DNA of 51,230 bases from an uncultured Candidatus Saccharibacteria bacterium. Lineage in GTDB: Bacteria; Patescibacteriota; Minisyncoccia; Sungbacterales; HO2-52-23. The notes under the pieces were generated by a model. It was given only the letters and a program-made list of their open reading frames with translations, was not told the origin of the DNA and did no database searches. The stretch spans positions 1 through 51,230 of the forward strand of contig CAZCSJ010000003.1 in NCBI GenBank assembly GCA_964501445.1, written 5' to 3'. Below are positions 1-51,230 of this stretch, in pieces. Both the position numbers and the translations under genes were made by a program. How positions within the stretch are numbered: position 1 is the first letter of the stretch; every line of letters starts with the position of its first letter.

Positions 1-2580
1 ATGAAAGAACCTTTCTGGTCGCTCTCGGTTGTAGAAACCATGCGCGCGCTTGAGACCTCTGTGGGGGGGCTTGGGGACGGAGAGGTGAGTGCGCGCCAGA
101 AGCGTTTCGGCGCAAATACCATTCGCGAGCGCGTGCGCTCCAGCCGCGTGTCGCTTTTTTTGCGTCAGTTTGCAAATCCCTTGATACTGATGTTGATTGC
201 CGCATGGGTCGTTACGGTATTTTTGGGTGAGTGGACAGAGGCGGGTGTGATAGCGGCCGCAGTGCTTTTGAATGCTGCCCTTGGATTTTATCAGGAATAT
301 CGGGCGGAGTACGCGCTCGCGGCGTTGCGGAGTTACGTGCGTGTGCGCGCGCGCGTGCGAAGAAGCGGAGCCGAGCGCGAGAGTGATGCGTCTGAACTTG
401 TACCCGGCGACATTATCCGCGTTTCGCAAGGGGACCGGGTGCCGGCCGATGTGCGGCTCTTTTTTGTAAATACCCTTGAGGCGGATGAGTCCGTGCTCAC
501 CGGTGAGTCGCTTCCCGTAGAAAAGAGTACTGATGTGCTGCCCGCGCATACCGCACTTGGGGATCGTACAAACATGCTTTTTTCAGGGACGCTCGTCGTG
601 GGGGGAGTTGGAGACGGGGTGGTGACGGCAATAGGCAGCCATACGGAATTCGGAAAGATCGCGCACGCGGTTGCGGCAAAAGAAAAAGAGACAACGCCGC
701 TCCAACGCGCGGTGGCGCGGTTTGCCGCAGGCGCGGGGATCGTGTTTTTGCTCCTTGTGTTGCTGCTTTTTTACGCAGGAATTGCCTCTGGATACGGTCT
801 TTTTGATATGTTTTTGATTGCGGTTGCGGTTGCGGTATCCGCGGTGCCCGAGGGACTTCCCGTGGCGCTCACGGTCATTATGGCAATAGGTGTGGAGCGG
901 ATGGCGCGCCGCAAGGGCGTGGTGCGCCGTCTCCTTGCAGCAGAAACATTAGGGTCCACGAGCATCATCTTGACGGATAAAACCGGCACGCTCACGCAGG
1001 CGCGGCTGGAGCTCCAAACAGTGCGTGCATTCCCGAATGACGACCGCGAGTCGCGCCGTCTCGTGCTTCAAGACGGCGCGGCAAATACCGATGTGGTGAT
1101 TGAAAATCCGGACGCACCGAGAGACGAGTGGCGTGTTTCGGGCCGCGCGATTGATAGGGCGGTGTATCGCGCAGCGCTTCGTGAGGGAGTGTTTCTTGGG
1201 ACGGGTGGCCGTGCGCACGCCAAAGATTTTCTTCCCTTTACCTCTGACGCAAAACTCTCCGCCGTGCTCTACCGAGACGGAAATAGCGTGCGTCTTTCGC
1301 TTCTTGGCGCACCTGAGCGGGTGCTCGCGCATTCTTCTCTCTCATCGGACGGGCGCGCATCCGTGCTTGCGGAAGTCGCCGCGTACGCATCGCGCGGCGA
1401 GCGCGTGCTTGCGGTGGCAGGGCGCACACTTGGCGCGTCAGAGCAGGTTTTGCTTTCAAAGAGACAGTTTGGCTCGCTTGCGTTTGAAGGTCTCTTATCG
1501 TTCCATGACCCGCTTCGGCCCGGCGTGAGGGAAACGATTCGTCACATCGAGAACGCGGGCATCAGGACCGTGATCGTGACCGGAGACCATCAGAACACCG
1601 CAGAAGCGGTTGCGCGGGATGTGGGGCTTATGGACGGTGCGGGTGCGGTGTTGACGAGCGACGACCTCGCGTATCTCACACCCGAGGAACTTTACGCGCG
1701 CGCGGGCGATGTATCCGTATATGCCCGCGTGACTCCGCAGGACAAATTAGCGCTCGTGGAGTTATATCGCGCGCGGGGTGAAGTGGTTGCGGTTACCGGG
1801 GACGGGGTGAACGATGCGCCAGCACTTCATGCCGCGGACATCGGCGTTGCGATGGGCTCGGGCACCGATGTTGCCAAGAGCGCAGCGGATCTCGTGATTC
1901 TTGATGATGATTTCAAAACAATAGTTGCGGCAATTGAGGAGGGACGCAGGGTCCTTGATAATATTCGCAAAGTTATTGTGTATCTCCTTTCCGACGCCCT
2001 TGATGAACTGCTCCTTATTGGCGGGGCACTCCTCATGGGACTCGCGTTGCCGCTAAACGCGCTCCAGATTCTTTTTGTGAATTTCTTCTCCGACAGTTTC
2101 CCTGCAATCGCACTCGCCTTTGAGAAGGGCGTAGACGGCCTCGGGTCAACACCAAAGAAGCTCCACCCCGCTTTGTTTGATCGCCAGATGCGATTTTTAA
2201 TTTTAGTCATCGGCGTTGCGACGTCCGCCTCCCTCTTTCTCCTCTATTTCTTGCTGCTCTCTTCCGGATTCTCACAGGAGCTCGTGCAGACCTTCATTTT
2301 TGCGACATTCGCCACCTACTCGCTCCTGCTCGCATTCTCCGTGCGGAGTTTGGAGAAAAGTATTTTTGCCTATAATCCCTTTGCGAATATTTACCTCACT
2401 CTTGGCGTGGCGATCGGGGTCGCACTCACTCTGCTTGTGGTGTATGTGCCTGTCCTGCAGATGATTTTCCGTACCGTCCCGCTTCCGCCGTTTTGGCTCG
2501 GTGGCGTAGTCGCCATGGGGCTTTTCAACATTGCAGCCGTGGAGTTCGGCAAATGGCTTTTCCGGAAAAATATTTTGTAG
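1..2580 (+). CDS. Cation-transporting P-type ATPase (P2, Ca2+/Mg2+-type)
   Basis: 859-aa ORF with phosphorylation motif DKTGTLT and hinge motif TGDGVNDAPAL. It also has a cation-ATPase N-terminal-like segment and multiple hydrophobic TM stretches at both ends. Confidence 0.9.
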   Translation: MKEPFWSLSVVETMRALETSVGGLGDGEVSARQKRFGANTIRERVRSSRVSLFLRQFANPLILMLIAAWVVTVFLGEWTEAGVIAAAVLLNAALGFYQEYRAEYALAALRSYVRVRARVRRSGAERESDASELVPGDIIRVSQGDRVPADVRLFFVNTLEADESVLTGESLPVEKSTDVLPAHTALGDRTNMLFSGTLVVGGVGDGVVTAIGSHTEFGKIAHAVAAKEKETTPLQRAVARFAAGAGIVFLLLVLLLFYAGIASGYGLFDMFLIAVAVAVSAVPEGLPVALTVIMAIGVERMARRKGVVRRLLAAETLGSTSIILTDKTGTLTQARLELQTVRAFPNDDRESRRLVLQDGAANTDVVIENPDAPRDEWRVSGRAIDRAVYRAALREGVFLGTGGRAHAKDFLPFTSDAKLSAVLYRDGNSVRLSLLGAPERVLAHSSLSSDGRASVLAEVAAYASRGERVLAVAGRTLGASEQVLLSKRQFGSLAFEGLLSFHDPLRPGVRETIRHIENAGIRTVIVTGDHQNTAEAVARDVGLMDGAGAVLTSDDLAYLTPEELYARAGDVSVYARVTPQDKLALVELYRARGEVVAVTGDGVNDAPALHAADIGVAMGSGTDVAKSAADLVILDDDFKTIVAAIEEGRRVLDNIRKVIVYLLSDALDELLLIGGALLMGLALPLNALQILFVNFFSDSFPAIALAFEKGVDGLGSTPKKLHPALFDRQMRFLILVIGVATSASLFLLYFLLLSSGFSQELVQTFIFATFATYSLLLAFSVRSLEKSIFAYNPFANIYLTLGVAIGVALTLLVVYVPVLQMIFRTVPLPPFWLGGVVAMGLFNIAAVEFGKWLFRKNIL

Positions 2581-2603
2581 TAGCATAGAGGGGCAAAATG
2601 ACT

Positions 2604-2639
2604 TGCAGAAATTTATTACGATAGGAGAAAAATTCTGCA
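2604..2639. repeat. 36-bp palindromic-end repeat, copy 1 (TGCAGAAATTT-N14-AAAATTCTGCA)
   Basis: tgcagaaatttattacgataggagaaaaattctgca, immediately upstream of the PaaX-like gene. Closely related to the copies at 3220 and 12933. Confidence 0.8.
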
Positions 2640-2642
2640 TCT

Positions 2643-3206
2643 ATGGCGTTTTCCATCCCACCCCAAACCGTCAAAACTTTGACGAAAGCCACACTCCTGA
2701 TTATCGGGGGTGGTTTGCTGCTCACCGCCGCACTGGTAGCGCCGAATGCCATTCAGGCGCTGCACCCGTTCTTACATAAAAGAAAACGTCCAAAAGAGAG
2801 AATACGCCAGGCGCTTCATGGACTGCACAGAAGGAATCTTATCGCGTATACAGAGCGCGACAACAAAGAGTATGTGCATCTCACCCGCGAGGGAAAACAG
2901 CTCTTTCGGCAATGCCAGATGGAGGGGTTTCAACTCCCTAAACGGCTATGGGACGGAAAGTGGCGTCTCGTATTTTTCGATATCCCCGAATCAAAGGGGA
3001 ATGCGCGTCGCGCATTCCGCACGCGGTTGCAAACAATTGGGTGTTATCCGCTCCAGAAAAGTATTTTGGTCTACCCCCACGAGTGTCGTGATGAAATTCA
3101 TTTTGTTTCCTCTTTCTTCAGTGTCAAACCGTTTGTCTATTATGTAGAAACAGAGAATCTTGGTCGCGCAGAGGCGCGTGCACGTAAGTTTTTCAACCTA
3201 TCGTGA
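2643..3206 (+). CDS. PaaX-like transcriptional regulator with N-terminal TM helix
   Basis: 187-aa ORF. The hydrophobic N-terminus (LLIIGGGLLLTAALV) is followed by a wHTH-like segment. The PaaX-family signature is WDGKWRLVFFDIPESKGNARRAFRTRLQTIGCYPLQKSILVYP. Confidence 0.65.
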   Translation: MAFSIPPQTVKTLTKATLLIIGGGLLLTAALVAPNAIQALHPFLHKRKRPKERIRQALHGLHRRNLIAYTERDNKEYVHLTREGKQLFRQCQMEGFQLPKRLWDGKWRLVFFDIPESKGNARRAFRTRLQTIGCYPLQKSILVYPHECRDEIHFVSSFFSVKPFVYYVETENLGRAEARARKFFNLS

Positions 3207-3219
3207 TAATATAATCTGA

Positions 3220-3255
3220 TGCAGAAATTTCTACCTATCGTATAAAAATTCTGCA
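3220..3255. repeat. 36-bp palindromic-end repeat, copy 2
   Basis: tgcagaaatttctacctatcgtataaaaattctgca, 14 nt downstream of the PaaX-like stop. It is the exact reverse complement of the copy at 12933-12968. Confidence 0.85.
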
Positions 3256-3313
3256 CTGGAGTCCGCGGTTTCTTGAGGTTTCTTTCGGGGGTGATACCCG
3301 CTATACTTAACTC

Positions 3314-4576
3314 ATGCGTATCGTTGCTGATCTCCATATCCACTCGCCCTATTCCCGCGCCGTGTCAAAAGATATGACGCTTGAAAATTTGGATACGTGG
3401 GCGCGCCTCAAGGGAATTACGGTTATGGGCACGGGCGATTTCACGCATCCCGCGTGGATAAAAGAAATCAAATCAAAGTTGGAACCCGCGGAGCAGGGGC
3501 TTTATAGAATCAAGAAGCAAGTAGTAAGTAGTAAGGACGACGCGACGAGATTTTTACTCACGGTAGAGATTTCAAGTATCTATTCCAAAGGCGGGAAAAC
3601 GCGGCGGGTGCACAATCTCTTTTTCTTTCCGTCCATTGAGTCGGCAGAGAAGTTTAATGGTCAGCTTGCATGGCAAGGGAATTTGAAGTCCGACGGACGG
3701 CCCATTCTCGGTATTGACTCAAAACAGCTTGCCAAAATCGCGCTTGATGTTGATGCGCGCGCGATGGTGATTCCGGCGCACGCGTGGACCCCATGGTTTT
3801 CGGTATTTGGCTCCATGTCCGGCTTTGATTCGCTTGAGGAGTGTTTTGACGAATATGCGAAATATATTTATGCAATTGAAACCGGACTTTCCAGTGATCC
3901 TGCGATGAACTGGCGGCTCTCAAAACTGGATAACATCGGCATCATCTCAAACTCCGATTCCCACTCGCTCCAAAAAATCGGCAGAGAAGCAAATGTGTTT
4001 GATACGGACCTTTCATACAACGGGATTATGGACGCAATAAAATCGCATGACCCCAAGCAATTTCTTTTCACCATTGAGTTTTACCCGGAAGAAGGGAAAT
4101 ATCATTATGACGGCCATCGGAATTGCAATTTTTCCTGCGGCCCCGAGGAGACAAAGCGCCTCAAGAAAATTTGTCCGAAGTGCGGAAAACCAATGACGGT
4201 CGGCGTGATGTTTCGCGTGGATGAGCTCGCAGACCGTCCCGTGGGCGCGAAGTCGCCACATGCGATTCCGTTTAAGAGTTTGGTGCCGCTTAATGAAATC
4301 ATCGCGGAGAGTTTTGGCGTCGGCACCGCATCAAAAAAAGTAAAAGAGGAGTATATGCGCATTGTTGAAAAGCTCGGAAGCGAGTTCGCGACGCTCGTGG
4401 ATGCCTCAAAATCCGATTTGGAGCGCGCGACCGTGCCAGAGGTGGTGGAGGGAATTATGCGCGTGCGCGAAGGTCGACTCCACATAGAACCCGGATTTGA
4501 CGGCGAATACGGCAAAGTAAAAATTTTTGAAGATGACGAGCGGCGCGAGATTACAAAACAAGTGAGTTTATTTTGA
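3314..4576 (+). CDS. Endonuclease Q (EndoQ)-like PHP-domain protein
   Basis: 420-aa ORF. The N-terminus MRIVADLHIHSPYSRAVSKDMT...GTGDFTHP is a PHP metal-binding motif as in archaeal/Bacillus EndoQ. A C-terminal Zn-ribbon is present (CPKCGKPMTVGVMFRVDEL). The length matches EndoQ. Confidence 0.7.
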   Translation: MRIVADLHIHSPYSRAVSKDMTLENLDTWARLKGITVMGTGDFTHPAWIKEIKSKLEPAEQGLYRIKKQVVSSKDDATRFLLTVEISSIYSKGGKTRRVHNLFFFPSIESAEKFNGQLAWQGNLKSDGRPILGIDSKQLAKIALDVDARAMVIPAHAWTPWFSVFGSMSGFDSLEECFDEYAKYIYAIETGLSSDPAMNWRLSKLDNIGIISNSDSHSLQKIGREANVFDTDLSYNGIMDAIKSHDPKQFLFTIEFYPEEGKYHYDGHRNCNFSCGPEETKRLKKICPKCGKPMTVGVMFRVDELADRPVGAKSPHAIPFKSLVPLNEIIAESFGVGTASKKVKEEYMRIVEKLGSEFATLVDASKSDLERATVPEVVEGIMRVREGRLHIEPGFDGEYGKVKIFEDDERREITKQVSLF

Positions 4577-4597
4577 TAATAGATAACTCATAAGGAT

Positions 4598-5809
4598 ATG
4601 CGCGAACACTTTCCTCAACCGGAAGAAATTCCGGAAGAGAATAAAACCACTCCCAGGAAAACCGTAAAGGAAAAAGCACTGGAAGGTATTAAAAGAACGA
4701 TACTCGTCGGCATGTTGGCATTTACCGAGTGCGGCGCTGATATTGAAAAGCCTTCGTCGTCCGTTACGGTTACGGTAGAACAGGAACCTATTGTTGACTC
4801 GCCGGAAGCCTTCATGTATCGGGAGGATGTAAGAGTTTATCCGCCGCGTATGGAAGTGGAAGCGTCAGAGAATTATAAGAAGGTTATCCGGATGATAGAC
4901 GGCTTTTCAAAAGAAGATTTGCGTACGGTCTCGCTCTCACCCTCCGATGTCGCTCAAGTAAAAAAAATTATCCATCATGCGTTTGTGCAGGACAAAAAGA
5001 CAGGCGAGAGTATGATGGTATTTAACCCCAACCTTCTCCTTGGGGGTCTCCATGTGTATTTTGCCTACGATGACGCCGTCTGGTCTCTTAAGAAGGAGGC
5101 GGGAAAGGACCGTTTTGTCTTATCCAAAGAGCAGGCGGCCGCGGCGATACAAGAGGGCCTGCGCCGTTTTACCATGCTCACATCCGTAGAAACCACAATG
5201 GAATCCCGCAAAGAAAAGGCAAATATGATTTGCCGCCCTTTCCTCATACGGGAGTTCACCTTTGAGGGTGTTACAAAAAGGAGCGCGGGGGGTGTATATC
5301 TCCGCCATCAAAAGAGGTATAACGGTTCTTTAGGAAACTACATCCGTGTAGACGCCGGCAAGTTGCCGAAGATGAATGTGGGTCTTAATCCCGTAGAGTT
5401 CAAGCTCTCGTTACCGCCAAAATTGGCGTATCGCGTGAATAGCAAATCTCTCTCTGCTGTTGTGCAACACGAGCTCGTGCATCTGTTTTCGTTCCTCCCG
5501 CATTTCCCCAAAACCCAACCCGATATAATGTATGCGGCATTTAATATCTCATTGCGTCTTCCTCCTCCGTCCGGGATACCCGGGCGACCCCCCCAATCCA
5601 TTTCGCCGTTTACAGAAAACATCAACGACCTCAAAGTACTGCGGTCCGTAGATGAAAAAACCGTACAGGTCGTTTTCAATGGCAAACCGATAGACAAAAT
5701 AGAGGGGGACTCCGATAGTTTTAAATTTATAGGGCTCCAAAAGCTCATGGCGCAAAAAGCATACGGCGGTTTAAGTTACAGTACCGTTGCGGGTCAGGGG
5801 GGGGTATAG
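4598..5809 (+). CDS. Hypothetical protein with HExxH motif (putative metallopeptidase)
   Basis: 403-aa ORF in an operon-like position. It has a hydrophobic segment near the N-terminus (ILVGMLAFTECG) and a single HELVH motif (VVQHELVHLF). No other family was recognised. Confidence 0.55.
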   Translation: MREHFPQPEEIPEENKTTPRKTVKEKALEGIKRTILVGMLAFTECGADIEKPSSSVTVTVEQEPIVDSPEAFMYREDVRVYPPRMEVEASENYKKVIRMIDGFSKEDLRTVSLSPSDVAQVKKIIHHAFVQDKKTGESMMVFNPNLLLGGLHVYFAYDDAVWSLKKEAGKDRFVLSKEQAAAAIQEGLRRFTMLTSVETTMESRKEKANMICRPFLIREFTFEGVTKRSAGGVYLRHQKRYNGSLGNYIRVDAGKLPKMNVGLNPVEFKLSLPPKLAYRVNSKSLSAVVQHELVHLFSFLPHFPKTQPDIMYAAFNISLRLPPPSGIPGRPPQSISPFTENINDLKVLRSVDEKTVQVVFNGKPIDKIEGDSDSFKFIGLQKLMAQKAYGGLSYSTVAGQGGV

Positions 5810-5877
5810 CGTATGGTGTGAGACACGGCCTCTCTTTACGCGCGGGGAGAATTGCGGATGAGTTTGTGCGGCATATG

Positions 5878-5886
5878 TGGTATACT
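5878..5886 (+). promoter_or_regulatory. Candidate extended -10 promoter (TGgTATACT)
   Basis: TGGTATACT lies 27 nt upstream of the ATG at 5913. The same TGGTATA motif recurs upstream of four other gene starts in the window. Confidence 0.4.
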
Positions 5887-5912
5887 AAAAGGTATTATTA
5901 CTAACTCTTTTT

Positions 5913-6233
5913 ATGACCGACCAAGAACTTCTTAAAACAAATATTATTACTTCTCTAGGGCTGCAGGCGGCATCGGATGACAATAAAGTAGCGCTTATAA
6001 GCGAGATGGCCGCACTCGTGGAAAAGCGTTTGATCGCGCGCATCCTCGAGACGCTTAGCGAGAAAGACCGGAAAAAACTCGACTCGCTCCTTGGAGAAAA
6101 GGGCAATGAAAGTGACGAAGTGGGTGAGTTTTTAAAGAGCAAGATTCCCAATATTGATACGCTATTTCAAGAAGAAGTAGTGGCGGTAAAGCGCGAGATG
6201 ATGCAGGAGCAGGAAGCATTTTTAAATGCGTAA
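5913..6233 (+). CDS. Small hypothetical helical protein
   Basis: 106-aa ORF that is acidic and coiled-coil-like. It is tightly followed (8 nt) by the next ORF. Confidence 0.6.
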   Translation: MTDQELLKTNIITSLGLQAASDDNKVALISEMAALVEKRLIARILETLSEKDRKKLDSLLGEKGNESDEVGEFLKSKIPNIDTLFQEEVVAVKREMMQEQEAFLNA

Positions 6234-6241
6234 CCTAAGAT

Positions 6242-9200
6242 ATGCCACAACCTTTTGAGGAAGCTGCGCCGGAGCCAAAGAAACAAGAGGAGCCGGAGAT
6301 AGTTGAGACAAAACCAACGGAAGAGGCTACCAAAGAAGCAGCTATCCCTGTGTCCGATGAGCTGCCGAAACAAAAGGAAAGAACGGACACGGAAAAAATT
6401 AAAAATAACATGCGCGAGCGCACTCGGAAGGCGCTTGCTGAGGTTGACGCTACGGCTCCGAATGCCGGAGAAGAGAAAGGGAAAATCCTCAAGGATCATT
6501 ATCGGAAGTATCTGAAACTTGAATCAAAGGAAAGCGGATCCCGATTCGAGGAATCTTTTTGGAATAGCGAGCGGAGCAAGGGCCTCGCGCGATTTTTTGA
6601 TAAAATGGCAGGCTGGGGCGTTGCGCGGCTGTGGATGGATACGAAAGACGGAACCGGAGAAAAACTTCCCGCTGAAGAAGTAAAAAAAAGAATAGATGAC
6701 TGGGCGGCACAGGAGAAAAAGCTTGTCGGAGGAATGGCCCTCGGATGGCGCAAAGTGGCGGCAGCATTGAATTTGCGTACCCTGACCGCATCGGCATTGA
6801 TTGGCGGCGGCGGTGTTGCGCTTGCCACAGGCGGAGGAATGACTGCGCTTGGGGCTCTTACGCTCGGGCGTGTATTTACGGGTACGGGAGCTGCGGTGCA
6901 ATCCGAGAAATTGATGCGGGAAAGGCTCTTTGGAAAAAATGACCTTTGGAAAAAAGATGCGCTGTCCCCGGAGGAACTCGAAAAAATAGAAAAAATGGAG
7001 GACCTTGATGCGCTTGAAAATGAAATTTTACGCACGTATTTTTCAATGAAGATGGCGGGCGTGCCCGTGCCAGTTCACGATGGAGATGTAAAATTTGAAG
7101 GAGAAATTATTCAGGGAAATCCCTATGTCTCTGCGCTTCGACAGCGTGCGGAAAAACTCTACGGCAGAAAAGCAGTTGAAGATCAGCTTAAGGCATTAGA
7201 GGAATGGGAACGGGCTATTGATAAAAAATCCGCAGCAATCGTAAAAAAACAAAAGTTGAAGAATGTTGCGTCAATGATTGGGGGTACTGCTGTCGGAGGT
7301 GTTGTAGGAGCAGGTATTGTGCATGCGATACAAAAAGCAGGTTCATTAGTGGAGGCGGGAGCCGGGCGCCTATTTGGATGGAAAATGCCGTGGCATGCAT
7401 TTACGGAAATTGCAGAGAACAAGGAGCTGATTGCCGCATACCAGGAAAAAATAGGAATGTATCAAGATAAACCCCTTCAGGCTTCTCGGTTGGAAAATGC
7501 TCTGAAGCGTGCATCCCACGCCGTTCCGAGTGATGCGGGACCCGCAGCAGGAAGTACGCAAGTTGCGCCTAAAGCGGGGGCATCCGCGCAATTGAGTCCT
7601 GGCGCGATTACATCGGCCGGAGAGGCACCCGATGTTCAAGCGGGAAATAGATACGCAAGTGAATTACTTGAAAAAGATGGCATCGGAACTCCTGAAAATG
7701 AATTACGTTTGGAAAAAATCACGAACGCAGTCGGGCAGACCGCGGAGGCCTACGAACAGTATGTGAAAGACTATTCGGGAAAACTTTTAGACATTCGTCA
7801 GGAAATGGCGGACGGAAAATTTTCCCAAGAGCGTCTGGACCATCTCCGCAAAATAATGTCGTGGCGCCACGGGCCGGAGGGCGAGACCGCGCTTGCGAAA
7901 GCCGCGCGGGAATTGTACGAGCAGGCACAACAGCAATTTAATATAAAAGAAATACCACTCACGAAAGATAATCATAATTTCCTTAAAGCGATTACCGAAC
8001 AGGTAGGAGGAGACCAAGTAAAAGCGCGGGGACTTATGCGGAGTTATCTCTCTGACCACGGATTTACCGGAGTGTCGGATTCTGACCTCGCAGGGCTCGG
8101 AAATGCGGACGACAAGGTGATAGTATTTACCGACGCAAACGGCGCGCCGCATATTTCTCTCAGTACCGATTCGGGGCATTTCTTAGGGTATCATGAGGGC
8201 GGTACGGAGTTTTTGAAAAACAATCCGCAACTCAACGCGTTTTTTGACGCATTCAAAAATAACACACCGGACAAATTTATTACACTTCTGCAAGATGCAA
8301 AAGACCCGAAGGAGATGCAGAAACTCTTTGAGTCCTATTTTCAGCAGAAGCGGATGGGGCTGATGACGGATAACATAAAAGAGGTGCTTGGGAAATGGAT
8401 TGTTGAATTGCAATCTAAAGACCCAAAGCGCGTAGGACCCGCCAAGATATTTTTTGAAGCGATCTGGCGGCGGCATCATTGGGAATTGGGGCAGGAAGGA
8501 CTTTTGGAGAAAACGATCGCACACGCGAAGAAAGTGGTGAAGGAAGCCGTGGGAACGGGTACTGCGGGACCTGCGGCAGCGGAGCACGTGGCACGGGAGG
8601 TAGGGCGGGCGGCAAAAAGAGCGGTTCCGGGTGCGAGGTATCCGTCAGGAGGCGCAGGTGTTTCGCCCGTTGACACATTGGAGCAGGCCGCCCCGGGGGG
8701 CATACAGATTGAGTCGCAAAAGGGGGCGCTTGACGGGGAGTTCACAAATATCCTTAGAAATGCAAAATACGGAACCCACCAAGGCGCCGTGGACGCATTT
8801 CATAATGCGGTGAAGGCAGTAGAAAGGGTAGCGCCCCATCTGCCACCCAAAAATCAACAAGAGATGCTGGACCAGTTTATACAGCAATGGAACAGCGGAA
8901 ATGAGGGCCACCGTATTACCCCAGAACTCGTTGAGAAATATTATCCGTGGATCGCGCACCCGGATGATTATGTAAAGATAAACGGGAAATGGCAGCCTAT
9001 CACTCGTATTGACGATGCCCTGCCTGGTTCACAAGATGTTCCGCCTCCTCCGGGGCAACAACCCGCGCCGCAGCCATCCGCTCCCGCAACGCCGCCTCCT
9101 GCCGGAGTGCCGCCTGTCCAGAATGTACCTCCGTCACCTGCCCCACCAAGCATGGAGTCAGTTACAGATAATATACCGTCGGGTGGACGACCACCAACGA

Positions 9201-9406
9201 TCGATGATCTACGTAACACACCACAGAGTCAGGAGCGAGTGTTACAGGATTATCAGAGGCATTTCAAAGTAAATCAAGATCAGGTAGAGCGGGTACGTAG
9301 TGATTTGAAGAAGAACATAGATCAAATGCAATCCCAATCTGAAGGAATCCGTAAAAGAGCGAATGAAAAACTTCAAGCGATACTTGATAAGATTTATAAA
9401 AAGTAA
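6242..9406 (+). CDS. Large hypothetical membrane-associated protein (Gly-rich TM segments, Pro-rich tract, C-terminal coiled coil)
   Basis: 1054-aa uninterrupted ORF with an acidic N-terminus. It has two Gly/Ala-rich hydrophobic segments (LIGGGGVALATGGGMTALGALTLG; MIGGTAVGGVVGAGIV). A proline-rich tract is present (PPPPGQQPAPQPSAPATPPPAGVPPVQNVPPSPAPP). Confidence 0.7.
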   Translation: MPQPFEEAAPEPKKQEEPEIVETKPTEEATKEAAIPVSDELPKQKERTDTEKIKNNMRERTRKALAEVDATAPNAGEEKGKILKDHYRKYLKLESKESGSRFEESFWNSERSKGLARFFDKMAGWGVARLWMDTKDGTGEKLPAEEVKKRIDDWAAQEKKLVGGMALGWRKVAAALNLRTLTASALIGGGGVALATGGGMTALGALTLGRVFTGTGAAVQSEKLMRERLFGKNDLWKKDALSPEELEKIEKMEDLDALENEILRTYFSMKMAGVPVPVHDGDVKFEGEIIQGNPYVSALRQRAEKLYGRKAVEDQLKALEEWERAIDKKSAAIVKKQKLKNVASMIGGTAVGGVVGAGIVHAIQKAGSLVEAGAGRLFGWKMPWHAFTEIAENKELIAAYQEKIGMYQDKPLQASRLENALKRASHAVPSDAGPAAGSTQVAPKAGASAQLSPGAITSAGEAPDVQAGNRYASELLEKDGIGTPENELRLEKITNAVGQTAEAYEQYVKDYSGKLLDIRQEMADGKFSQERLDHLRKIMSWRHGPEGETALAKAARELYEQAQQQFNIKEIPLTKDNHNFLKAITEQVGGDQVKARGLMRSYLSDHGFTGVSDSDLAGLGNADDKVIVFTDANGAPHISLSTDSGHFLGYHEGGTEFLKNNPQLNAFFDAFKNNTPDKFITLLQDAKDPKEMQKLFESYFQQKRMGLMTDNIKEVLGKWIVELQSKDPKRVGPAKIFFEAIWRRHHWELGQEGLLEKTIAHAKKVVKEAVGTGTAGPAAAEHVAREVGRAAKRAVPGARYPSGGAGVSPVDTLEQAAPGGIQIESQKGALDGEFTNILRNAKYGTHQGAVDAFHNAVKAVERVAPHLPPKNQQEMLDQFIQQWNSGNEGHRITPELVEKYYPWIAHPDDYVKINGKWQPITRIDDALPGSQDVPPPPGQQPAPQPSAPATPPPAGVPPVQNVPPSPAPPSMESVTDNIPSGGRPPTIDDLRNTPQSQERVLQDYQRHFKVNQDQVERVRSDLKKNIDQMQSQSEGIRKRANEKLQAILDKIYKK

Positions 9407-9409
9407 TAT

Positions 9410-9577
9410 ATGGGCATCTTCAGAGATTTTTTCAATTTTCTTGATTCGTGGGGTGGGGAGGCCGAATCCCGCGCCTCGTCGCACGACGAGTATATCGCCT
9501 CCTCTCACATCTGGTTGGGGCCGAGCGTGTTTGAGCCCGCTCCTCCGGAGGGAATCGCATGGAAAGAGGACGAGTAA
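9410..9577 (+). CDS. Possible small ORF (55 aa), hypothetical
   Basis: ATG lies 4 nt after the previous stop. The product MGIFRDFFNFLDSWGGEAESRASSHDEYIASSHIWLGPSVFEPAPPEGIAWKEDE is below the ORF-track cutoff. Support comes only from position and composition. Confidence 0.3.
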   Translation: MGIFRDFFNFLDSWGGEAESRASSHDEYIASSHIWLGPSVFEPAPPEGIAWKEDE

Positions 9578-9590
9578 TCTAAATGTACGA

Positions 9591-9695
9591 ATCCCGTTAG
9601 AAGTCTTGGGAATATACTTAATCATTCTTATCTCATAGATTATGACTATGGAAGTAATAACGTGTAGAGATACACCCCCACACTTCTAACGGGAT
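9591..9695. mobile_element. ~101-bp TIR element (MITE-like), copy 1
   Basis: 14-bp terminal inverted repeats ATCCCGTTAGAAGT / ACTTCTAACGGGAT. The AT-rich interior shares cttggga and tagattatgactatg blocks with the copy at 41445. Confidence 0.6.
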
Positions 9696-9697
9696 GA

Positions 9698-9801
9698 ATC
9701 CCGTTAGAGATGCGGCTATGGGATCAACATGTGTTATAATTCCACCCATTGTGTGTGTTGTTATGCAAGCACTATGTCATAGTAGAAATCTCTAACGGGA
9801 T
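9698..9801. mobile_element. ~100-bp TIR element (MITE-like), copy 2, abutting a start codon
   Basis: TIRs are ATCCCGTTAGAGAT / ATCTCTAACGGGAT. The right TIR ends in the AT of the ATG at 9800. The interior contains a perfect extended -10 (TGtTATAAT, 9732-9740). Confidence 0.6.
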
Positions 9802-10450
9802 GAACTGGCTTTTCGAAAAACTCCGAATGCCGGCGGTCAATCAAGTGATCCTTATTATCATCCTCGCGGAGTTTATTTTAACCACCGCCGATGCGCTTAT
9901 AGGCCCCCTTTTTGCGCTCTTCGTGGTGCAGGATGTGGGGGCTGCGGTGACAACCGTTGGCTTTGCGATCGCGATTTACTGGATTACCAAATCTATTGTG
10001 CAACTCTTTGTCGCGCGGTATTTGGATAAAAACCACGGAGAGGTGGATGATTACTATTCAATGCTTGCGGGGCTTTTGATCGTGATTGTGACGATCTACA
10101 GTTACTACTTTGTCCGTGAAGTATGGCAGATCTACCTCCTCCAATTTTTCTTAGCACTCGGCAATTCTTTTGTCGTGCCACCGTTTTACGCGATTTTCAC
10201 GCGGCATATTGATAAAGACCGCGAGGCGTCCGAATGGGCAATGCGCTCAAGTTTTTCGCTCGGCGCGGGTTCTGCCTTGGGAGGTGCCCTCTCGGGACTT
10301 TTGGCGGCGGCCATCGGCATCCGTCCGATTTTTCTCATCAACGGAACTCTCATGCTCATCGGGTTTTTTGTGCTCCTCTTCCTCGGCCCCTACATAAAGC
10401 CCCGCACCCCGCGTGATCTCGCGAATTTTTACGAGCAAAAGCGGGTGTAA
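9800..10450 (+). CDS. Six-TM membrane protein, MFS-like half-size transporter
   Basis: The ORF track starts at 9749, but those 17 codons lie inside the TIR element. ATG 9800 (MNWLFEK...) is the likely start. It has about 6 hydrophobic helices and an MFS-like loop (ARYLDKNHG). Confidence 0.6.
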   Translation: MNWLFEKLRMPAVNQVILIIILAEFILTTADALIGPLFALFVVQDVGAAVTTVGFAIAIYWITKSIVQLFVARYLDKNHGEVDDYYSMLAGLLIVIVTIYSYYFVREVWQIYLLQFFLALGNSFVVPPFYAIFTRHIDKDREASEWAMRSSFSLGAGSALGGALSGLLAAAIGIRPIFLINGTLMLIGFFVLLFLGPYIKPRTPRDLANFYEQKRV

Positions 10451-10454
10451 ATCC

Positions 10455-10479
10455 CTGTACCGATCTAAGATCGGTACAG
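10455..10479 (+). terminator. 11-bp perfect hairpin after the membrane-protein gene (no T-tract)
   Basis: ctgtaccgatc-taa-gatcggtacag lies 5 nt after the stop and 6 nt before the polX ATG. It lacks a U-tract, so terminator function is uncertain. Confidence 0.35.
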
Positions 10480-10485
10480 AATACA

Positions 10486-12330
10486 ATGCATCATTTTTCA
10501 AACCAAGAAATCGCGCGGATGCTCTTAGATACTGCCCTCCTCTACGAGATGGAGGGTGTTCAATTTAAACCCCGGGCATACGAGAAAGCCGCACTCGGGG
10601 TGGAGGCGCTAGATACGGAAGCCGCGGAGATCTATAAAAAAGGCGGCCTCAAGGCGCTTATGGAGATTCCGGGCGTGGGGCGGGGCATTGCCGACCACAT
10701 GGAGGAGCTTTTTACCAAAGGCCATTTCCGCGAATACGAGCGTCTGAAAAAGAAAATTCCGGTGAATCTCTCGGAATTGACATCGGTGGAAGGCGTGGGG
10801 CCGAAGATGGTGAAGGTGCTTTGGCAGAAATTGCGGGTGCGGGGTTTGAAGGATTTGGAGCGCGTGGCGCGAGCAGGAAAAATTCGGCGCCTCGCGCGAT
10901 TCGGTGAAAAATCCGAGCAAAAGATACTGAAAGGCATTGAGTTTTTGAAAAGTACTGGCGGCAGACGCGTGCTCGGCACTCTTCTTCCCGAAATCCGCGC
11001 GTTTGAGAAGATGATCCAGTCATTTCCCGAGGTGGAACGCGCGGTGGTGGCGGGTTCCGTGCGCAGGTATAAAGAAACGATTGGCGACATTGATATCCTT
11101 GCGGTTTCCAAAAAACCGGAGGGTGTGATGGAGCGGTTTGTCGGGTTGCCATCTGTCGCGCATGTCTATGCAAAGGGTCCTACCAAAACGAATGTGCGCC
11201 TGAAAAACGGGCTTGATGTAGACCTCCGTGTGGTGCCGCGCGAATCATTTGGCGCTGCGCTGAATTATTTTACCGGTTCCAAAGACCACAATGTGGCGCT
11301 TCGCGAGATCGCGATCAAAAAGGGATATAAACTTAACGAGTACGGATTGTTTCAAAATCAAAAATCAAAAATCAAAAATCAAAATGACAGATTAAAATTT
11401 AAAAATAAAGGGAAGCAAATTGCCGGCAAAACCGAGGAAGAAATTTATAAGACCCTCGGACTTCGTTATATTGAACCGGAGATGCGGGAGGATACGGGGG
11501 AGATAGAGGCGGCCCTTCGACAAGCTCAGGGTAAACGCGACGGATTACCGAAATTGATCGGGTACGGCGACCTCAAGGGCGACTTACAAATCCAGACCGA
11601 TTGGACCGATGGCGAGAATTCAATTGAAGAAATGGCGCTTGGCGCGCGCGCGGCGGGTCTTGAGTATATCGCGATAACCGACCATACGCGCTCGCTTGCT
11701 ATGACCGGAGGAGCGGATGAAAAGAAACTGTTGAAGCAAATGGCGGCGATTGATAAATTAAATAAGGAAAAGTTCTCGACACGCTCGAACAATATTCCTC
11801 GAGCGAAGTCGAGGGGGTTCCGTATTTTAAAAGGTGCTGAAGTGAATATCGGGAAAGACGGCTCACTCGACATTAAAGACGAGGTGTTAAAAAAACTGGA
11901 TGTGGTGGGCGCGGCAGTGCATAGCCACTTCAATTTGTCACGCGCAGAGCAGACGCGCCGCATCATCCGCGCGATGGAAAATCCAAATGTGGATATCATT
12001 TTTCATCTCACGGGCCGCATCATTGGTAAGCGCCCTGCGATTGAGCTGGATATTGATGAAATTATAAAAACGGCAAAGCGCACCGGCACCGTGCTTGAGA
12101 TCAACGCATTTCCGGACCGCGCGGACATCAAGGACGATTATATTCGCAAATGTGTGGAAGCGGGTGTGAAGATGAGTATTGATTCCGATGCCCATTCGGT
12201 AAAACATTTTGCGGTTTTGGAACACGGCATTGCGCAGGCGCGCCGCGGCTGGGCAGAGAAGAGAGATATCATTAATGCGTGGCCATTACAAAAAATGGTA
12301 CGGCTTTTAAAGGGAGTGAAGATGTATTAA
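10486..12330 (+). CDS. polX: DNA polymerase X family protein with C-terminal PHP domain (PolX)
   Basis: 614-aa ORF with HhH motifs (IPGVGRGIADH; VEGVGPKM), a Pol-beta-like nucleotidyltransferase (GSVRRYKETIGDIDIL) and a PHP domain (ITDHT...HSHFN...DSDAHS). It carries repeat-derived insertions. Confidence 0.9.
   Translation: MHHFSNQEIARMLLDTALLYEMEGVQFKPRAYEKAALGVEALDTEAAEIYKKGGLKALMEIPGVGRGIADHMEELFTKGHFREYERLKKKIPVNLSELTSVEGVGPKMVKVLWQKLRVRGLKDLERVARAGKIRRLARFGEKSEQKILKGIEFLKSTGGRRVLGTLLPEIRAFEKMIQSFPEVERAVVAGSVRRYKETIGDIDILAVSKKPEGVMERFVGLPSVAHVYAKGPTKTNVRLKNGLDVDLRVVPRESFGAALNYFTGSKDHNVALREIAIKKGYKLNEYGLFQNQKSKIKNQNDRLKFKNKGKQIAGKTEEEIYKTLGLRYIEPEMREDTGEIEAALRQAQGKRDGLPKLIGYGDLKGDLQIQTDWTDGENSIEEMALGARAAGLEYIAITDHTRSLAMTGGADEKKLLKQMAAIDKLNKEKFSTRSNNIPRAKSRGFRILKGAEVNIGKDGSLDIKDEVLKKLDVVGAAVHSHFNLSRAEQTRRIIRAMENPNVDIIFHLTGRIIGKRPAIELDIDEIIKTAKRTGTVLEINAFPDRADIKDDYIRKCVEAGVKMSIDSDAHSVKHFAVLEHGIAQARRGWAEKRDIINAWPLQKMVRLLKGVKMY
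11353..11412 (+). repeat. A-rich heptamer-stutter insertion, in frame in polX
   Basis: caaaatcaaaaatcaaaaatcaaaaatcaaaatgacagattaaaatttaaaaataaaggg encodes QNQKSKIKNQNDRLKFKNKG. It is about 85% identical over ~45 nt to the left arm of the intergenic palindrome at 12335-12444. Confidence 0.75.
11775..11815 (+). repeat. GC-rich hairpin element (CTCGAC..GCTCGA / TCGAGCGAAGTCGAGG family), in frame in polX
   Basis: ctcgacacgctcgaacaatattcctcgagcgaagtcgaggg encodes STRSNNIPRAKSRG. The right arm is identical to the one in argS at 21018-21033. A lone left arm (cccttcgacaagctcaggg) sits at 11513-11531. Confidence 0.7.
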
Positions 12331-12334
12331 TGAA

Positions 12335-12444
12335 TAAAAAATCAAATATCAAAAATCAAAATCACATAGTAAAATTTAAAAATAATCACGATTTCTCGGG
12401 ATACCTTAATTTTGCATTTTGCTTTTTACTTTTTGATTTTGAGC
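12335..12444. repeat. AT-rich imperfect palindromic element downstream of polX
   Basis: The A-rich left arm is aatcaaatatcaaaaatcaaaatcacatagtaaaatttaaaaa. The T-rich right arm is ttaattttgcattttgctttttactttttgattttgagc. They flank a GC loop (gatttctcgggatacc). Confidence 0.65.
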
Positions 12445-12454
12445 AATAGCGAAC

Positions 12455-12916
12455 ATGCCCGCACTCCGTTCCGCCGGTATTATTTTATTCCGAAACACGA
12501 AAGAGGGGAGAACATACCTCGTGCTTCGTGCTGCGCGTTCATCCCCGCAGATAGGGAAGAAGCAATTTGCAAAAGAATTTTGGGACTTTCCGAAAGGCGA
12601 GTTAGACCCAAAGGAAACCGCGATTGATGCTGCGCGGCGCGAGGCAAAAGAAGAAGCAGGAATTCATATACGCGAGGTACTGCCGGATTTCAGGGAAACC
12701 GTGCAGTATTTCGTGTGGCGCGACGGCAAACCCATACTAAAATTCGTGGCGCTGTTTCTTGCCCAGTCGCCTACGGAAAAAGTGACGCTTTCCTGGGAGC
12801 ATGATGCGTGTGAGTGGCTTTTATTTGCAGACGCAAAAAAGCGCCTCATGCTTCCGCAGATGAAAAAGGCATTGGAAGCGGCGGAAAAATTTTTGAACGA
12901 CACACGCAGGTTATAG
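12455..12916 (+). CDS. NUDIX hydrolase
   Basis: 153-aa ORF with the Nudix box GELDPKETAIDAARREAKEEAGI (Gx5Ex7REUxEExGU). Confidence 0.85.
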   Translation: MPALRSAGIILFRNTKEGRTYLVLRAARSSPQIGKKQFAKEFWDFPKGELDPKETAIDAARREAKEEAGIHIREVLPDFRETVQYFVWRDGKPILKFVALFLAQSPTEKVTLSWEHDACEWLLFADAKKRLMLPQMKKALEAAEKFLNDTRRL

Positions 12917-12932
12917 GTGATATTCAGAAGAA

Positions 12933-12968
12933 TGCAGAATTTTTATACGATAGGTAGAAATTTCTGCA
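12933..12968. repeat. 36-bp palindromic-end repeat, copy 3
   Basis: tgcagaatttttatacgataggtagaaatttctgca is the exact reverse complement of 3220-3255. It lies between the NUDIX and ogt genes. Confidence 0.85.
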
Positions 12969-13020
12969 TGGCGGCCTTTCTCTTCTGTTTTTGATTGTGT
13001 TGCGCGCTGCTTCATTTTTT

Positions 13021-13320
13021 ATGATTACGCCATTTCAGAAAAGGGTGTATAATGCGGTGAAGCGGATTCCGCGGGGGCGCGTTGCGACCTATCAGACGAT
13101 TGCATGTGCCATTGGCCGACCGCGCGCCGCGCGTGCCGTTGGGACGGCACTCAACAAAAATCCGTTCGCGTCTGTTCCGTGCCATCGCGTGGTTCGCTCT
13201 GACGGTGCGATTGCGGGCTTCAATCGCGGGCTACGAGAGAAAAAGAAGCTTTTACAGCGGGAAGGAGTTGTGATAGAAGAGGGTAGGGTCCGTCCATTAT
13301 TCATAATTCATAATTCTTGA
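13021..13320 (+). CDS. ogt: Methylated-DNA--protein-cysteine methyltransferase (Ogt/MGMT, DNA-binding/active-site domain)
   Basis: The active-site motif PCHRVV is preceded by IPRGRVATYQTIA...GTALNKNP. The track ORF begins at TTG 12991, but ATG 13021 (MITPFQKRVY) is more likely. Confidence 0.85.
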   Translation: MITPFQKRVYNAVKRIPRGRVATYQTIACAIGRPRAARAVGTALNKNPFASVPCHRVVRSDGAIAGFNRGLREKKKLLQREGVVIEEGRVRPLFIIHNS

Positions 13321-13330
13321 TTCTCGTTTT

Positions 13331-14068
13331 ATGACTCCTTTGGTAAGTATTCTCCTCGCATCGTTTGTGGAAAGCATTGTGTCTTTCACAGGCGGTGCGC
13401 TCGCGATTTTCGGGGTGGAACGGATCAAGCGCTTCACCCATTTTGTCGTGAGTTTTGCGGTGGGCGCGCTTTTGGGCGTCTCGCTTTTAGAGTTGATTCC
13501 CGAGGCGATTGAGATGGCAGGCGGCGCCTCCGTGTTCCCGTGGGTGCTTGGAGGGATCATTTTCTTTTTTATCGTAGAGAAATTTTTCTCCTGGTATCAC
13601 CACCATGGACATGAAGATGAGGTGCGCCCGTATGCCTACCTCATTCTCTGGGGAGATTTTTTGCATAATTTTATTGACGGCGTGATTCTCGCACTCGCGT
13701 TTCTCGCCGATCCGAAGCTCGGCGTCATCACCACTCTTGCGGTGGTTCTTCACGAGATTCCCCAAGAGATAGGCGATTTCGGAGTTCTCATGCATGCGGG
13801 ATTCTCCCCGCTCCGCGCGCTCTTCTACAATTTCCTTGTGTCGCTCTCAACCATTTTTGGCGCGCTCCTCACGTATTTTTTGGGTGCGGGCCTCAGCCCC
13901 GCTTTGCCCTTTGCCCTTGCCTTCATCGCAGGAAACTTTCTCTACCTTGCATCCACCGATCTCATACCCGAATTGCACGAAAAAACACATGTGTGGCACT
14001 CACTCGGTCAGATCGTATTGATTGTGGCAGGCGCGCTCCTCGTGATCCTCCCGGAGTTTCTTTTCTAG
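13331..14068 (+). CDS. ZIP family divalent-metal (zinc) transporter, ZupT-like
   Basis: 245-aa polytopic ORF with a His-rich loop (HHHGHEDE) and the ZIP signature HEIPQEIGDFGVLM. Confidence 0.85.
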   Translation: MTPLVSILLASFVESIVSFTGGALAIFGVERIKRFTHFVVSFAVGALLGVSLLELIPEAIEMAGGASVFPWVLGGIIFFFIVEKFFSWYHHHGHEDEVRPYAYLILWGDFLHNFIDGVILALAFLADPKLGVITTLAVVLHEIPQEIGDFGVLMHAGFSPLRALFYNFLVSLSTIFGALLTYFLGAGLSPALPFALAFIAGNFLYLASTDLIPELHEKTHVWHSLGQIVLIVAGALLVILPEFLF

Positions 14069-14085
14069 AAGGGTGAAAATGTATG

Positions 14086-14130
14086 CCTTCGACATGCTCA
14101 GGCAATATATCTCCTGAACGAAGTTGAAGG
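14086..14130. repeat. GC-rich hairpin element (CCTTCGAC..GCTCAGG family), intergenic copy
   Basis: ccttcgacatgctcagg-caatatatctc-ctgaacgaagttgaagg. The arms are imperfectly complementary. It belongs to the same family as the in-frame copies in argS and polX. Confidence 0.7.
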
Positions 14131-14148
14131 AGTACCTTCTGCAACAAC

Positions 14149-14172
14149 AAAAGTCCCCATATGGGGACTTTT
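14149..14172. terminator. Bidirectional rho-independent terminator between convergent ZIP and rplT genes
   Basis: aaaagtcccc-atat-ggggactttt is a 10-bp stem flanked by A-tract and T-tract. It lies 3 nt from the rplT stop. Confidence 0.8.
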
Positions 14173-14174
14173 GT

Positions 14175-14519
14175 TTACTTCACCTGCGCCAGTATTTTTT
14201 TGAATATAGCCGGATGGTGTTCTGCGAGGATGGCGAGTATTTTTCGGTCAAGGGCGATGTTTTTTTTCTTGAGCGCGGCGATGAGACGGCTGTAACTCAT
14301 GGATTCTATTTTTGCGCCCGCGCTTATCTTTGACTGCCACAATCGGCGGTAGTCGCGCTTTTTTTGCTTCCGGCCCTTGAATGCGTGCGACCACGCGTGC
14401 AAAAGCGCCTCGCGCGCGAGCCGTTCTTTGGATTTTCTGCCCCAGCGAAATCCCTTTGTTGCTTTGAGTACTTTTCGTCTGCGCTTGAGCGCGATGACTC
14501 CTCGTTTGACGCGTGTCAT
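14175..14519 (-). CDS. rplT: 50S ribosomal protein L20
   Basis: 114-aa basic ORF MTRVKRGVIALKRRRKVLKATKGFRWGRKS..., a canonical L20 N-terminus. It sits in infC-rpmI-rplT order. Confidence 0.95.
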   Translation of the reverse strand: MTRVKRGVIALKRRRKVLKATKGFRWGRKSKERLAREALLHAWSHAFKGRKQKKRDYRRLWQSKISAGAKIESMSYSRLIAALKKKNIALDRKILAILAEHHPAIFKKILAQVK

Positions 14520-14575
14520 ACCTGATTATTGATTATTAATTATTGATAATTGATGCGCACCAACGAGTGGTTCGT

Positions 14576-14755
14576 CTACTGATTAATATACGCCCGTATT
14601 CTTTTATCCGTTGCGGGGTAGAGCCCTCTCGTACTTTTCTTTCGCATCTGGGCGCGGCGGGATTCTTTTGCATTGAAATGATTCTGACCCGAACCCCGCC
14701 GGAGGAGTTTTCCGGTTTTGGTTATCTTAATTCGTTTAAGTACAGCTTTTCTCAT
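14576..14755 (-). CDS. rpmI: 50S ribosomal protein L35
   Basis: Hand-translated 59-aa ORF, below the track cutoff: MRKAVLKRIKITKTGKLLRRGSGQNHFNAKESRRAQMRKKSTRGLYPATDKRIRAYINQ. It has a typical L35 sequence and position. Confidence 0.85.
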   Translation of the reverse strand: MRKAVLKRIKITKTGKLLRRGSGQNHFNAKESRRAQMRKKSTRGLYPATDKRIRAYINQ

Positions 14756-14866
14756 GATGATAATGCTAATCTACGAATCGTATGCGAATAATGCGAATTG
14801 CTAATTACGATAGGTTAGTATTCGCGATTGGTAGATTCGCATCTGATTTGTATATTCGCATCATGT
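14756..14866 (-). repeat. GCGAAT-rich ~100-bp intergenic cassette, copy A (inverted)
   Basis: Its reverse complement (atgcgaatctaccaatcgcgaatac...gcaattcgcattattcgcatac...tagattagcat) aligns at about 85% with 43644-43738. It ends at the rpmI start codon. Confidence 0.75.
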
Positions 14867-15325
14867 TTATTTCTTTTTTACAAGTACCGTCTGAAATCCC
14901 CGCGGGAACTTTTTTGGCGGCGCTTCAAGCGCGAATTCCGTCTGGATTATATCAAGAAACGCCTTGAATTTTTTTAACGCGAGGTCGCCATGCGCTTTTT
15001 CGCGTCCGCGGAGCCGCATCTCCACGCGCACCTTATCGCCCTTTTCAAGAAATCCTTGTACTTTCTCTGCGGTGCGTTTAAGGTCGTGCGCGCCGGTGGT
15101 AAATCCGATGCGCACCCCTTTGATCCCGACCTCTTTTTGTTTCTTCCCGTGTTCGCGCTCGCCTTTTTCGCGGTCGTATTTGAACTTTCCAAAGCCCATT
15201 ATTTTGCAGACCGGGGGACGCGCCGTTGCGGAGATTTCAATGAGGTCAAGTCCGCGTTCTCGCGCGATACGGAGCGCTTCAGCGGTTTCAAGAACGCCGA
15301 GATTCTTTCCCGTTTCGTCGATCAC
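14867..15325 (-). CDS. infC: Translation initiation factor IF-3
   Basis: 152-aa ORF from GTG with IF-3 N- and C-domain sequence (VIDETGKNLGV...; KVRVEMRLRGRE). The conserved IF-3 N-terminus (RYRINQYIRLSPVRV) continues upstream in frame with no ATG/GTG/TTG. The true start is therefore probably ATC (15356-15358) or ATT (15386-15388). Confidence 0.9.
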   Translation of the reverse strand: MIDETGKNLGVLETAEALRIARERGLDLIEISATARPPVCKIMGFGKFKYDREKGEREHGKKQKEVGIKGVRIGFTTGAHDLKRTAEKVQGFLEKGDKVRVEMRLRGREKAHGDLALKKFKAFLDIIQTEFALEAPPKKFPRGFQTVLVKKK

Positions 15326-15403
15326 GCGTACGGGTGAGAGGCGGATATACTGATTGATGCGGTATCGTTTTTGGATAGGATTGAAAATTAGGAATGGTAA
15401 CGG

Positions 15404-15769
15404 GGTGGAGGTGGGGAGATTTGAACTCCCGTCCGAATCGCTTCCTCCATGCCATTTCTACAAGCGTATCCCGAATCCGCCAGCTGGCGGACGGGAAAGG
15501 ATGTTTGATAGGCGTCGCGATCCGTATCAAACAGTCAGAATCGCCAAGCTCGATGTATGACACCGGTTATTTCCCATACGAGCGTGAGGAAGCCGATGGT
15601 CCGACGTGACGTCGGACAGAACCGATTTACGCTACTGCAAATGCAGGTCGCGCAGTCGGCATAGAGAATACGTTTGCACGTATGTGATGCGCGGTGTTGA
15701 TAAGGAAGGTGTCGCGCCCCTCCCGCTTGATGGTGTGGATTCTGTAATCCGTCGAGGCCTGTCACCCCC
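15404..15769 (-). ncRNA. ssrA: tmRNA (SsrA)
   Basis: On the minus strand the 5' end reads GGGGGUGACAGGCCUCGACGG and the 3' end reads GGACGGGAGUUCAAAUCUCCCCACCUCCA-CC. This gives a 7-bp acceptor stem with G3:U and a T-arm. The tag ORF is GCA AAC GUA UUC UCU AUG CCG ACU GCG CGA CCU GCA UUU GCA GUA GCG UAA, giving ANVFSMPTARPAFAVA. It is directly downstream of smpB. Confidence 0.85.
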
Positions 15770-16208
15770 GTTTCAATGTGCGCGCGATTTCGCGTTTTGC
15801 TTCGCGTTTTTTAATGACCTCGCGCTTATCCGTTTTCTTTTTGTGGCGCGCGAGGCCGATCAAAATCTTCACGAAACCCCGCTTACTATACACTTTGAGC
15901 GGGATGATTGTCAAACCTTTTGTCGCGGATTTTCCGATGAGCTCTTTGAGTTCTGCTCTCTTCAAAAGGAGCCGGCGCGAGCGCGTAGGGTCATAGCCCG
16001 CGGGCGTGTTTTTTGCCTGATACGGCGAGATGGCGGCGTTAAGCAACCATGCCTCATTTCTACGTATTACCACATAACTTCCGACGAGGGTGATGCGTCC
16101 GTTTTTTACCGCTTTCACCTCAAAACCCAAAAGTGAAATCCCCGCCTCGTATGTTTCAAGGATTTCGTAGTCAAAGTAGGCGCGTTTGTTGGAGGCGAAG
16201 TCGGACAC
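15762..16208 (-). CDS. smpB: SsrA-binding protein SmpB
   Basis: 148-aa ORF with typical SmpB sequence (NKRAYFDYEILETYEAGISLLGFEVK...LLLKRAELKEL...). It is adjacent to the tmRNA. Confidence 0.95.
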   Translation of the reverse strand: MSDFASNKRAYFDYEILETYEAGISLLGFEVKAVKNGRITLVGSYVVIRRNEAWLLNAAISPYQAKNTPAGYDPTRSRRLLLKRAELKELIGKSATKGLTIIPLKVYSKRGFVKILIGLARHKKKTDKREVIKKREAKREIARTLKRG

Positions 16209-16217
16209 GCAAAACAG

Positions 16218-16505
16218 TTAGCGATAGGTGTCTTCGCGGCGTAGACCGCAACGCGAGAGGAGTACTATGTGATTTGCGACATCATAGCGAAAACGAAAGC
16301 GACCCAATGCGAGTCGCCATTGACCATCACCGTGTGGTACTCCCTCCAGTTTCTTGATGTGGTAATTGTGGATGCGGTTATGCGGATCAGTTGCAAGGAT
16401 AGCGCGCGCCTGATTGAGGGTTGATCGGAATTCCGGGTGATGTTTTATGAGTTTGATAGCCAGCCGCTCGAATCGTGGAGTGGTAGTAATAGTGAAATCA
16501 GACAT
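16218..16505 (-). CDS. Type II toxin, RelE/ParE superfamily
   Basis: 95-aa product from the internal ATG (MSDFTITTTPRFERL...). The C-terminal signature is WRLALGRFRFRYDVANHIVLLSRCGLRREDTY. It overlaps the upstream antitoxin by 8 nt. Confidence 0.75.
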   Translation of the reverse strand: MSDFTITTTPRFERLAIKLIKHHPEFRSTLNQARAILATDPHNRIHNYHIKKLEGVPHGDGQWRLALGRFRFRYDVANHIVLLSRCGLRREDTYR

Positions 16506-16800
16506 TATTTTTTGATGGAAGCCGCAGGGGTACCTTTGTTTTCCTCGTATCGAGCTCTTTGAAAAATTCCTCAATAGGTCGGCTTTTACCTGCAAGATGT
16601 TCTTGATAGCTTTGTCGAATCTCCATTTGTATCTTCGGGTCTTGAATTTCCAAGTAGTCCTCAAATTCATCAATATCCATAATACCGACAATGGGGATGC
16701 CGTCTTTTTCCAGAATCACGTACTCTTTGTTGAGATGTATTTTTTTCACGACCGCGCCAAGATTGATTCGCGCTTTCGTGATGGGGAGGGTTTTGATCAT
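16498..16800 (-). CDS. Type II antitoxin, Phd/YefM family
   Basis: 100-aa ORF MIKTLPITKARINLGAVVKKIHLNKEYVILEKDGIPIVGIMDIDEFEDY has a Phd/YefM N-domain. It sits directly upstream of the RelE-like toxin and overlaps it. Confidence 0.8.
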   Translation of the reverse strand: MIKTLPITKARINLGAVVKKIHLNKEYVILEKDGIPIVGIMDIDEFEDYLEIQDPKIQMEIRQSYQEHLAGKSRPIEEFFKELDTRKTKVPLRLPSKNNV

Positions 16801-16904
16801 GGTGTGTAGTGTTAATTAATGTTGATTGATTTGAGTATAGCGAATGGAGTATACGCGGTCAAGCGGCATCCTCACTCCATGAATTTGCTTTTTCTTTGGG
16901 GACG

Positions 16905-16913
16905 TGGTATAAG
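16905..16913 (+). promoter_or_regulatory. Candidate extended -10 promoter (TGgTATAAG) of the DGR target gene
   Basis: It lies 91 nt upstream of ATG 17004. A homologous TGGTATAGA sits at the same distance upstream of the paralogous module at 38707. Confidence 0.45.
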
Positions 16914-17003
16914 AAAATCCAGTTCTTGGCGTCAAAGATTCTGCAACGGGCGGAATGGGCGCAAAAAAAGTCCCGTTGAGGCGGGACGGAAAGGAGAATC
17001 GTC

Positions 17004-17648
17004 ATGGCACAGCGTGTCGAGGCGAATCTGTATGTGGAGTTGGATGGACAACTTCAGGAAATCAAGCGACAACTCCGTCAATCCTCGGGGTATCCGTTCG
17101 ACCCCGAAAAACTGAAGATCGCGCTTCAAGGAATCGTCGAGGGGCGGTTCGATAATGGCAAAGTCGCCGAGTCGATCCTCGAGTTTGTCGGCACCGTCGC
17201 CATCCAGGCTCTCCCGAAGTTTGTCGCGAAGGATAACTTCGCGCAGAACACCGGGGAAAAGGCCAAAGTAAAGATCTCCTATGTGGGGGATAATTTCAAG
17301 GCGTGGTTCGGCGACAAGATCGAGGAGCCCGTGGCGGAGCATACGCTCCGTTACGCAAAACTCTTGAAGTCTTCGGTTGATGGTCCGATCCGCGCCGAGA
17401 TCGGTGCTGATCATGAGGAGACCACTCTGGGCGCGGTTCACGCGCTCATGGGCCTCCAGCCGAACGGCGAAGATGGCGTGTTGCTAAAGAACGGCTACGC
17501 CAACATCTTCTACGTGAAGGATGTTGGCGGAACGCTCCAGGCGGTGCGCGTCGGCTGGGACGATGACGGTTGGAACGTCAGTGCCAGCTCCGTCACGAAT
17601 CCGGGTGGGTGGGGTGACGGGTACCAGGTTTTCTCTCGCAATTCCTAG
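17004..17648 (+). CDS. DGR variable (target) protein, probable C-type-lectin-fold ligand-binding protein
   Basis: 214-aa ORF. The last ~37 codons (LQAVRVGWDDDGWNVSASSVTNPGGWGDGYQVFSRNS) are the VR matching the TR at 17991-18100. The first ~52 aa are paralogous to the ORF at 38707. Confidence 0.85.
   Translation: MAQRVEANLYVELDGQLQEIKRQLRQSSGYPFDPEKLKIALQGIVEGRFDNGKVAESILEFVGTVAIQALPKFVAKDNFAQNTGEKAKVKISYVGDNFKAWFGDKIEEPVAEHTLRYAKLLKSSVDGPIRAEIGADHEETTLGAVHALMGLQPNGEDGVLLKNGYANIFYVKDVGGTLQAVRVGWDDDGWNVSASSVTNPGGWGDGYQVFSRNS
17534..17643 (+). repeat. DGR variable repeat (VR)
   Basis: 110 nt align without gaps to the TR. Of 16 mismatches, 14 lie where the TR has adenine. Confidence 0.9.
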
Positions 17649-17990
17649 GATCTCTGGGTTTTGGATTCTTTGAGTCTGATCCCTTTGACCCTTTTATTCT
17701 TTGTCCCTTGGCTCACGCCCGGGGACATTTGTATTTATGACAAATTTTAAAAAGATTGATAAGATGTATATGGATCCGTAAGATACGGAGCGGCTACGGC
17801 TTCTCCGACATGGGTCTGGAATACTTTTCGCCGGAGTTACAGCGGATACGTCTTCTGTAAGAGTGTGATACGTATTTCAAAAAAACACAGGAATTGGTAC
17901 CGGCTGCTGGTGGGCTTTGATGCCCCACATACGATACAGCCCCACGAGTATTCAAGGGGCAGTGGCATAGATGGCTTTCGGTACGAGAGT

Positions 17991-18100
17991 GCTCCAGGCG
18001 GTGAACGTCAACTGGAACGATGACGGTTGGAACGTCAATGCCAACTCCGTCACGAATCCGAATGAGTGGAATGACGGTAACCAGGTTTTCTCTCGAAACT
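17991..18100 (+). repeat. DGR template repeat (TR)
   Basis: This is the non-coding copy of the VR, rich in AAC/AAT codons (gtg aac gtc aac tgg aac ... aat gcc aac ... aat ccg aat gag tgg aat gac ggt aac). The overlapping ORF at 17971-18231 is judged spurious. Confidence 0.9.
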
Positions 18101-18109
18101 GCTGTATTT

Positions 18110-18140
18110 CTCCCGCTCTACCGAGCGGGAGTTTTGTTTT
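18110..18140 (+). terminator. Hairpin plus T-tract immediately after the TR, overlapping the avd stop codon
   Basis: ctcccgctc-tacc-gagcgggag followed by ttttgtttt. The loop contains the complement of the avd TAG stop. Confidence 0.6.
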
Positions 18141-18465
18141 CAATACCCTTTATCCACCCGCCGAGCATCTTGCCGATTTCGTTCAGCGCTTCCGAGATTT
18201 GCGTATATTTTTTAGTATCGAGAGTTTTTAATTCCCACGCCACCTGCAGAAAGAATTTTAATATATCTAGTTTGCCGTTTGCTTTTTGTAGTATGGGAAG
18301 CTTCTGTTCTTTGGACAGGTAGCTTGCGATAAAGAGAAGTTCTATTGTGTCGAGAAAAAGATTTTCAATTTTTGCCCCGATCGTGAATCGGGATTGCTTT
18401 GGGATGTGATTACGGAATACGTGCCATAGCTTGTATGCTGAAATAAATTTCTGAATAATAGGCAA
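18118..18465 (-). CDS. avd: Four-helix-bundle protein, DGR accessory variability determinant (Avd)-like
   Basis: 115-aa ORF resembling the 23S-rRNA-IVS / Avd family (...LDILKFFLQVAWELKTLDTKKYTQISEALNEIGKMLGGWIKG). It lies between the TR and the RT but on the opposite strand. Confidence 0.75.
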   Translation of the reverse strand: MPIIQKFISAYKLWHVFRNHIPKQSRFTIGAKIENLFLDTIELLFIASYLSKEQKLPILQKANGKLDILKFFLQVAWELKTLDTKKYTQISEALNEIGKMLGGWIKGIENKTPAR

Positions 18466-18500
18466 AACTCCCGAGGGGGGGGCTTAGATGAAGCGTTATT

Positions 18501-19499
18501 ATGAAATTGCAATTGAGCCATACGTTCGAAGATATTGTTAAAGTTGAAAATCTCTTGGAGGCATGGAGGGAATTTGTCCGCGGGAAACGGAGCAAGCGCG
18601 ATGTCCAAGAGTTTTCCTTTTCGTTAATGGATAGTATTTTCGCGCTTCACGGTGATCTCCGAAATCATACCTACTCCCACGGGCTGTATCAAGGGTTTTC
18701 AATCCATGACCCGAAGCCGAGGAGTATCCACAAAGCCACGGTACGCGACCGGCTTTTACATCACGCCATCTATCGGGCGCTGTATCCGTTTTTTGACAGG
18801 ACGTTTATCGAAGATTCGTATTCATGTAGGGTCAGGAAAGGAACCCACAAAGCAATGGCGTGTTTCAGGGAGTTTGGCTATCGGGTCAGTAAAAACAATA
18901 CGAAAACCTGCTGGGTGCTCAAATGTGACATCAAAAAGTTTTTTGCAAGTATTGACCAGGCGGTACTCCTCGAAATCCTCGGGCAGTATATTCCGGATAA
19001 AAAGATACTTTTGCTCCTGGATCGGGTGATCGGCAGTTTCGAGAGTACTGCTCCGGGCAAGGGTTTACCGCTTGGTAATCTCACCTCGCAACTTCTCGTG
19101 AATATCTACATGAATGAATTTGACCAGTTTGCGAAGCACACTCTGAAAGCCCGGCAGTATATCCGCTACGCGGATGACTTTGTGATTTTTTCGGAAGATA
19201 AAGAGCGGCTGGAAGAGTTGATACCGAGAATTGAGGAGTTTCTCGGAAGTCATCTGCGCCTCCGTCTTCATCCCGACAAGGTTTTTATCAAAACCTTTGC
19301 CTCGGGAGTGGACTTTCTCGGATGGGTGCATTTTCCGGATCATCGGGTGCTGCGCACCGCCACAAAACGGAGAATGATGAAAAAACTGGAGCAGTCGAAT
19401 TTACCCGAGACCCTTCAATCCTATTTGGGTTTATTGGGCCATGGAAATACCTATAAAATAAGGAAACAAATAGGGCGTGATTTTTCAGTTACTCTATGA
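18501..19499 (+). CDS. DGR reverse transcriptase
   Basis: 332-aa ORF with RT motifs (KPRSIHKATVRDRLLHHA; SYSCRVRKGTHKA), the DGR-typical motif-4 LPLGNLTSQLLVNIYMNEFD and the catalytic box YIRYADDFVIF. Confidence 0.9.
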   Translation: MKLQLSHTFEDIVKVENLLEAWREFVRGKRSKRDVQEFSFSLMDSIFALHGDLRNHTYSHGLYQGFSIHDPKPRSIHKATVRDRLLHHAIYRALYPFFDRTFIEDSYSCRVRKGTHKAMACFREFGYRVSKNNTKTCWVLKCDIKKFFASIDQAVLLEILGQYIPDKKILLLLDRVIGSFESTAPGKGLPLGNLTSQLLVNIYMNEFDQFAKHTLKARQYIRYADDFVIFSEDKERLEELIPRIEEFLGSHLRLRLHPDKVFIKTFASGVDFLGWVHFPDHRVLRTATKRRMMKKLEQSNLPETLQSYLGLLGHGNTYKIRKQIGRDFSVTL

Positions 19500-19511
19500 T
19501 ACTATTGTTCC

Positions 19512-21323
19512 ATGTTTCGCCTAAAATTACGAGAGGCAATCAAGGGGGCAATAAAAGAAAAATTCAGGAATATTGAATCTCCTGATTTTTCGGTGGAGGT
19601 GCCGGAAAACTCCGCGCATGGCGATTATGCCACGAACGTCGCGATGGTGCTGGCAAAGGTATTGAAAAAGCCGCCGATGGCGATCGCGGAGGCGATTGCA
19701 CGGGGATTAGGAAGTCCTTCGACGGGCTCGGGAGATAATGGTAGCCCTTCGACGAGCTCAGGGCATATTACACGGGTGGAGGTTGTGGCGCCCGGGTTTA
19801 TTAATTTTACCGTCAGCGATGAAGCATTACTGCAGGCGCTACAAGACGTAGTGGCACATCCGGAAAAGTGGGGGAAATCGGATGTCGGGAAAAGCAAGAA
19901 GGTTATCGTTGAGTATTTTCAGTTGAATATCGCAAAGCGGCCGCATGTGGGGCATTTGCGTTCTGCAGTAATTGGCGATGCGCTCAAGCGTATGCTTCGC
20001 GCGGAAGGGTACAACGCCATTTCCGACACCCATGTGGGAGATTGGGGCACGCAGTTCGGGATTTTGCTTTTGCAATATAGAGAGGAAGGAGAGCCGGCAA
20101 TAAACGAGCAAGACCCTTTTGATGAACTGGAAAAAATATACCAACGAGGCGCCCAGCGCGCCGAGGCAGATACCGAGTGGCGCGAGAAGGCAAAAGGAGA
20201 ATTTGCAAAACTTGAGAAAGGGGATACAGAAAGGAGAAAGATATGGCAGTGGATGGTGGATGTGTCCATGAAAAAATTGGAAGAAAGCGCGGAGCGCCTC
20301 GGGCTTCTCCCATTTGACGAGCATCGCGGCGAGAGCGCGTATGAAGACGCGATGCCGCCGATTATAGATGAGGCATTACAAAAAGGCGTTGCGAAAAAAA
20401 ATGAGGACGGATCGGTGGTCGTGGATCTCTCGGAGGATGCGCTTGATGAAGCGGTATTGATAAAGTCCGATGGCGCAACGACGTATCTGCTCCGCGATCT
20501 TGCGGCGTTGAAATATCGCACGTCGCATCACGAATTTTTTGAGAATCTCTATGTGGTGGATGTGCGCCAAACCCATCATTTCCGGCAGGTGTTTCGGGTT
20601 GCGGAACTGCTCGGGTGGCGCGGTGTATCGGGAAGTCGTCACATCGCATTCGGATTTATGACGCTTCCTGAAGGCCCCATGAGCACGCGCAAAGGCACGG
20701 CGATTTCGCTTGATGCGGTGTTGGATGAAGCGGAGAGGCGCGCACGCGCAATAATTCAAGAAAAGAATCCGGAACTTGCGAATAGAGAAGAAGTCGCCCA
20801 AATGGTGGGTCTCGGCGCGCTGAAGTACTTTGACCTCTCACACAACAGAAAATCTGATATAGTATTTGATTGGGACCGCGCGCTCGCGTTTGAGGGAAAT
20901 ACAGGGCCTTATCTTCAGTATACGCACGCACGTCTCCGGAGTATTTTAAGAAAAGTAAATCCTTCGACAAGCTCAGGAAATATCTCCGGAGAGAAATCAA
21001 CAAGAGGAAATATCTCCCGAGCGAAGTCGAGGGACAACCTACAAGCGAGCGAATTGGATCCGCTTGAGCACCACATTGCGGCTTCAATCCTCCGTTTTCC
21101 CGAAGCAATTGAAGATACGTTGAAAGAGTACTTTCCGAATGTCCTTGTAAATTATTTATACCACCTCGCGCAGGTAGCAAATGAGTTTTACCACTCCCAT
21201 CCCGTGATGCAGGAGGAAGACGCAAAAAAACGCGCGGTGCGCGTGGCATTGGTGTCGGCCGCGGCAACAACGCTCAAAAATGGTTTAGGACTTCTCGGCA
21301 TTGAGGCGCCGGAGGAAATGTGA
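19512..21323 (+). CDS. argS: Arginine--tRNA ligase
   Basis: 603-aa ORF with an ArgRS N-domain (GDYATNVAM), the HIGH-region variant (AKRPHVGHLRSAVIGD) and a DALR anticodon-binding C-terminus. It contains two repeat-derived insertions. Confidence 0.93.
   Translation: MFRLKLREAIKGAIKEKFRNIESPDFSVEVPENSAHGDYATNVAMVLAKVLKKPPMAIAEAIARGLGSPSTGSGDNGSPSTSSGHITRVEVVAPGFINFTVSDEALLQALQDVVAHPEKWGKSDVGKSKKVIVEYFQLNIAKRPHVGHLRSAVIGDALKRMLRAEGYNAISDTHVGDWGTQFGILLLQYREEGEPAINEQDPFDELEKIYQRGAQRAEADTEWREKAKGEFAKLEKGDTERRKIWQWMVDVSMKKLEESAERLGLLPFDEHRGESAYEDAMPPIIDEALQKGVAKKNEDGSVVVDLSEDALDEAVLIKSDGATTYLLRDLAALKYRTSHHEFFENLYVVDVRQTHHFRQVFRVAELLGWRGVSGSRHIAFGFMTLPEGPMSTRKGTAISLDAVLDEAERRARAIIQEKNPELANREEVAQMVGLGALKYFDLSHNRKSDIVFDWDRALAFEGNTGPYLQYTHARLRSILRKVNPSTSSGNISGEKSTRGNISRAKSRDNLQASELDPLEHHIAASILRFPEAIEDTLKEYFPNVLVNYLYHLAQVANEFYHSHPVMQEEDAKKRAVRVALVSAAATTLKNGLGLLGIEAPEEM
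19716..19763 (+). repeat. Tandem CCTTCGACGRGCTCRGG arms, in frame in argS
   Basis: ccttcgacgggctcggg...cccttcgacgagctcaggg encodes SPSTGSGDNGSPSTSSG, inside the ArgRS N-terminal domain. Confidence 0.7.
20961..21033 (+). repeat. Palindromic CCTTCGACAAGCTCAGG...CGAGCGAAGTCGAGGG element, in frame in argS
   Basis: It encodes PSTSSGNISGEKSTRGNISRAKSRD. It has imperfect inverted arms and an internal direct repeat (ggaaatatctcc, twice). Confidence 0.75.
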
Positions 21324-21416
21324 GGCGCTTCGCTATACGATGCGAATATACGAATTATACCAATGATACAAATATTCGTATGATTAGTATGCATTAGTAT
21401 ATTAGCATCGCGGTAT
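21324..21416 (+). repeat. GCGAAT-rich intergenic cassette, copy B
   Basis: gatgcgaatatacgaattataccaatgatacaaat...tatgattagtatgcattagtatattagcatcgcggtat runs up to the ileS ATG. It is very similar to 49508-49624. Confidence 0.75.
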
Positions 21417-24400
21417 ATGTCTAACGAAAAAACAAAATTTAATCTCCCTCAGGAGGAAGAGAAAATCCTGAAATTCTGGGAAGAACAGAGAGTTTTTGAG
21501 AAAACCCTTGCGCAAAAGAAAGGGCAGAAGACGTTTGTATTTTATGAGGGGCCGCCCACGGCAAACGGCCTTCCCGGGCTTCACCACATGCTCGCGCGGT
21601 CGTTCAAAGACATCATCTGCCGCTACAAAACCATGCGGGGTTTTTATGTCCCGCGCCGCGCGGGTTGGGACACGCACGGGCTTCCGGTGGAAATTGAAGT
21701 GGAGAAACAGCTCGGGTTCAAAACAAAGCAGGATATTGAGCGCTACGGCATCGGGAAGTTCAATCAGAAAGCAAAAGAATCGGTATGGAAGTATAAAAAC
21801 GAGTGGGAGCAATTTACCCGACGGATGGGGTTTTGGATTGATTTACAGAATCCCTATATCACATATGAAACATCATATATAGAAACCCTTTGGTGGATTA
21901 TCAAAGAATTTTGGAAGAAGAAATTGCTCGTCCGCGATTTTAAATCCGTGCCATGGTGTCCGCGCTGTATGACAGGGCTCTCAAGCCACGAAGTGGGGCA
22001 GGGCTACAAGCGCGTGAAAGATGCATCGGTATATGTGAAATTGAAAATTAAGGGAAAAGAGAATGAATATCTTTTGGTGTGGACGACTACTCCATGGACG
22101 CTTCCGGCAAATGTTGCGGTCGTGGTAAATCCCGGAATTGAATACACGAAATTCAAAGTGGGAGACCAGTATCTCTGGTCCAGCCGGCCGATTGCAGGAG
22201 AGTGGGACGCAAAGATCGCGGTCGCGGAGCGGGCATCGGGCAAAACGCTTGTAGGTATTGAGTACGAGCCGCTCTACCGCGTGCCAAGAGAGTATTCTCT
22301 TGGAATTGAGCCGCCCTATCGGGTATTTCCCGCGGATTTCGTGTCCGTGGAGGACGGCACGGGATTTGTGCATATTGCCCCTGCGTTCGGAGAAGATGAT
22401 TTGAATTTGATGAAATCTGTTTATGCACGTCACCCTGAACGCAATGGTCATCCTGAATCCTTCGATGGTCATTCTGATCCGCCAGCTGGCGGAGAAGAAT
22501 CTCAGGATAAACTCCGTGAAGGATCTCGGGATCCTTCGGCCTCGCCTCAGGATGACGATATGCCTCGGGATGATGGACGCCACTTCTTGTATCCCATTCT
22601 CCAAACCGTCAACCCCGACGGCACAATGAAAAGAGGAGTCATCGGCGAAGGGAAGTTCGTCAAGGAGGCGGATAAGGATATTGTCGCAGATTTGAGGAGC
22701 CGCCACCTGCTCTATAAGGAAGAGCAGTATGAACACGAGTATCCGTTTTGCTGGCGGTGTGCGACCCCGCTCCTCTACATGGCGCGCGAGGCGTGGTGGG
22801 TAAAAACGACAAAAGTAAAATCCGCGTTGCTGAAAAACAATGACACCATCAACTGGATCCCGGCGCATGTAGGGCGCGGGAGATTTGGCGAGTTTTTGCG
22901 CGAGAATCGCGACTGGGCGTTTTCCCGCGAGCGGTACTGGGGAACTCCGCTTCCCATTTGGGAGTGCGGGAAGTGTGGAGAACGCGATGTTATCGGATCG
23001 CGCGAGGAACTTGCGGCACGCGCGGCGCATCCCCACAACCGCTACCTCATCATGCGTCACGGCGAGTCGGAAAATAATGTGAAGGGAATTTTAAATTTTT
23101 CCATTGCAAAAAACCATTGGCATTTGACACTTCGCGGGAGAACGCAGGTAGAAAAAGCAGTAAAAGCGCTTCAGAAACAGAGCGTTGATGTGATTCTCAC
23201 TTCTGATTTTCTCCGCGCAAAAGAAACCGCGGATATCATGGGACGCACATTTAAAGTTCCCGTGCGCACTGATGCGCGGCTGCGGGAAGTTGAGGATCGC
23301 GCGTTTGACGGCAAGACCGTGAAAGAGTATGGCGACTGTTTTGTTTTTCACGGCGCACGGTTTCGTTCAGAAATGCTCGGCCTTGAGCCAATGGCGCACC
23401 TCCGCGCGCGCGTGCTTGCCGTAGTTCGCGATTGTGAAAAGAAATATAAAGGAAAGACGATTCTTCTCGTGAGCCATGATTATCCGCTCTGGATGCTTAC
23501 CGCGGGCGCGGAGGGGCTCACGGATGAGGAGACGATTTTGCGCCACAGCGGCAAATGCACAGAACATTTTCTGCCCAATGCCGGAGTGGAGGAGTTGGAG
23601 TATCGCGTGCTCCCGCGCGATGAGACCGGCGCGGTGAATCTCCATAAGCCGTATGTGGATGACGTTACGTTTTCCTGCGAGAAGTGTAAAGGTACGATGC
23701 GCCGCGTGCCGGAAGTGGCGGATGTCTGGTTTGATCCAGGAAGTATGCCGTTTGCCCAGGCACATTTCCCATTCCGGCAAAATCGTCATCCTGAGAGAGC
23801 GAAGCGAACGAAGGATCTTGAGATTCTTCTCCGCCAGTTGTCGGATCAGAATGACAATGGCTATTATTTTCCCGCCGATTACATCTCTGAAGCCGTAGAT
23901 CAAACCCGCGGGTGGTTTTATACGCTCCTTGCCGTTGCGACACTCCTCGGGAAAAAGGCGCCCTATAAAAACGTGATTTCGCTTGGCCATGTGCTGGATA
24001 AAAATGGTCAGAAAATGTCCAAGTCCAAAGGCAATGTCGTGGATCCCAACGAAATGATGGGGAAATACGGCGCAGATGCGCTCCGCTGGTATTTTTACAC
24101 CGTGAACGCCCCGGGAGAGGCGAAACATTTTGACGAAAAAGATGTGGCAGGGAAGCTCCGCGGATTTCTGATGACGCTTTGGAATAGTTTTCTCCTCTTT
24201 GATACTTATGTGAAGAAATCTACAACCTACAACCTACAACCTAAAACCTTGTATATCCTTGACCGCTGGATTCTCACGCGGCTCGATATGCTGGTTGCCG
24301 ATGCAACCAAGAAACTTGATGCGTATGACATCACGGGCGCTGCGCGCGCGATTGAAGAGTTTCTTATTAATGATTTTTCTCAGTGGTATCTGCAGCTTTC

Positions 24401-25112
24401 GCGCCGCCGCCTCCAGCGCCCCCGCTCGCGCGCTGAAAAAGAAGAAGTTACGCGTACCACCGGGGAGGTGCTCTTCACATTGTGTGTGCTTACCGCGCCC
24501 TTTGCGCCATTTTTCGCGGAGGTCATGTACCAGCGTCTTCGCAAAAAAATGGGGCTGAAAGACGCGAGTGTGCATCTCGCGGCGTGGCCAAAACAAGAAT
24601 CAAGAAGCAAGAATCAAGAATTAAAGGTTTTGAAGGATATGGACATGATACGGGCGGCGGTTGCCGAGGGTCTGCGGCTTCGCGCAGAGGCGGGTATTAA
24701 AGTGCGTCAGCCCCTCCGGCGTTTTTCCACCGTACTCCCCAAAACGCATGCGCGCGCGGCAGAACAGATTCTCCGCGAACGGCTCAATGTGAAGGAAGTG
24801 GTGTGTGGCGCAAAAAAATCTGCGTTGGATACAACCATCACGCCGGAGCTCCGTGAAGAAGGAATCGTGCGCGAGGTCATCCGCAACATCCAGGAGATGC
24901 GCCGCGACCTCGGGTTGACACCTCGCACAGAGATCAGGGTGCAAGGAGTGGGGCCTGCCGCGCTCACCGTGCTTTTGATTCGCGAAAAACGGGAGATTCT
25001 AAAAGAGGCAGGCGCGCGCGAGGTGACCGCAGGAGGAAAGAAAGTCTTTGACGCGGAGCGGGAGATTCCCATTGACGGAGAAATTCTTTGGCTTGGCATC
25101 CGGCGCGTGTGA
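21417..25112 (+). CDS. ileS: Isoleucine--tRNA ligase with an embedded histidine-phosphatase-like domain
   Basis: 1231-aa ORF with HIGH region (PPTANGLPGLHHM), CP1 editing domain (WTTTPWTLPAN; GTGFVHIAPAFGEDD), KMSKS (QKMSKSKGN) and Zn-finger CXXC motifs. It also has about 200 extra aa with an RHGE motif and two repeat-derived insertions. Confidence 0.93.
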   Translation: MSNEKTKFNLPQEEEKILKFWEEQRVFEKTLAQKKGQKTFVFYEGPPTANGLPGLHHMLARSFKDIICRYKTMRGFYVPRRAGWDTHGLPVEIEVEKQLGFKTKQDIERYGIGKFNQKAKESVWKYKNEWEQFTRRMGFWIDLQNPYITYETSYIETLWWIIKEFWKKKLLVRDFKSVPWCPRCMTGLSSHEVGQGYKRVKDASVYVKLKIKGKENEYLLVWTTTPWTLPANVAVVVNPGIEYTKFKVGDQYLWSSRPIAGEWDAKIAVAERASGKTLVGIEYEPLYRVPREYSLGIEPPYRVFPADFVSVEDGTGFVHIAPAFGEDDLNLMKSVYARHPERNGHPESFDGHSDPPAGGEESQDKLREGSRDPSASPQDDDMPRDDGRHFLYPILQTVNPDGTMKRGVIGEGKFVKEADKDIVADLRSRHLLYKEEQYEHEYPFCWRCATPLLYMAREAWWVKTTKVKSALLKNNDTINWIPAHVGRGRFGEFLRENRDWAFSRERYWGTPLPIWECGKCGERDVIGSREELAARAAHPHNRYLIMRHGESENNVKGILNFSIAKNHWHLTLRGRTQVEKAVKALQKQSVDVILTSDFLRAKETADIMGRTFKVPVRTDARLREVEDRAFDGKTVKEYGDCFVFHGARFRSEMLGLEPMAHLRARVLAVVRDCEKKYKGKTILLVSHDYPLWMLTAGAEGLTDEETILRHSGKCTEHFLPNAGVEELEYRVLPRDETGAVNLHKPYVDDVTFSCEKCKGTMRRVPEVADVWFDPGSMPFAQAHFPFRQNRHPERAKRTKDLEILLRQLSDQNDNGYYFPADYISEAVDQTRGWFYTLLAVATLLGKKAPYKNVISLGHVLDKNGQKMSKSKGNVVDPNEMMGKYGADALRWYFYTVNAPGEAKHFDEKDVAGKLRGFLMTLWNSFLLFDTYVKKSTTYNLQPKTLYILDRWILTRLDMLVADATKKLDAYDITGAARAIEEFLINDFSQWYLQLSRRRLQRPRSRAEKEEVTRTTGEVLFTLCVLTAPFAPFFAEVMYQRLRKKMGLKDASVHLAAWPKQESRSKNQELKVLKDMDMIRAAVAEGLRLRAEAGIKVRQPLRRFSTVLPKTHARAAEQILRERLNVKEVVCGAKKSALDTTITPELREEGIVREVIRNIQEMRRDLGLTPRTEIRVQGVGPAALTVLLIREKREILKEAGAREVTAGGKKVFDAEREIPIDGEILWLGIRRV
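22429..22579 (+). repeat. Composite nested palindromic insertion (GTCAYCCTGA...TCAGGATGAC family), in frame in ileS
   Basis: There are three left arms (gtcaccctgaac, gtcatcctgaat, gtcattctgatc). The central palindromes are tccgccagctggcgga and gaaggatctcgggatccttc. There are three right arms (ctcaggataa, ctcaggatgac, ctcgggatgatggac). It encodes HPERNGHPESFDGHSDPPAGGEESQDKLREGSRDPSASPQDDDMPRDDG. Confidence 0.8.
23035..23630 (+). other. Histidine phosphatase (phosphoglycerate-mutase-like) domain inserted in IleRS
   Basis: NRYLIMRHGESENNVKG...LTSDFLRAKETA...REVEDRAFDG...ILLVSHDYPL carries the RHG catalytic motif and the downstream SH motif. It is flanked by the IleRS blocks IGSREEL and NLHKPYVDDV. 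Confidence 0.7.
23785..23855 (+). repeat. Palindromic GTCATCCTGAG...TCAGAATGAC element, in frame in ileS
   Basis: gtcatcctgagagagcgaagcgaacgaaggatcttgagattcttctccgccagttgtcggatcagaatgac encodes HPERAKRTKDLEILLRQLSDQND, just before the conserved PADYISEAVDQTRGWFY block. Confidence 0.8.
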
Positions 25113-25576
25113 TGATTTACTTCACCGATGCAATCGTATTGAAGCGTACCGATGCCGGGGAAGCGGACCTCTTTTTTACACTCTATACAAAGGAATTCGG
25201 GAAAATCCGCGCATCCGCGCAGGGGATAAAAAAAGAGGGTGCAAAACTTCGCGGGCACCTTGAACCGCCCTCGTTTGTGCACGTAGGATTTGTGTCCACG
25301 CGGCACGGCGAGCGTCTGGTGCACGCCTCACTCATCGTGCCGTGGGCCACTATCCGGCGCGAACTTCTTTTGATGGGTACGGCGCTCCGCATTGCGGATT
25401 TTCTTGACCGCCATGTCTTTGACCGCGAATCTGACATAACGGTGTGGGATGCGCTCCTTGATGCGTACGGAGCGCTTGATGGGGGGCGCGTGCCCGTTGC
25501 GGCGTGCGAAACGTTTCGCGCCGCGTGGGAGAAGCGTATGGGTCAGTGGTGTGAAAGCGGCATGCGGGGCGCGTGA
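25112..25576 (+). CDS. recO: DNA repair protein RecO (short form)
   Basis: MIYFTDAIVLKRTDAGEADLFFTLYTKEFGKIRASAQGIKK... is a RecO N-terminal OB-fold sequence. ATG 25112 overlaps the ileS TGA. The track start at 25088 is less likely. The product is shorter than a typical RecO. Confidence 0.65.
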   Translation: MIYFTDAIVLKRTDAGEADLFFTLYTKEFGKIRASAQGIKKEGAKLRGHLEPPSFVHVGFVSTRHGERLVHASLIVPWATIRRELLLMGTALRIADFLDRHVFDRESDITVWDALLDAYGALDGGRVPVAACETFRAAWEKRMGQWCESGMRGA

Positions 25577-25578
25577 TG

Positions 25579-25587
25579 TGGTATACT
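25579..25587 (+). promoter_or_regulatory. Candidate extended -10 promoter (TGgTATACT)
   Basis: TGGTATACT lies 18 nt upstream of ATG 25605. The 9-mer is identical to the one at 5878. Confidence 0.4.
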
Positions 25588-25604
25588 GGAGAAGATATAT
25601 AGTT

Positions 25605-27530
25605 ATGGAAGACAAGCAGATCGACGAGTTAGAAAAAACTCTTTCTACCAAAGAAGGGGAGGAGGAAATCGCGCGGCGCCTGCATGCACGGGTAACACTC
25701 CCGACACCCGAGAAGAATTTTCCCTCCGCGTGGAATCCGCCGCGACCTCCGCCTGCGGATGATTCGTATTCCCGTATGGCACGATACCAGCGCCGCATTA
25801 TGCCGGTCCTTGTGTTTGGCACGTTTGCCTTGCTTCTCGCGGGAGCAGCGATTTTTGTATTTTTCTATCTTGGCATCCGCGGCCGCGAGGCAGACGTGAT
25901 GCTCGGCGAGATTCGGGGTGCTGAGGCGGGCGAACTTTTGACAATTCCGGTGACTGTTCGCAATGTCTCACGGACCCGCCTCACACACGCCGAACTCACG
26001 TTGGTTCTTCCGCCCGGTTCATTGGTGGTGGAGGAGGGAAAAGAAAAACAGGCGCCTCCGCGGCTTGTGACGCGCCTTGACGATTTTTCTCCCGGCGAGG
26101 CGCGGTCTGTGGAAATTCCCGTGCGGCTCTTTGGGAGCGAAGGCGATGCGCTTGAAGTGCAGGCGGTGTTTCTCTACCGTCCGGAAAATTTCAAGGCGCT
26201 CTTTTCGGTAAAAGCAATTGAAAAGGTGGTGCTTGAGCGCGTGCCGCTCGCCCTTTCCATAGATATTCCCGAGACGCTCTCAAACGGACAAGAGGTGTTA
26301 ATGACGTTTCGCTATCGCTCCGAAACCTCGTCGCTGTTTCCTGATTTCGCGCTTCGGGCAGTGTATCCTCCCGGCTTCACGTTTGTTTCTGCAAATCCCC
26401 CTCCGAGCGCGGATGACAATTTGTGGCGTCTCTCGGATGTGCCCGAAGGAGAAGAACGGACGGTTACGGTACGCGGAACAATTCATGGAAATGAAGGAGA
26501 AATTCAAGCAGTGCAGGCGGCCCTTGGCGCGTCCAGTCCCCTGACAAAAGAATGGCGGTCGTACCGCGATGTCACGCGCGAGTTTAAAATCGCGGCAAGC
26601 CCGTTGTCTTTGGAGGCGCGTGTAAACGAGGGGCGCGACGGGGCAGTCACGCCCGGAGAGCGCATCCACGTTTCACTCGCCTATAAAAACAATACCGCAT
26701 CTTCGCTTAGAAACGTTACGGTGCGCGCGGCGCTTGAAGATTCCGGCGGGGATATTCTTTTACCCGAGAGTATCGCACCGACAGGCGGCGGCGTGTATGA
26801 CGAGGCGCGGCGTGAAGTGGTGTGGGGACCTGCGAATGTCGCGGCATTTCGGGAATTAGCACCCGGAGAGAGCGGAGAATTTGGCTTCACCATTCGCACG
26901 CGCGAAACGCCGCTTGTGAAGACCGATCGCGATACGAACCTCACCGTGCGTCTCCGCGCAAAGGTGAGCGCCGCAAACATCCCCGAAGAGTTTGCAGGAC
27001 GCGCGGTCGGATCCGAGGATACCATCACAATGAAGGTGCGCTCCGTTGTTCGTTTTCACGCAAGTACGCTCTATCGGTCTGACATTCTTTTAAACAAAGG
27101 CCCTCTCCCGCCAAAGGTAGGCGCGAAAACCACCTATGCGCTCGTGTGGGAGTTGCGTACGTTTACCAATGATATCAAGGATGTCATGATTACCGGTTTT
27201 CTGCCGGAAAACGTGACATGGCAGAATGTCATCGTTCCTTCCGGCGCGGGCATCCAATACGATGAGGCATCGCGAAAGGTGTCTTGGGTTGTTTCAGAGA
27301 TGAAGGCGGGTACGGGCGTGCGCCTCCCCGCCGCAGTTGCTGCATTTCAGGTGGCGATTACCCCGGCCTCTGCTGATATCAGCCGTCCGATCGAACTCCT
27401 TCGGGACATTGCATTTACCGCCACGGATGTATTTACCGGCGAGCGGGTGGATTTGAAAGTTTTGTCCCTCACGACCGAACTTCGTGATGATGCGCTGTCC
27501 GTATCAAAAGAGTGGTCGGTGGTGAAGTGA
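25605..27530 (+). CDS. Membrane-anchored hypothetical protein with repeated beta-sandwich (CARDB/DUF11-like) modules
   Basis: The likely start is MEDKQIDELEK (the track ORF begins at 25449, inside recO). It has one TM helix (VLVFGTFALLLAGAAIFVFFYL). This is followed by repeated ~110-aa segments with patterns such as 'L..PG....V.V.V.N'. Confidence 0.6.
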   Translation: MEDKQIDELEKTLSTKEGEEEIARRLHARVTLPTPEKNFPSAWNPPRPPPADDSYSRMARYQRRIMPVLVFGTFALLLAGAAIFVFFYLGIRGREADVMLGEIRGAEAGELLTIPVTVRNVSRTRLTHAELTLVLPPGSLVVEEGKEKQAPPRLVTRLDDFSPGEARSVEIPVRLFGSEGDALEVQAVFLYRPENFKALFSVKAIEKVVLERVPLALSIDIPETLSNGQEVLMTFRYRSETSSLFPDFALRAVYPPGFTFVSANPPPSADDNLWRLSDVPEGEERTVTVRGTIHGNEGEIQAVQAALGASSPLTKEWRSYRDVTREFKIAASPLSLEARVNEGRDGAVTPGERIHVSLAYKNNTASSLRNVTVRAALEDSGGDILLPESIAPTGGGVYDEARREVVWGPANVAAFRELAPGESGEFGFTIRTRETPLVKTDRDTNLTVRLRAKVSAANIPEEFAGRAVGSEDTITMKVRSVVRFHASTLYRSDILLNKGPLPPKVGAKTTYALVWELRTFTNDIKDVMITGFLPENVTWQNVIVPSGAGIQYDEASRKVSWVVSEMKAGTGVRLPAAVAAFQVAITPASADISRPIELLRDIAFTATDVFTGERVDLKVLSLTTELRDDALSVSKEWSVVK

Positions 27531-27579
27531 TCCGCCTCTGGCGCGCGCGGCATCTTTCTGATAGTGTAGGTCTACTTTT

Positions 27580-28902
27580 ATGGAGCATCTCATGGAGAAA
27601 ATTGTATCGCTTGCCAAACGCCGCGGATTTATTTTCCCCGGCTCTGAAATTTATGGGGGGCTTGCGGGCACATGGGATTATGGGCCGCTCGGTGTGGAGT
27701 TGAAAAATAATATCAAACGAGAGTTTTGGAAGACGATGGTGTATGAGCGCGAGGACACCGTGGGGCTGGACGCCGCGATTTTGATGAATCCGAAAGTGTG
27801 GGAGGCATCCGGGCATACGGAAGCGTTTACCGATCCCCTGATAGAATGTAAATTGTGTCATGTGCGCGTGCGGGCAGATCAGGAAGATGCGGTTGCCGCG
27901 CACGACGCAGAGCACAAAAAAAAGGGAGAGATCGCAGTGTGGACCGAGCCTCGGCAATTTAATCTTTTAGTAGAGGCGGGGCTTGGCGCAGTGGAGGGCG
28001 AAAAGTCAAAAGTGTATTTGCGCGGAGAGATCACGCAGGGCGTGCATGTGAATTTCAAAAATGTGCTTGATTCTACGCATCCGAAATTGCCGTTTGGCAT
28101 CGTGCAGGTGGGAAAAGCATTTCGCAATGAAATTACGCCCGGGAACTTCACCTTCCGTTCGCGCGAGTTTGAACAGATGGAGCTCCAGTATTATGTGAAG
28201 CCGGAGGAAGCGGAAAGATATTTTGATATGTGGAAGCAGGCGCGGATGCAGTGGTACGAGCGGCTGGGCATGAAAAAAGAAAATATGCGATTTCGTGAAC
28301 ACTCGCCGGACGAGCGCGCGCACTATGCGAAGGCCGCATGGGATATTGAGTATCATTCACCGATTGGATGGAAAGAGTGTGAGGGGATTCACAATCGCGG
28401 GGATTGGGATTTGTCGCGCCACACGCAGTTTTCCGGTGAGCCGCTTACGTATTTTGATGAAGCAGAAGGCGAGCGCCTCACGCCCTATGTGATAGAAACT
28501 TCAGGCGGAGTGGACCGAGCAGCGCTCTTTTTCCTGCTTGATGCGTATTTTGAGGATGGCGATCGCGTGGTGTTGAAGCTTCACCCCCGTCTCGCGCCCG
28601 TAAAAGTTGCGGTGTTCCCGCTTCTCGCCAATAAACCCGCACTCGTTGAGAAAGCAAGAGAGATTTATAAGTACCTACAAGCTACAAGCTACCACCTGCA
28701 ACCTCTCGCATGGGACGACCGCGGCAACATCGGCAAGCGCTACTACGCGCAGGACGAGATCGGCACGCCATGGTGCGTGACGGTAGATTTTGAGACGCTT
28801 GAGAACGATACCGTCACCGTGCGCGATCGAGATACCGGTACACAGGAGCGGATCAATATTTCAGAATTAGCTCCGTATTTTTCTGGAAAACTAACGTTAT
28901 AA
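27580..28902 (+). CDS. glyQS: Glycine--tRNA ligase (class II, homodimeric type)
   Basis: 440-aa ORF with MEKIVSLAKRRGFIFPGSEIYGGLAGTWDYGPLGVELKNN and FRNEITPGNFTFRSREFEQMELQYYV (motif 2). The start could be ATG 27592. Confidence 0.93.
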   Translation: MEHLMEKIVSLAKRRGFIFPGSEIYGGLAGTWDYGPLGVELKNNIKREFWKTMVYEREDTVGLDAAILMNPKVWEASGHTEAFTDPLIECKLCHVRVRADQEDAVAAHDAEHKKKGEIAVWTEPRQFNLLVEAGLGAVEGEKSKVYLRGEITQGVHVNFKNVLDSTHPKLPFGIVQVGKAFRNEITPGNFTFRSREFEQMELQYYVKPEEAERYFDMWKQARMQWYERLGMKKENMRFREHSPDERAHYAKAAWDIEYHSPIGWKECEGIHNRGDWDLSRHTQFSGEPLTYFDEAEGERLTPYVIETSGGVDRAALFFLLDAYFEDGDRVVLKLHPRLAPVKVAVFPLLANKPALVEKAREIYKYLQATSYHLQPLAWDDRGNIGKRYYAQDEIGTPWCVTVDFETLENDTVTVRDRDTGTQERINISELAPYFSGKLTL

Positions 28903-28945
28903 TAGTAAGATTGTATAAGGCCGTGTTTAGTGGTACCATAAAATT

Positions 28946-29194
28946 ATGAATACGGTCGTCACAGTCCCCAGCTCCACGAAGCTCAAGCAAGAAAAAGAAC
29001 TTGTCCTTATACCCAAAAGGGAGTATGAGACACTTTTGCGTATGAAATCGCGGGCGGTACCGGAGATAGCAATTTCTGCGGCGACAAAACGCGCCATCCA
29101 GAAAAGTGAAAAAGAATTACGTGCGGGCCAATTCATAACTCTTAGCGAGTTGCATCATGCGGTGGGAGGTGCACGTACCAAGACGCGTCGTTAG
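28946..29194 (+). CDS. Putative type II antitoxin
   Basis: 82-aa ORF directly upstream of a RelE/ParE-like toxin and overlapping it. The family was not recognised from sequence. Confidence 0.5.
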   Translation: MNTVVTVPSSTKLKQEKELVLIPKREYETLLRMKSRAVPEIAISAATKRAIQKSEKELRAGQFITLSELHHAVGGARTKTRR

Positions 29195-29414
29195 AACACT
29201 TTTGCGTTTTCCCGCGCGTGATATCCGACGTCTTCAGGAAATCCTTGGAGAGTTCGCCCGCGATCCCTGGAATGGGGATGTGGTAAAAATCAAGGGCGAG
29301 AGTAATCTTTGGAGACGGAGGGTAGGCAACTACCGTATTTTTTATTCTCCGGAGATTTCTACGCGAAAAGTAGAGATTAAAGAGATAGAGCGGCGTACAA
29401 GTACTACATATTGA
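29157..29414 (+). CDS. Type II toxin, RelE/ParE superfamily
   Basis: 85-aa ORF with ...DPWNGDVVKIKGESNLWRRRVGNYRIFYSPEISTRKVEIKEIERRTSTTY, which matches the RelE/ParE C-terminal pattern G.YR..Y. Confidence 0.7.
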   Translation: MRWEVHVPRRVVRTLLRFPARDIRRLQEILGEFARDPWNGDVVKIKGESNLWRRRVGNYRIFYSPEISTRKVEIKEIERRTSTTY

Positions 29415-29419
29415 CTTCT

Positions 29420-30697
29420 ATGTTCAAAAAAACAGTTTTAGAAAACGGGCTTCGCATCATCACTGCCCCTATGCAAGGGACGAATACCGTGACGGTACTT
29501 GTGCTTTGCGGCACGGGGTCGGATCACGAATCAAACGAGATTGCCGGCATCTCGCATTTTTTGGAGCATATGTTTTTCAAAGGCACGAAAAACCGGCCCA
29601 CGCCCGACCACATCAAACACGAGCTTGACAGCATGGGGTCTGTTTCAAATGCGTTTACCTCCCATGAGATCACCGGGTACCACATCAAGGCCGCGCGCAC
29701 GTTTCTTGACCAGTCGTTAGACCTTTTGGCCGATGTGTACAAAAATTCTCTGATTGATGCGACGGAAATTGACCGCGAGCGGCAGGTGATCGTGGAAGAA
29801 CTCCATAAAGATAAAGACACGCCGACCCTCTATATCTGGTGGGTGTGGGAAAATTTGGTCTACGGCAATCAGCCCGCGGGACGGGACGTGATCGGTTTTG
29901 AGGAGGTGATACGAAAACTCTCTCGCGATGATTTTTACAATTATTTTATGCACCAGTACGTCGCGTCAAACACCGCGATTGTGGTTGCGGGGAATTTTGA
30001 GGAGCAGGCGGTAATTGAGAAAGTAAAAGAACTTTTCGGCGATATACGCCACGACCTACCCATGCGCGCTATGCCGGCAGTGGCGCAGGCGCAAAGAGCG
30101 CCCGCGCTCCAGATTGAATACAAAGAAACCGACCAGACGCATTTAGCACTCGGTTTCCGGGGATTTGACGCGCATCACCCGAAGCGCTATGTCGCGGAAG
30201 TGCTTGCAGCGATTCTCGGCGGCTCATGGAGCGCGCGGATGTGGGATCGCATCCGCGAGAAGCTCGGGCTTGCGTATACGGTATGGACTTCGTATCAAAC
30301 CTATTCCAATCGCGGATACCTCATCACCTATGCGGGCGTAGCACATGAGAATACAGAGAAGACGATTCAGGCGGCGCTGGAGGAATATAAAAAAATCGCG
30401 GAAGAACCGGTGGGGGATGTAGAGTTGAAGCGTATCAAGGACTACATTCGCGGGACGACCTTGATCGGCCTTGAACAGTCAAATGCCGTGGCGAATTTCA
30501 TCGGCACCGAGGAGATGGTAACCGGCAAGCCCCTGACAGTTGACGAAGTTTTTGCTAAAGTAGATTCAATCACCGCGGAGGATCTTCGGGCAGTGGCGCG
30601 AGAACTCATCCGCCCCGAAAATCTGAATCTCGCGATGATAGGCCCGTGGAAGGAAAAGGAACCGTTTGAGAAACTACTCGGCGAGTTAAAGAGTTGA
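29420..30697 (+). CDS. M16 family (pitrilysin/insulinase-like) zinc peptidase
   Basis: The inverted zinc motif HFLEHMFFKGT (HxxEH) lies near the N-terminus. It has the two-domain M16 length. ATG 29420 (MFKKTVLENG) is preferred over TTG 29411. Confidence 0.85.
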   Translation: MFKKTVLENGLRIITAPMQGTNTVTVLVLCGTGSDHESNEIAGISHFLEHMFFKGTKNRPTPDHIKHELDSMGSVSNAFTSHEITGYHIKAARTFLDQSLDLLADVYKNSLIDATEIDRERQVIVEELHKDKDTPTLYIWWVWENLVYGNQPAGRDVIGFEEVIRKLSRDDFYNYFMHQYVASNTAIVVAGNFEEQAVIEKVKELFGDIRHDLPMRAMPAVAQAQRAPALQIEYKETDQTHLALGFRGFDAHHPKRYVAEVLAAILGGSWSARMWDRIREKLGLAYTVWTSYQTYSNRGYLITYAGVAHENTEKTIQAALEEYKKIAEEPVGDVELKRIKDYIRGTTLIGLEQSNAVANFIGTEEMVTGKPLTVDEVFAKVDSITAEDLRAVARELIRPENLNLAMIGPWKEKEPFEKLLGELKS

Positions 30698-30766
30698 TGA
30701 GTTTAATGAGTTAAGGAGTTTTCCTGCGAGGTTGCGGAGCGACCGAAACTCATTAAACGCATTAAC
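30696..30766. repeat. Palindromic element with low-complexity arms
   Basis: The arms gatgagtttaatgagtt and aactcattaaacgcattaac flank a GC-rich loop. It lies between the M16 peptidase and the permease gene. Confidence 0.6.
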
Positions 30767-30781
30767 TGATTCAACTGCTCT

Positions 30782-31837
30782 ATGCCCCAAAAAGAAATCC
30801 ACCATCTTCACATTTCCACCTGGACGCTTGCCCAATTCTTTGGCATTATCCTCGGGCTCGCGTTTTTCTACCTCATTGCCGAAATTATTGCCGCGCTCTT
30901 TTTTGCCGTGATTATCGCCTCTGCCATGGAGCCGGGAATCCAGTGGTTGCAGGAGCGCAAAGTCCCGCGGATCTTGGGAGTCATTTTGATCTATCTCGCG
31001 ATTGCGATTGCGGTGGCGACCGTGGTGTACATCATCTTTCCGATCCTCCTTGAGGATGTCCAAAACATCTTCCTCTCGCTCCCTATTTTGCAGCGCGAGC
31101 TTTTTTCGGAGACCAGGGTTCGCGACGGCATCGCGTCATTCTTTTTCTCTTCGGAGAACGTTCAAGATTTCCTTTTTTCTTCGGTGGATTATTTACGTAA
31201 ACTCTCCGGCGGGGTAGTGGATTTCGCGTCAAATATATTCGGGGGCATCTTCACATTTTTCCTCATTGTGATTTTCTCTTTTTACCTCGCGATCCAAGAG
31301 CGGGGAATTGAAAATTTTTTGCGTCTCGTGAGCCCCCTCCGCCACGAGGAATATATCATTGACCTTTGGTACCGCTCCCAACACAAACTCGGCCTTTGGT
31401 TCCGCTCGCAGATGCTCCTTGGCGCGATTATCGGCGTGTTTATTTTCTTCGGACTCACATTTCTTGGCATTCCGCACGCGCTCCTTTTTGCGATCATTGC
31501 GGCGGTCTTTGAGATTATTCCGGTCGCAGGTCCGGTGCTCGCGGCCGTACCCGCGGTTGCCGCGGGATTTCTCACCTCCCCGCTCCTTGGGCTCACCACG
31601 GCAGCGCTCTATGTGGTTGCCCAGCAGATTGAGAGCCACGTGATTATTCCGGTGGTGATGTCGCGGACGATAGGGTTAAACCCTCTTATCGTAATGCTCG
31701 CGTTGGTGGTGGGCGCAAAAGTGGGCGGGATTTTTGGGATCCTCATTGCGGTGCCGGTGACCGCCATCTTGGCGGAGTTTCTTTTGGATTGGAATAAAAA
31801 GAAGCGCGATCTTTTGGAAAAATTGCCCCTTAGATGA
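30782..31837 (+). CDS. AI-2E family transporter (PerM/UPF0118)
   Basis: 351-aa polytopic ORF with a typical AI-2E C-terminal region (IIPVAGPVLAAVPAV...QIESHVIIPVVMSRTIGLNPLIVMLALVVGAKVGGIFGILIAVP). Confidence 0.8.
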   Translation: MPQKEIHHLHISTWTLAQFFGIILGLAFFYLIAEIIAALFFAVIIASAMEPGIQWLQERKVPRILGVILIYLAIAIAVATVVYIIFPILLEDVQNIFLSLPILQRELFSETRVRDGIASFFFSSENVQDFLFSSVDYLRKLSGGVVDFASNIFGGIFTFFLIVIFSFYLAIQERGIENFLRLVSPLRHEEYIIDLWYRSQHKLGLWFRSQMLLGAIIGVFIFFGLTFLGIPHALLFAIIAAVFEIIPVAGPVLAAVPAVAAGFLTSPLLGLTTAALYVVAQQIESHVIIPVVMSRTIGLNPLIVMLALVVGAKVGGIFGILIAVPVTAILAEFLLDWNKKKRDLLEKLPLR

Positions 31838-32324
31838 GTATCAAGAGCGCCGCTCCTGCAATGAGGAGTTGGAGGGGGATGCCGATCAGCGGGAAGGGCC
31901 CGAGTCGGATTTTGGTGTGGAATATATCGTGCACGCGTTGGATCGCTTCAAGGAATCCCCATTTTTTTGCGATATACAGTCCTTGGAACGCGTCGGGGAG
32001 CACCGCACCTGCGATAATGGCAAGCATTGCGAGTGTGTGCATGGTGCCCGTCGGGGGGCTCGCGAGAAAAAAGATCGCGGATCCGACGCCAAAATCAATT
32101 CCGGCATTCCGCACGTCTCGGAGAAATGCCTGGCGCTGGAATGTTTTTTTCACCTCTCCGGTGGTGGGGTCGCGCGGCGCTGACCCCACGGGGTAATCCC
32201 AATGTGGAATTGCATCGGCGAGGTAGTGCGTCGCGAGTGCTGCAAAAAATCCGAGGATCGGATGTGCGGAGGCGAAGGTCTTGGTGACGGCCGCGGCAAT
32301 CACGATATGGGTTGCGAGAGTCAT
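31830..32324 (-). CDS. Membrane-bound metal-dependent hydrolase-like protein (YdjM/DUF457-like)
   Basis: 164-aa hydrophobic ORF with an N-terminal THIVIAAAV and an HYLADAIPHWDYP His-rich motif. It is convergent with the permease gene. Confidence 0.5.
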   Translation of the reverse strand: MTLATHIVIAAAVTKTFASAHPILGFFAALATHYLADAIPHWDYPVGSAPRDPTTGEVKKTFQRQAFLRDVRNAGIDFGVGSAIFFLASPPTGTMHTLAMLAIIAGAVLPDAFQGLYIAKKWGFLEAIQRVHDIFHTKIRLGPFPLIGIPLQLLIAGAALLILI

Positions 32325-32331
32325 ATCCTCA

Positions 32332-32340
32332 TGGTACTAA
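32332..32340 (+). promoter_or_regulatory. Candidate extended -10 promoter (TGgTACTAA) for metG
   Basis: It lies 8 nt upstream of an aggt SD-like sequence and the ATG at 32348. It is a weaker match than the other TGGTATA sites. Confidence 0.3.
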
Positions 32341-32347
32341 ATGAGGT

Positions 32348-33832
32348 ATGGAGAATGCAAAGAAATTCTACATCACAACCGCGATTGACTATGTGAATGC
32401 GCGGCCGCACATAGGCCACGCGCTTGAAAAGATTCAAGCCGATGTTCTCGCGCGCTATCATCGTCTTAAGGGCGACGATGTCTTTTTTTTGACCGGAACG
32501 GACGAGCACGGCGCAAAAATCGCGCGCGCGGCAGAGGAAGCGGGTGAAAATCCGGAGGAATTTACAGATACCATTTCGCAGAAGTTCCGCGGCCTCAAAG
32601 AGATATTGGATCTCTCATGGGATGATTTTATTCGTACGAGCGACCACGCGCGCCATTGGCCCGGCGCGCAAAAAGTATGGGCGGCACTTTTAGAAAAAGG
32701 AGACCTCTATAAAAAGAATTACCGGGGGCTCTATTGCGTGGGGCATGAAGCATTTGTGACGGAAAAGGATTTGGTGGGCGGCGTGTGCCGCGACCATCAG
32801 AAAGCGCCGGAAGTGATTGAAGAGGAGAACTATTTTTTCCGCCTCTCGAAATACGGGCCCGATATTGAGAAGGCAATCACAAGTGATGAATTGAAAATTG
32901 TCCCCGCAACGCGAAAAAAAGAAATTCTTTCGTTTATCCGTGCGGGGCTTGAGGATGTGAGTTTTTCGCGTCCGCGCAAAGATCTGCCGTGGGGGATTCC
33001 CGTGCCCAATGATTCCGAGCACACGATGTATGTATGGTGCGATGCGCTCACGAGTTACCTTACGGCGCTTGGGTATGGGCAAGACGACTCAAAACTCAAA
33101 ACTCAGAACTCAAAACTGGATTATTGGCCCGCGGATATTCATGTGATAGGGAAAGATATTCTACGTTTCCATGCCGCAATTTGGCCCGGGATGCTCCTTT
33201 CGGCCGGTCTTCCTTTACCGCGTTCCATTTTCGTCCACGGCTTTATCACGGTGGAGGGACAGAAGATGTCAAAAACCATTGGGAATGTGGTTGATCCGGT
33301 GGAGCTTGTGAAAAAGTACGGTACGGATCCGGTGCGCTACTTTTTGCTTCGCGAGATTCCGACCACCGAAGACGGCGATTTCAGCGTGAAAAAATTTGAG
33401 GATCGCTACCACGGCGACCTTGCAAATGGCATCGGGAATTTGGTGTCGCGCGTGGCGACACTGGGCGAGCGCATAAGCCCGATCTCTTTTGATTTCAAAA
33501 AAGATATTGCGAGTGAAATAGATGGCGCGGCGGAGCTTGTATTTAAAGAGTATGAGGCGCATATCACCGAGTTTCGATTGAATGATGCGCTTGCGGATAT
33601 ATGGCAACTCGTTTCGTCTGGTGATAAATATATCAATGAAAAGAAACCGTGGGAGCTAAAAGGCGAGGAATTGCAGCTCGTCCTGGTCAATGTGGGGTAT
33701 CTCATCGGCGTGATTGCCAATCTCTTGGAACCGTTTCTGCCCGAGACCGCGGAGAAAATCCGCGCGCAGGTGCGCTTTGACGACTCAACGATTGTGTTCA
33801 AAAAAGGCGACCCGCTTTTTCCTCGACTATAG
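32348..33832 (+). CDS. metG: Methionine--tRNA ligase (short form)
   Basis: 494-aa ORF with HIGH region (NARPHIGHALE) and KMSKS (QKMSKTIGN). It contains a short stutter insertion (DDSKLKTQNSKLD). Confidence 0.93.
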   Translation: MENAKKFYITTAIDYVNARPHIGHALEKIQADVLARYHRLKGDDVFFLTGTDEHGAKIARAAEEAGENPEEFTDTISQKFRGLKEILDLSWDDFIRTSDHARHWPGAQKVWAALLEKGDLYKKNYRGLYCVGHEAFVTEKDLVGGVCRDHQKAPEVIEEENYFFRLSKYGPDIEKAITSDELKIVPATRKKEILSFIRAGLEDVSFSRPRKDLPWGIPVPNDSEHTMYVWCDALTSYLTALGYGQDDSKLKTQNSKLDYWPADIHVIGKDILRFHAAIWPGMLLSAGLPLPRSIFVHGFITVEGQKMSKTIGNVVDPVELVKKYGTDPVRYFLLREIPTTEDGDFSVKKFEDRYHGDLANGIGNLVSRVATLGERISPISFDFKKDIASEIDGAAELVFKEYEAHITEFRLNDALADIWQLVSSGDKYINEKKPWELKGEELQLVLVNVGYLIGVIANLLEPFLPETAEKIRAQVRFDDSTIVFKKGDPLFPRL

Positions 33833-33835
33833 AAA

Positions 33836-33855
33836 AAACGGGCGGCTGCCCGTTT
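33836..33855 (+). terminator. Rho-independent terminator-like hairpin after metG
   Basis: aaacgggc-ggct-gcccgttt lies directly after the metG stop. It has only a short T run. Confidence 0.55.
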
Positions 33856-33988
33856 AGCGGCGGTTGGTGGCAAGGACTACGAATATAAGATAGATCACGA
33901 AAGATATTGTAATTCCCATCACACCCACTTGTTGATAACAAATAATAAGAACTCCAATAAAAGTGAGTAAGCTTATCCCGACCGGCAT
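33854..33988 (-). CDS. Possible 44-aa two-TM micro-protein
   Basis: Hand translation gives MPVGISLLTFIGVLIICYQQVGVMGITISFVIYLIFVVLATNRR. It is below the track cutoff and is supported only by hydrophobic periodicity and intergenic position. Confidence 0.25.
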   Translation of the reverse strand: MPVGISLLTFIGVLIICYQQVGVMGITISFVIYLIFVVLATNRR

Positions 33989-34026
33989 TGACATGTGTAC
34001 CACCTCTCTCACTATCAGCTTTGATT

Positions 34027-34923
34027 ATGGCACAGCGTTTTTTTGATGTCCACGCCCATACGCAGTTTGCCGCATACCAAGACGACGCGGATGCGGTGAT
34101 TCAGCGCGCGCTGGATGCGGGCGTATGGATGATACAAGTCGGCACCCAGCGCGATACATCAGCATCCGCGATTGCGATCGCGGAAAAATATCCTGAGGGC
34201 GTGTATGCGACTGTAGGTCTCCACCCGATTCATACGGAAAAGTCGTATCACGACGAACAGGAATTAGGAATTATGAATAATGAATTAGGGGAACCCTCCT
34301 TCGCTGAAGCTTCGGAAGGGTTAAAAGGCTTCACAAGCCGCGGCGAGGAATTTGATTATGAGTACTATAAAAAATTAGCACTCCATCCGAAAGTGGTGGG
34401 GATAGGCGAGTGCGGGCTTGATTACTACAGAATTACGAATGATGAATTACGAATTAAGGAAAAACAGAAGCGAGCATTTATACAGCAAATCGAGCTTGCT
34501 CGTGAAGTAGAAAAACCCCTTATGATTCATTGCAGGGAAGCCTTTAGTGATTTGATAGAGGTCCTTAATTCATACTTCTTAACTCATAATTCCAGCCGTT
34601 CGCCAGGCGTCATCCACTTCTTCTCCGGCACAAAAGAAGACGCCCGCGCGCTCTTGGATCTCGGATTTTCATTTTCCTTCGGCGGTGTGATTACCTTCAC
34701 GCACGATTATGATGAAGTGGTGCGCTATATTCCGCTTGACCGCATTGTGCTAGAAACCGATGCTCCGTATGTTACGCCCGTGCCGCACCGCGGCAAGCGA
34801 AACGAGCCCGCGTATGTGGTGGAGGTAGCGAAGAAGATGGCAGAAGTGAAGCAGATTTCTATGGACGAAGTTGCCTCAAAAACGTTTGGGAATGCAAAGA
34901 TAATTTTTGGATTGACTGCTTAG
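34027..34923 (+). CDS. TatD family metal-dependent hydrolase (DNase)
   Basis: MAQRFFDVHAHTQF...GECGLDYY...PLMIHCREA...VLETDAPYVTP are canonical TatD motifs. The track start TTG 33988 is less likely. It contains two stutter insertions. Confidence 0.88.
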   Translation: MAQRFFDVHAHTQFAAYQDDADAVIQRALDAGVWMIQVGTQRDTSASAIAIAEKYPEGVYATVGLHPIHTEKSYHDEQELGIMNNELGEPSFAEASEGLKGFTSRGEEFDYEYYKKLALHPKVVGIGECGLDYYRITNDELRIKEKQKRAFIQQIELAREVEKPLMIHCREAFSDLIEVLNSYFLTHNSSRSPGVIHFFSGTKEDARALLDLGFSFSFGGVITFTHDYDEVVRYIPLDRIVLETDAPYVTPVPHRGKRNEPAYVVEVAKKMAEVKQISMDEVASKTFGNAKIIFGLTA

Positions 34924-34940
34924 TAAGCGATTGATATCAT

Positions 34941-35162
34941 TTGAATATGACTATTGCTATCAAAAGGAAAATTAAGAAAGATTTAAGGGAGGTATCTCAA
35001 CGTATGGGCATCACGGAACATGATGTTGTGGATCGCGCACTTCTGCTGTATTTGGAGAGTGTAAAAAAGATTACTGAAGTGCAAAGAGAGTTTGAGGCAT
35101 GGGATGCATTGAGCGATGAGTCATTCTCGCTTTTATCCAAGCGTACACGGTTTGGTTTATGA
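34941..35162 (+). CDS. Ribbon-helix-helix antitoxin (MazE/CopG-like)
   Basis: 73-aa ORF (ATG at 34947 is possible). It overlaps the downstream MazF-like gene by 4 nt. Confidence 0.65.
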   Translation: MNMTIAIKRKIKKDLREVSQRMGITEHDVVDRALLLYLESVKKITEVQREFEAWDALSDESFSLLSKRTRFGL

Positions 35163-35485
35163 AAAAAGGAGAGGTTTGGCTTGTTGATATTCCCATTGCA
35201 AACGGGCATGAGCAGGGAGGATCGCGCCCCGTTATTGTTATCGCCGATGCACGGGCGAGTGTCGCGATAGTTATTCCTTGCACCTCTAACCTGCAAGCGC
35301 TCCGATTCCCATTTACTCTGCAGGTGAGCCCGTCTCGCGTAAATGGATTCCACACCGCATCCATAGTTCTCGTGCTTCAATTGCGAGCGATTGACAAGAG
35401 ACGCTTGCATAAAAAAGTAGGCATTCTTGAGAAGAAAACGCTCAAAGAGATTGATGGGATGGTTAAAAACCTTCTCGATATTTGA
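35159..35485 (+). CDS. mazF: Type II toxin, MazF/PemK family endoribonuclease
   Basis: 108-aa ORF with MKKGEVWLVDIPIANGHEQGGSRPVIVIA...IPCTSN...AIDKRRL, the typical MazF/PemK pattern. Confidence 0.85.
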   Translation: MKKGEVWLVDIPIANGHEQGGSRPVIVIADARASVAIVIPCTSNLQALRFPFTLQVSPSRVNGFHTASIVLVLQLRAIDKRRLHKKVGILEKKTLKEIDGMVKNLLDI

Positions 35486-38400
35486 TTGTGCGCTATCTCC
35501 CGCAACAATTTGAGAAAAAGTGGCAAAAGAAGTGGCTCAAAGAGAAAATCTATGAGCCCGATTTGGCGCGATCCGCAAGCCGGCGGAAACCTTTCTATAA
35601 CCTCATGATGTTTCCGTATCCGTCTGCGGAGGGGCTTCATGTGGGTAATATGTATGCGTTTACGGGTGCGGACATATATGGGAGATTCAAGCGGATGCAG
35701 GGATATGATGTGTTTGAGCCGATTGGGCTTGATGGGTTTGGGATTCATTCGGAGAATTATGCGATAAAAGTGGGCAAGCACCCTGCGGAGCAGGCGAAAA
35801 TTTCAGAGAAGAATTTCTACCGGCAATTGCAGATGCTTGGTAACGGCTTTGCGTGGAATGAACGGCTCGAAACCTACGACCCTGAATACTATAAGTGGAC
35901 CCAATGGATTTTTATCCAGATGTTCAAGCGCGGGCTCGCGTATCGCAAAAAGGCCGCGGTGAATTGGTGTCCTTCGTGTAAAACCGTGCTCGCGGATGAG
36001 CAAGTCATCCAAAAGAAGCAAGAAGCAAGAATCAAGAATCAAGGCAAAACGGTTAGTGTTTGCGAACGGTGCGAGACAGAGGTGGTAAAAAAAGAATTAG
36101 AGCAATGGTTTCTCAGGATTACGAATTATGCCGACCGCCTGCTTAAGAATCTTGAGAAGATTGACTGGTCAGAGAGAATCAAAATCGCGCAGAGAAATTG
36201 GATTGGAAAGTCGGAGGGAGCGAAAATTGAATTCCCGCTCACCTTGAATAAGGATACCAATTTTCTGATATTGCACGGTTATACCGGTCGCGCAGATAAG
36301 AATTTTATCCCTTGGTTAAAAAGAGAACTTGAATCGCGAGGATTTGAGGTGCACGCACCCCAATTACCGAATACAGATTTACCGAAGGAGTCGGAACAGG
36401 TGGGATATGTCCTCAAAAAATGTCGCATGGATGAGCACACGATTGTGATAGGTCATAGTTTGGGTGGCGCGGTTGCGATGAAGGCATTACAGAAGATTAA
36501 CCGTCCTATTGCGGGGCTCGTTCTTGTCGCTCCTACGGTAGAGCCACGATTCCGTACTGGAGCTGAAAGACCGTTCTGGAAAACCTTCTCTTTGGATTAT
36601 GATTACAAAAAAATTAAAAAACTTAGCGGATTCAGAGCGATCATTTCGGATACCCTCGAAAAGGACAAACGAGGCGCTTACTTGGAGTATTTATCGCAAA
36701 GAATATCAGCGTCTTTGTATGAGACCAAGGCAGGAAGAGTGCATTTTACTAGCAACAAAGAACCTTTTGTATTGGAGCATTTAAGTGCACCAATAACCGT
36801 TTTCACGACCCGACCCGATACGATTTTCGGAGCGACATACCTTGTGTTAAGCCCTGAATATCCGTTCGTGGAAAATCACAAATCACAAATCACAAATCAC
36901 AAAGAGGCAGAAGCGTATATCAAGAAAGCTGAATCAAAAACCGAAGAGGAGCGGATAACGGAAGGACGAGAGAAAACAGGCGTTGAACTCAAAGGTATAA
37001 AAGCGATTAATCCCGCAAATGGTGAGGAAATTTCGATATGGGTTGCGGATTATGTTTTAGGCGGCGTGGGAACGGGCGCAATTATGGCAGTACCCGCGCA
37101 CGACGAGCGGGATTTTGAGTTTGCACAAAAATATAATTTGCCGATTCGGATGGTCGTCTGCCCGCACTATCCAGAACCGACATGTCCAGTACTTGATAAT
37201 GCGTATATAGGCGTGGGGCATCTTGTAGATTCCGGAAAATTCTCCGGCATGGATTCCGAGAGCGCAAAATGGGAAATTACGAAATTCGTGGGTGGCAAGA
37301 AAACTTCGCAGTACCGCCTGCGCGATTGGCTTATTTCGCGTCAACGTTATTGGGGTCCCCCGATCCCCATGATCTATTGCGAGAAATGCGGCTGGCAGCC
37401 GGTGCCGGAAAAGGATTTGCCGGTGAAATTGCCGTATGTGAAAAACTTCCGTCCGACCGGAACCGAGAAATCCCCGCTCGCTACCGTAGAGAAATTTTGG
37501 AAAGTCAGATGCCCGAAATGCGGGTCTGCGGCGCGGAGAGAGACCGATGTATCGGATACATTTTTGGATTCTGCGTGGTACTACCTCGGATATCTCCTCG
37601 GAACGAAAAGCGAAAAGCGCAAAGCGAAAAACTACAACGCAAAACTTAAAACCCTTCCTATTGAGAAATCCATACTGAAGCGATGGCTACCGGTTGATAT
37701 GTATATTGGAGGGGCAGAACATGCAGTTTTGCATTTGCTCTACGTGCGTTTCCTCGCAATGGCGCTTCATGATATTGGAGTTCTGAATTTTCCCGCCCAA
37801 GGCGGGTCTGCCTCGGGCAGAGAGGAGCCGTTCAAGCATTTCCGCGCGCATGGTCTTATCATCAAAGACGGCGCGAAAATGTCAAAATCAAAAGGGAATA
37901 TCGTAAATCCCGATGACTACATTCGCGCCTACGGCGCGGACGCGCTCCGGATGTATCTTATGTTTTTGGGACCGTTTGAGCAGGGGGGCGATTTTCGCGA
38001 TTCGGGAATGAAGGGGATTACGCGGTTTTTGGAGCGCGCGTGGAAGTTTGCGAATCAGGTCATCCTGAGTGCGAAGCCCGAAGGATCTCGAGATTCTTCG
38101 CCTACGGCTCAGAATGACAACTTGAAGAGGTTAATTCATAAAACAATTAAAAAAGTCACGGAAGATATTGAGGGGCTTCAATATAATACCGCGGTTTCGG
38201 CGTTGATGGTTTTACTGAATGAATTTGAAGAGCATCGGGATAGCGTAATGTATGAGGATGTAAAAATATTTCTGAAACTTCTCGCCCCTTTTGCTCCCCA
38301 CCTCACGGAAGAATTATGGCAAAAATTGCAAAAGCAAAAGAAGTTTGCGTCTATTCATACGGAGCCGTGGCCAAAATATAATCTCAAATTATTGAAAGAA

Positions 38401-38586
38401 GATACTTTTGAACTCGTGATACAGATAAACGGCAAAGTCCGCGGACGGGCGACATTAGCCGTCGGCGCATCCGAGGCAGAAGCAAAGAAAGCCGCGCTCG
38501 CACTGCCGCAAGTAAAACAATATATCTCCGGTGAGCCAAAGAAAGTAATCTTTGTCCCCAACAAGCTCATCAATTTTGTGGTGTGA
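35482..38586 (+). CDS. leuS: Leucine--tRNA ligase with an embedded alpha/beta serine-hydrolase-like domain
   Basis: 1034-aa ORF with HIGH-region variant (PYPSAEGLHVGNMY), CP1 editing domain (FTTRPDTIFGATYLVLSPE; AIMAVPAHDERDFEFA) and KMSKS (AKMSKSKGN). It also has a ~180-aa insertion carrying GHSLGG and several repeat-derived insertions. The start codon (TTG 35482 or GTG 35488) is uncertain. Confidence 0.93.
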   Translation: MIVRYLPQQFEKKWQKKWLKEKIYEPDLARSASRRKPFYNLMMFPYPSAEGLHVGNMYAFTGADIYGRFKRMQGYDVFEPIGLDGFGIHSENYAIKVGKHPAEQAKISEKNFYRQLQMLGNGFAWNERLETYDPEYYKWTQWIFIQMFKRGLAYRKKAAVNWCPSCKTVLADEQVIQKKQEARIKNQGKTVSVCERCETEVVKKELEQWFLRITNYADRLLKNLEKIDWSERIKIAQRNWIGKSEGAKIEFPLTLNKDTNFLILHGYTGRADKNFIPWLKRELESRGFEVHAPQLPNTDLPKESEQVGYVLKKCRMDEHTIVIGHSLGGAVAMKALQKINRPIAGLVLVAPTVEPRFRTGAERPFWKTFSLDYDYKKIKKLSGFRAIISDTLEKDKRGAYLEYLSQRISASLYETKAGRVHFTSNKEPFVLEHLSAPITVFTTRPDTIFGATYLVLSPEYPFVENHKSQITNHKEAEAYIKKAESKTEEERITEGREKTGVELKGIKAINPANGEEISIWVADYVLGGVGTGAIMAVPAHDERDFEFAQKYNLPIRMVVCPHYPEPTCPVLDNAYIGVGHLVDSGKFSGMDSESAKWEITKFVGGKKTSQYRLRDWLISRQRYWGPPIPMIYCEKCGWQPVPEKDLPVKLPYVKNFRPTGTEKSPLATVEKFWKVRCPKCGSAARRETDVSDTFLDSAWYYLGYLLGTKSEKRKAKNYNAKLKTLPIEKSILKRWLPVDMYIGGAEHAVLHLLYVRFLAMALHDIGVLNFPAQGGSASGREEPFKHFRAHGLIIKDGAKMSKSKGNIVNPDDYIRAYGADALRMYLMFLGPFEQGGDFRDSGMKGITRFLERAWKFANQVILSAKPEGSRDSSPTAQNDNLKRLIHKTIKKVTEDIEGLQYNTAVSALMVLLNEFEEHRDSVMYEDVKIFLKLLAPFAPHLTEELWQKLQKQKKFASIHTEPWPKYNLKLLKEDTFELVIQINGKVRGRATLAVGASEAEAKKAALALPQVKQYISGEPKKVIFVPNKLINFVV
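36235..36785 (+). other. Alpha/beta serine-hydrolase-like (YdeN/RBBP9-type) domain inserted in LeuRS
   Basis: NFLILHGYTGRADKNFIPWLKRELESRGFEVHAPQLPNTDLP...HTIVIGHSLGGAVAMKAL...GLVLVAP carries the nucleophile elbow G-H-S-L-G-G. It lies between the LeuRS blocks NWIGKSEGAKIEF and VFTTRPDT. Confidence 0.7.
38059..38118 (+). repeat. Palindromic GTCATCCTGAG...CTCAGAATGAC element, in frame in leuS
   Basis: gtcatcctgagtgcgaagcccgaaggatctcgagattcttcgcctacggctcagaatgac is 60 nt (20 codons) and encodes VILSAKPEGSRDSSPTAQND. Confidence 0.8.
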
Positions 38587-38608
38587 TTTTGTATTTTTTG
38601 CGGGTGCG

Positions 38609-38617
38609 TGGTATAGA
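38609..38617 (+). promoter_or_regulatory. Candidate extended -10 promoter (TGgTATAGA) of the wHTH gene
   Basis: It lies 90 nt upstream of ATG 38707. It is homologous in sequence and spacing to 16905-16913. Confidence 0.45.
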
Positions 38618-38706
38618 AATAGTTAGTTCTTTGGTCGTCGAGAGTTCCGCAATGGGCGGAACAGACCACCACAATATTGTCAGAAGACGAGGAAAGGAGA
38701 ATCGTC

Positions 38707-39264
38707 ATGATACAGCATGTCAAGGCGAATCTGTATAAGGAGCAGGATGCCCAGCTTACGAAAATCAAGCGGCAGCTCCGACAAAAGTCGGGCTATCCGT
38801 TCAACCCGCAGAAGTTGAAACTCGTGCTTCAGGCGCTCATAGAGGGGCGGTTTGACGGCATCAAGTCACCGGATGATTTCTTCTGCGCGGTGTTCCGCCG
38901 GAGCGAGCAGATCACTATGTGTAAACGAGTTATAATCAATTCTCACCTGCTGCGAATCGATGCATTTCAGCAGAAGGTCTGGGTGGACGATCAGCTTGTT
39001 GAACTGACCCCTACAGAGCTTCAGTTGCTGAACTACTTCCTGCAACAGCACGATCAGATACTGACCTGCGACGAACTAACCGAGGCAATCTGGAATCTCG
39101 CTCACACGGACACCCAGACATTGAAGGTGCACTTGTGCCGAATGCGTCGCAAGCTCTCCCGGTACCTTCCTGATTGTCCACGTCTCATTGGGTCCATACA
39201 CGGTGTGGGGTACCGATTCAACCTGTCCGGTCAGGACCGGCCTATCGCGGTCTCCGTCAAATGA
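38707..39264 (+). CDS. Orphan OmpR/PhoB-type winged-helix DNA-binding protein with a DGR-target-like N-terminal module
   Basis: The likely start is ATG 38707 (MIQHVKANLY...), preceded by ggaaaggagaatcgtc as at 17004. The C-terminus LTPTELQLLNYFLQQHDQILTCDELTEAIW...TLKVHLCRMRRKL...IGSIHGVGYRF is a trans_reg_C-type wHTH. There is no receiver domain. Confidence 0.75.
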   Translation: MIQHVKANLYKEQDAQLTKIKRQLRQKSGYPFNPQKLKLVLQALIEGRFDGIKSPDDFFCAVFRRSEQITMCKRVIINSHLLRIDAFQQKVWVDDQLVELTPTELQLLNYFLQQHDQILTCDELTEAIWNLAHTDTQTLKVHLCRMRRKLSRYLPDCPRLIGSIHGVGYRFNLSGQDRPIAVSVK

Positions 39265-39298
39265 TGAAACGGCTTTTCCCGATATGCCATATAACAGG

Positions 39299-39331
39299 AA
39301 CCTCGTACAGTTTTGTACGAGGTTTTCTTTT
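39299..39331 (+). terminator. Rho-independent terminator after the wHTH gene
   Basis: aacctcgtaca-gttt-tgtacgaggtt is followed by ttcttttg. Confidence 0.75.
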
Positions 39332-39594
39332 GCGAGACGGAATATAAATAGGTATAGTTATATACGATAGGTAATGCTTTTAAGCGAGCCTATCGCACGC
39401 GAGACCAGGTTAACGCCCTTCGACAAGCTCAGGGAATATAAAGTAGATACTCTAAGCGAGCCTCATATGTCTTCGAGACCATTATGGAGGCGCGCGGCTT
39501 GGATCCCGCGAAGCGGGACGCGCGCCGAATAGTGAGCGATGCCGCCCGCAGGAGGCGGCGAGCGTGTCGAGAAGGTATATGAGCGAACGACAAT

Positions 39595-41436
39595 ATGTGT
39601 GGAATTATCGGCTACATCGGCAAACAAAAGGCAGTTCCCATCGTGCTTGATGGGCTGAATCAGATGGAGTATCGGGGGTATGATTCCAGCGGCATTGCAG
39701 TACTTGAAGGCGATGGGTCAGTGAAAACCGAGAAGGCAGTCGGTCGTATTGTGAACCTTGAAGAAAAGTTGTTAGGGAATCATTTGAATGGCGTGGTTGC
39801 AGTGGGGCATTCCCGGTGGGCCACTCATGGGGGTGTGACGGAAGCGAACGCCCATCCGCATTCGGACTGCAAAGGCGCAATTCATCTGGTCCATAACGGC
39901 ATTGTAGAGAACTATAAGGAACTCAAAGCAGAACTCATAAAAAAAGGACACACCTTTACATCAGAAACAGATACCGAGGTGCTGGCGCATCTTATTGAAG
40001 AAGCAAGAATTAAGAAGCAAGAATTAAGCATTGAAGACGCAGTGCGTTTCGCGCTTAAACGCGTCCGCGGAACCTACGGCCTTGCGATTATTGACAAACG
40101 CGAGCCGCAAAAACTCATTGCCGCGCGGAATTTCAGCCCTCTGCTTTTGGGCATCGGCGAGGGCGAGTATTTTGTGGCATCCGACGCATCAGCAGTTTTG
40201 CGGCACACGCGGCACGTCGTGTATCTTGACGACGGCGAGATGGCAGTCATCACCCCGGATGGCTACCGGATTTTTGACCTTGGCAGGAATCTTCGCGACA
40301 AGCCGTCCCAGCAGATTGAATGGTCGGTGGAACAGGCGCAAAAAGGCGGGTATTCGCATTTTATGTTAAAAGAAATTTTTGAGGAGCCGGAAGCGATTGA
40401 AAATACGCTCCGCGGACGAACGATTCCTGCAGAGGGGCGAGTGCGTCTGGGGGGGCTCACCGATGTGATGGACCAACTCAAATCCACAAAGCGGATTTTG
40501 ATTTCTGCGTGCGGCACGGCGTATCTTGCGGGGCGCGTCGGCGAGTACATGCTTGAGGAGTATGCCGGGATTCCGGTGGAGGTGGACCTCGCATCAGAAT
40601 TTCGCTATCGCAAGCCCGTATTCCGCGAGGGCGATCTCTTTCTTGCGATCTCGCAGTCGGGCGAGACCGCCGATACTCTTGCCGCAATTCAGGAGGCGAA
40701 AGAAAAAGGAGTGCCGGCATTCGGAATTGTGAATGTCGTGGGCTCCACAGTTGCGCGCACCACCGACGCGGGGGTGTATCAGCACATCGGGCCGGAGATC
40801 GGTGTTGCGTCTACGAAAGCGTTTGCGTCGCAGGTTGCGATTTTAGCGCTTTGGACCGTGCTTCTCGGCCGCCAGCGCGATATGTCGGTTGTGACCGGCA
40901 AGCGAATTCTCACGGAACTCAATCGGATTCCTGATTTGATGCGTCGCGTAGTCGCGCAAAATAATTCGGTGAAGGCGCTCGCCGAGAAATATAAACATTG
41001 CAATAATTTCTTTTTTCTTGGCCGCAAATACAATTTGCCGGTTGCATCGGAGGGCGCATTGAAATTGAAGGAAGTGTCGTATGTGCACGCGGAGGGGTAT
41101 GGCGCAGGCGAGTTGAAACACGGGCCCATTGCGATGATTGATGAAAAACTTCCTTCGGTTGTCATCGCACCTCAGGACTCGGTGTATGAAAAAATGCTTT
41201 CAAATATTGAGGAAATCCGCGCGCGCAAGGGCCCGGTGATCGCGATTGCGACCGAGGGAGATAAAAAAATCGCGGAACTCGCGGACGACGTGGTGTATGT
41301 TCCCAAAACCCTTGAGATGTTAACTCCCCTTTTGGCAGTAGTACCCCTCCAGATGTTTGCCTACCACTTTGGCGTGGGCAAGGGATATGACGTAGATAAA
41401 CCGAGAAACTTGGCGAAGAGCGTAACGGTAGAATAG
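39595..41436 (+). CDS. glmS: Glutamine--fructose-6-phosphate aminotransferase (isomerizing)
   Basis: 613-aa ORF with N-terminal MCGIIGYIG (Ntn Cys), two SIS domains and a C-terminal ...DKPRNLAKSVTVE. Confidence 0.95.
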   Translation: MCGIIGYIGKQKAVPIVLDGLNQMEYRGYDSSGIAVLEGDGSVKTEKAVGRIVNLEEKLLGNHLNGVVAVGHSRWATHGGVTEANAHPHSDCKGAIHLVHNGIVENYKELKAELIKKGHTFTSETDTEVLAHLIEEARIKKQELSIEDAVRFALKRVRGTYGLAIIDKREPQKLIAARNFSPLLLGIGEGEYFVASDASAVLRHTRHVVYLDDGEMAVITPDGYRIFDLGRNLRDKPSQQIEWSVEQAQKGGYSHFMLKEIFEEPEAIENTLRGRTIPAEGRVRLGGLTDVMDQLKSTKRILISACGTAYLAGRVGEYMLEEYAGIPVEVDLASEFRYRKPVFREGDLFLAISQSGETADTLAAIQEAKEKGVPAFGIVNVVGSTVARTTDAGVYQHIGPEIGVASTKAFASQVAILALWTVLLGRQRDMSVVTGKRILTELNRIPDLMRRVVAQNNSVKALAEKYKHCNNFFFLGRKYNLPVASEGALKLKEVSYVHAEGYGAGELKHGPIAMIDEKLPSVVIAPQDSVYEKMLSNIEEIRARKGPVIAIATEGDKKIAELADDVVYVPKTLEMLTPLLAVVPLQMFAYHFGVGKGYDVDKPRNLAKSVTVE

Positions 41437-41444
41437 AGGGATGA

Positions 41445-41550
41445 ATCCCGTTAGAAATCTTGGGAGCCTTCGTATATCATGTTGATCTCGTAGATTATGA
41501 CTATGAAAATACTACATATGGAACATCAGACCTTACATTTCTAACGGGAT
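41445..41550. mobile_element. ~102-bp TIR element (MITE-like), copy 3, abutting a start codon
   Basis: TIRs are ATCCCGTTAGAAAT / ATTTCTAACGGGAT. It is flanked by atga on both sides. The right TIR supplies the AT of ATG 41549. Confidence 0.6.
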
Positions 41551-42640
41551 GAAGTTATACGAATGTGAGGGAAAAAAATTGTTTATCCAGTACGGTATTC
41601 CGGTGCCTGCCGGAATACTTTGTGATACGGCATCTCGCACAAAAAAAATACCATTTGCATTTCCTCGGGTGCTGAAAGCCCAGATGCTCTTTGGGGACCG
41701 GATGAAACGCGGGGGCATTGTGTTTGTAAAAAATGAACGCGAGTACCGTGCGCGTCTTACCTCTCTTTTGGGAGGCACCGTGACGCGCGTGCCAGTGGAG
41801 CGGGTGCTTGTGGAGGAAGCGTTGCCGGTTGCGGCAGAATATTACATTTCTCTTTCCTATGACACGGACACGCGCGGGCCGATGCTCGCGGTTTCTATAA
41901 AAGGGGGATCGGGTGTGAAGCGCGCGCACCTCTCTTCGGTGGATGCGGTGATCGGTATGCCCGGGTTTAGCGTGCGAAGCGCCCTCCTCCAGGCAGGATT
42001 CCCACGGGGGGATGTGCCGGCAATTACCGAGATCATCCAAGCGCTCTGGAACTGTTTTCTTGCAGAATATGCCCTGCTTCTGGAAATCAATCCGTTGATA
42101 AAAACAAAGGACGGAAGGTTTGTCGCGGGCGACGCGAAAGTGATACTGGACGACGCGAAGGTGAATCCCGGCGAGCGTCGATTCATTGAGATGAAAGGCG
42201 ATATTGCAATACTTGCGTCCGGCGGAGGGGCGTCGCTTGTAAACATTGATACACTTCTCCATTTCGGGGGAAGGCCCGCAAATTACACCGAGTATTCTGG
42301 AAATCCCCCGGCGCACGTGGTGAAGGAATTAACAAAAAAAGTTCTTGAACGATCAAACCTCAAGGGGTGCTGGGTCGTGGGCGGCACCGCAAATTTCACG
42401 GATATTTTTGAGACAATGAATGGATTTATTGAGGGGTTGCGGGAGGTACGCCCAAAGCCGACCTACCCCATTGTCATTCGCCGCGACGGGCCGCGACAGG
42501 ACGAGGCATTCCGGATGCTTACGGATGTGGCGCGAAAAGAAGGGTACGATTTTCACTTATGTGGCCGCGAAACATCAATGTCGGAGAGCGCAAAGAAAAT
42601 GGTTGAGCTCGCGTACGGTAACAGGACGAAACGCGTATGA
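41549..42640 (+). CDS. sucC: Succinyl-CoA synthetase beta-subunit-like ATP-grasp protein (possibly citryl-CoA synthetase large subunit)
   Basis: 363-aa ORF. MKLYECEGKKLFIQYGIPVP matches the SucC N-terminus pattern (LHEYQAK.LF..YG.P.P). It has an ATP-grasp domain plus a CoA-ligase domain and is shorter than a canonical SucC. Confidence 0.75.
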   Translation: MKLYECEGKKLFIQYGIPVPAGILCDTASRTKKIPFAFPRVLKAQMLFGDRMKRGGIVFVKNEREYRARLTSLLGGTVTRVPVERVLVEEALPVAAEYYISLSYDTDTRGPMLAVSIKGGSGVKRAHLSSVDAVIGMPGFSVRSALLQAGFPRGDVPAITEIIQALWNCFLAEYALLLEINPLIKTKDGRFVAGDAKVILDDAKVNPGERRFIEMKGDIAILASGGGASLVNIDTLLHFGGRPANYTEYSGNPPAHVVKELTKKVLERSNLKGCWVVGGTANFTDIFETMNGFIEGLREVRPKPTYPIVIRRDGPRQDEAFRMLTDVARKEGYDFHLCGRETSMSESAKKMVELAYGNRTKRV

Positions 42641-42641
42641 G

Positions 42642-42744
42642 TCCCGTTAGAGATAGCATGTTGAATATCGTAATTAGAAAAAAAAAACCCCAAAAGTTGG
42701 AGAGGTTGTATGTGTTTTATTCATAGTCCAAATCTCTAACGGGA
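42642..42744. mobile_element. ~101-bp TIR element (MITE-like), copy 4, between the sucC-like stop and the sucD-like start
   Basis: TIRs are TCCCGTTAGAGAT / ATCTCTAACGGGA. It is flanked by ATGAGT on both sides. The left ATGA contains the sucC-like TGA stop and the right ATG is the sucD-like start. Confidence 0.6.
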
Positions 42745-43643
42745 TGAGTATTCTGATTGATAAAAAAACACGTGCAATTCTTCAGGGGATCACCGGCCGC
42801 GAGGGTTCTCGCGCGTGCCGCGAGATGCGCGCGTACGGCACAAAAGTTCTTGCGGGCGTCACTCCGGGCAAAGGCGGTCAGAGCGTGGACGGCGTGCCGG
42901 TGTATGATACGGTGGGTGAGGCAGTGGCGTGCCACAAAGGAATCAATGCGACACTCATTGCCGTACCCGGGCCTTTTGTGCGAGATGCGGCAATTGAGGC
43001 AATTACCGCAGGCATTCCATTGATTGTGATATTGACCGAACACGTGCCGGTGCAGGATAGCGCCTTTCTCACGCGATATGCGCGTTATAGAAAGGTGCGT
43101 ATTGTCGGCCCCTCGTCGGTCGGCATCATCTCTCCGGGAAAAGGAAAAATCGGGAGTATTGGGAGCGGCGGTACTGCGGACGTCTTCAGTAAAGGTCCAA
43201 TAGGACTCATTTCTAAAAGCGGAGGAATGATTGCAGAGATCGCATCTATCCTCACCAATGCCGGTTTGGGGCAGAGTACTGCGGTGGGTATTGGCGGAGA
43301 CATGGTGATCGGGTCGGATTTTGCGGATCTTTTGGAACTTTTTGAAACGGATAGCGCCACGCGCGCGGTGGTGCTCTTCGGCGAGATTGGCGGCACCTAC
43401 GAGGAGCGCGCGGCTTCTCTCATCCGGTCAAAGAAAATTCGCAAACCCGTTGTTGCGGTGGTGGCGGGGAAATTCTCTCGCTTTCTGCCTCCGGAATCTG
43501 TGTTGGGACACGCGGGCGCGATTGTCGCGCGCGGAAAAGGAGGGTATCATTCAAAAATAAACGCATTTCGGCGCGCAGGAGTGCGTATTGCCTACGACAT
43601 TGATGATATTCCAGAGCTCGTGCGCCGTGCGCTTAAGAGATAA
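42744..43643 (+). CDS. sucD: Succinyl-CoA synthetase alpha-subunit-like protein
   Basis: 299-aa ORF with MSILIDKKTRAILQGITGREGS...GVTPGKGG and the phosphohistidine loop SVLGHAGAIV. Confidence 0.88.
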   Translation: MSILIDKKTRAILQGITGREGSRACREMRAYGTKVLAGVTPGKGGQSVDGVPVYDTVGEAVACHKGINATLIAVPGPFVRDAAIEAITAGIPLIVILTEHVPVQDSAFLTRYARYRKVRIVGPSSVGIISPGKGKIGSIGSGGTADVFSKGPIGLISKSGGMIAEIASILTNAGLGQSTAVGIGGDMVIGSDFADLLELFETDSATRAVVLFGEIGGTYEERAASLIRSKKIRKPVVAVVAGKFSRFLPPESVLGHAGAIVARGKGGYHSKINAFRRAGVRIAYDIDDIPELVRRALKR

Positions 43644-43738
43644 TGCCAATCAACGAATTTCATGCGAATCTACCAATTGCGAATACGTATTGGCAATTCG
43701 CATTATTCGCATACTATTAGTAGATTGGCATCATATAT
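43644..43738 (+). repeat. GCGAAT-rich intergenic cassette, copy C
   Basis: catgcgaatctaccaattgcgaatacgtattggcaattcgcattattcgcatactattagtagattggcatcatatat runs up to ATG 43739. It is the inverted homolog of 14756-14866. Confidence 0.75.
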
Positions 43739-44458
43739 ATGGAGAAATGGAAAACAAAAATCAGCGGCAAGAGAGATGGCGAATTCATCATTCGCGGGCA
43801 TCGGCTCGCGGATTTGATTGAGAAAAGAAGTTTTGTTGATGTCGTATTTCTCCTGTGGCGCGGGTCATTGCCGGACGAGACAGAAGCAGCGCTTCTCAAT
43901 GCGATGCTTGTCTCCGCGGCAGAGCACGGGCTTGAGGCGCCGTCCACATTTGTCGCGCGCACGGTTGCATCCACCGGCAATTCATTTTCATCCGCGATCG
44001 CATCGGGCATTTTAACCATCGGCGACTTTCATGGGGGTGCGATTGAGCAGGCAGCAGAACTTTTTGCATCCGAAAAATCCGCGGAGTACATTGTTGCCGA
44101 TGCGCGCGAGAAAAAATTGCGCATCCCGGGCTATGGCCACAAAGTGTATAAAGATGGCGACCCGCGCACGAAAGTTCTTTTTTACAGAGCAGAGGCACTT
44201 GGACATGCGGGCCGGTATGTGGAAAAAGCCAAGGCCATTGAAGCGGGGTTGTCGTCAGGCGGAAAAAAATTGCCCTTGAATATTGACGGCGCGCTCGCAG
44301 CCCTTCTTTTGGAGCTTGGATTTGACCCACATTTCGCCCGTCCCCTTTTCATACTTGCGCGCACTGCCGGACTTGCGGCGCATGCGGTTGAGGAAGTAAA
44401 AAATGAAAAGCCGTATCACCGTTTGGCAGAGGAAGATACGGAGTATATCGGAGTATGA
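43739..44458 (+). CDS. Small citrate-synthase-family protein (citryl-CoA lyase-like)
   Basis: 239-aa ORF with the citrate-synthase-family motifs HGGAIEQA and PGYGHKVYKDGDPRTKVL. Its size is like a stand-alone citryl-CoA lyase or the C-terminal domain of ATP-citrate lyase. Confidence 0.7.
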   Translation: MEKWKTKISGKRDGEFIIRGHRLADLIEKRSFVDVVFLLWRGSLPDETEAALLNAMLVSAAEHGLEAPSTFVARTVASTGNSFSSAIASGILTIGDFHGGAIEQAAELFASEKSAEYIVADAREKKLRIPGYGHKVYKDGDPRTKVLFYRAEALGHAGRYVEKAKAIEAGLSSGGKKLPLNIDGALAALLLELGFDPHFARPLFILARTAGLAAHAVEEVKNEKPYHRLAEEDTEYIGV

Positions 44459-44883
44459 TTGAAATTACGCAGCTTACACGTGCAGACGAAAAAGCGCTTG
44501 GCGAAATCAATGCGCTGCTTTTGCAGCTTTCTTCATCAGGAAAACAAATTGATTTTTCTTTTCTTGAAGAAATGGTACGGGACCCGAATGCGGTGGTGCT
44601 CGCAGTGCGGGAAAACGAGAAAATTATCGGCATGGGCGAGCTTGCGGTGATGCATACCCCCACCGGCAGACGCGGACGGATTGAAGATGTGGTGGTGGAC
44701 GGAGCGTATCGCGGCAAGGGGCTTGGACGGAAACTGATGGATGCGTTGGTCACCGCGGCAAAAGAGCGGAGCGTCCAGAGCATTGAGCTTTCCAGCCGCC
44801 CGAGTCGCATTGAGGCAAACGCACTCTACCAGAAAATAGGGTTTGAGAAGAAGGAAACGAATGTGTATGTGATGAAGTTATGA
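44455..44883 (+). CDS. GNAT family N-acetyltransferase
   Basis: 142-aa ORF with the acetyl-CoA-binding motif VVVDGAYRGKGLGRKLMDAL. It has a 4-nt overlap with the upstream gene. Confidence 0.85.
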   Translation: MIEITQLTRADEKALGEINALLLQLSSSGKQIDFSFLEEMVRDPNAVVLAVRENEKIIGMGELAVMHTPTGRRGRIEDVVVDGAYRGKGLGRKLMDALVTAAKERSVQSIELSSRPSRIEANALYQKIGFEKKETNVYVMKL

Positions 44884-44886
44884 ATC

Positions 44887-45534
44887 ATGATCATTGTTGT
44901 TGATTTTGACGGAGTACTCCTTGATGATAAGCGTTTCAAGGAGGAAAAATTACGGCTGTTCCGAAAATTGGGGGTGAGTACCCGACTTTATCGCGAGGCA
45001 TACGAGGCGGTGAAAAAAAAGAAAGGAGGAGCATACGATTTCCATACGCACCTCAAGGAGATAAAAAAAAGATACGTTGCGTTTTCCATATCCGCGGCCG
45101 AGCGGGTAACAGACCGTTTTATTCGCATCTCACACCGCTTTGTGTACCGCGATGCGGTGGCATTTCTCGCATTTTGGAGAAAACGTAACGTCCCATTGAT
45201 ACTTTTGAGTACCGGGCCGGCGTTTCAGAAAGAGAAGGTGCGGAGGAGCGGTCTCGCGCGTTTTTTTAAAAGGATTATAGTAATTCGCAATGCCGAAAAG
45301 CACGGCTCACTCGGGCGGGTCATGCGGCAGTTCCCAAAACGAGACGTCGTATTTATAGATGATAAAAAATCAGTGGTGGATGGGGTGAAGACGTATCTCC
45401 CGACGGTCTTCACTATTCAGATGAAGCGGCGTGCGTCGCAAGAGCGAAGCAAAAGAGGGGATGCGATTACACGAAATCTCGCGCATGCGCGTCGGATTAT
45501 ACTCTCATGGCAGAAAAAAAACCAAAAATCGTAG
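44887..45534 (+). CDS. HAD superfamily hydrolase
   Basis: 215-aa ORF with motif I (VVDFDGVLLDD) and motif-III-like VVFIDDK. Confidence 0.7.
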   Translation: MIIVVDFDGVLLDDKRFKEEKLRLFRKLGVSTRLYREAYEAVKKKKGGAYDFHTHLKEIKKRYVAFSISAAERVTDRFIRISHRFVYRDAVAFLAFWRKRNVPLILLSTGPAFQKEKVRRSGLARFFKRIIVIRNAEKHGSLGRVMRQFPKRDVVFIDDKKSVVDGVKTYLPTVFTIQMKRRASQERSKRGDAITRNLAHARRIILSWQKKNQKS

Positions 45535-46457
45535 TTATCGGCGGGGGCACGGGTTCTTTTACCGTGCTCTCGGGCTTGCGGAAGCACGCGGCGGATCTCA
45601 CCGCGGTAATTTCTATGGCAGATGACGGCGGCTCCACGGGGATTTTACGCGAAGAGTTCGGCGTGCTGCCTCCGGGCGATATTCGCCGTGCGCTCGTGGC
45701 GCTTTCGCGTTCCGACAAACGCCTTCTCTCGGACCTCTTTAATTATCGGTTTGAGAACGGCGGCGGACTCAAAGGCCATGCGTTCGGGAATATTATGCTT
45801 ACTGCTCTTGAAAAGATCACCGGAAGTTTTGAAGATGCGGTGGATGAAGCCGCGCGCCTCTTGGGTGTGGAGGGTACGGTGTTGCCCGTTACCCTTGATG
45901 ATGTGCGGCTTGTTGCGGAACTGGAAGACGGTTCAGAGATTGTAGGCGAGACCAATATCGATATTCCAAAGCACGACGGGAACCTTAAAATCAAGCGCGT
46001 TACGCTGCGTCCCCGCGCGCGCCTGAATCCTCGCGCGCGGAGCGCGATTCTTTTGGCGGATATGGTGGTAATTTGTCCCGGGGATCTCTACACGAGCCTC
46101 GCGCCGAACCTCTTGGTGGAAGGTATGCCCGAGACACTCAAAAAATCAAAAGCGAAGAAGGTATATGTAATAAATCTTTTGACAAAGTGGGGCGAGACCA
46201 ACGGGTTTACCGCGCGCGATTTTATCAATGCATTGGAGGAGTATCTCGGAAAAGGAGTGCTCACGCATGCAATTGTGAATACCAAGCGGCCTTCGGCCGA
46301 GCGCATGCGGCTCTACGAAAAAGAGTATGCGGAACCCGTATCAGTTGAGGGTCTCAATGATACTCCGCTTCCGATTTTTGGGGATTTTTTGCGCCAGCGC
46401 GGATTTTTGCGCCATGACCCGGATCGGCTCGCGAAGGTTTTGGTATCTTTGCTCTGA
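45507..46457 (+). CDS. YvcK/CofD-family (UPF0052) gluconeogenesis-factor-like protein
   Basis: 316-aa ORF with KIVVIGGGTGSFTVLSGLRKH...AVISMADDGGSTGILREEFGVLPPGDIRRAL. Confidence 0.85.
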   Translation: MAEKKPKIVVIGGGTGSFTVLSGLRKHAADLTAVISMADDGGSTGILREEFGVLPPGDIRRALVALSRSDKRLLSDLFNYRFENGGGLKGHAFGNIMLTALEKITGSFEDAVDEAARLLGVEGTVLPVTLDDVRLVAELEDGSEIVGETNIDIPKHDGNLKIKRVTLRPRARLNPRARSAILLADMVVICPGDLYTSLAPNLLVEGMPETLKKSKAKKVYVINLLTKWGETNGFTARDFINALEEYLGKGVLTHAIVNTKRPSAERMRLYEKEYAEPVSVEGLNDTPLPIFGDFLRQRGFLRHDPDRLAKVLVSLL

Positions 46458-46490
46458 CGAGAATTATGAAGTATGAATTAAGAATTATGG

Positions 46491-47129
46491 ATGAAAACAA
46501 TACGGCTGACTGATACAAATTTCAAAAAGGTTCTTACCGAAGCCGAGAGTACTATTCACGCAGGCGGGGTGGTCGCATGTCCGACGGACACCGTCTATGG
46601 ATTGGTTGCCGACGCTTCGAATCCGGATGCGGTGCGTCGGATTTTTTCAATAAAAGGGCGTGTTTTAGAAAAAGCGCTTCCGGTGTTTGTGCGCGACATT
46701 GCGATGGCGCGCAGGTTTGCATATATCTCTGACGTGAAGGCCGAGTTTTTGAAAAAAGTATGGCCCGGGCAGGTGACAGTCGTGTTTCCGCACAAAGAAA
46801 AACTCCCGAAAGTTCTTACCGGTGGTAAAAATACGATTGGCATGCGGATACCCGCCAACCCGTTTCTTTTAGACATTCTCTCGCGTTTTGAAACGCCCCT
46901 TGCGCAAACCTCTGCAAATCCTTCTGGCAAAGCTCCCGCGCGGAGTGCGTCTATGGTGAAGGAGTATTTTGGGGATGCGGAACACCAGCCCGATCTTTTG
47001 ATTGACGGCGGAGAGACAGGCAAGAATCCTTCCACGGTGATTGATTTCACGGGCACGGAGCCAATTATTCTTCGCACGGGACTCATCACGCGGAAAAAAC
47101 TTGATGAATTGATAGGTACTATGAGATGA
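46491..47129 (+). CDS. tsaC: L-threonylcarbamoyladenylate synthase (YrdC/TsaC domain)
   Basis: 212-aa ORF with GGVVACPTDTVYGLVADASNPDAVRRIFSIKGR...SANPSGK...PSTVID. Confidence 0.88.
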   Translation: MKTIRLTDTNFKKVLTEAESTIHAGGVVACPTDTVYGLVADASNPDAVRRIFSIKGRVLEKALPVFVRDIAMARRFAYISDVKAEFLKKVWPGQVTVVFPHKEKLPKVLTGGKNTIGMRIPANPFLLDILSRFETPLAQTSANPSGKAPARSASMVKEYFGDAEHQPDLLIDGGETGKNPSTVIDFTGTEPIILRTGLITRKKLDELIGTMR

Positions 47130-47157
47130 TGATTGGGAGGTGCGATTATAAATTTTT

Positions 47158-47292
47158 GCTCGGAAAGTGGTTTTCAAAATCTTCGCTCCGCCCCACCGTG
47201 TCGGAGCTCATCAATGGTCGGCCTCACTCGTTCGCTCCGCTCACACCATGGCCGTTCGGCCTCCCAGTGTTTTGAAAACTACCTTTCCTCGC
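47158..47292. repeat. 135-bp palindromic element (GCTCGGAAAGTGGTTTTCAAAA ... TTTTGAAAACTACCTTTCCTCGC)
   Basis: Terminal inverted arms of about 20 bp flank a GC-rich interior. The interior has an internal direct repeat (ttcgctccgc, twice). It is intergenic after tsaC. Confidence 0.65.
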
Positions 47293-47355
47293 TTATATCT
47301 ATAATTGGATGGGAGTGGAAAGAAATATAAAAGGTGTCATGGGGCGTAGGGTACT

Positions 47356-47703
47356 ATGATCAAGTGGATATACAAGAGAATAATCAGGAAATTCGGTCTT
47401 TCTGAAGATCAACTGGAAGAATTAAAGAATAGGTTGTTGCCAGAAAATATATGCAAAGGTCCTTTCGTGCAAGGAGAAAAGAATTGTCCGAATACGACGG
47501 CGTTGGCGATCAGGGAAGGAGCGGGCAAGTTTAAAGCTTCGGGAGAAGTGAAAAAGTTGATGATGAAGTATGGCATAAATAGCATTGAATTATGGGCGTT
47601 TTATGCAATATTTGACCTTTCAGCAATATTGTCCGATAGATATTTTAGAAAATCACTTGTAGATCTGAGAGGTGCAGTTGATGAGTTGGTTAAAGAAAAG
47701 TAA
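47356..47703 (+). CDS. Hypothetical protein
   Basis: 115-aa ORF in a locally AT-richer stretch. No family was recognised. Confidence 0.45.
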   Translation: MIKWIYKRIIRKFGLSEDQLEELKNRLLPENICKGPFVQGEKNCPNTTALAIREGAGKFKASGEVKKLMMKYGINSIELWAFYAIFDLSAILSDRYFRKSLVDLRGAVDELVKEK

Positions 47704-48107
47704 TGATAATCCCTGCGGTTGCGGCAATAAAAACCAGAAGTGTCATGGTAGATAAAAACATGAAAATAGATATTATTGAGCTACAAGTTAATAACTGGAA
47801 ATCGATGGTCGAATGGTATGAAAAAAGTTTGGGATTTACTGTCAGATTTCTTGAAGATGATCATCAATTTGCCCTTTTAAGTGGAGAGGTCGGTGCTATG
47901 CTCGGTTTATACGGTGTAGAGGAAAAAACTTATACTAGTTTTATTCCTTACATGAGGGTTGAAGACGTCGAAGTAGGAGTTCAAAAACTAAAGAGTATGG
48001 AGGTTAACGTTGGTGCTATTGAAGAGAGGCATTGGGGTAAACGAGCAAAAATAACAGATCCCGAAGGTAATGTGTTCTATCTCTATGAGGAAAAGAGAGG
48101 CGATTAG
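47703..48107 (+). CDS. VOC/glyoxalase-bleomycin-resistance family protein
   Basis: It shows the glyoxalase-fold pattern (WKSMVEWYEKSLGFTV...ITDPEGNVFYLYE). The real start may be ATG 47745 or 47760. Confidence 0.7.
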   Translation: MIIPAVAAIKTRSVMVDKNMKIDIIELQVNNWKSMVEWYEKSLGFTVRFLEDDHQFALLSGEVGAMLGLYGVEEKTYTSFIPYMRVEDVEVGVQKLKSMEVNVGAIEERHWGKRAKITDPEGNVFYLYEEKRGD

Positions 48108-48139
48108 TCCTCGTGGGGTTAGACAATAAAAATTAGGAA

Positions 48140-49507
48140 ATGGACTACCGCGTCGTTCAAAAACAAGATCAAGAGATCTACGATTTGATTCGAAAGGAAG
48201 AAGCCCGTCAAAAAGAGGGGCTTGAACTGATTCCCTCGGAAAGTTATGCATCATCCGCAGTGCTTGAAGCAATGGGGAGTATTTTTAACGACAAGTATGC
48301 CGAGAATTATCCGGGCAAGCGGTATTACGGCGGATGTGCGGTGGTGGATGAATTGGAACGGCTTTGCCAAAACCGCGCGCGCGCGGCGTTTGGCGAGGCG
48401 GCGAGCGAGTATTCGGTAAATGTTCAGCCGTATTCCGGAAGTCCGGCAAACCTTGAAGTGTATTTTGGGTTGCTCGAGCCCGGAGACAAAATCATGGCGT
48501 TGCGTCTTGACCACGGCGGGCATCTCACGCACGGCTCGCCCGTGAATTTGTCCGGACGGCTTTTTCAGTTCGTCCATTACTTTGTGGACTCAAAAACGGA
48601 AATGCTGGATTACGACGCGATTGCAAAAATGGCAGCAGAGGAAAAACCGAAACTTATTCTTTCCGGATTTACCGCATATCCCCGGACGATTGATTTTAAA
48701 AAAATGGATGACATCGCACGTTCCGTCGGCGCGATTTCCATGGCCGACATTTCCCATATTTCGGGGCTCGTGATCGGCGGCGTGCACCCCTCACCGTTTC
48801 CTTTTACGGATGTGGTGACCACGACCACGCACAAAACGCTTCGCGGGCCGCGCGCGGCAATGATATTCTCCCGAAAAGATAAGAGTGTCACGATAAAAGA
48901 TAAAAGTGTTGCCATTTCTGAAGCAATTGATAAAGCGGTATTCCCCGGTATGCAGGGCGGGCCGCATGAGCATACGATTGCGGCAATCGCGGTGGCGCTC
49001 CGCGAGGCAATGACATCGGAATTTAAAGAATATGCGGCGCAGGTGGTAAAAAATTCCCATGCGCTTGCAGACGGATTTGCAAAAAATAACATTCGCCTGA
49101 TTTCGGGCGGTACGGACAACCACCTAGTGCTTATCGATCTTCGTCCGTTCGGTCCGGGGCGCGGAATTTTTGTGGAGAAGGCGCTTGAAGCCGCAAACAT
49201 CAGCGTGAATAAAAGCCCGATTCCCAATGACCCTTCGCCGCCGTACTATCCGTCTGGTATTCGTCTCGGCACGCCATCGGTCACGATTCGCGGCATGAAA
49301 GAGCCCGAAATGGCACATGTGGCCGATTTCATTTCGCGTATAGTGCATGAATTTGCTAAAAACGAATTGCCGGAGGATACGACCAAACGCGCGGGCGTGG
49401 TACGCGAGTTTGCAAAAACGCTTTCGTCGCATCCATTGATCAAAGAAATAAGAGAGCAGGTGTGCACGTTTTCGGCAAACTTCCCCGTTCCAGGAATCGA
49501 TATATGA
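48140..49507 (+). CDS. glyA: Serine hydroxymethyltransferase
   Basis: 455-aa ORF with LELIPSESYAS...YPGKRYYGG and the PLP-lysine block TTTTHKTLRGPR. It contains a short duplicated insertion (KDKSVTIKDKSVAI). Confidence 0.95.
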   Translation: MDYRVVQKQDQEIYDLIRKEEARQKEGLELIPSESYASSAVLEAMGSIFNDKYAENYPGKRYYGGCAVVDELERLCQNRARAAFGEAASEYSVNVQPYSGSPANLEVYFGLLEPGDKIMALRLDHGGHLTHGSPVNLSGRLFQFVHYFVDSKTEMLDYDAIAKMAAEEKPKLILSGFTAYPRTIDFKKMDDIARSVGAISMADISHISGLVIGGVHPSPFPFTDVVTTTTHKTLRGPRAAMIFSRKDKSVTIKDKSVAISEAIDKAVFPGMQGGPHEHTIAAIAVALREAMTSEFKEYAAQVVKNSHALADGFAKNNIRLISGGTDNHLVLIDLRPFGPGRGIFVEKALEAANISVNKSPIPNDPSPPYYPSGIRLGTPSVTIRGMKEPEMAHVADFISRIVHEFAKNELPEDTTKRAGVVREFAKTLSSHPLIKEIREQVCTFSANFPVPGIDI

Positions 49508-49624
49508 TCCGGTGCGAATATACGTTAAGTATACCAATGATACGAATGGTTCGATAAACTCACCATATATATTCATATGATTAGTCCGCCAGCTGGCGGA
49601 GCATTAGTATATTGGCATCGCGGT
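49508..49624 (+). repeat. GCGAAT-rich intergenic cassette, copy D, itself interrupted by the CCGCCAGCTGGCGG palindrome
   Basis: gtgcgaatatacg...tataccaatgatacgaat...tatgattagt[ccgccagctggcggag]cattagtatattggcatcgcggt runs up to ATG 49625. Apart from the 16-nt palindrome and a central indel it matches copy B. Confidence 0.75.
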
Positions 49625-50461
49625 ATGGCACAAATTCTTGACGGCAAATTGCTCGCGCGAAAAATAGGAGAGGAGATTCGCGACACGCTCACGGGGTCAA
49701 AAAAGAAACTCCGTCTTGCGATTGTGGTGGTCGGCGAGGACCCGGTAGTCCGCGCGTTTATTCAAAAGAAACAAAAAGAGGCGGCGGCACTCGGCATTGA
49801 TACGCGTGTGTTTCCGTTTGAGGTACACATCACCACAAATGAATTGCGAAAGCGCCTTTCGGTGATTGTACATGAAAAGAAAAACAGCGGGGTGATTATT
49901 CAGCTGCCGCTTCCGCCGCATATAAACACCCAATATATTTTAAATTCTATTCCGCCGGAAAAAGATGTGGATATGCTCTCGGCGCGCGCGATTGGGAATT
50001 TTACAGTCGGGAAAAGTACGGTTATGCCGCCGGTGGTGGGGGCAATTCGCGCATTTTTTGAGGAGTACGGCATTTCGTATCGCGAGAAGAAAATAGTGAT
50101 TGTAGGCGCGGGGAATCTCGTGGGGCGGCCCGTGGCGCTCTGGCTTGCACGCGAGCGAATTCCCTTTTCATTGATTGAGAAAGACACGCCCGCACCCGAG
50201 AAAATACTCCGCGAGGCAGATATCATAATTTCGGGCGTGGGGATTCCTGGTCTTATTACGGGCGATAAAGTAAAAGAGGGGGTGGTGGTAATTGACGCGG
50301 GCACCTCGGAATCGGGCGGGAAAGTGGTCGGCGACGTGGATTTTGATTCTGTGTCAAAAAAAGCATCGTACATCACACCGGTGCCCGGAGGTGTGGGGCC
50401 GGTTGCGGTCGCAATGCTTTTTAAGAATCTTGTAACTTTGGAATTAGGAATCAGGAATTAG
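49625..50461 (+). CDS. folD: Bifunctional methylenetetrahydrofolate dehydrogenase/cyclohydrolase
   Basis: MAQILDGKLLARKI...VVGEDP...QLPLP...VVGAGNLVGRPVA...TPVPGGVGP. The track start at 49577 lies in the repeat cassette, so ATG 49625 is preferred. Confidence 0.93.
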   Translation: MAQILDGKLLARKIGEEIRDTLTGSKKKLRLAIVVVGEDPVVRAFIQKKQKEAAALGIDTRVFPFEVHITTNELRKRLSVIVHEKKNSGVIIQLPLPPHINTQYILNSIPPEKDVDMLSARAIGNFTVGKSTVMPPVVGAIRAFFEEYGISYREKKIVIVGAGNLVGRPVALWLARERIPFSLIEKDTPAPEKILREADIIISGVGIPGLITGDKVKEGVVVIDAGTSESGGKVVGDVDFDSVSKKASYITPVPGGVGPVAVAMLFKNLVTLELGIRN

Positions 50462-50466
50462 GAATT

Positions 50467-50997
50467 ATGGATATAACACTTTTTCGTTGGATGAATTCGT
50501 GGGCCGGAATTTCCCCGTTTTTTGACTGGGCGATTCGTTTCCGCGCGGAGTATTTGATTTATGTCGTGGCAGGTGCGGTTTTGCTTTTTTATCTCGCAAC
50601 CTTCTTTCCGCGTTTCCGCACCTATCGCGCAAAAAATCTTCGGCTCGTTATTTTTGCGTTTGCATCAGCCCTTATCGCGCGCTTCGGCGTCGCGGAATTG
50701 ATTCGTCTTTTCTACAACCGTCCCCGGCCGTTTGAAGCATTGGAGGGCGTTTCGCAACTTATCCCGCACAGCGCCGGCTTCGCATTTCCATCGGGGCACG
50801 CAACATTTGCGTTTGCGCTTGCCGCGGTAGTCGCATACTACTATCCTAAAACGAGCATTCTCTTTTTTCTCGCGGCACTCGCAATCGGTTTTGGCCGTGT
50901 CGCCGCCGGCCTCCACTGGCCGACAGATATTCTCGCAGGAGCGGTGGTAGGGGTGGGGACCACTTTAATTTTAAAAATATTCTGGAGGAGAATATAA
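50467..50997 (+). CDS. PAP2 family phosphatase (undecaprenyl-diphosphatase BcrC-like)
   Basis: 176-aa membrane ORF with PAP2 motifs (YNRPRP; PSGH; RVAAGLHWPTD). Confidence 0.8.
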   Translation: MDITLFRWMNSWAGISPFFDWAIRFRAEYLIYVVAGAVLLFYLATFFPRFRTYRAKNLRLVIFAFASALIARFGVAELIRLFYNRPRPFEALEGVSQLIPHSAGFAFPSGHATFAFALAAVVAYYYPKTSILFFLAALAIGFGRVAAGLHWPTDILAGAVVGVGTTLILKIFWRRI

Positions 50998-51057
50998 TGA
51001 AATGTGGATAACCTTTTTTTAATCCTGTCGATTCTGTTATAATAAGATTGAATAGAT

Positions 51058-51230
51058 GGCATATTACTCCACCGAGATACGAATTTTTATTTTACTCATC
51101 TTTTTTTTGACGGGGTGGTTTTTTTATCCCGCCCTTTTTGAAAATGGCGGAATGTATGCCGAGGCGCAGGGGGCGCTTCCCGATCTCGTGATCTACAGCG
51201 CCTCCCTCACCGACACAGAGTTTACACTCA
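51058..51230 (+). CDS. Hypothetical protein with N-terminal TM anchor (3'-truncated by window end)
   Basis: Open frame from ATG 51058 to the window edge (MAYYSTEIRIFILLIFFLTGWFFYPALF...). It has no stop, so it is absent from the track. Confidence 0.4.

Follow-up and report, generated by a model that had tools for sequence, protein, structure and literature searches.

Small inverted-repeat elements of an apparently undescribed family lie on start codons in many uncultured bacterial phyla

Four repeats of about 100 nt lie in the window (the whole 51,230-nt stretch of DNA that was analyzed), and the question that they raise is why three of them end exactly on the first base of a gene. An earlier note had described four inverted-repeat elements of ~101 bp here, and all are present; the coordinates had been off by 1 nt because a flanking A/T pair was included. 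On the + strand, to which all coordinates refer, copy 1 (9592..9694, 103 nt) is the upstream partner of a tandem pair with copy 2 (9699..9800, 102 nt), and copy 3 (41446..41549, 104 nt) and copy 4 (42642..42744, 103 nt) lie further along. All four start TCCCGTTAGA and finish TCTAACGGGA, with terminal inverted repeats of 13-14 bp that are perfectly complementary in 4 of 4 copies. Exact matches to the 9-mer CCCGTTAGA number 8 in the window and form four pairs that face inward at distances of 82-84 nt, versus ~0.39 exact occurrences expected (51 kb, both strands). The elements have a GC content of 35-42% versus 50.5% for the window. Their ends pair as 14-bp stems (MFE -28.7 to -40 kcal/mol, z-scores -2.8 to -5.0), and the predicted stem includes the A and the U of the true AUG. 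Copies 1 and 3 have related interiors, with internal blocks in common, and copy 2 contains TGTTATAAT, both as already noticed. Otherwise the interiors are by now almost random relative to one another, yet each of the eight 9-nt ends is intact, which suggests a constraint on the ends beyond mobility.

Each copy stands between short direct repeats. These had been read as ATGA(A/G)T; the flanks do repeat, but the repeated unit is 4 nt, TGAA or TGAG. The left flanks of copies 1 to 4 are, in order, ACGAA, ATGAA, ATGAA and ATGAG, so that a second, ghost ATG precedes the element. In copy 1 the left flank CGAA (9588-9591) is a decayed TGAA and the ghost ATG is now ACG. The TGAA at 9695..9698 is common to copies 1 and 2 and forms with A9694 the ghost ATG at 9694-9696; the right-hand duplication of copy 2 is the TGAA at 9801-9804. 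Left of copy 3 lies a ghost ATGAA (41441..41445), with the duplication TGAA at 41442-41445 and, on the right, at 41550-41553. Left of copy 4 lies a ghost ATGAG (42637..42641), with TGAG at 42638-42641 and at 42745-42748.

The claim that every right end abuts a gene start is true of three genes and not four; copy 1, as the first of a tandem pair, has its right end on copy 2. The last bases of copies 2, 3 and 4 (A9800, A41549 and A42744) are the A of the ATG of the ORFs 9800-10450 (ATG at 9800-9802), 41549-42640 and 42744-43643. The first ORF encodes an MFS_1 domain, the second ATP-grasp_2 and Citrate_bind domains, and the third, a CoA-ligase alpha-like gene, CoA_binding/Ligase_CoA domains. The latter two had been named sucC-like and sucD-like. 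With the citrate-binding domain, and with a gene for a citrate-synthase C-terminal domain following the ATP-grasp_2/CoA-ligase pair, the genes at 41549-43643 look like an operon of the ATP-citrate-lyase or citryl-CoA type, judging from their domains. Copy 3 begins 9 nt past the glmS stop codon (41434-41436). A Tn7-like attachment downstream of glmS was rejected; the proximity is a coincidence, because the family occupies ~100 unrelated genes. A -10-like TAGAAT (41429-41434) ends 6 nt before the ghost ATG of copy 3, a leaderless-type spacing.

The site of copy 4 shows what was there before. As had been claimed, its left ATGA holds the stop of the upstream gene (TGA, 42638-42640), and the element splits an earlier ATGA stop/start overlap. 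A syntenic relative (L123, 63% amino-acid identity) lacks copies 3 and 4. Its site orthologous to copy 3 is empty, with 13 nt between the genes, and its site orthologous to copy 4 reads ...AAAAACATGAGTATTTTGGTTGATAAAAAAA, a 4-nt gene overlap. The relative thus has the ACATGAGTATT stop/start overlap that was predicted to return on removal of the element. The earlier note had named an ancestral sequence at orthologous loci as the contrary case; the nearest orthologous loci are without the element. The copy 3 insertion is also found in the near-identical contigs L001 and L002, and the start of copy 4's gene holds an unrelated copy in L023. Empty sites were found only at ~63% amino-acid identity, and no presence/absence polymorphism was found in a closely related genome pair. 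The contigs of three groundwater DNA runs, the sole runs that contain the window, yielded no empty allele, and they hold many other copies in the community. A look for RNA runs at two peat-bog MAG loci turned up none.

Copies outside the window were counted in two samples. Sample 1, with exact end sequences required, comprises at least 128 copies from ~115 genomes; sample 2, an independent metagenome sample anchored on the exact sequence of the left end alone, comprises at least 115 left ends. By MAG labels, on which the host taxonomy rests, the hosts in sample 1 are Patescibacteria, Omnitrophota, Planctomycetota and others, plus one phage. One carrier is the complete Patescibacteria genome CP011215.1, from which fragment L088 comes. 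The copies apparently make up a large, undescribed family of small mobile DNA elements in many uncultured phyla. No element with this start-codon specificity had been known to the earlier note, and the full-text literature, searched with the end-sequence strings included, gave neither a relevant description of one nor an earlier description of the family.

Elements are 52-140 nt long across the family and ~100 nt in the window. With the left end alone specified, the right end is its exact complement in 87 of the 106 copies listed. A right end follows within 200 nt in 108 of the 115 left ends listed in sample 2, and among these 108 matches 105 have the TGAA duplication, 107 a rebuilt ATG and 103 a long ORF. 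Identical 4-nt flanks are present in 88 of the 128 matches listed in sample 1, and in 74 of its 105 start-codon copies. The target duplication has a fixed length of 4 nt and a sequence that varies by site: it is TGNN at starts, and copies elsewhere have other duplications (TAAA, CCCG, CTCG, TCAA, CTAA, TTTA, TTGA). Tandem copies exist in the family as well. Orphan ends in the loci are short versions (29-71 nt), variants (CCCC...GGGG, TCTAAACGGGA) or tandem remnants. The sole viral contig with a copy among the matches listed carries it at the start of an SU10-type adaptor gene. Interiors that are 70-96% identical precede unrelated genes, and at 70-80% identity they do so in different genomes; one subfamily has spread to unrelated genes across genomes. 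One and the same gene (atpA, pheT, ssb, HPF or the sucD-like gene) is preceded by unrelated interiors across genomes.

The earlier note had made its reading depend on an association with start codons elsewhere, and among the copies listed in sample 1, 105 of 128 coincide with the ATG of an ORF that is 60 codons or longer. There the terminal A of the element and the duplicated TG form the rebuilt ATG of the downstream gene. The orientation relative to the gene is always one way, and pairs with similar interiors are co-oriented in 10 of 10 cases. An internal CGGG lies on the gene strand in 34 versus 2 cases in sample 1 and in 36 versus 7 in sample 2, among the matches listed. Leaderless-type promoters precede 36% of the targets versus 18% of control genes. 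The targets are functionally unrelated (atpA, pheT, ssb, clpP, secG, HPF, pilC, transporters), and a regulon was rejected on this ground. Since such targets as atpA, pheT, ssb, clpP and secG are essential and unrelated, expression must survive insertion. The anatomy, the duplication, the empty site, the start association, the fixed orientation and the spread of one subfamily to unrelated genes are direct observations. We consider it probable that the element is a non-autonomous, MITE-like hairpin transposon that is directed at start codons and that translational coupling makes tolerable. The earlier note had likewise proposed a MITE-like element with a preference for ATGA-type starts and a duplication that regenerates the ATG, and every test run agrees with it.

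Survivorship could be mistaken for aim. The same transposon might have only a loose 4-bp preference (T-N-N-A, purine-rich) and no active recognition of starts, other insertions being lethal or quickly deleted in compact genomes; A|TGNN insertions would be self-repairing, and their imprecise deletion would kill the gene. The duplications of non-start copies are in keeping with this, being diverse and of the TNNA type (TAAA, TTTA, TCAA, TTGA), and symmetric ends should favor a symmetric target, which the ATG signal is not. The genomes are compact, with ~84% of the loci under ORFs of at least 100 codons. Orientation could also be filtered: a CGGGA motif close to the 5' end can form a local pairing with the left end, so that the AUG end stays free, and the opposite orientation would lock the AUG. 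We nevertheless regard survivorship as unlikely. Start positions are, by estimate, ~1/40 of the non-coding TNNA sites, yet they hold ~85% of copies. With the ATGAA background counted in reconstructed empty loci, 260 ATGAA sites are at ORF starts versus 408 in non-coding DNA, yet the ATGAA-flanked insertions among the matches listed number ~51 at starts versus ~4 in non-coding DNA. A copy a few nt upstream of an ATG should be equally harmless or more so, yet such copies are rare (L095, L098). The youngest copies (nearest neighbor at least 80% identical) are already at starts in 13 of 15 cases among the matches listed, the two others being one at a contig edge and one tandem partner. A plain preference for ATGAA fails to explain the pattern as well, because non-start copies are mostly without ATG flanks. 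The transposon aimed at start codons might go further and have a target selector that reads the transcription or translation start and not a DNA word; an example would be a transposase docking on RNA polymerase open complexes, or on initiation complexes at the first codon. That such a selector, paired with an architecture that makes the insertion harmless (ghost ATG, open uORF and built-in stops next to the rebuilt ATG), operates in a family spread across Patescibacteria, Omnitrophota, Planctomycetota and their phages is an idea that we put forward tentatively and with more doubt than belief.

How a gene may outlive the insertion can be outlined as follows. A staggered cut would bracket ORF positions 2-5 (A|TGRR|) and yield the 4-bp target duplication. 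The original ATG would remain on the left as the ghost ATG, and the terminal A of the element with the duplicated TG would rebuild an ATG on the gene side. Ribosomes would start at the ghost ATG, keeping the native promoter, leaderless 5' end, SD or upstream-stop coupling, and a short uORF (M-x-P-V-R...) translated into the element would melt the terminal stem (13-14 bp) in which the A and U of the true AUG are otherwise held. Termination would take place at a right-end stop, either the TAA 7 nt before the AUG (length 0 mod 3) or the TGA overlapping the AUG (length 1 mod 3), and reinitiation on the rebuilt AUG would follow.

The uORFs themselves bear on this scheme. The ghost ATG is retained in 82 of the 105 start-codon copies listed. 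In the window, the uORF from the ghost ATG at 9694-9696 runs through copy 2 for 33 codons to a TAA (9793-9795), that from the ghost ATG of copy 3 has 14 codons (TGA, 41483-41485) and that of copy 4 has 29 codons (TAG, 42724-42726), all on the + strand. Among the matches listed, the interior is free of stops in the uORF frame in 38 of 105 copies of sample 1, versus 14 and 7 for the two alternative frames and 11 after shuffling, and in 52 of 106 copies of sample 2, versus 21, 18 and 16.7. The uORF frame is thus open through the element ~3-4 times as often as control frames. For read-through uORFs the stop is either the TAA (-7) or the TGA on the AUG. Of the length classes, the in-frame one has the fewest copies (47 of the 212 listed versus ~71 expected); 10 of the 107 copies listed are read in frame as N-terminal extensions, and the L009 copy lies inside codon 5. 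The stem would, as these statistics suggest, be opened by ribosomes that start at the ghost ATG. Coupling cannot be the sole route of expression, because about half of the copies, copy 3 included, have an early stop in the uORF. The only ORFs within elements are such uORFs of 5-40 codons, with nothing conserved beyond MxPVR. Consensus scans of the window copies for a built-in promoter, SD or terminator stayed at chance level, and the -10-like boxes in copies have no strand or position bias that would mark a built-in promoter. In a minority of copies, SD-like words show a modest enrichment at 20-40 nt from the 3' end.

The same stem could instead be a host cis-regulatory hairpin, an RNA or a DNA operator that binds a regulator or sequesters the AUG and is not, or no longer, mobile. 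The ends are perfectly conserved while interiors drift, and stem positions 11-13 covary, with four types of pair and Watson-Crick pairing in 92-99%. Where an end varies, the partner end compensates (CCCC/GGGG, GCCC/GGGC, TCAC/GTGA), the A and U of the AUG are within the predicted stem, and the orientation is fixed. In the secG orthologues L030 and L072 the element is 94-95% identical versus 56% at third codon positions of the gene, which from the sequence comparison fits functional constraint or re-invasion better than neutral decay. Against a purely regulatory hairpin, the 4-nt flank duplications vary with the gene's own second codon, orthologous sites of relatives are empty, the targets have no functional theme, and there are tandem copies, non-start copies and a phage copy. 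On the sense strand, G-U mismatches are not in excess over A-C mismatches, with 8 versus 10 in sample 1 and 0 versus 7 in sample 2. The elements matched none of the Rfam families: the window gave only a tmRNA at gathering thresholds, and 9540-9850 gave nothing with the E limit raised to 10. Where a structured RNA is concerned, the terminal stem alone is conserved, the targets are unrelated and the orthologous sites empty. We therefore judge a regulatory origin very improbable. The earlier note's alternative of a 5' hairpin that sequesters the AUG, two bases of which (A and U) lie within the predicted stem, fits better as a consequence of insertion than as the origin. The element may have been co-opted secondarily for regulation.

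A stable hairpin between direct repeats, placed exactly where a codon has to be restored, would also suit an intervening element that is dealt with at the RNA level. The insertion would be silent if the RNA cleaved itself, if a protein helped to splice it between the 4-nt repeats or if ribosomes passed over it from the ghost AUG to the true one, by analogy with the hopping in phage T4 gene 60 and the 'byp' elements of Magnusiomyces mitochondria. The elements have no conserved catalytic core, however, their interiors are unrelated and Rfam gave no match to a ribozyme or intron family. Moreover, the open uORF frame, the stops beside the AUG and the depletion of in-frame lengths point to ordinary translation. 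Removal from the RNA is disfavored because a removed segment would not need a uORF frame, placed stops or a length bias, and we hold it to be extremely improbable.

If the element is a non-autonomous transposon, a transposase should act on its ends from elsewhere. Among 964 ORFs of at least 200 aa in ~240 loci (~4-10 kb around the copies), neither an autonomous copy nor a recurrent transposase family was found, and clustering of these ORFs gave housekeeping families only. No end pairs more than ~230 nt apart and enclosing an ORF were found in the loci, and a long element ORF was reached from the left end in 0 of the 115 left ends listed. A 1.5-kb stretch between two copies in L025 is without a transposase. 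A transposase ORF fused to the ghost ATG (MNPVR..., a 'start-codon trap') was rejected as a candidate, as 0 of the 115 left ends listed fitted; of long MNPVR ORFs there are two (L130, L161), both of them RibD_C genes in which a left-end remnant is retained.

Bacterial MITEs (Correia/CREE, RUP, ERIC, Nezha) are defined and exemplified in PMC3184786, which gives a TA target motif for ERIC-type repeats and names a 26-bp Correia inverted repeat in its reference list. The present family resembles them in its size (~100-150 bp), inverted ends, target duplication, lack of a transposase gene, long hairpins and frequent position 5' of genes, whose expression such MITEs affect. Short length (under ~400 bp), the lack of a transposase ORF, terminal inverted repeats, a fixed 4-nt duplication and dispersed copies are all found here, and L123, a distant relative, provides the empty homologous site; what is missing, in the ~4-10 kb of DNA around the copies, is a cognate autonomous element or transposase with matching ends. 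Other bacterial MITE families duplicate TA, as Correia/CREE does, or longer sites and scatter through intergenic DNA. In contrast, the 4-bp duplication of the present family falls within the start codon, the elements all face one way and the ATG is rebuilt; the family also spans several phyla and not one genus, and has nearly unconstrained interiors. From Correia/CREE it also differs in its end sequence and in hosts other than Neisseria.

Neisseria REP2 and Borrelia IR-A/IR-B lie directly upstream of genes, bring the ATG and have 5' internal stem-loops; they are cassettes of promoter, ribosome-binding site and ATG, for which terminal inverted repeats or target duplications are not mentioned (PMC3184786). 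The present repeats also lie directly upstream of genes, but they give one base of the ATG, and a promoter or SD is not consistently present; their target duplication shows transposition. Rickettsia palindromic elements are ~105-146 bp long (PMC3184786). The present elements are similarly palindromic and tolerated while touching coding sequence, a minority of copies being read in frame. Rickettsia palindromic elements insert within ORFs in frame, whereas here the in-frame length class is depleted and the normal site is the start codon.

REP/REPIN sequences are hairpin repeats of ~30-100 nt, conserved in sequence and pairing and spread in trans by a single-copy RAYT (Y1), and IS200/IS605 insertion is sequence- and orientation-specific. 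Target duplications are absent from REP/REPIN and IS200/IS605-derived elements, whose insertion takes place 3' of a fixed tetra- or pentanucleotide and whose usual position is between genes or behind them; REP/REPIN repeats flank a RAYT gene, and IS200/IS605-derived elements have no terminal inverted repeats. In the present family, in contrast, the duplication varies by gene (TGAA, TGAG, TGGA, CTCG and others), the ends are perfect inverted repeats, and the flanks match on both sides even when they are not TGAA. Neither a Y1 gene nor a recurrent repeat-flanked gene was seen near the copies. The piggyBac/IS1380 group has a 4-bp target duplication (4-5 bp in IS1380), ends starting with CC(C) and T...A-type targets, and piggyBac uses TTAA in random orientation. 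The present family may resemble this group in those features (duplication length, CC(C) ends and T...A targets), and no DDE transposase of the type was found near any copy. Integron attC sites share the imperfect hairpin, the similar size and the GTTAGA-type (GTTRRRY) and TCTAAC-type (RYYYAAC) boxes. In attC the RYYYAAC box (R'') is on the 5' side of the hairpin and the GTTRRRY box (R') on the 3' side, and the sites lie at the 3' end of cassettes. The box order is reversed here, however, with GTT/AAC at the outer end of the stem and GTTAGA first on both strands, and the present elements lie at gene starts and not ends, have target duplications and are outside cassette arrays.

Known transposon targets include tRNA genes, glmS terminators, REP sequences, attC sites and short DNA words. 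We found no description of a family that normally lands on the start codons of arbitrary genes, in fixed orientation and with self-repair of the ATG. If true, such targeting poses the question of how a start codon is recognized at the DNA level and, if real, of how minimal genomes, among them those of the candidate phyla radiation, put up with mobile DNA in genes that are essential. A selector based on initiation complexes would be, if true, a new mode of target selection joined to an architecture through which essential genes take the insertion without harm. Tools for start-codon-directed insertion could draw on the target rule (A|TGRR, one orientation) once the enzyme is found. The element is also a natural system for termination-reinitiation and leaderless translation in uncultured phyla, in whose annotation gene callers will often misplace starts or call uORFs of 30-40 codons genes.

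Four copies of a hairpin-ended element had been reported in the window, and these are real. Each copy has the 5' end TCCCGTTAGA and the 3' end TCTAACGGGA, and the core 9-mer of these ends occurs exactly eight times, as four inward-facing pairs with 82-84 nt spacing (chance expectation in a window of this size, ~0.4 occurrences). Measured between element ends, copy 1 (9592-9694) lies in tandem with copy 2 (9699-9800), followed by copy 3 (41446-41549) and copy 4 (42642-42744). The description of every right end as abutting a gene start holds for copies 2, 3 and 4, whose terminal A opens the ATG of an MFS gene, an ATP-grasp/citrate-binding gene and a CoA-ligase alpha-type gene, respectively, but not for copy 1, which abuts copy 2. 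The elements have a GC content of 35-42% (50.5% for the window) and are predicted to form hairpins with a 14-bp terminal stem (-28.7 to -40 kcal/mol, z -2.8 to -5.0). As the earlier note had stated, copies 1 and 3 have blocks of their interiors in common; copies 2 and 4 are alike in sub-terminal bases only. The host, from groundwater, belongs to the Patescibacteria (CPR), and its closest protein relatives (63-65% identical) are labeled Portnoy-, Sung-, Colwell- and similar candidate groups. For the ligase genes behind copies 3 and 4, named sucC-like and sucD-like earlier, the citrate-binding domain and the neighboring citrate-synthase domain point away from plain sucCD. Because a gene for a citrate-synthase C-terminal domain follows the ligase pair, the operon looks, from its domains, like an ATP-citrate-lyase or citryl-CoA type.

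The element family is far larger than these four copies and is widespread in uncultured phyla. A species-level scan (one genome per species) with the pattern TCCCGTTAGA-N70-95-TCTAACGGGA recovered at least 119 stretches. Host taxonomy follows MAG labels, which among the matches listed are mostly Patescibacteria (Saccharibacteria, Paceibacterota/Parcubacteria groups), with others from Omnitrophota, Planctomycetota (including Sedimentisphaerales and Pirellulales), Elusimicrobia, WOR-3, Stahlbacteria, Desulfobacterales, Smithellaceae and three bins named Gammaproteobacteria. Both collection scans demanded exact ends, and their counts are those among the matches listed. One copy (L122:3735-3828) lies on a phage contig, where an SU10-type adaptor gene starts; smaller hairpins of this type, TCCCGTTAGAT...TTTCTAACGGGG and CCCTGTTAGAGG...CCTCTAACAGGG, are nested within it, and AGGAGG stands 11 nt upstream of the ATG. 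Stand-alone short hairpins of 29-71 nt with element-type ends occur in several genomes. No Rfam family matches the element, and no description of it was found in the literature, including by text search with the end sequences.

In gene orientation, the 128 listed copies of sample 1 (both ends specified) read upstream sequence - A - TGAA / TCCCGTTAGA...TCTAACGGGA / TGAA - remaining ORF. The flanking 4 nt are the same on both sides in 88 of these 128 listed copies while differing from site to site (TGAA, TGAG, TGGA and TGCA at starts; TAAA, CCCG, CTCG, TCAA and CTAA elsewhere), which makes the target duplication 4 nt long. The ATG is rebuilt with the terminal A of the element. Sample 2 is independent, drawn from metagenome contigs and anchored only on ATGAA+TCCCGTTAGAA, with 115 listed left ends that leave room for analysis. 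Among these matches, a right end lies within 200 nt of 108 left ends, followed by TGAA in 105/108, with an ATG rebuilt in 107/108 and a long ORF next in 103/108. Listed element lengths in this sample are 52-140 nt; the right end complements the specified left end exactly in 87/106 listed matches, and stem positions 12-13 covary (94-99% Watson-Crick pairs, among the matches listed). Where the ends vary, which is rare, the two sides change together (CCCC/GGGG, GCCC/GGGC, TCAC/GTGA). Four unrelated gene-start copies (L025:4812, L064:6262, L068:5101 and L079:2013) have ACTTG upstream in place of ATGAA, and thus no duplication.

The ends are symmetric, and the orientation of the interior is non-random. 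An internal CGGG lies on the gene strand in 34 cases versus 2 (36 versus 7 in sample 2, both among the matches listed), and in ten of ten pairs of copies whose interiors are similar, both face the same way. CGGG mostly lies 10-40 nt from the 5' end, in the context ...ACGGGA(A/T), where it could pair locally with the left end.

The start-codon association, which the earlier note proposed to check by a wider count of copies, extends well beyond the window: the rebuilt ATG opens an ORF of at least 60 codons in 105 of the 128 copies of sample 1, among the matches listed. With the elements removed in silico, the loci contain 260 ATGAA words at the first ATG of an ORF (at least 100 codons), 408 in non-coding DNA and 2132 within ORFs. 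ATGAA-flanked insertions, by comparison, number ~51 at starts versus ~4 elsewhere (among the matches listed), and non-start copies mostly have flanks other than ATG, so that a plain preference for the word ATGAA cannot reproduce the pattern. There is some sequence preference beyond the ATG. The second codon begins with AA in 63% of targets versus 25% of control genes in the same loci, and a -10 box whose end lies 5-7 nt upstream of the ATG, a leaderless spacing, precedes 36% of targets versus 18% of controls; copy 3 in the window has such a box (TAGAAT, 41429-41434). Of the 15 most recent copies (nearest neighbor at least 80% identical), 13 are already at starts, which argues against slow loss of neutral copies as the cause; of the other two, one is at a contig edge and one is a tandem partner. 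We consider a model of survivorship alone unlikely. We conclude that insertion is directed to A/TGRR, with the cut after the A, at gene starts.

Comparison with the closest syntenic relative (L123) indicates that the elements are insertions rather than ancestral sequence. This contig keeps the order of glmS, the two ligase genes, the citrate-synthase domain gene and an acetyltransferase, and lacks elements at both orthologous sites, giving the empty sites that had been sought in a related genome. There, glmS is 13 nt from the first ligase gene, and the ligase genes overlap by 4 nt (...ACATGAGTATTTTGGTTGATAAAAAAA), the ATGA stop/start overlap predicted for an element-free site, where the window has ATGAG/element/TGAGTATTCTGATTGATAAAAAAA. 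Interiors that are 70-80% identical stand before unrelated genes in different genomes. In turn, an element precedes atpA, pheT, ssb, a hibernation factor, secG and the sucD-like gene (copy 4 and L023) in two or three genomes each, and the interiors are mostly unrelated. The target genes have no functional theme and include essential genes. No presence/absence polymorphism was seen between sister strains, and neither a long version of the element nor the cognate transposase with matching TIRs suggested earlier was found in the DNA around the collected copies. The secG orthologues of two Yanofskybacteria (L030:1242-1351 and L072:1982-2091) carry one element subfamily at 94-95% identity, while the genes are 73% identical (56% at third codon positions); for the interior, this suggests strong constraint or recent re-invasion of the same site. 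Together with the window copies, whose ends are all intact though their interiors are nearly unrelated, this pair suggests host-level constraint on the hairpin, at times extending to the interior, or else replacement by re-invasion.

The original start codon left upstream of the element, the ghost ATG, is kept in 82 of 105 start copies (among the matches listed), even where the next two bases have drifted. It opens a uORF encoding M-x-P-V-R-..., with no sequence conservation further in. Among the matches listed, the uORF frame is stop-free through the interior in 38 of 105 copies of sample 1 (14 and 7 in the other frames, 11 when shuffled) and 52 of 106 of sample 2 (21, 18 and 16.7). An open uORF terminates at the TAA of TCTAACGGG, 7 nt before the AUG, when the length is 0 mod 3, and at the TGA overlapping the AUG (AUGA) when it is 1 mod 3. 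Lengths of 2 mod 3, the in-frame class, are the least common, with 47/212 versus ~71 expected (chi-square ~12, p ~0.003); this class is open in 2/20 cases in sample 1, and an in-frame N-terminal extension occurs in 10 of 107 ATG-rebuilding copies of sample 2 (all among the matches listed). The terminal stem is predicted to pair the A and U of the true AUG. From these statistics, the simplest reading of how insertion is tolerated is that ribosomes would start on the ghost ATG with the original initiation signals of the gene, melt the stem as they translate, terminate next to the true AUG and reinitiate. In copy 2 the uORF spans 33 codons (stop TAA at 9793-9795), and in copy 4 there would be a relay from the stop of the upstream gene via a 29-codon uORF ending 20 nt before the AUG. 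The uORF of copy 3 stops after 14 codons, so another route of expression must also exist. Some elements are read in frame (length + 4 a multiple of 3): L009:4498-4604, 14 nt within an ORF, would add 37 codons, and in L136, L163, L186 and L232 the ghost ATG yields an N-terminal extension. Orthologous RibD_C/DHFR-like genes in L130 (1-1488, minus strand) and L161 (left end at 2761, reverse strand) start with MNPVRN..., encoded by ATGAA+TCCCGTTAGAA with no right end nearby; by sequence, a left-end remnant appears to have been retained as the N-terminus.

REP/REPIN-RAYT and IS200/IS605-derived elements make no target duplication, and are ruled out by the 4-nt duplication here. An attC site is excluded by the reversed box order and the position at the wrong end of genes, and a regulatory RNA by the lack of a conserved core or gene theme and by the empty orthologous sites. 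The 4-bp duplication and CC(C)-type ends are reminiscent of piggyBac/IS1380. Flank duplications, the empty sites of L123 and the start association support and extend the initial reading of a MITE-like element that targets start codons and regenerates the ATG, to one that has a fixed orientation and is built in a way that suits translational coupling. Except for an autonomous partner, it has the structural features that define a MITE (PMC3184786). The nearest precedent for ATG-tied repeats is Neisseria REP2 and Borrelia IR, which supply a promoter, RBS and ATG together and for which target duplications are not described in that source (PMC3184786).

The window also contains a diversity-generating retroelement (17004-19499), with a variable repeat (17534-17646) at the 3' end of ORF 17004-17648, a template repeat (17991-18103) and a reverse transcriptase gene (RVT_1, 18501-19499); all template/variable differences within the repeat are at template adenines. 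A 165-nt direct repeat (16988-17152 and 38691-38855, 78% identity) overlaps the starts of the target ORF and of a Trans_reg_C regulator gene. Arrays of 2-5 purine-rich 7-nt units (GAATCAA / GAAGCAA / GAATTAT; at least 15 register-matched copies) appear mostly between listed ORFs (3501, 11349-11398, 12326, 24591-24640, 34255, 34424, 36009-36058, 39987-40036, 46455 and 50435). A 37-nt sequence, TGCAGAAATTT...AAATTCTGCA, occurs at 2604-2640, 3219-3255 and 12932-12969; a PaaX-type regulator gene (2643-3206) lies between the first two, and the sequence at 3219-3255 is the perfect reverse complement of that at 12933-12969. A second repeat family with the core CCTTCGACAAGCTCAGG has six copies (11498-11536, 14086-14108, 19716-19768, 20961-20983 and 39401-39439), some within long ORFs (PolX, ArgRS) and the rest between or just after genes, and may be another small inserted element. 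The tmRNA gene (15404-15769, minus strand) encodes the tag peptide ANVFSMPTARPAFAVA. Finally, two class-I tRNA-synthetase genes (21417-25112 and 35482-38586) have extra enzyme domains. The first includes a histidine-phosphatase domain (His_Phos_1, residues 544-706), and the gene called at its position in the near-identical co-linear contig (L001) has serine-hydrolase/abhydrolase matches.
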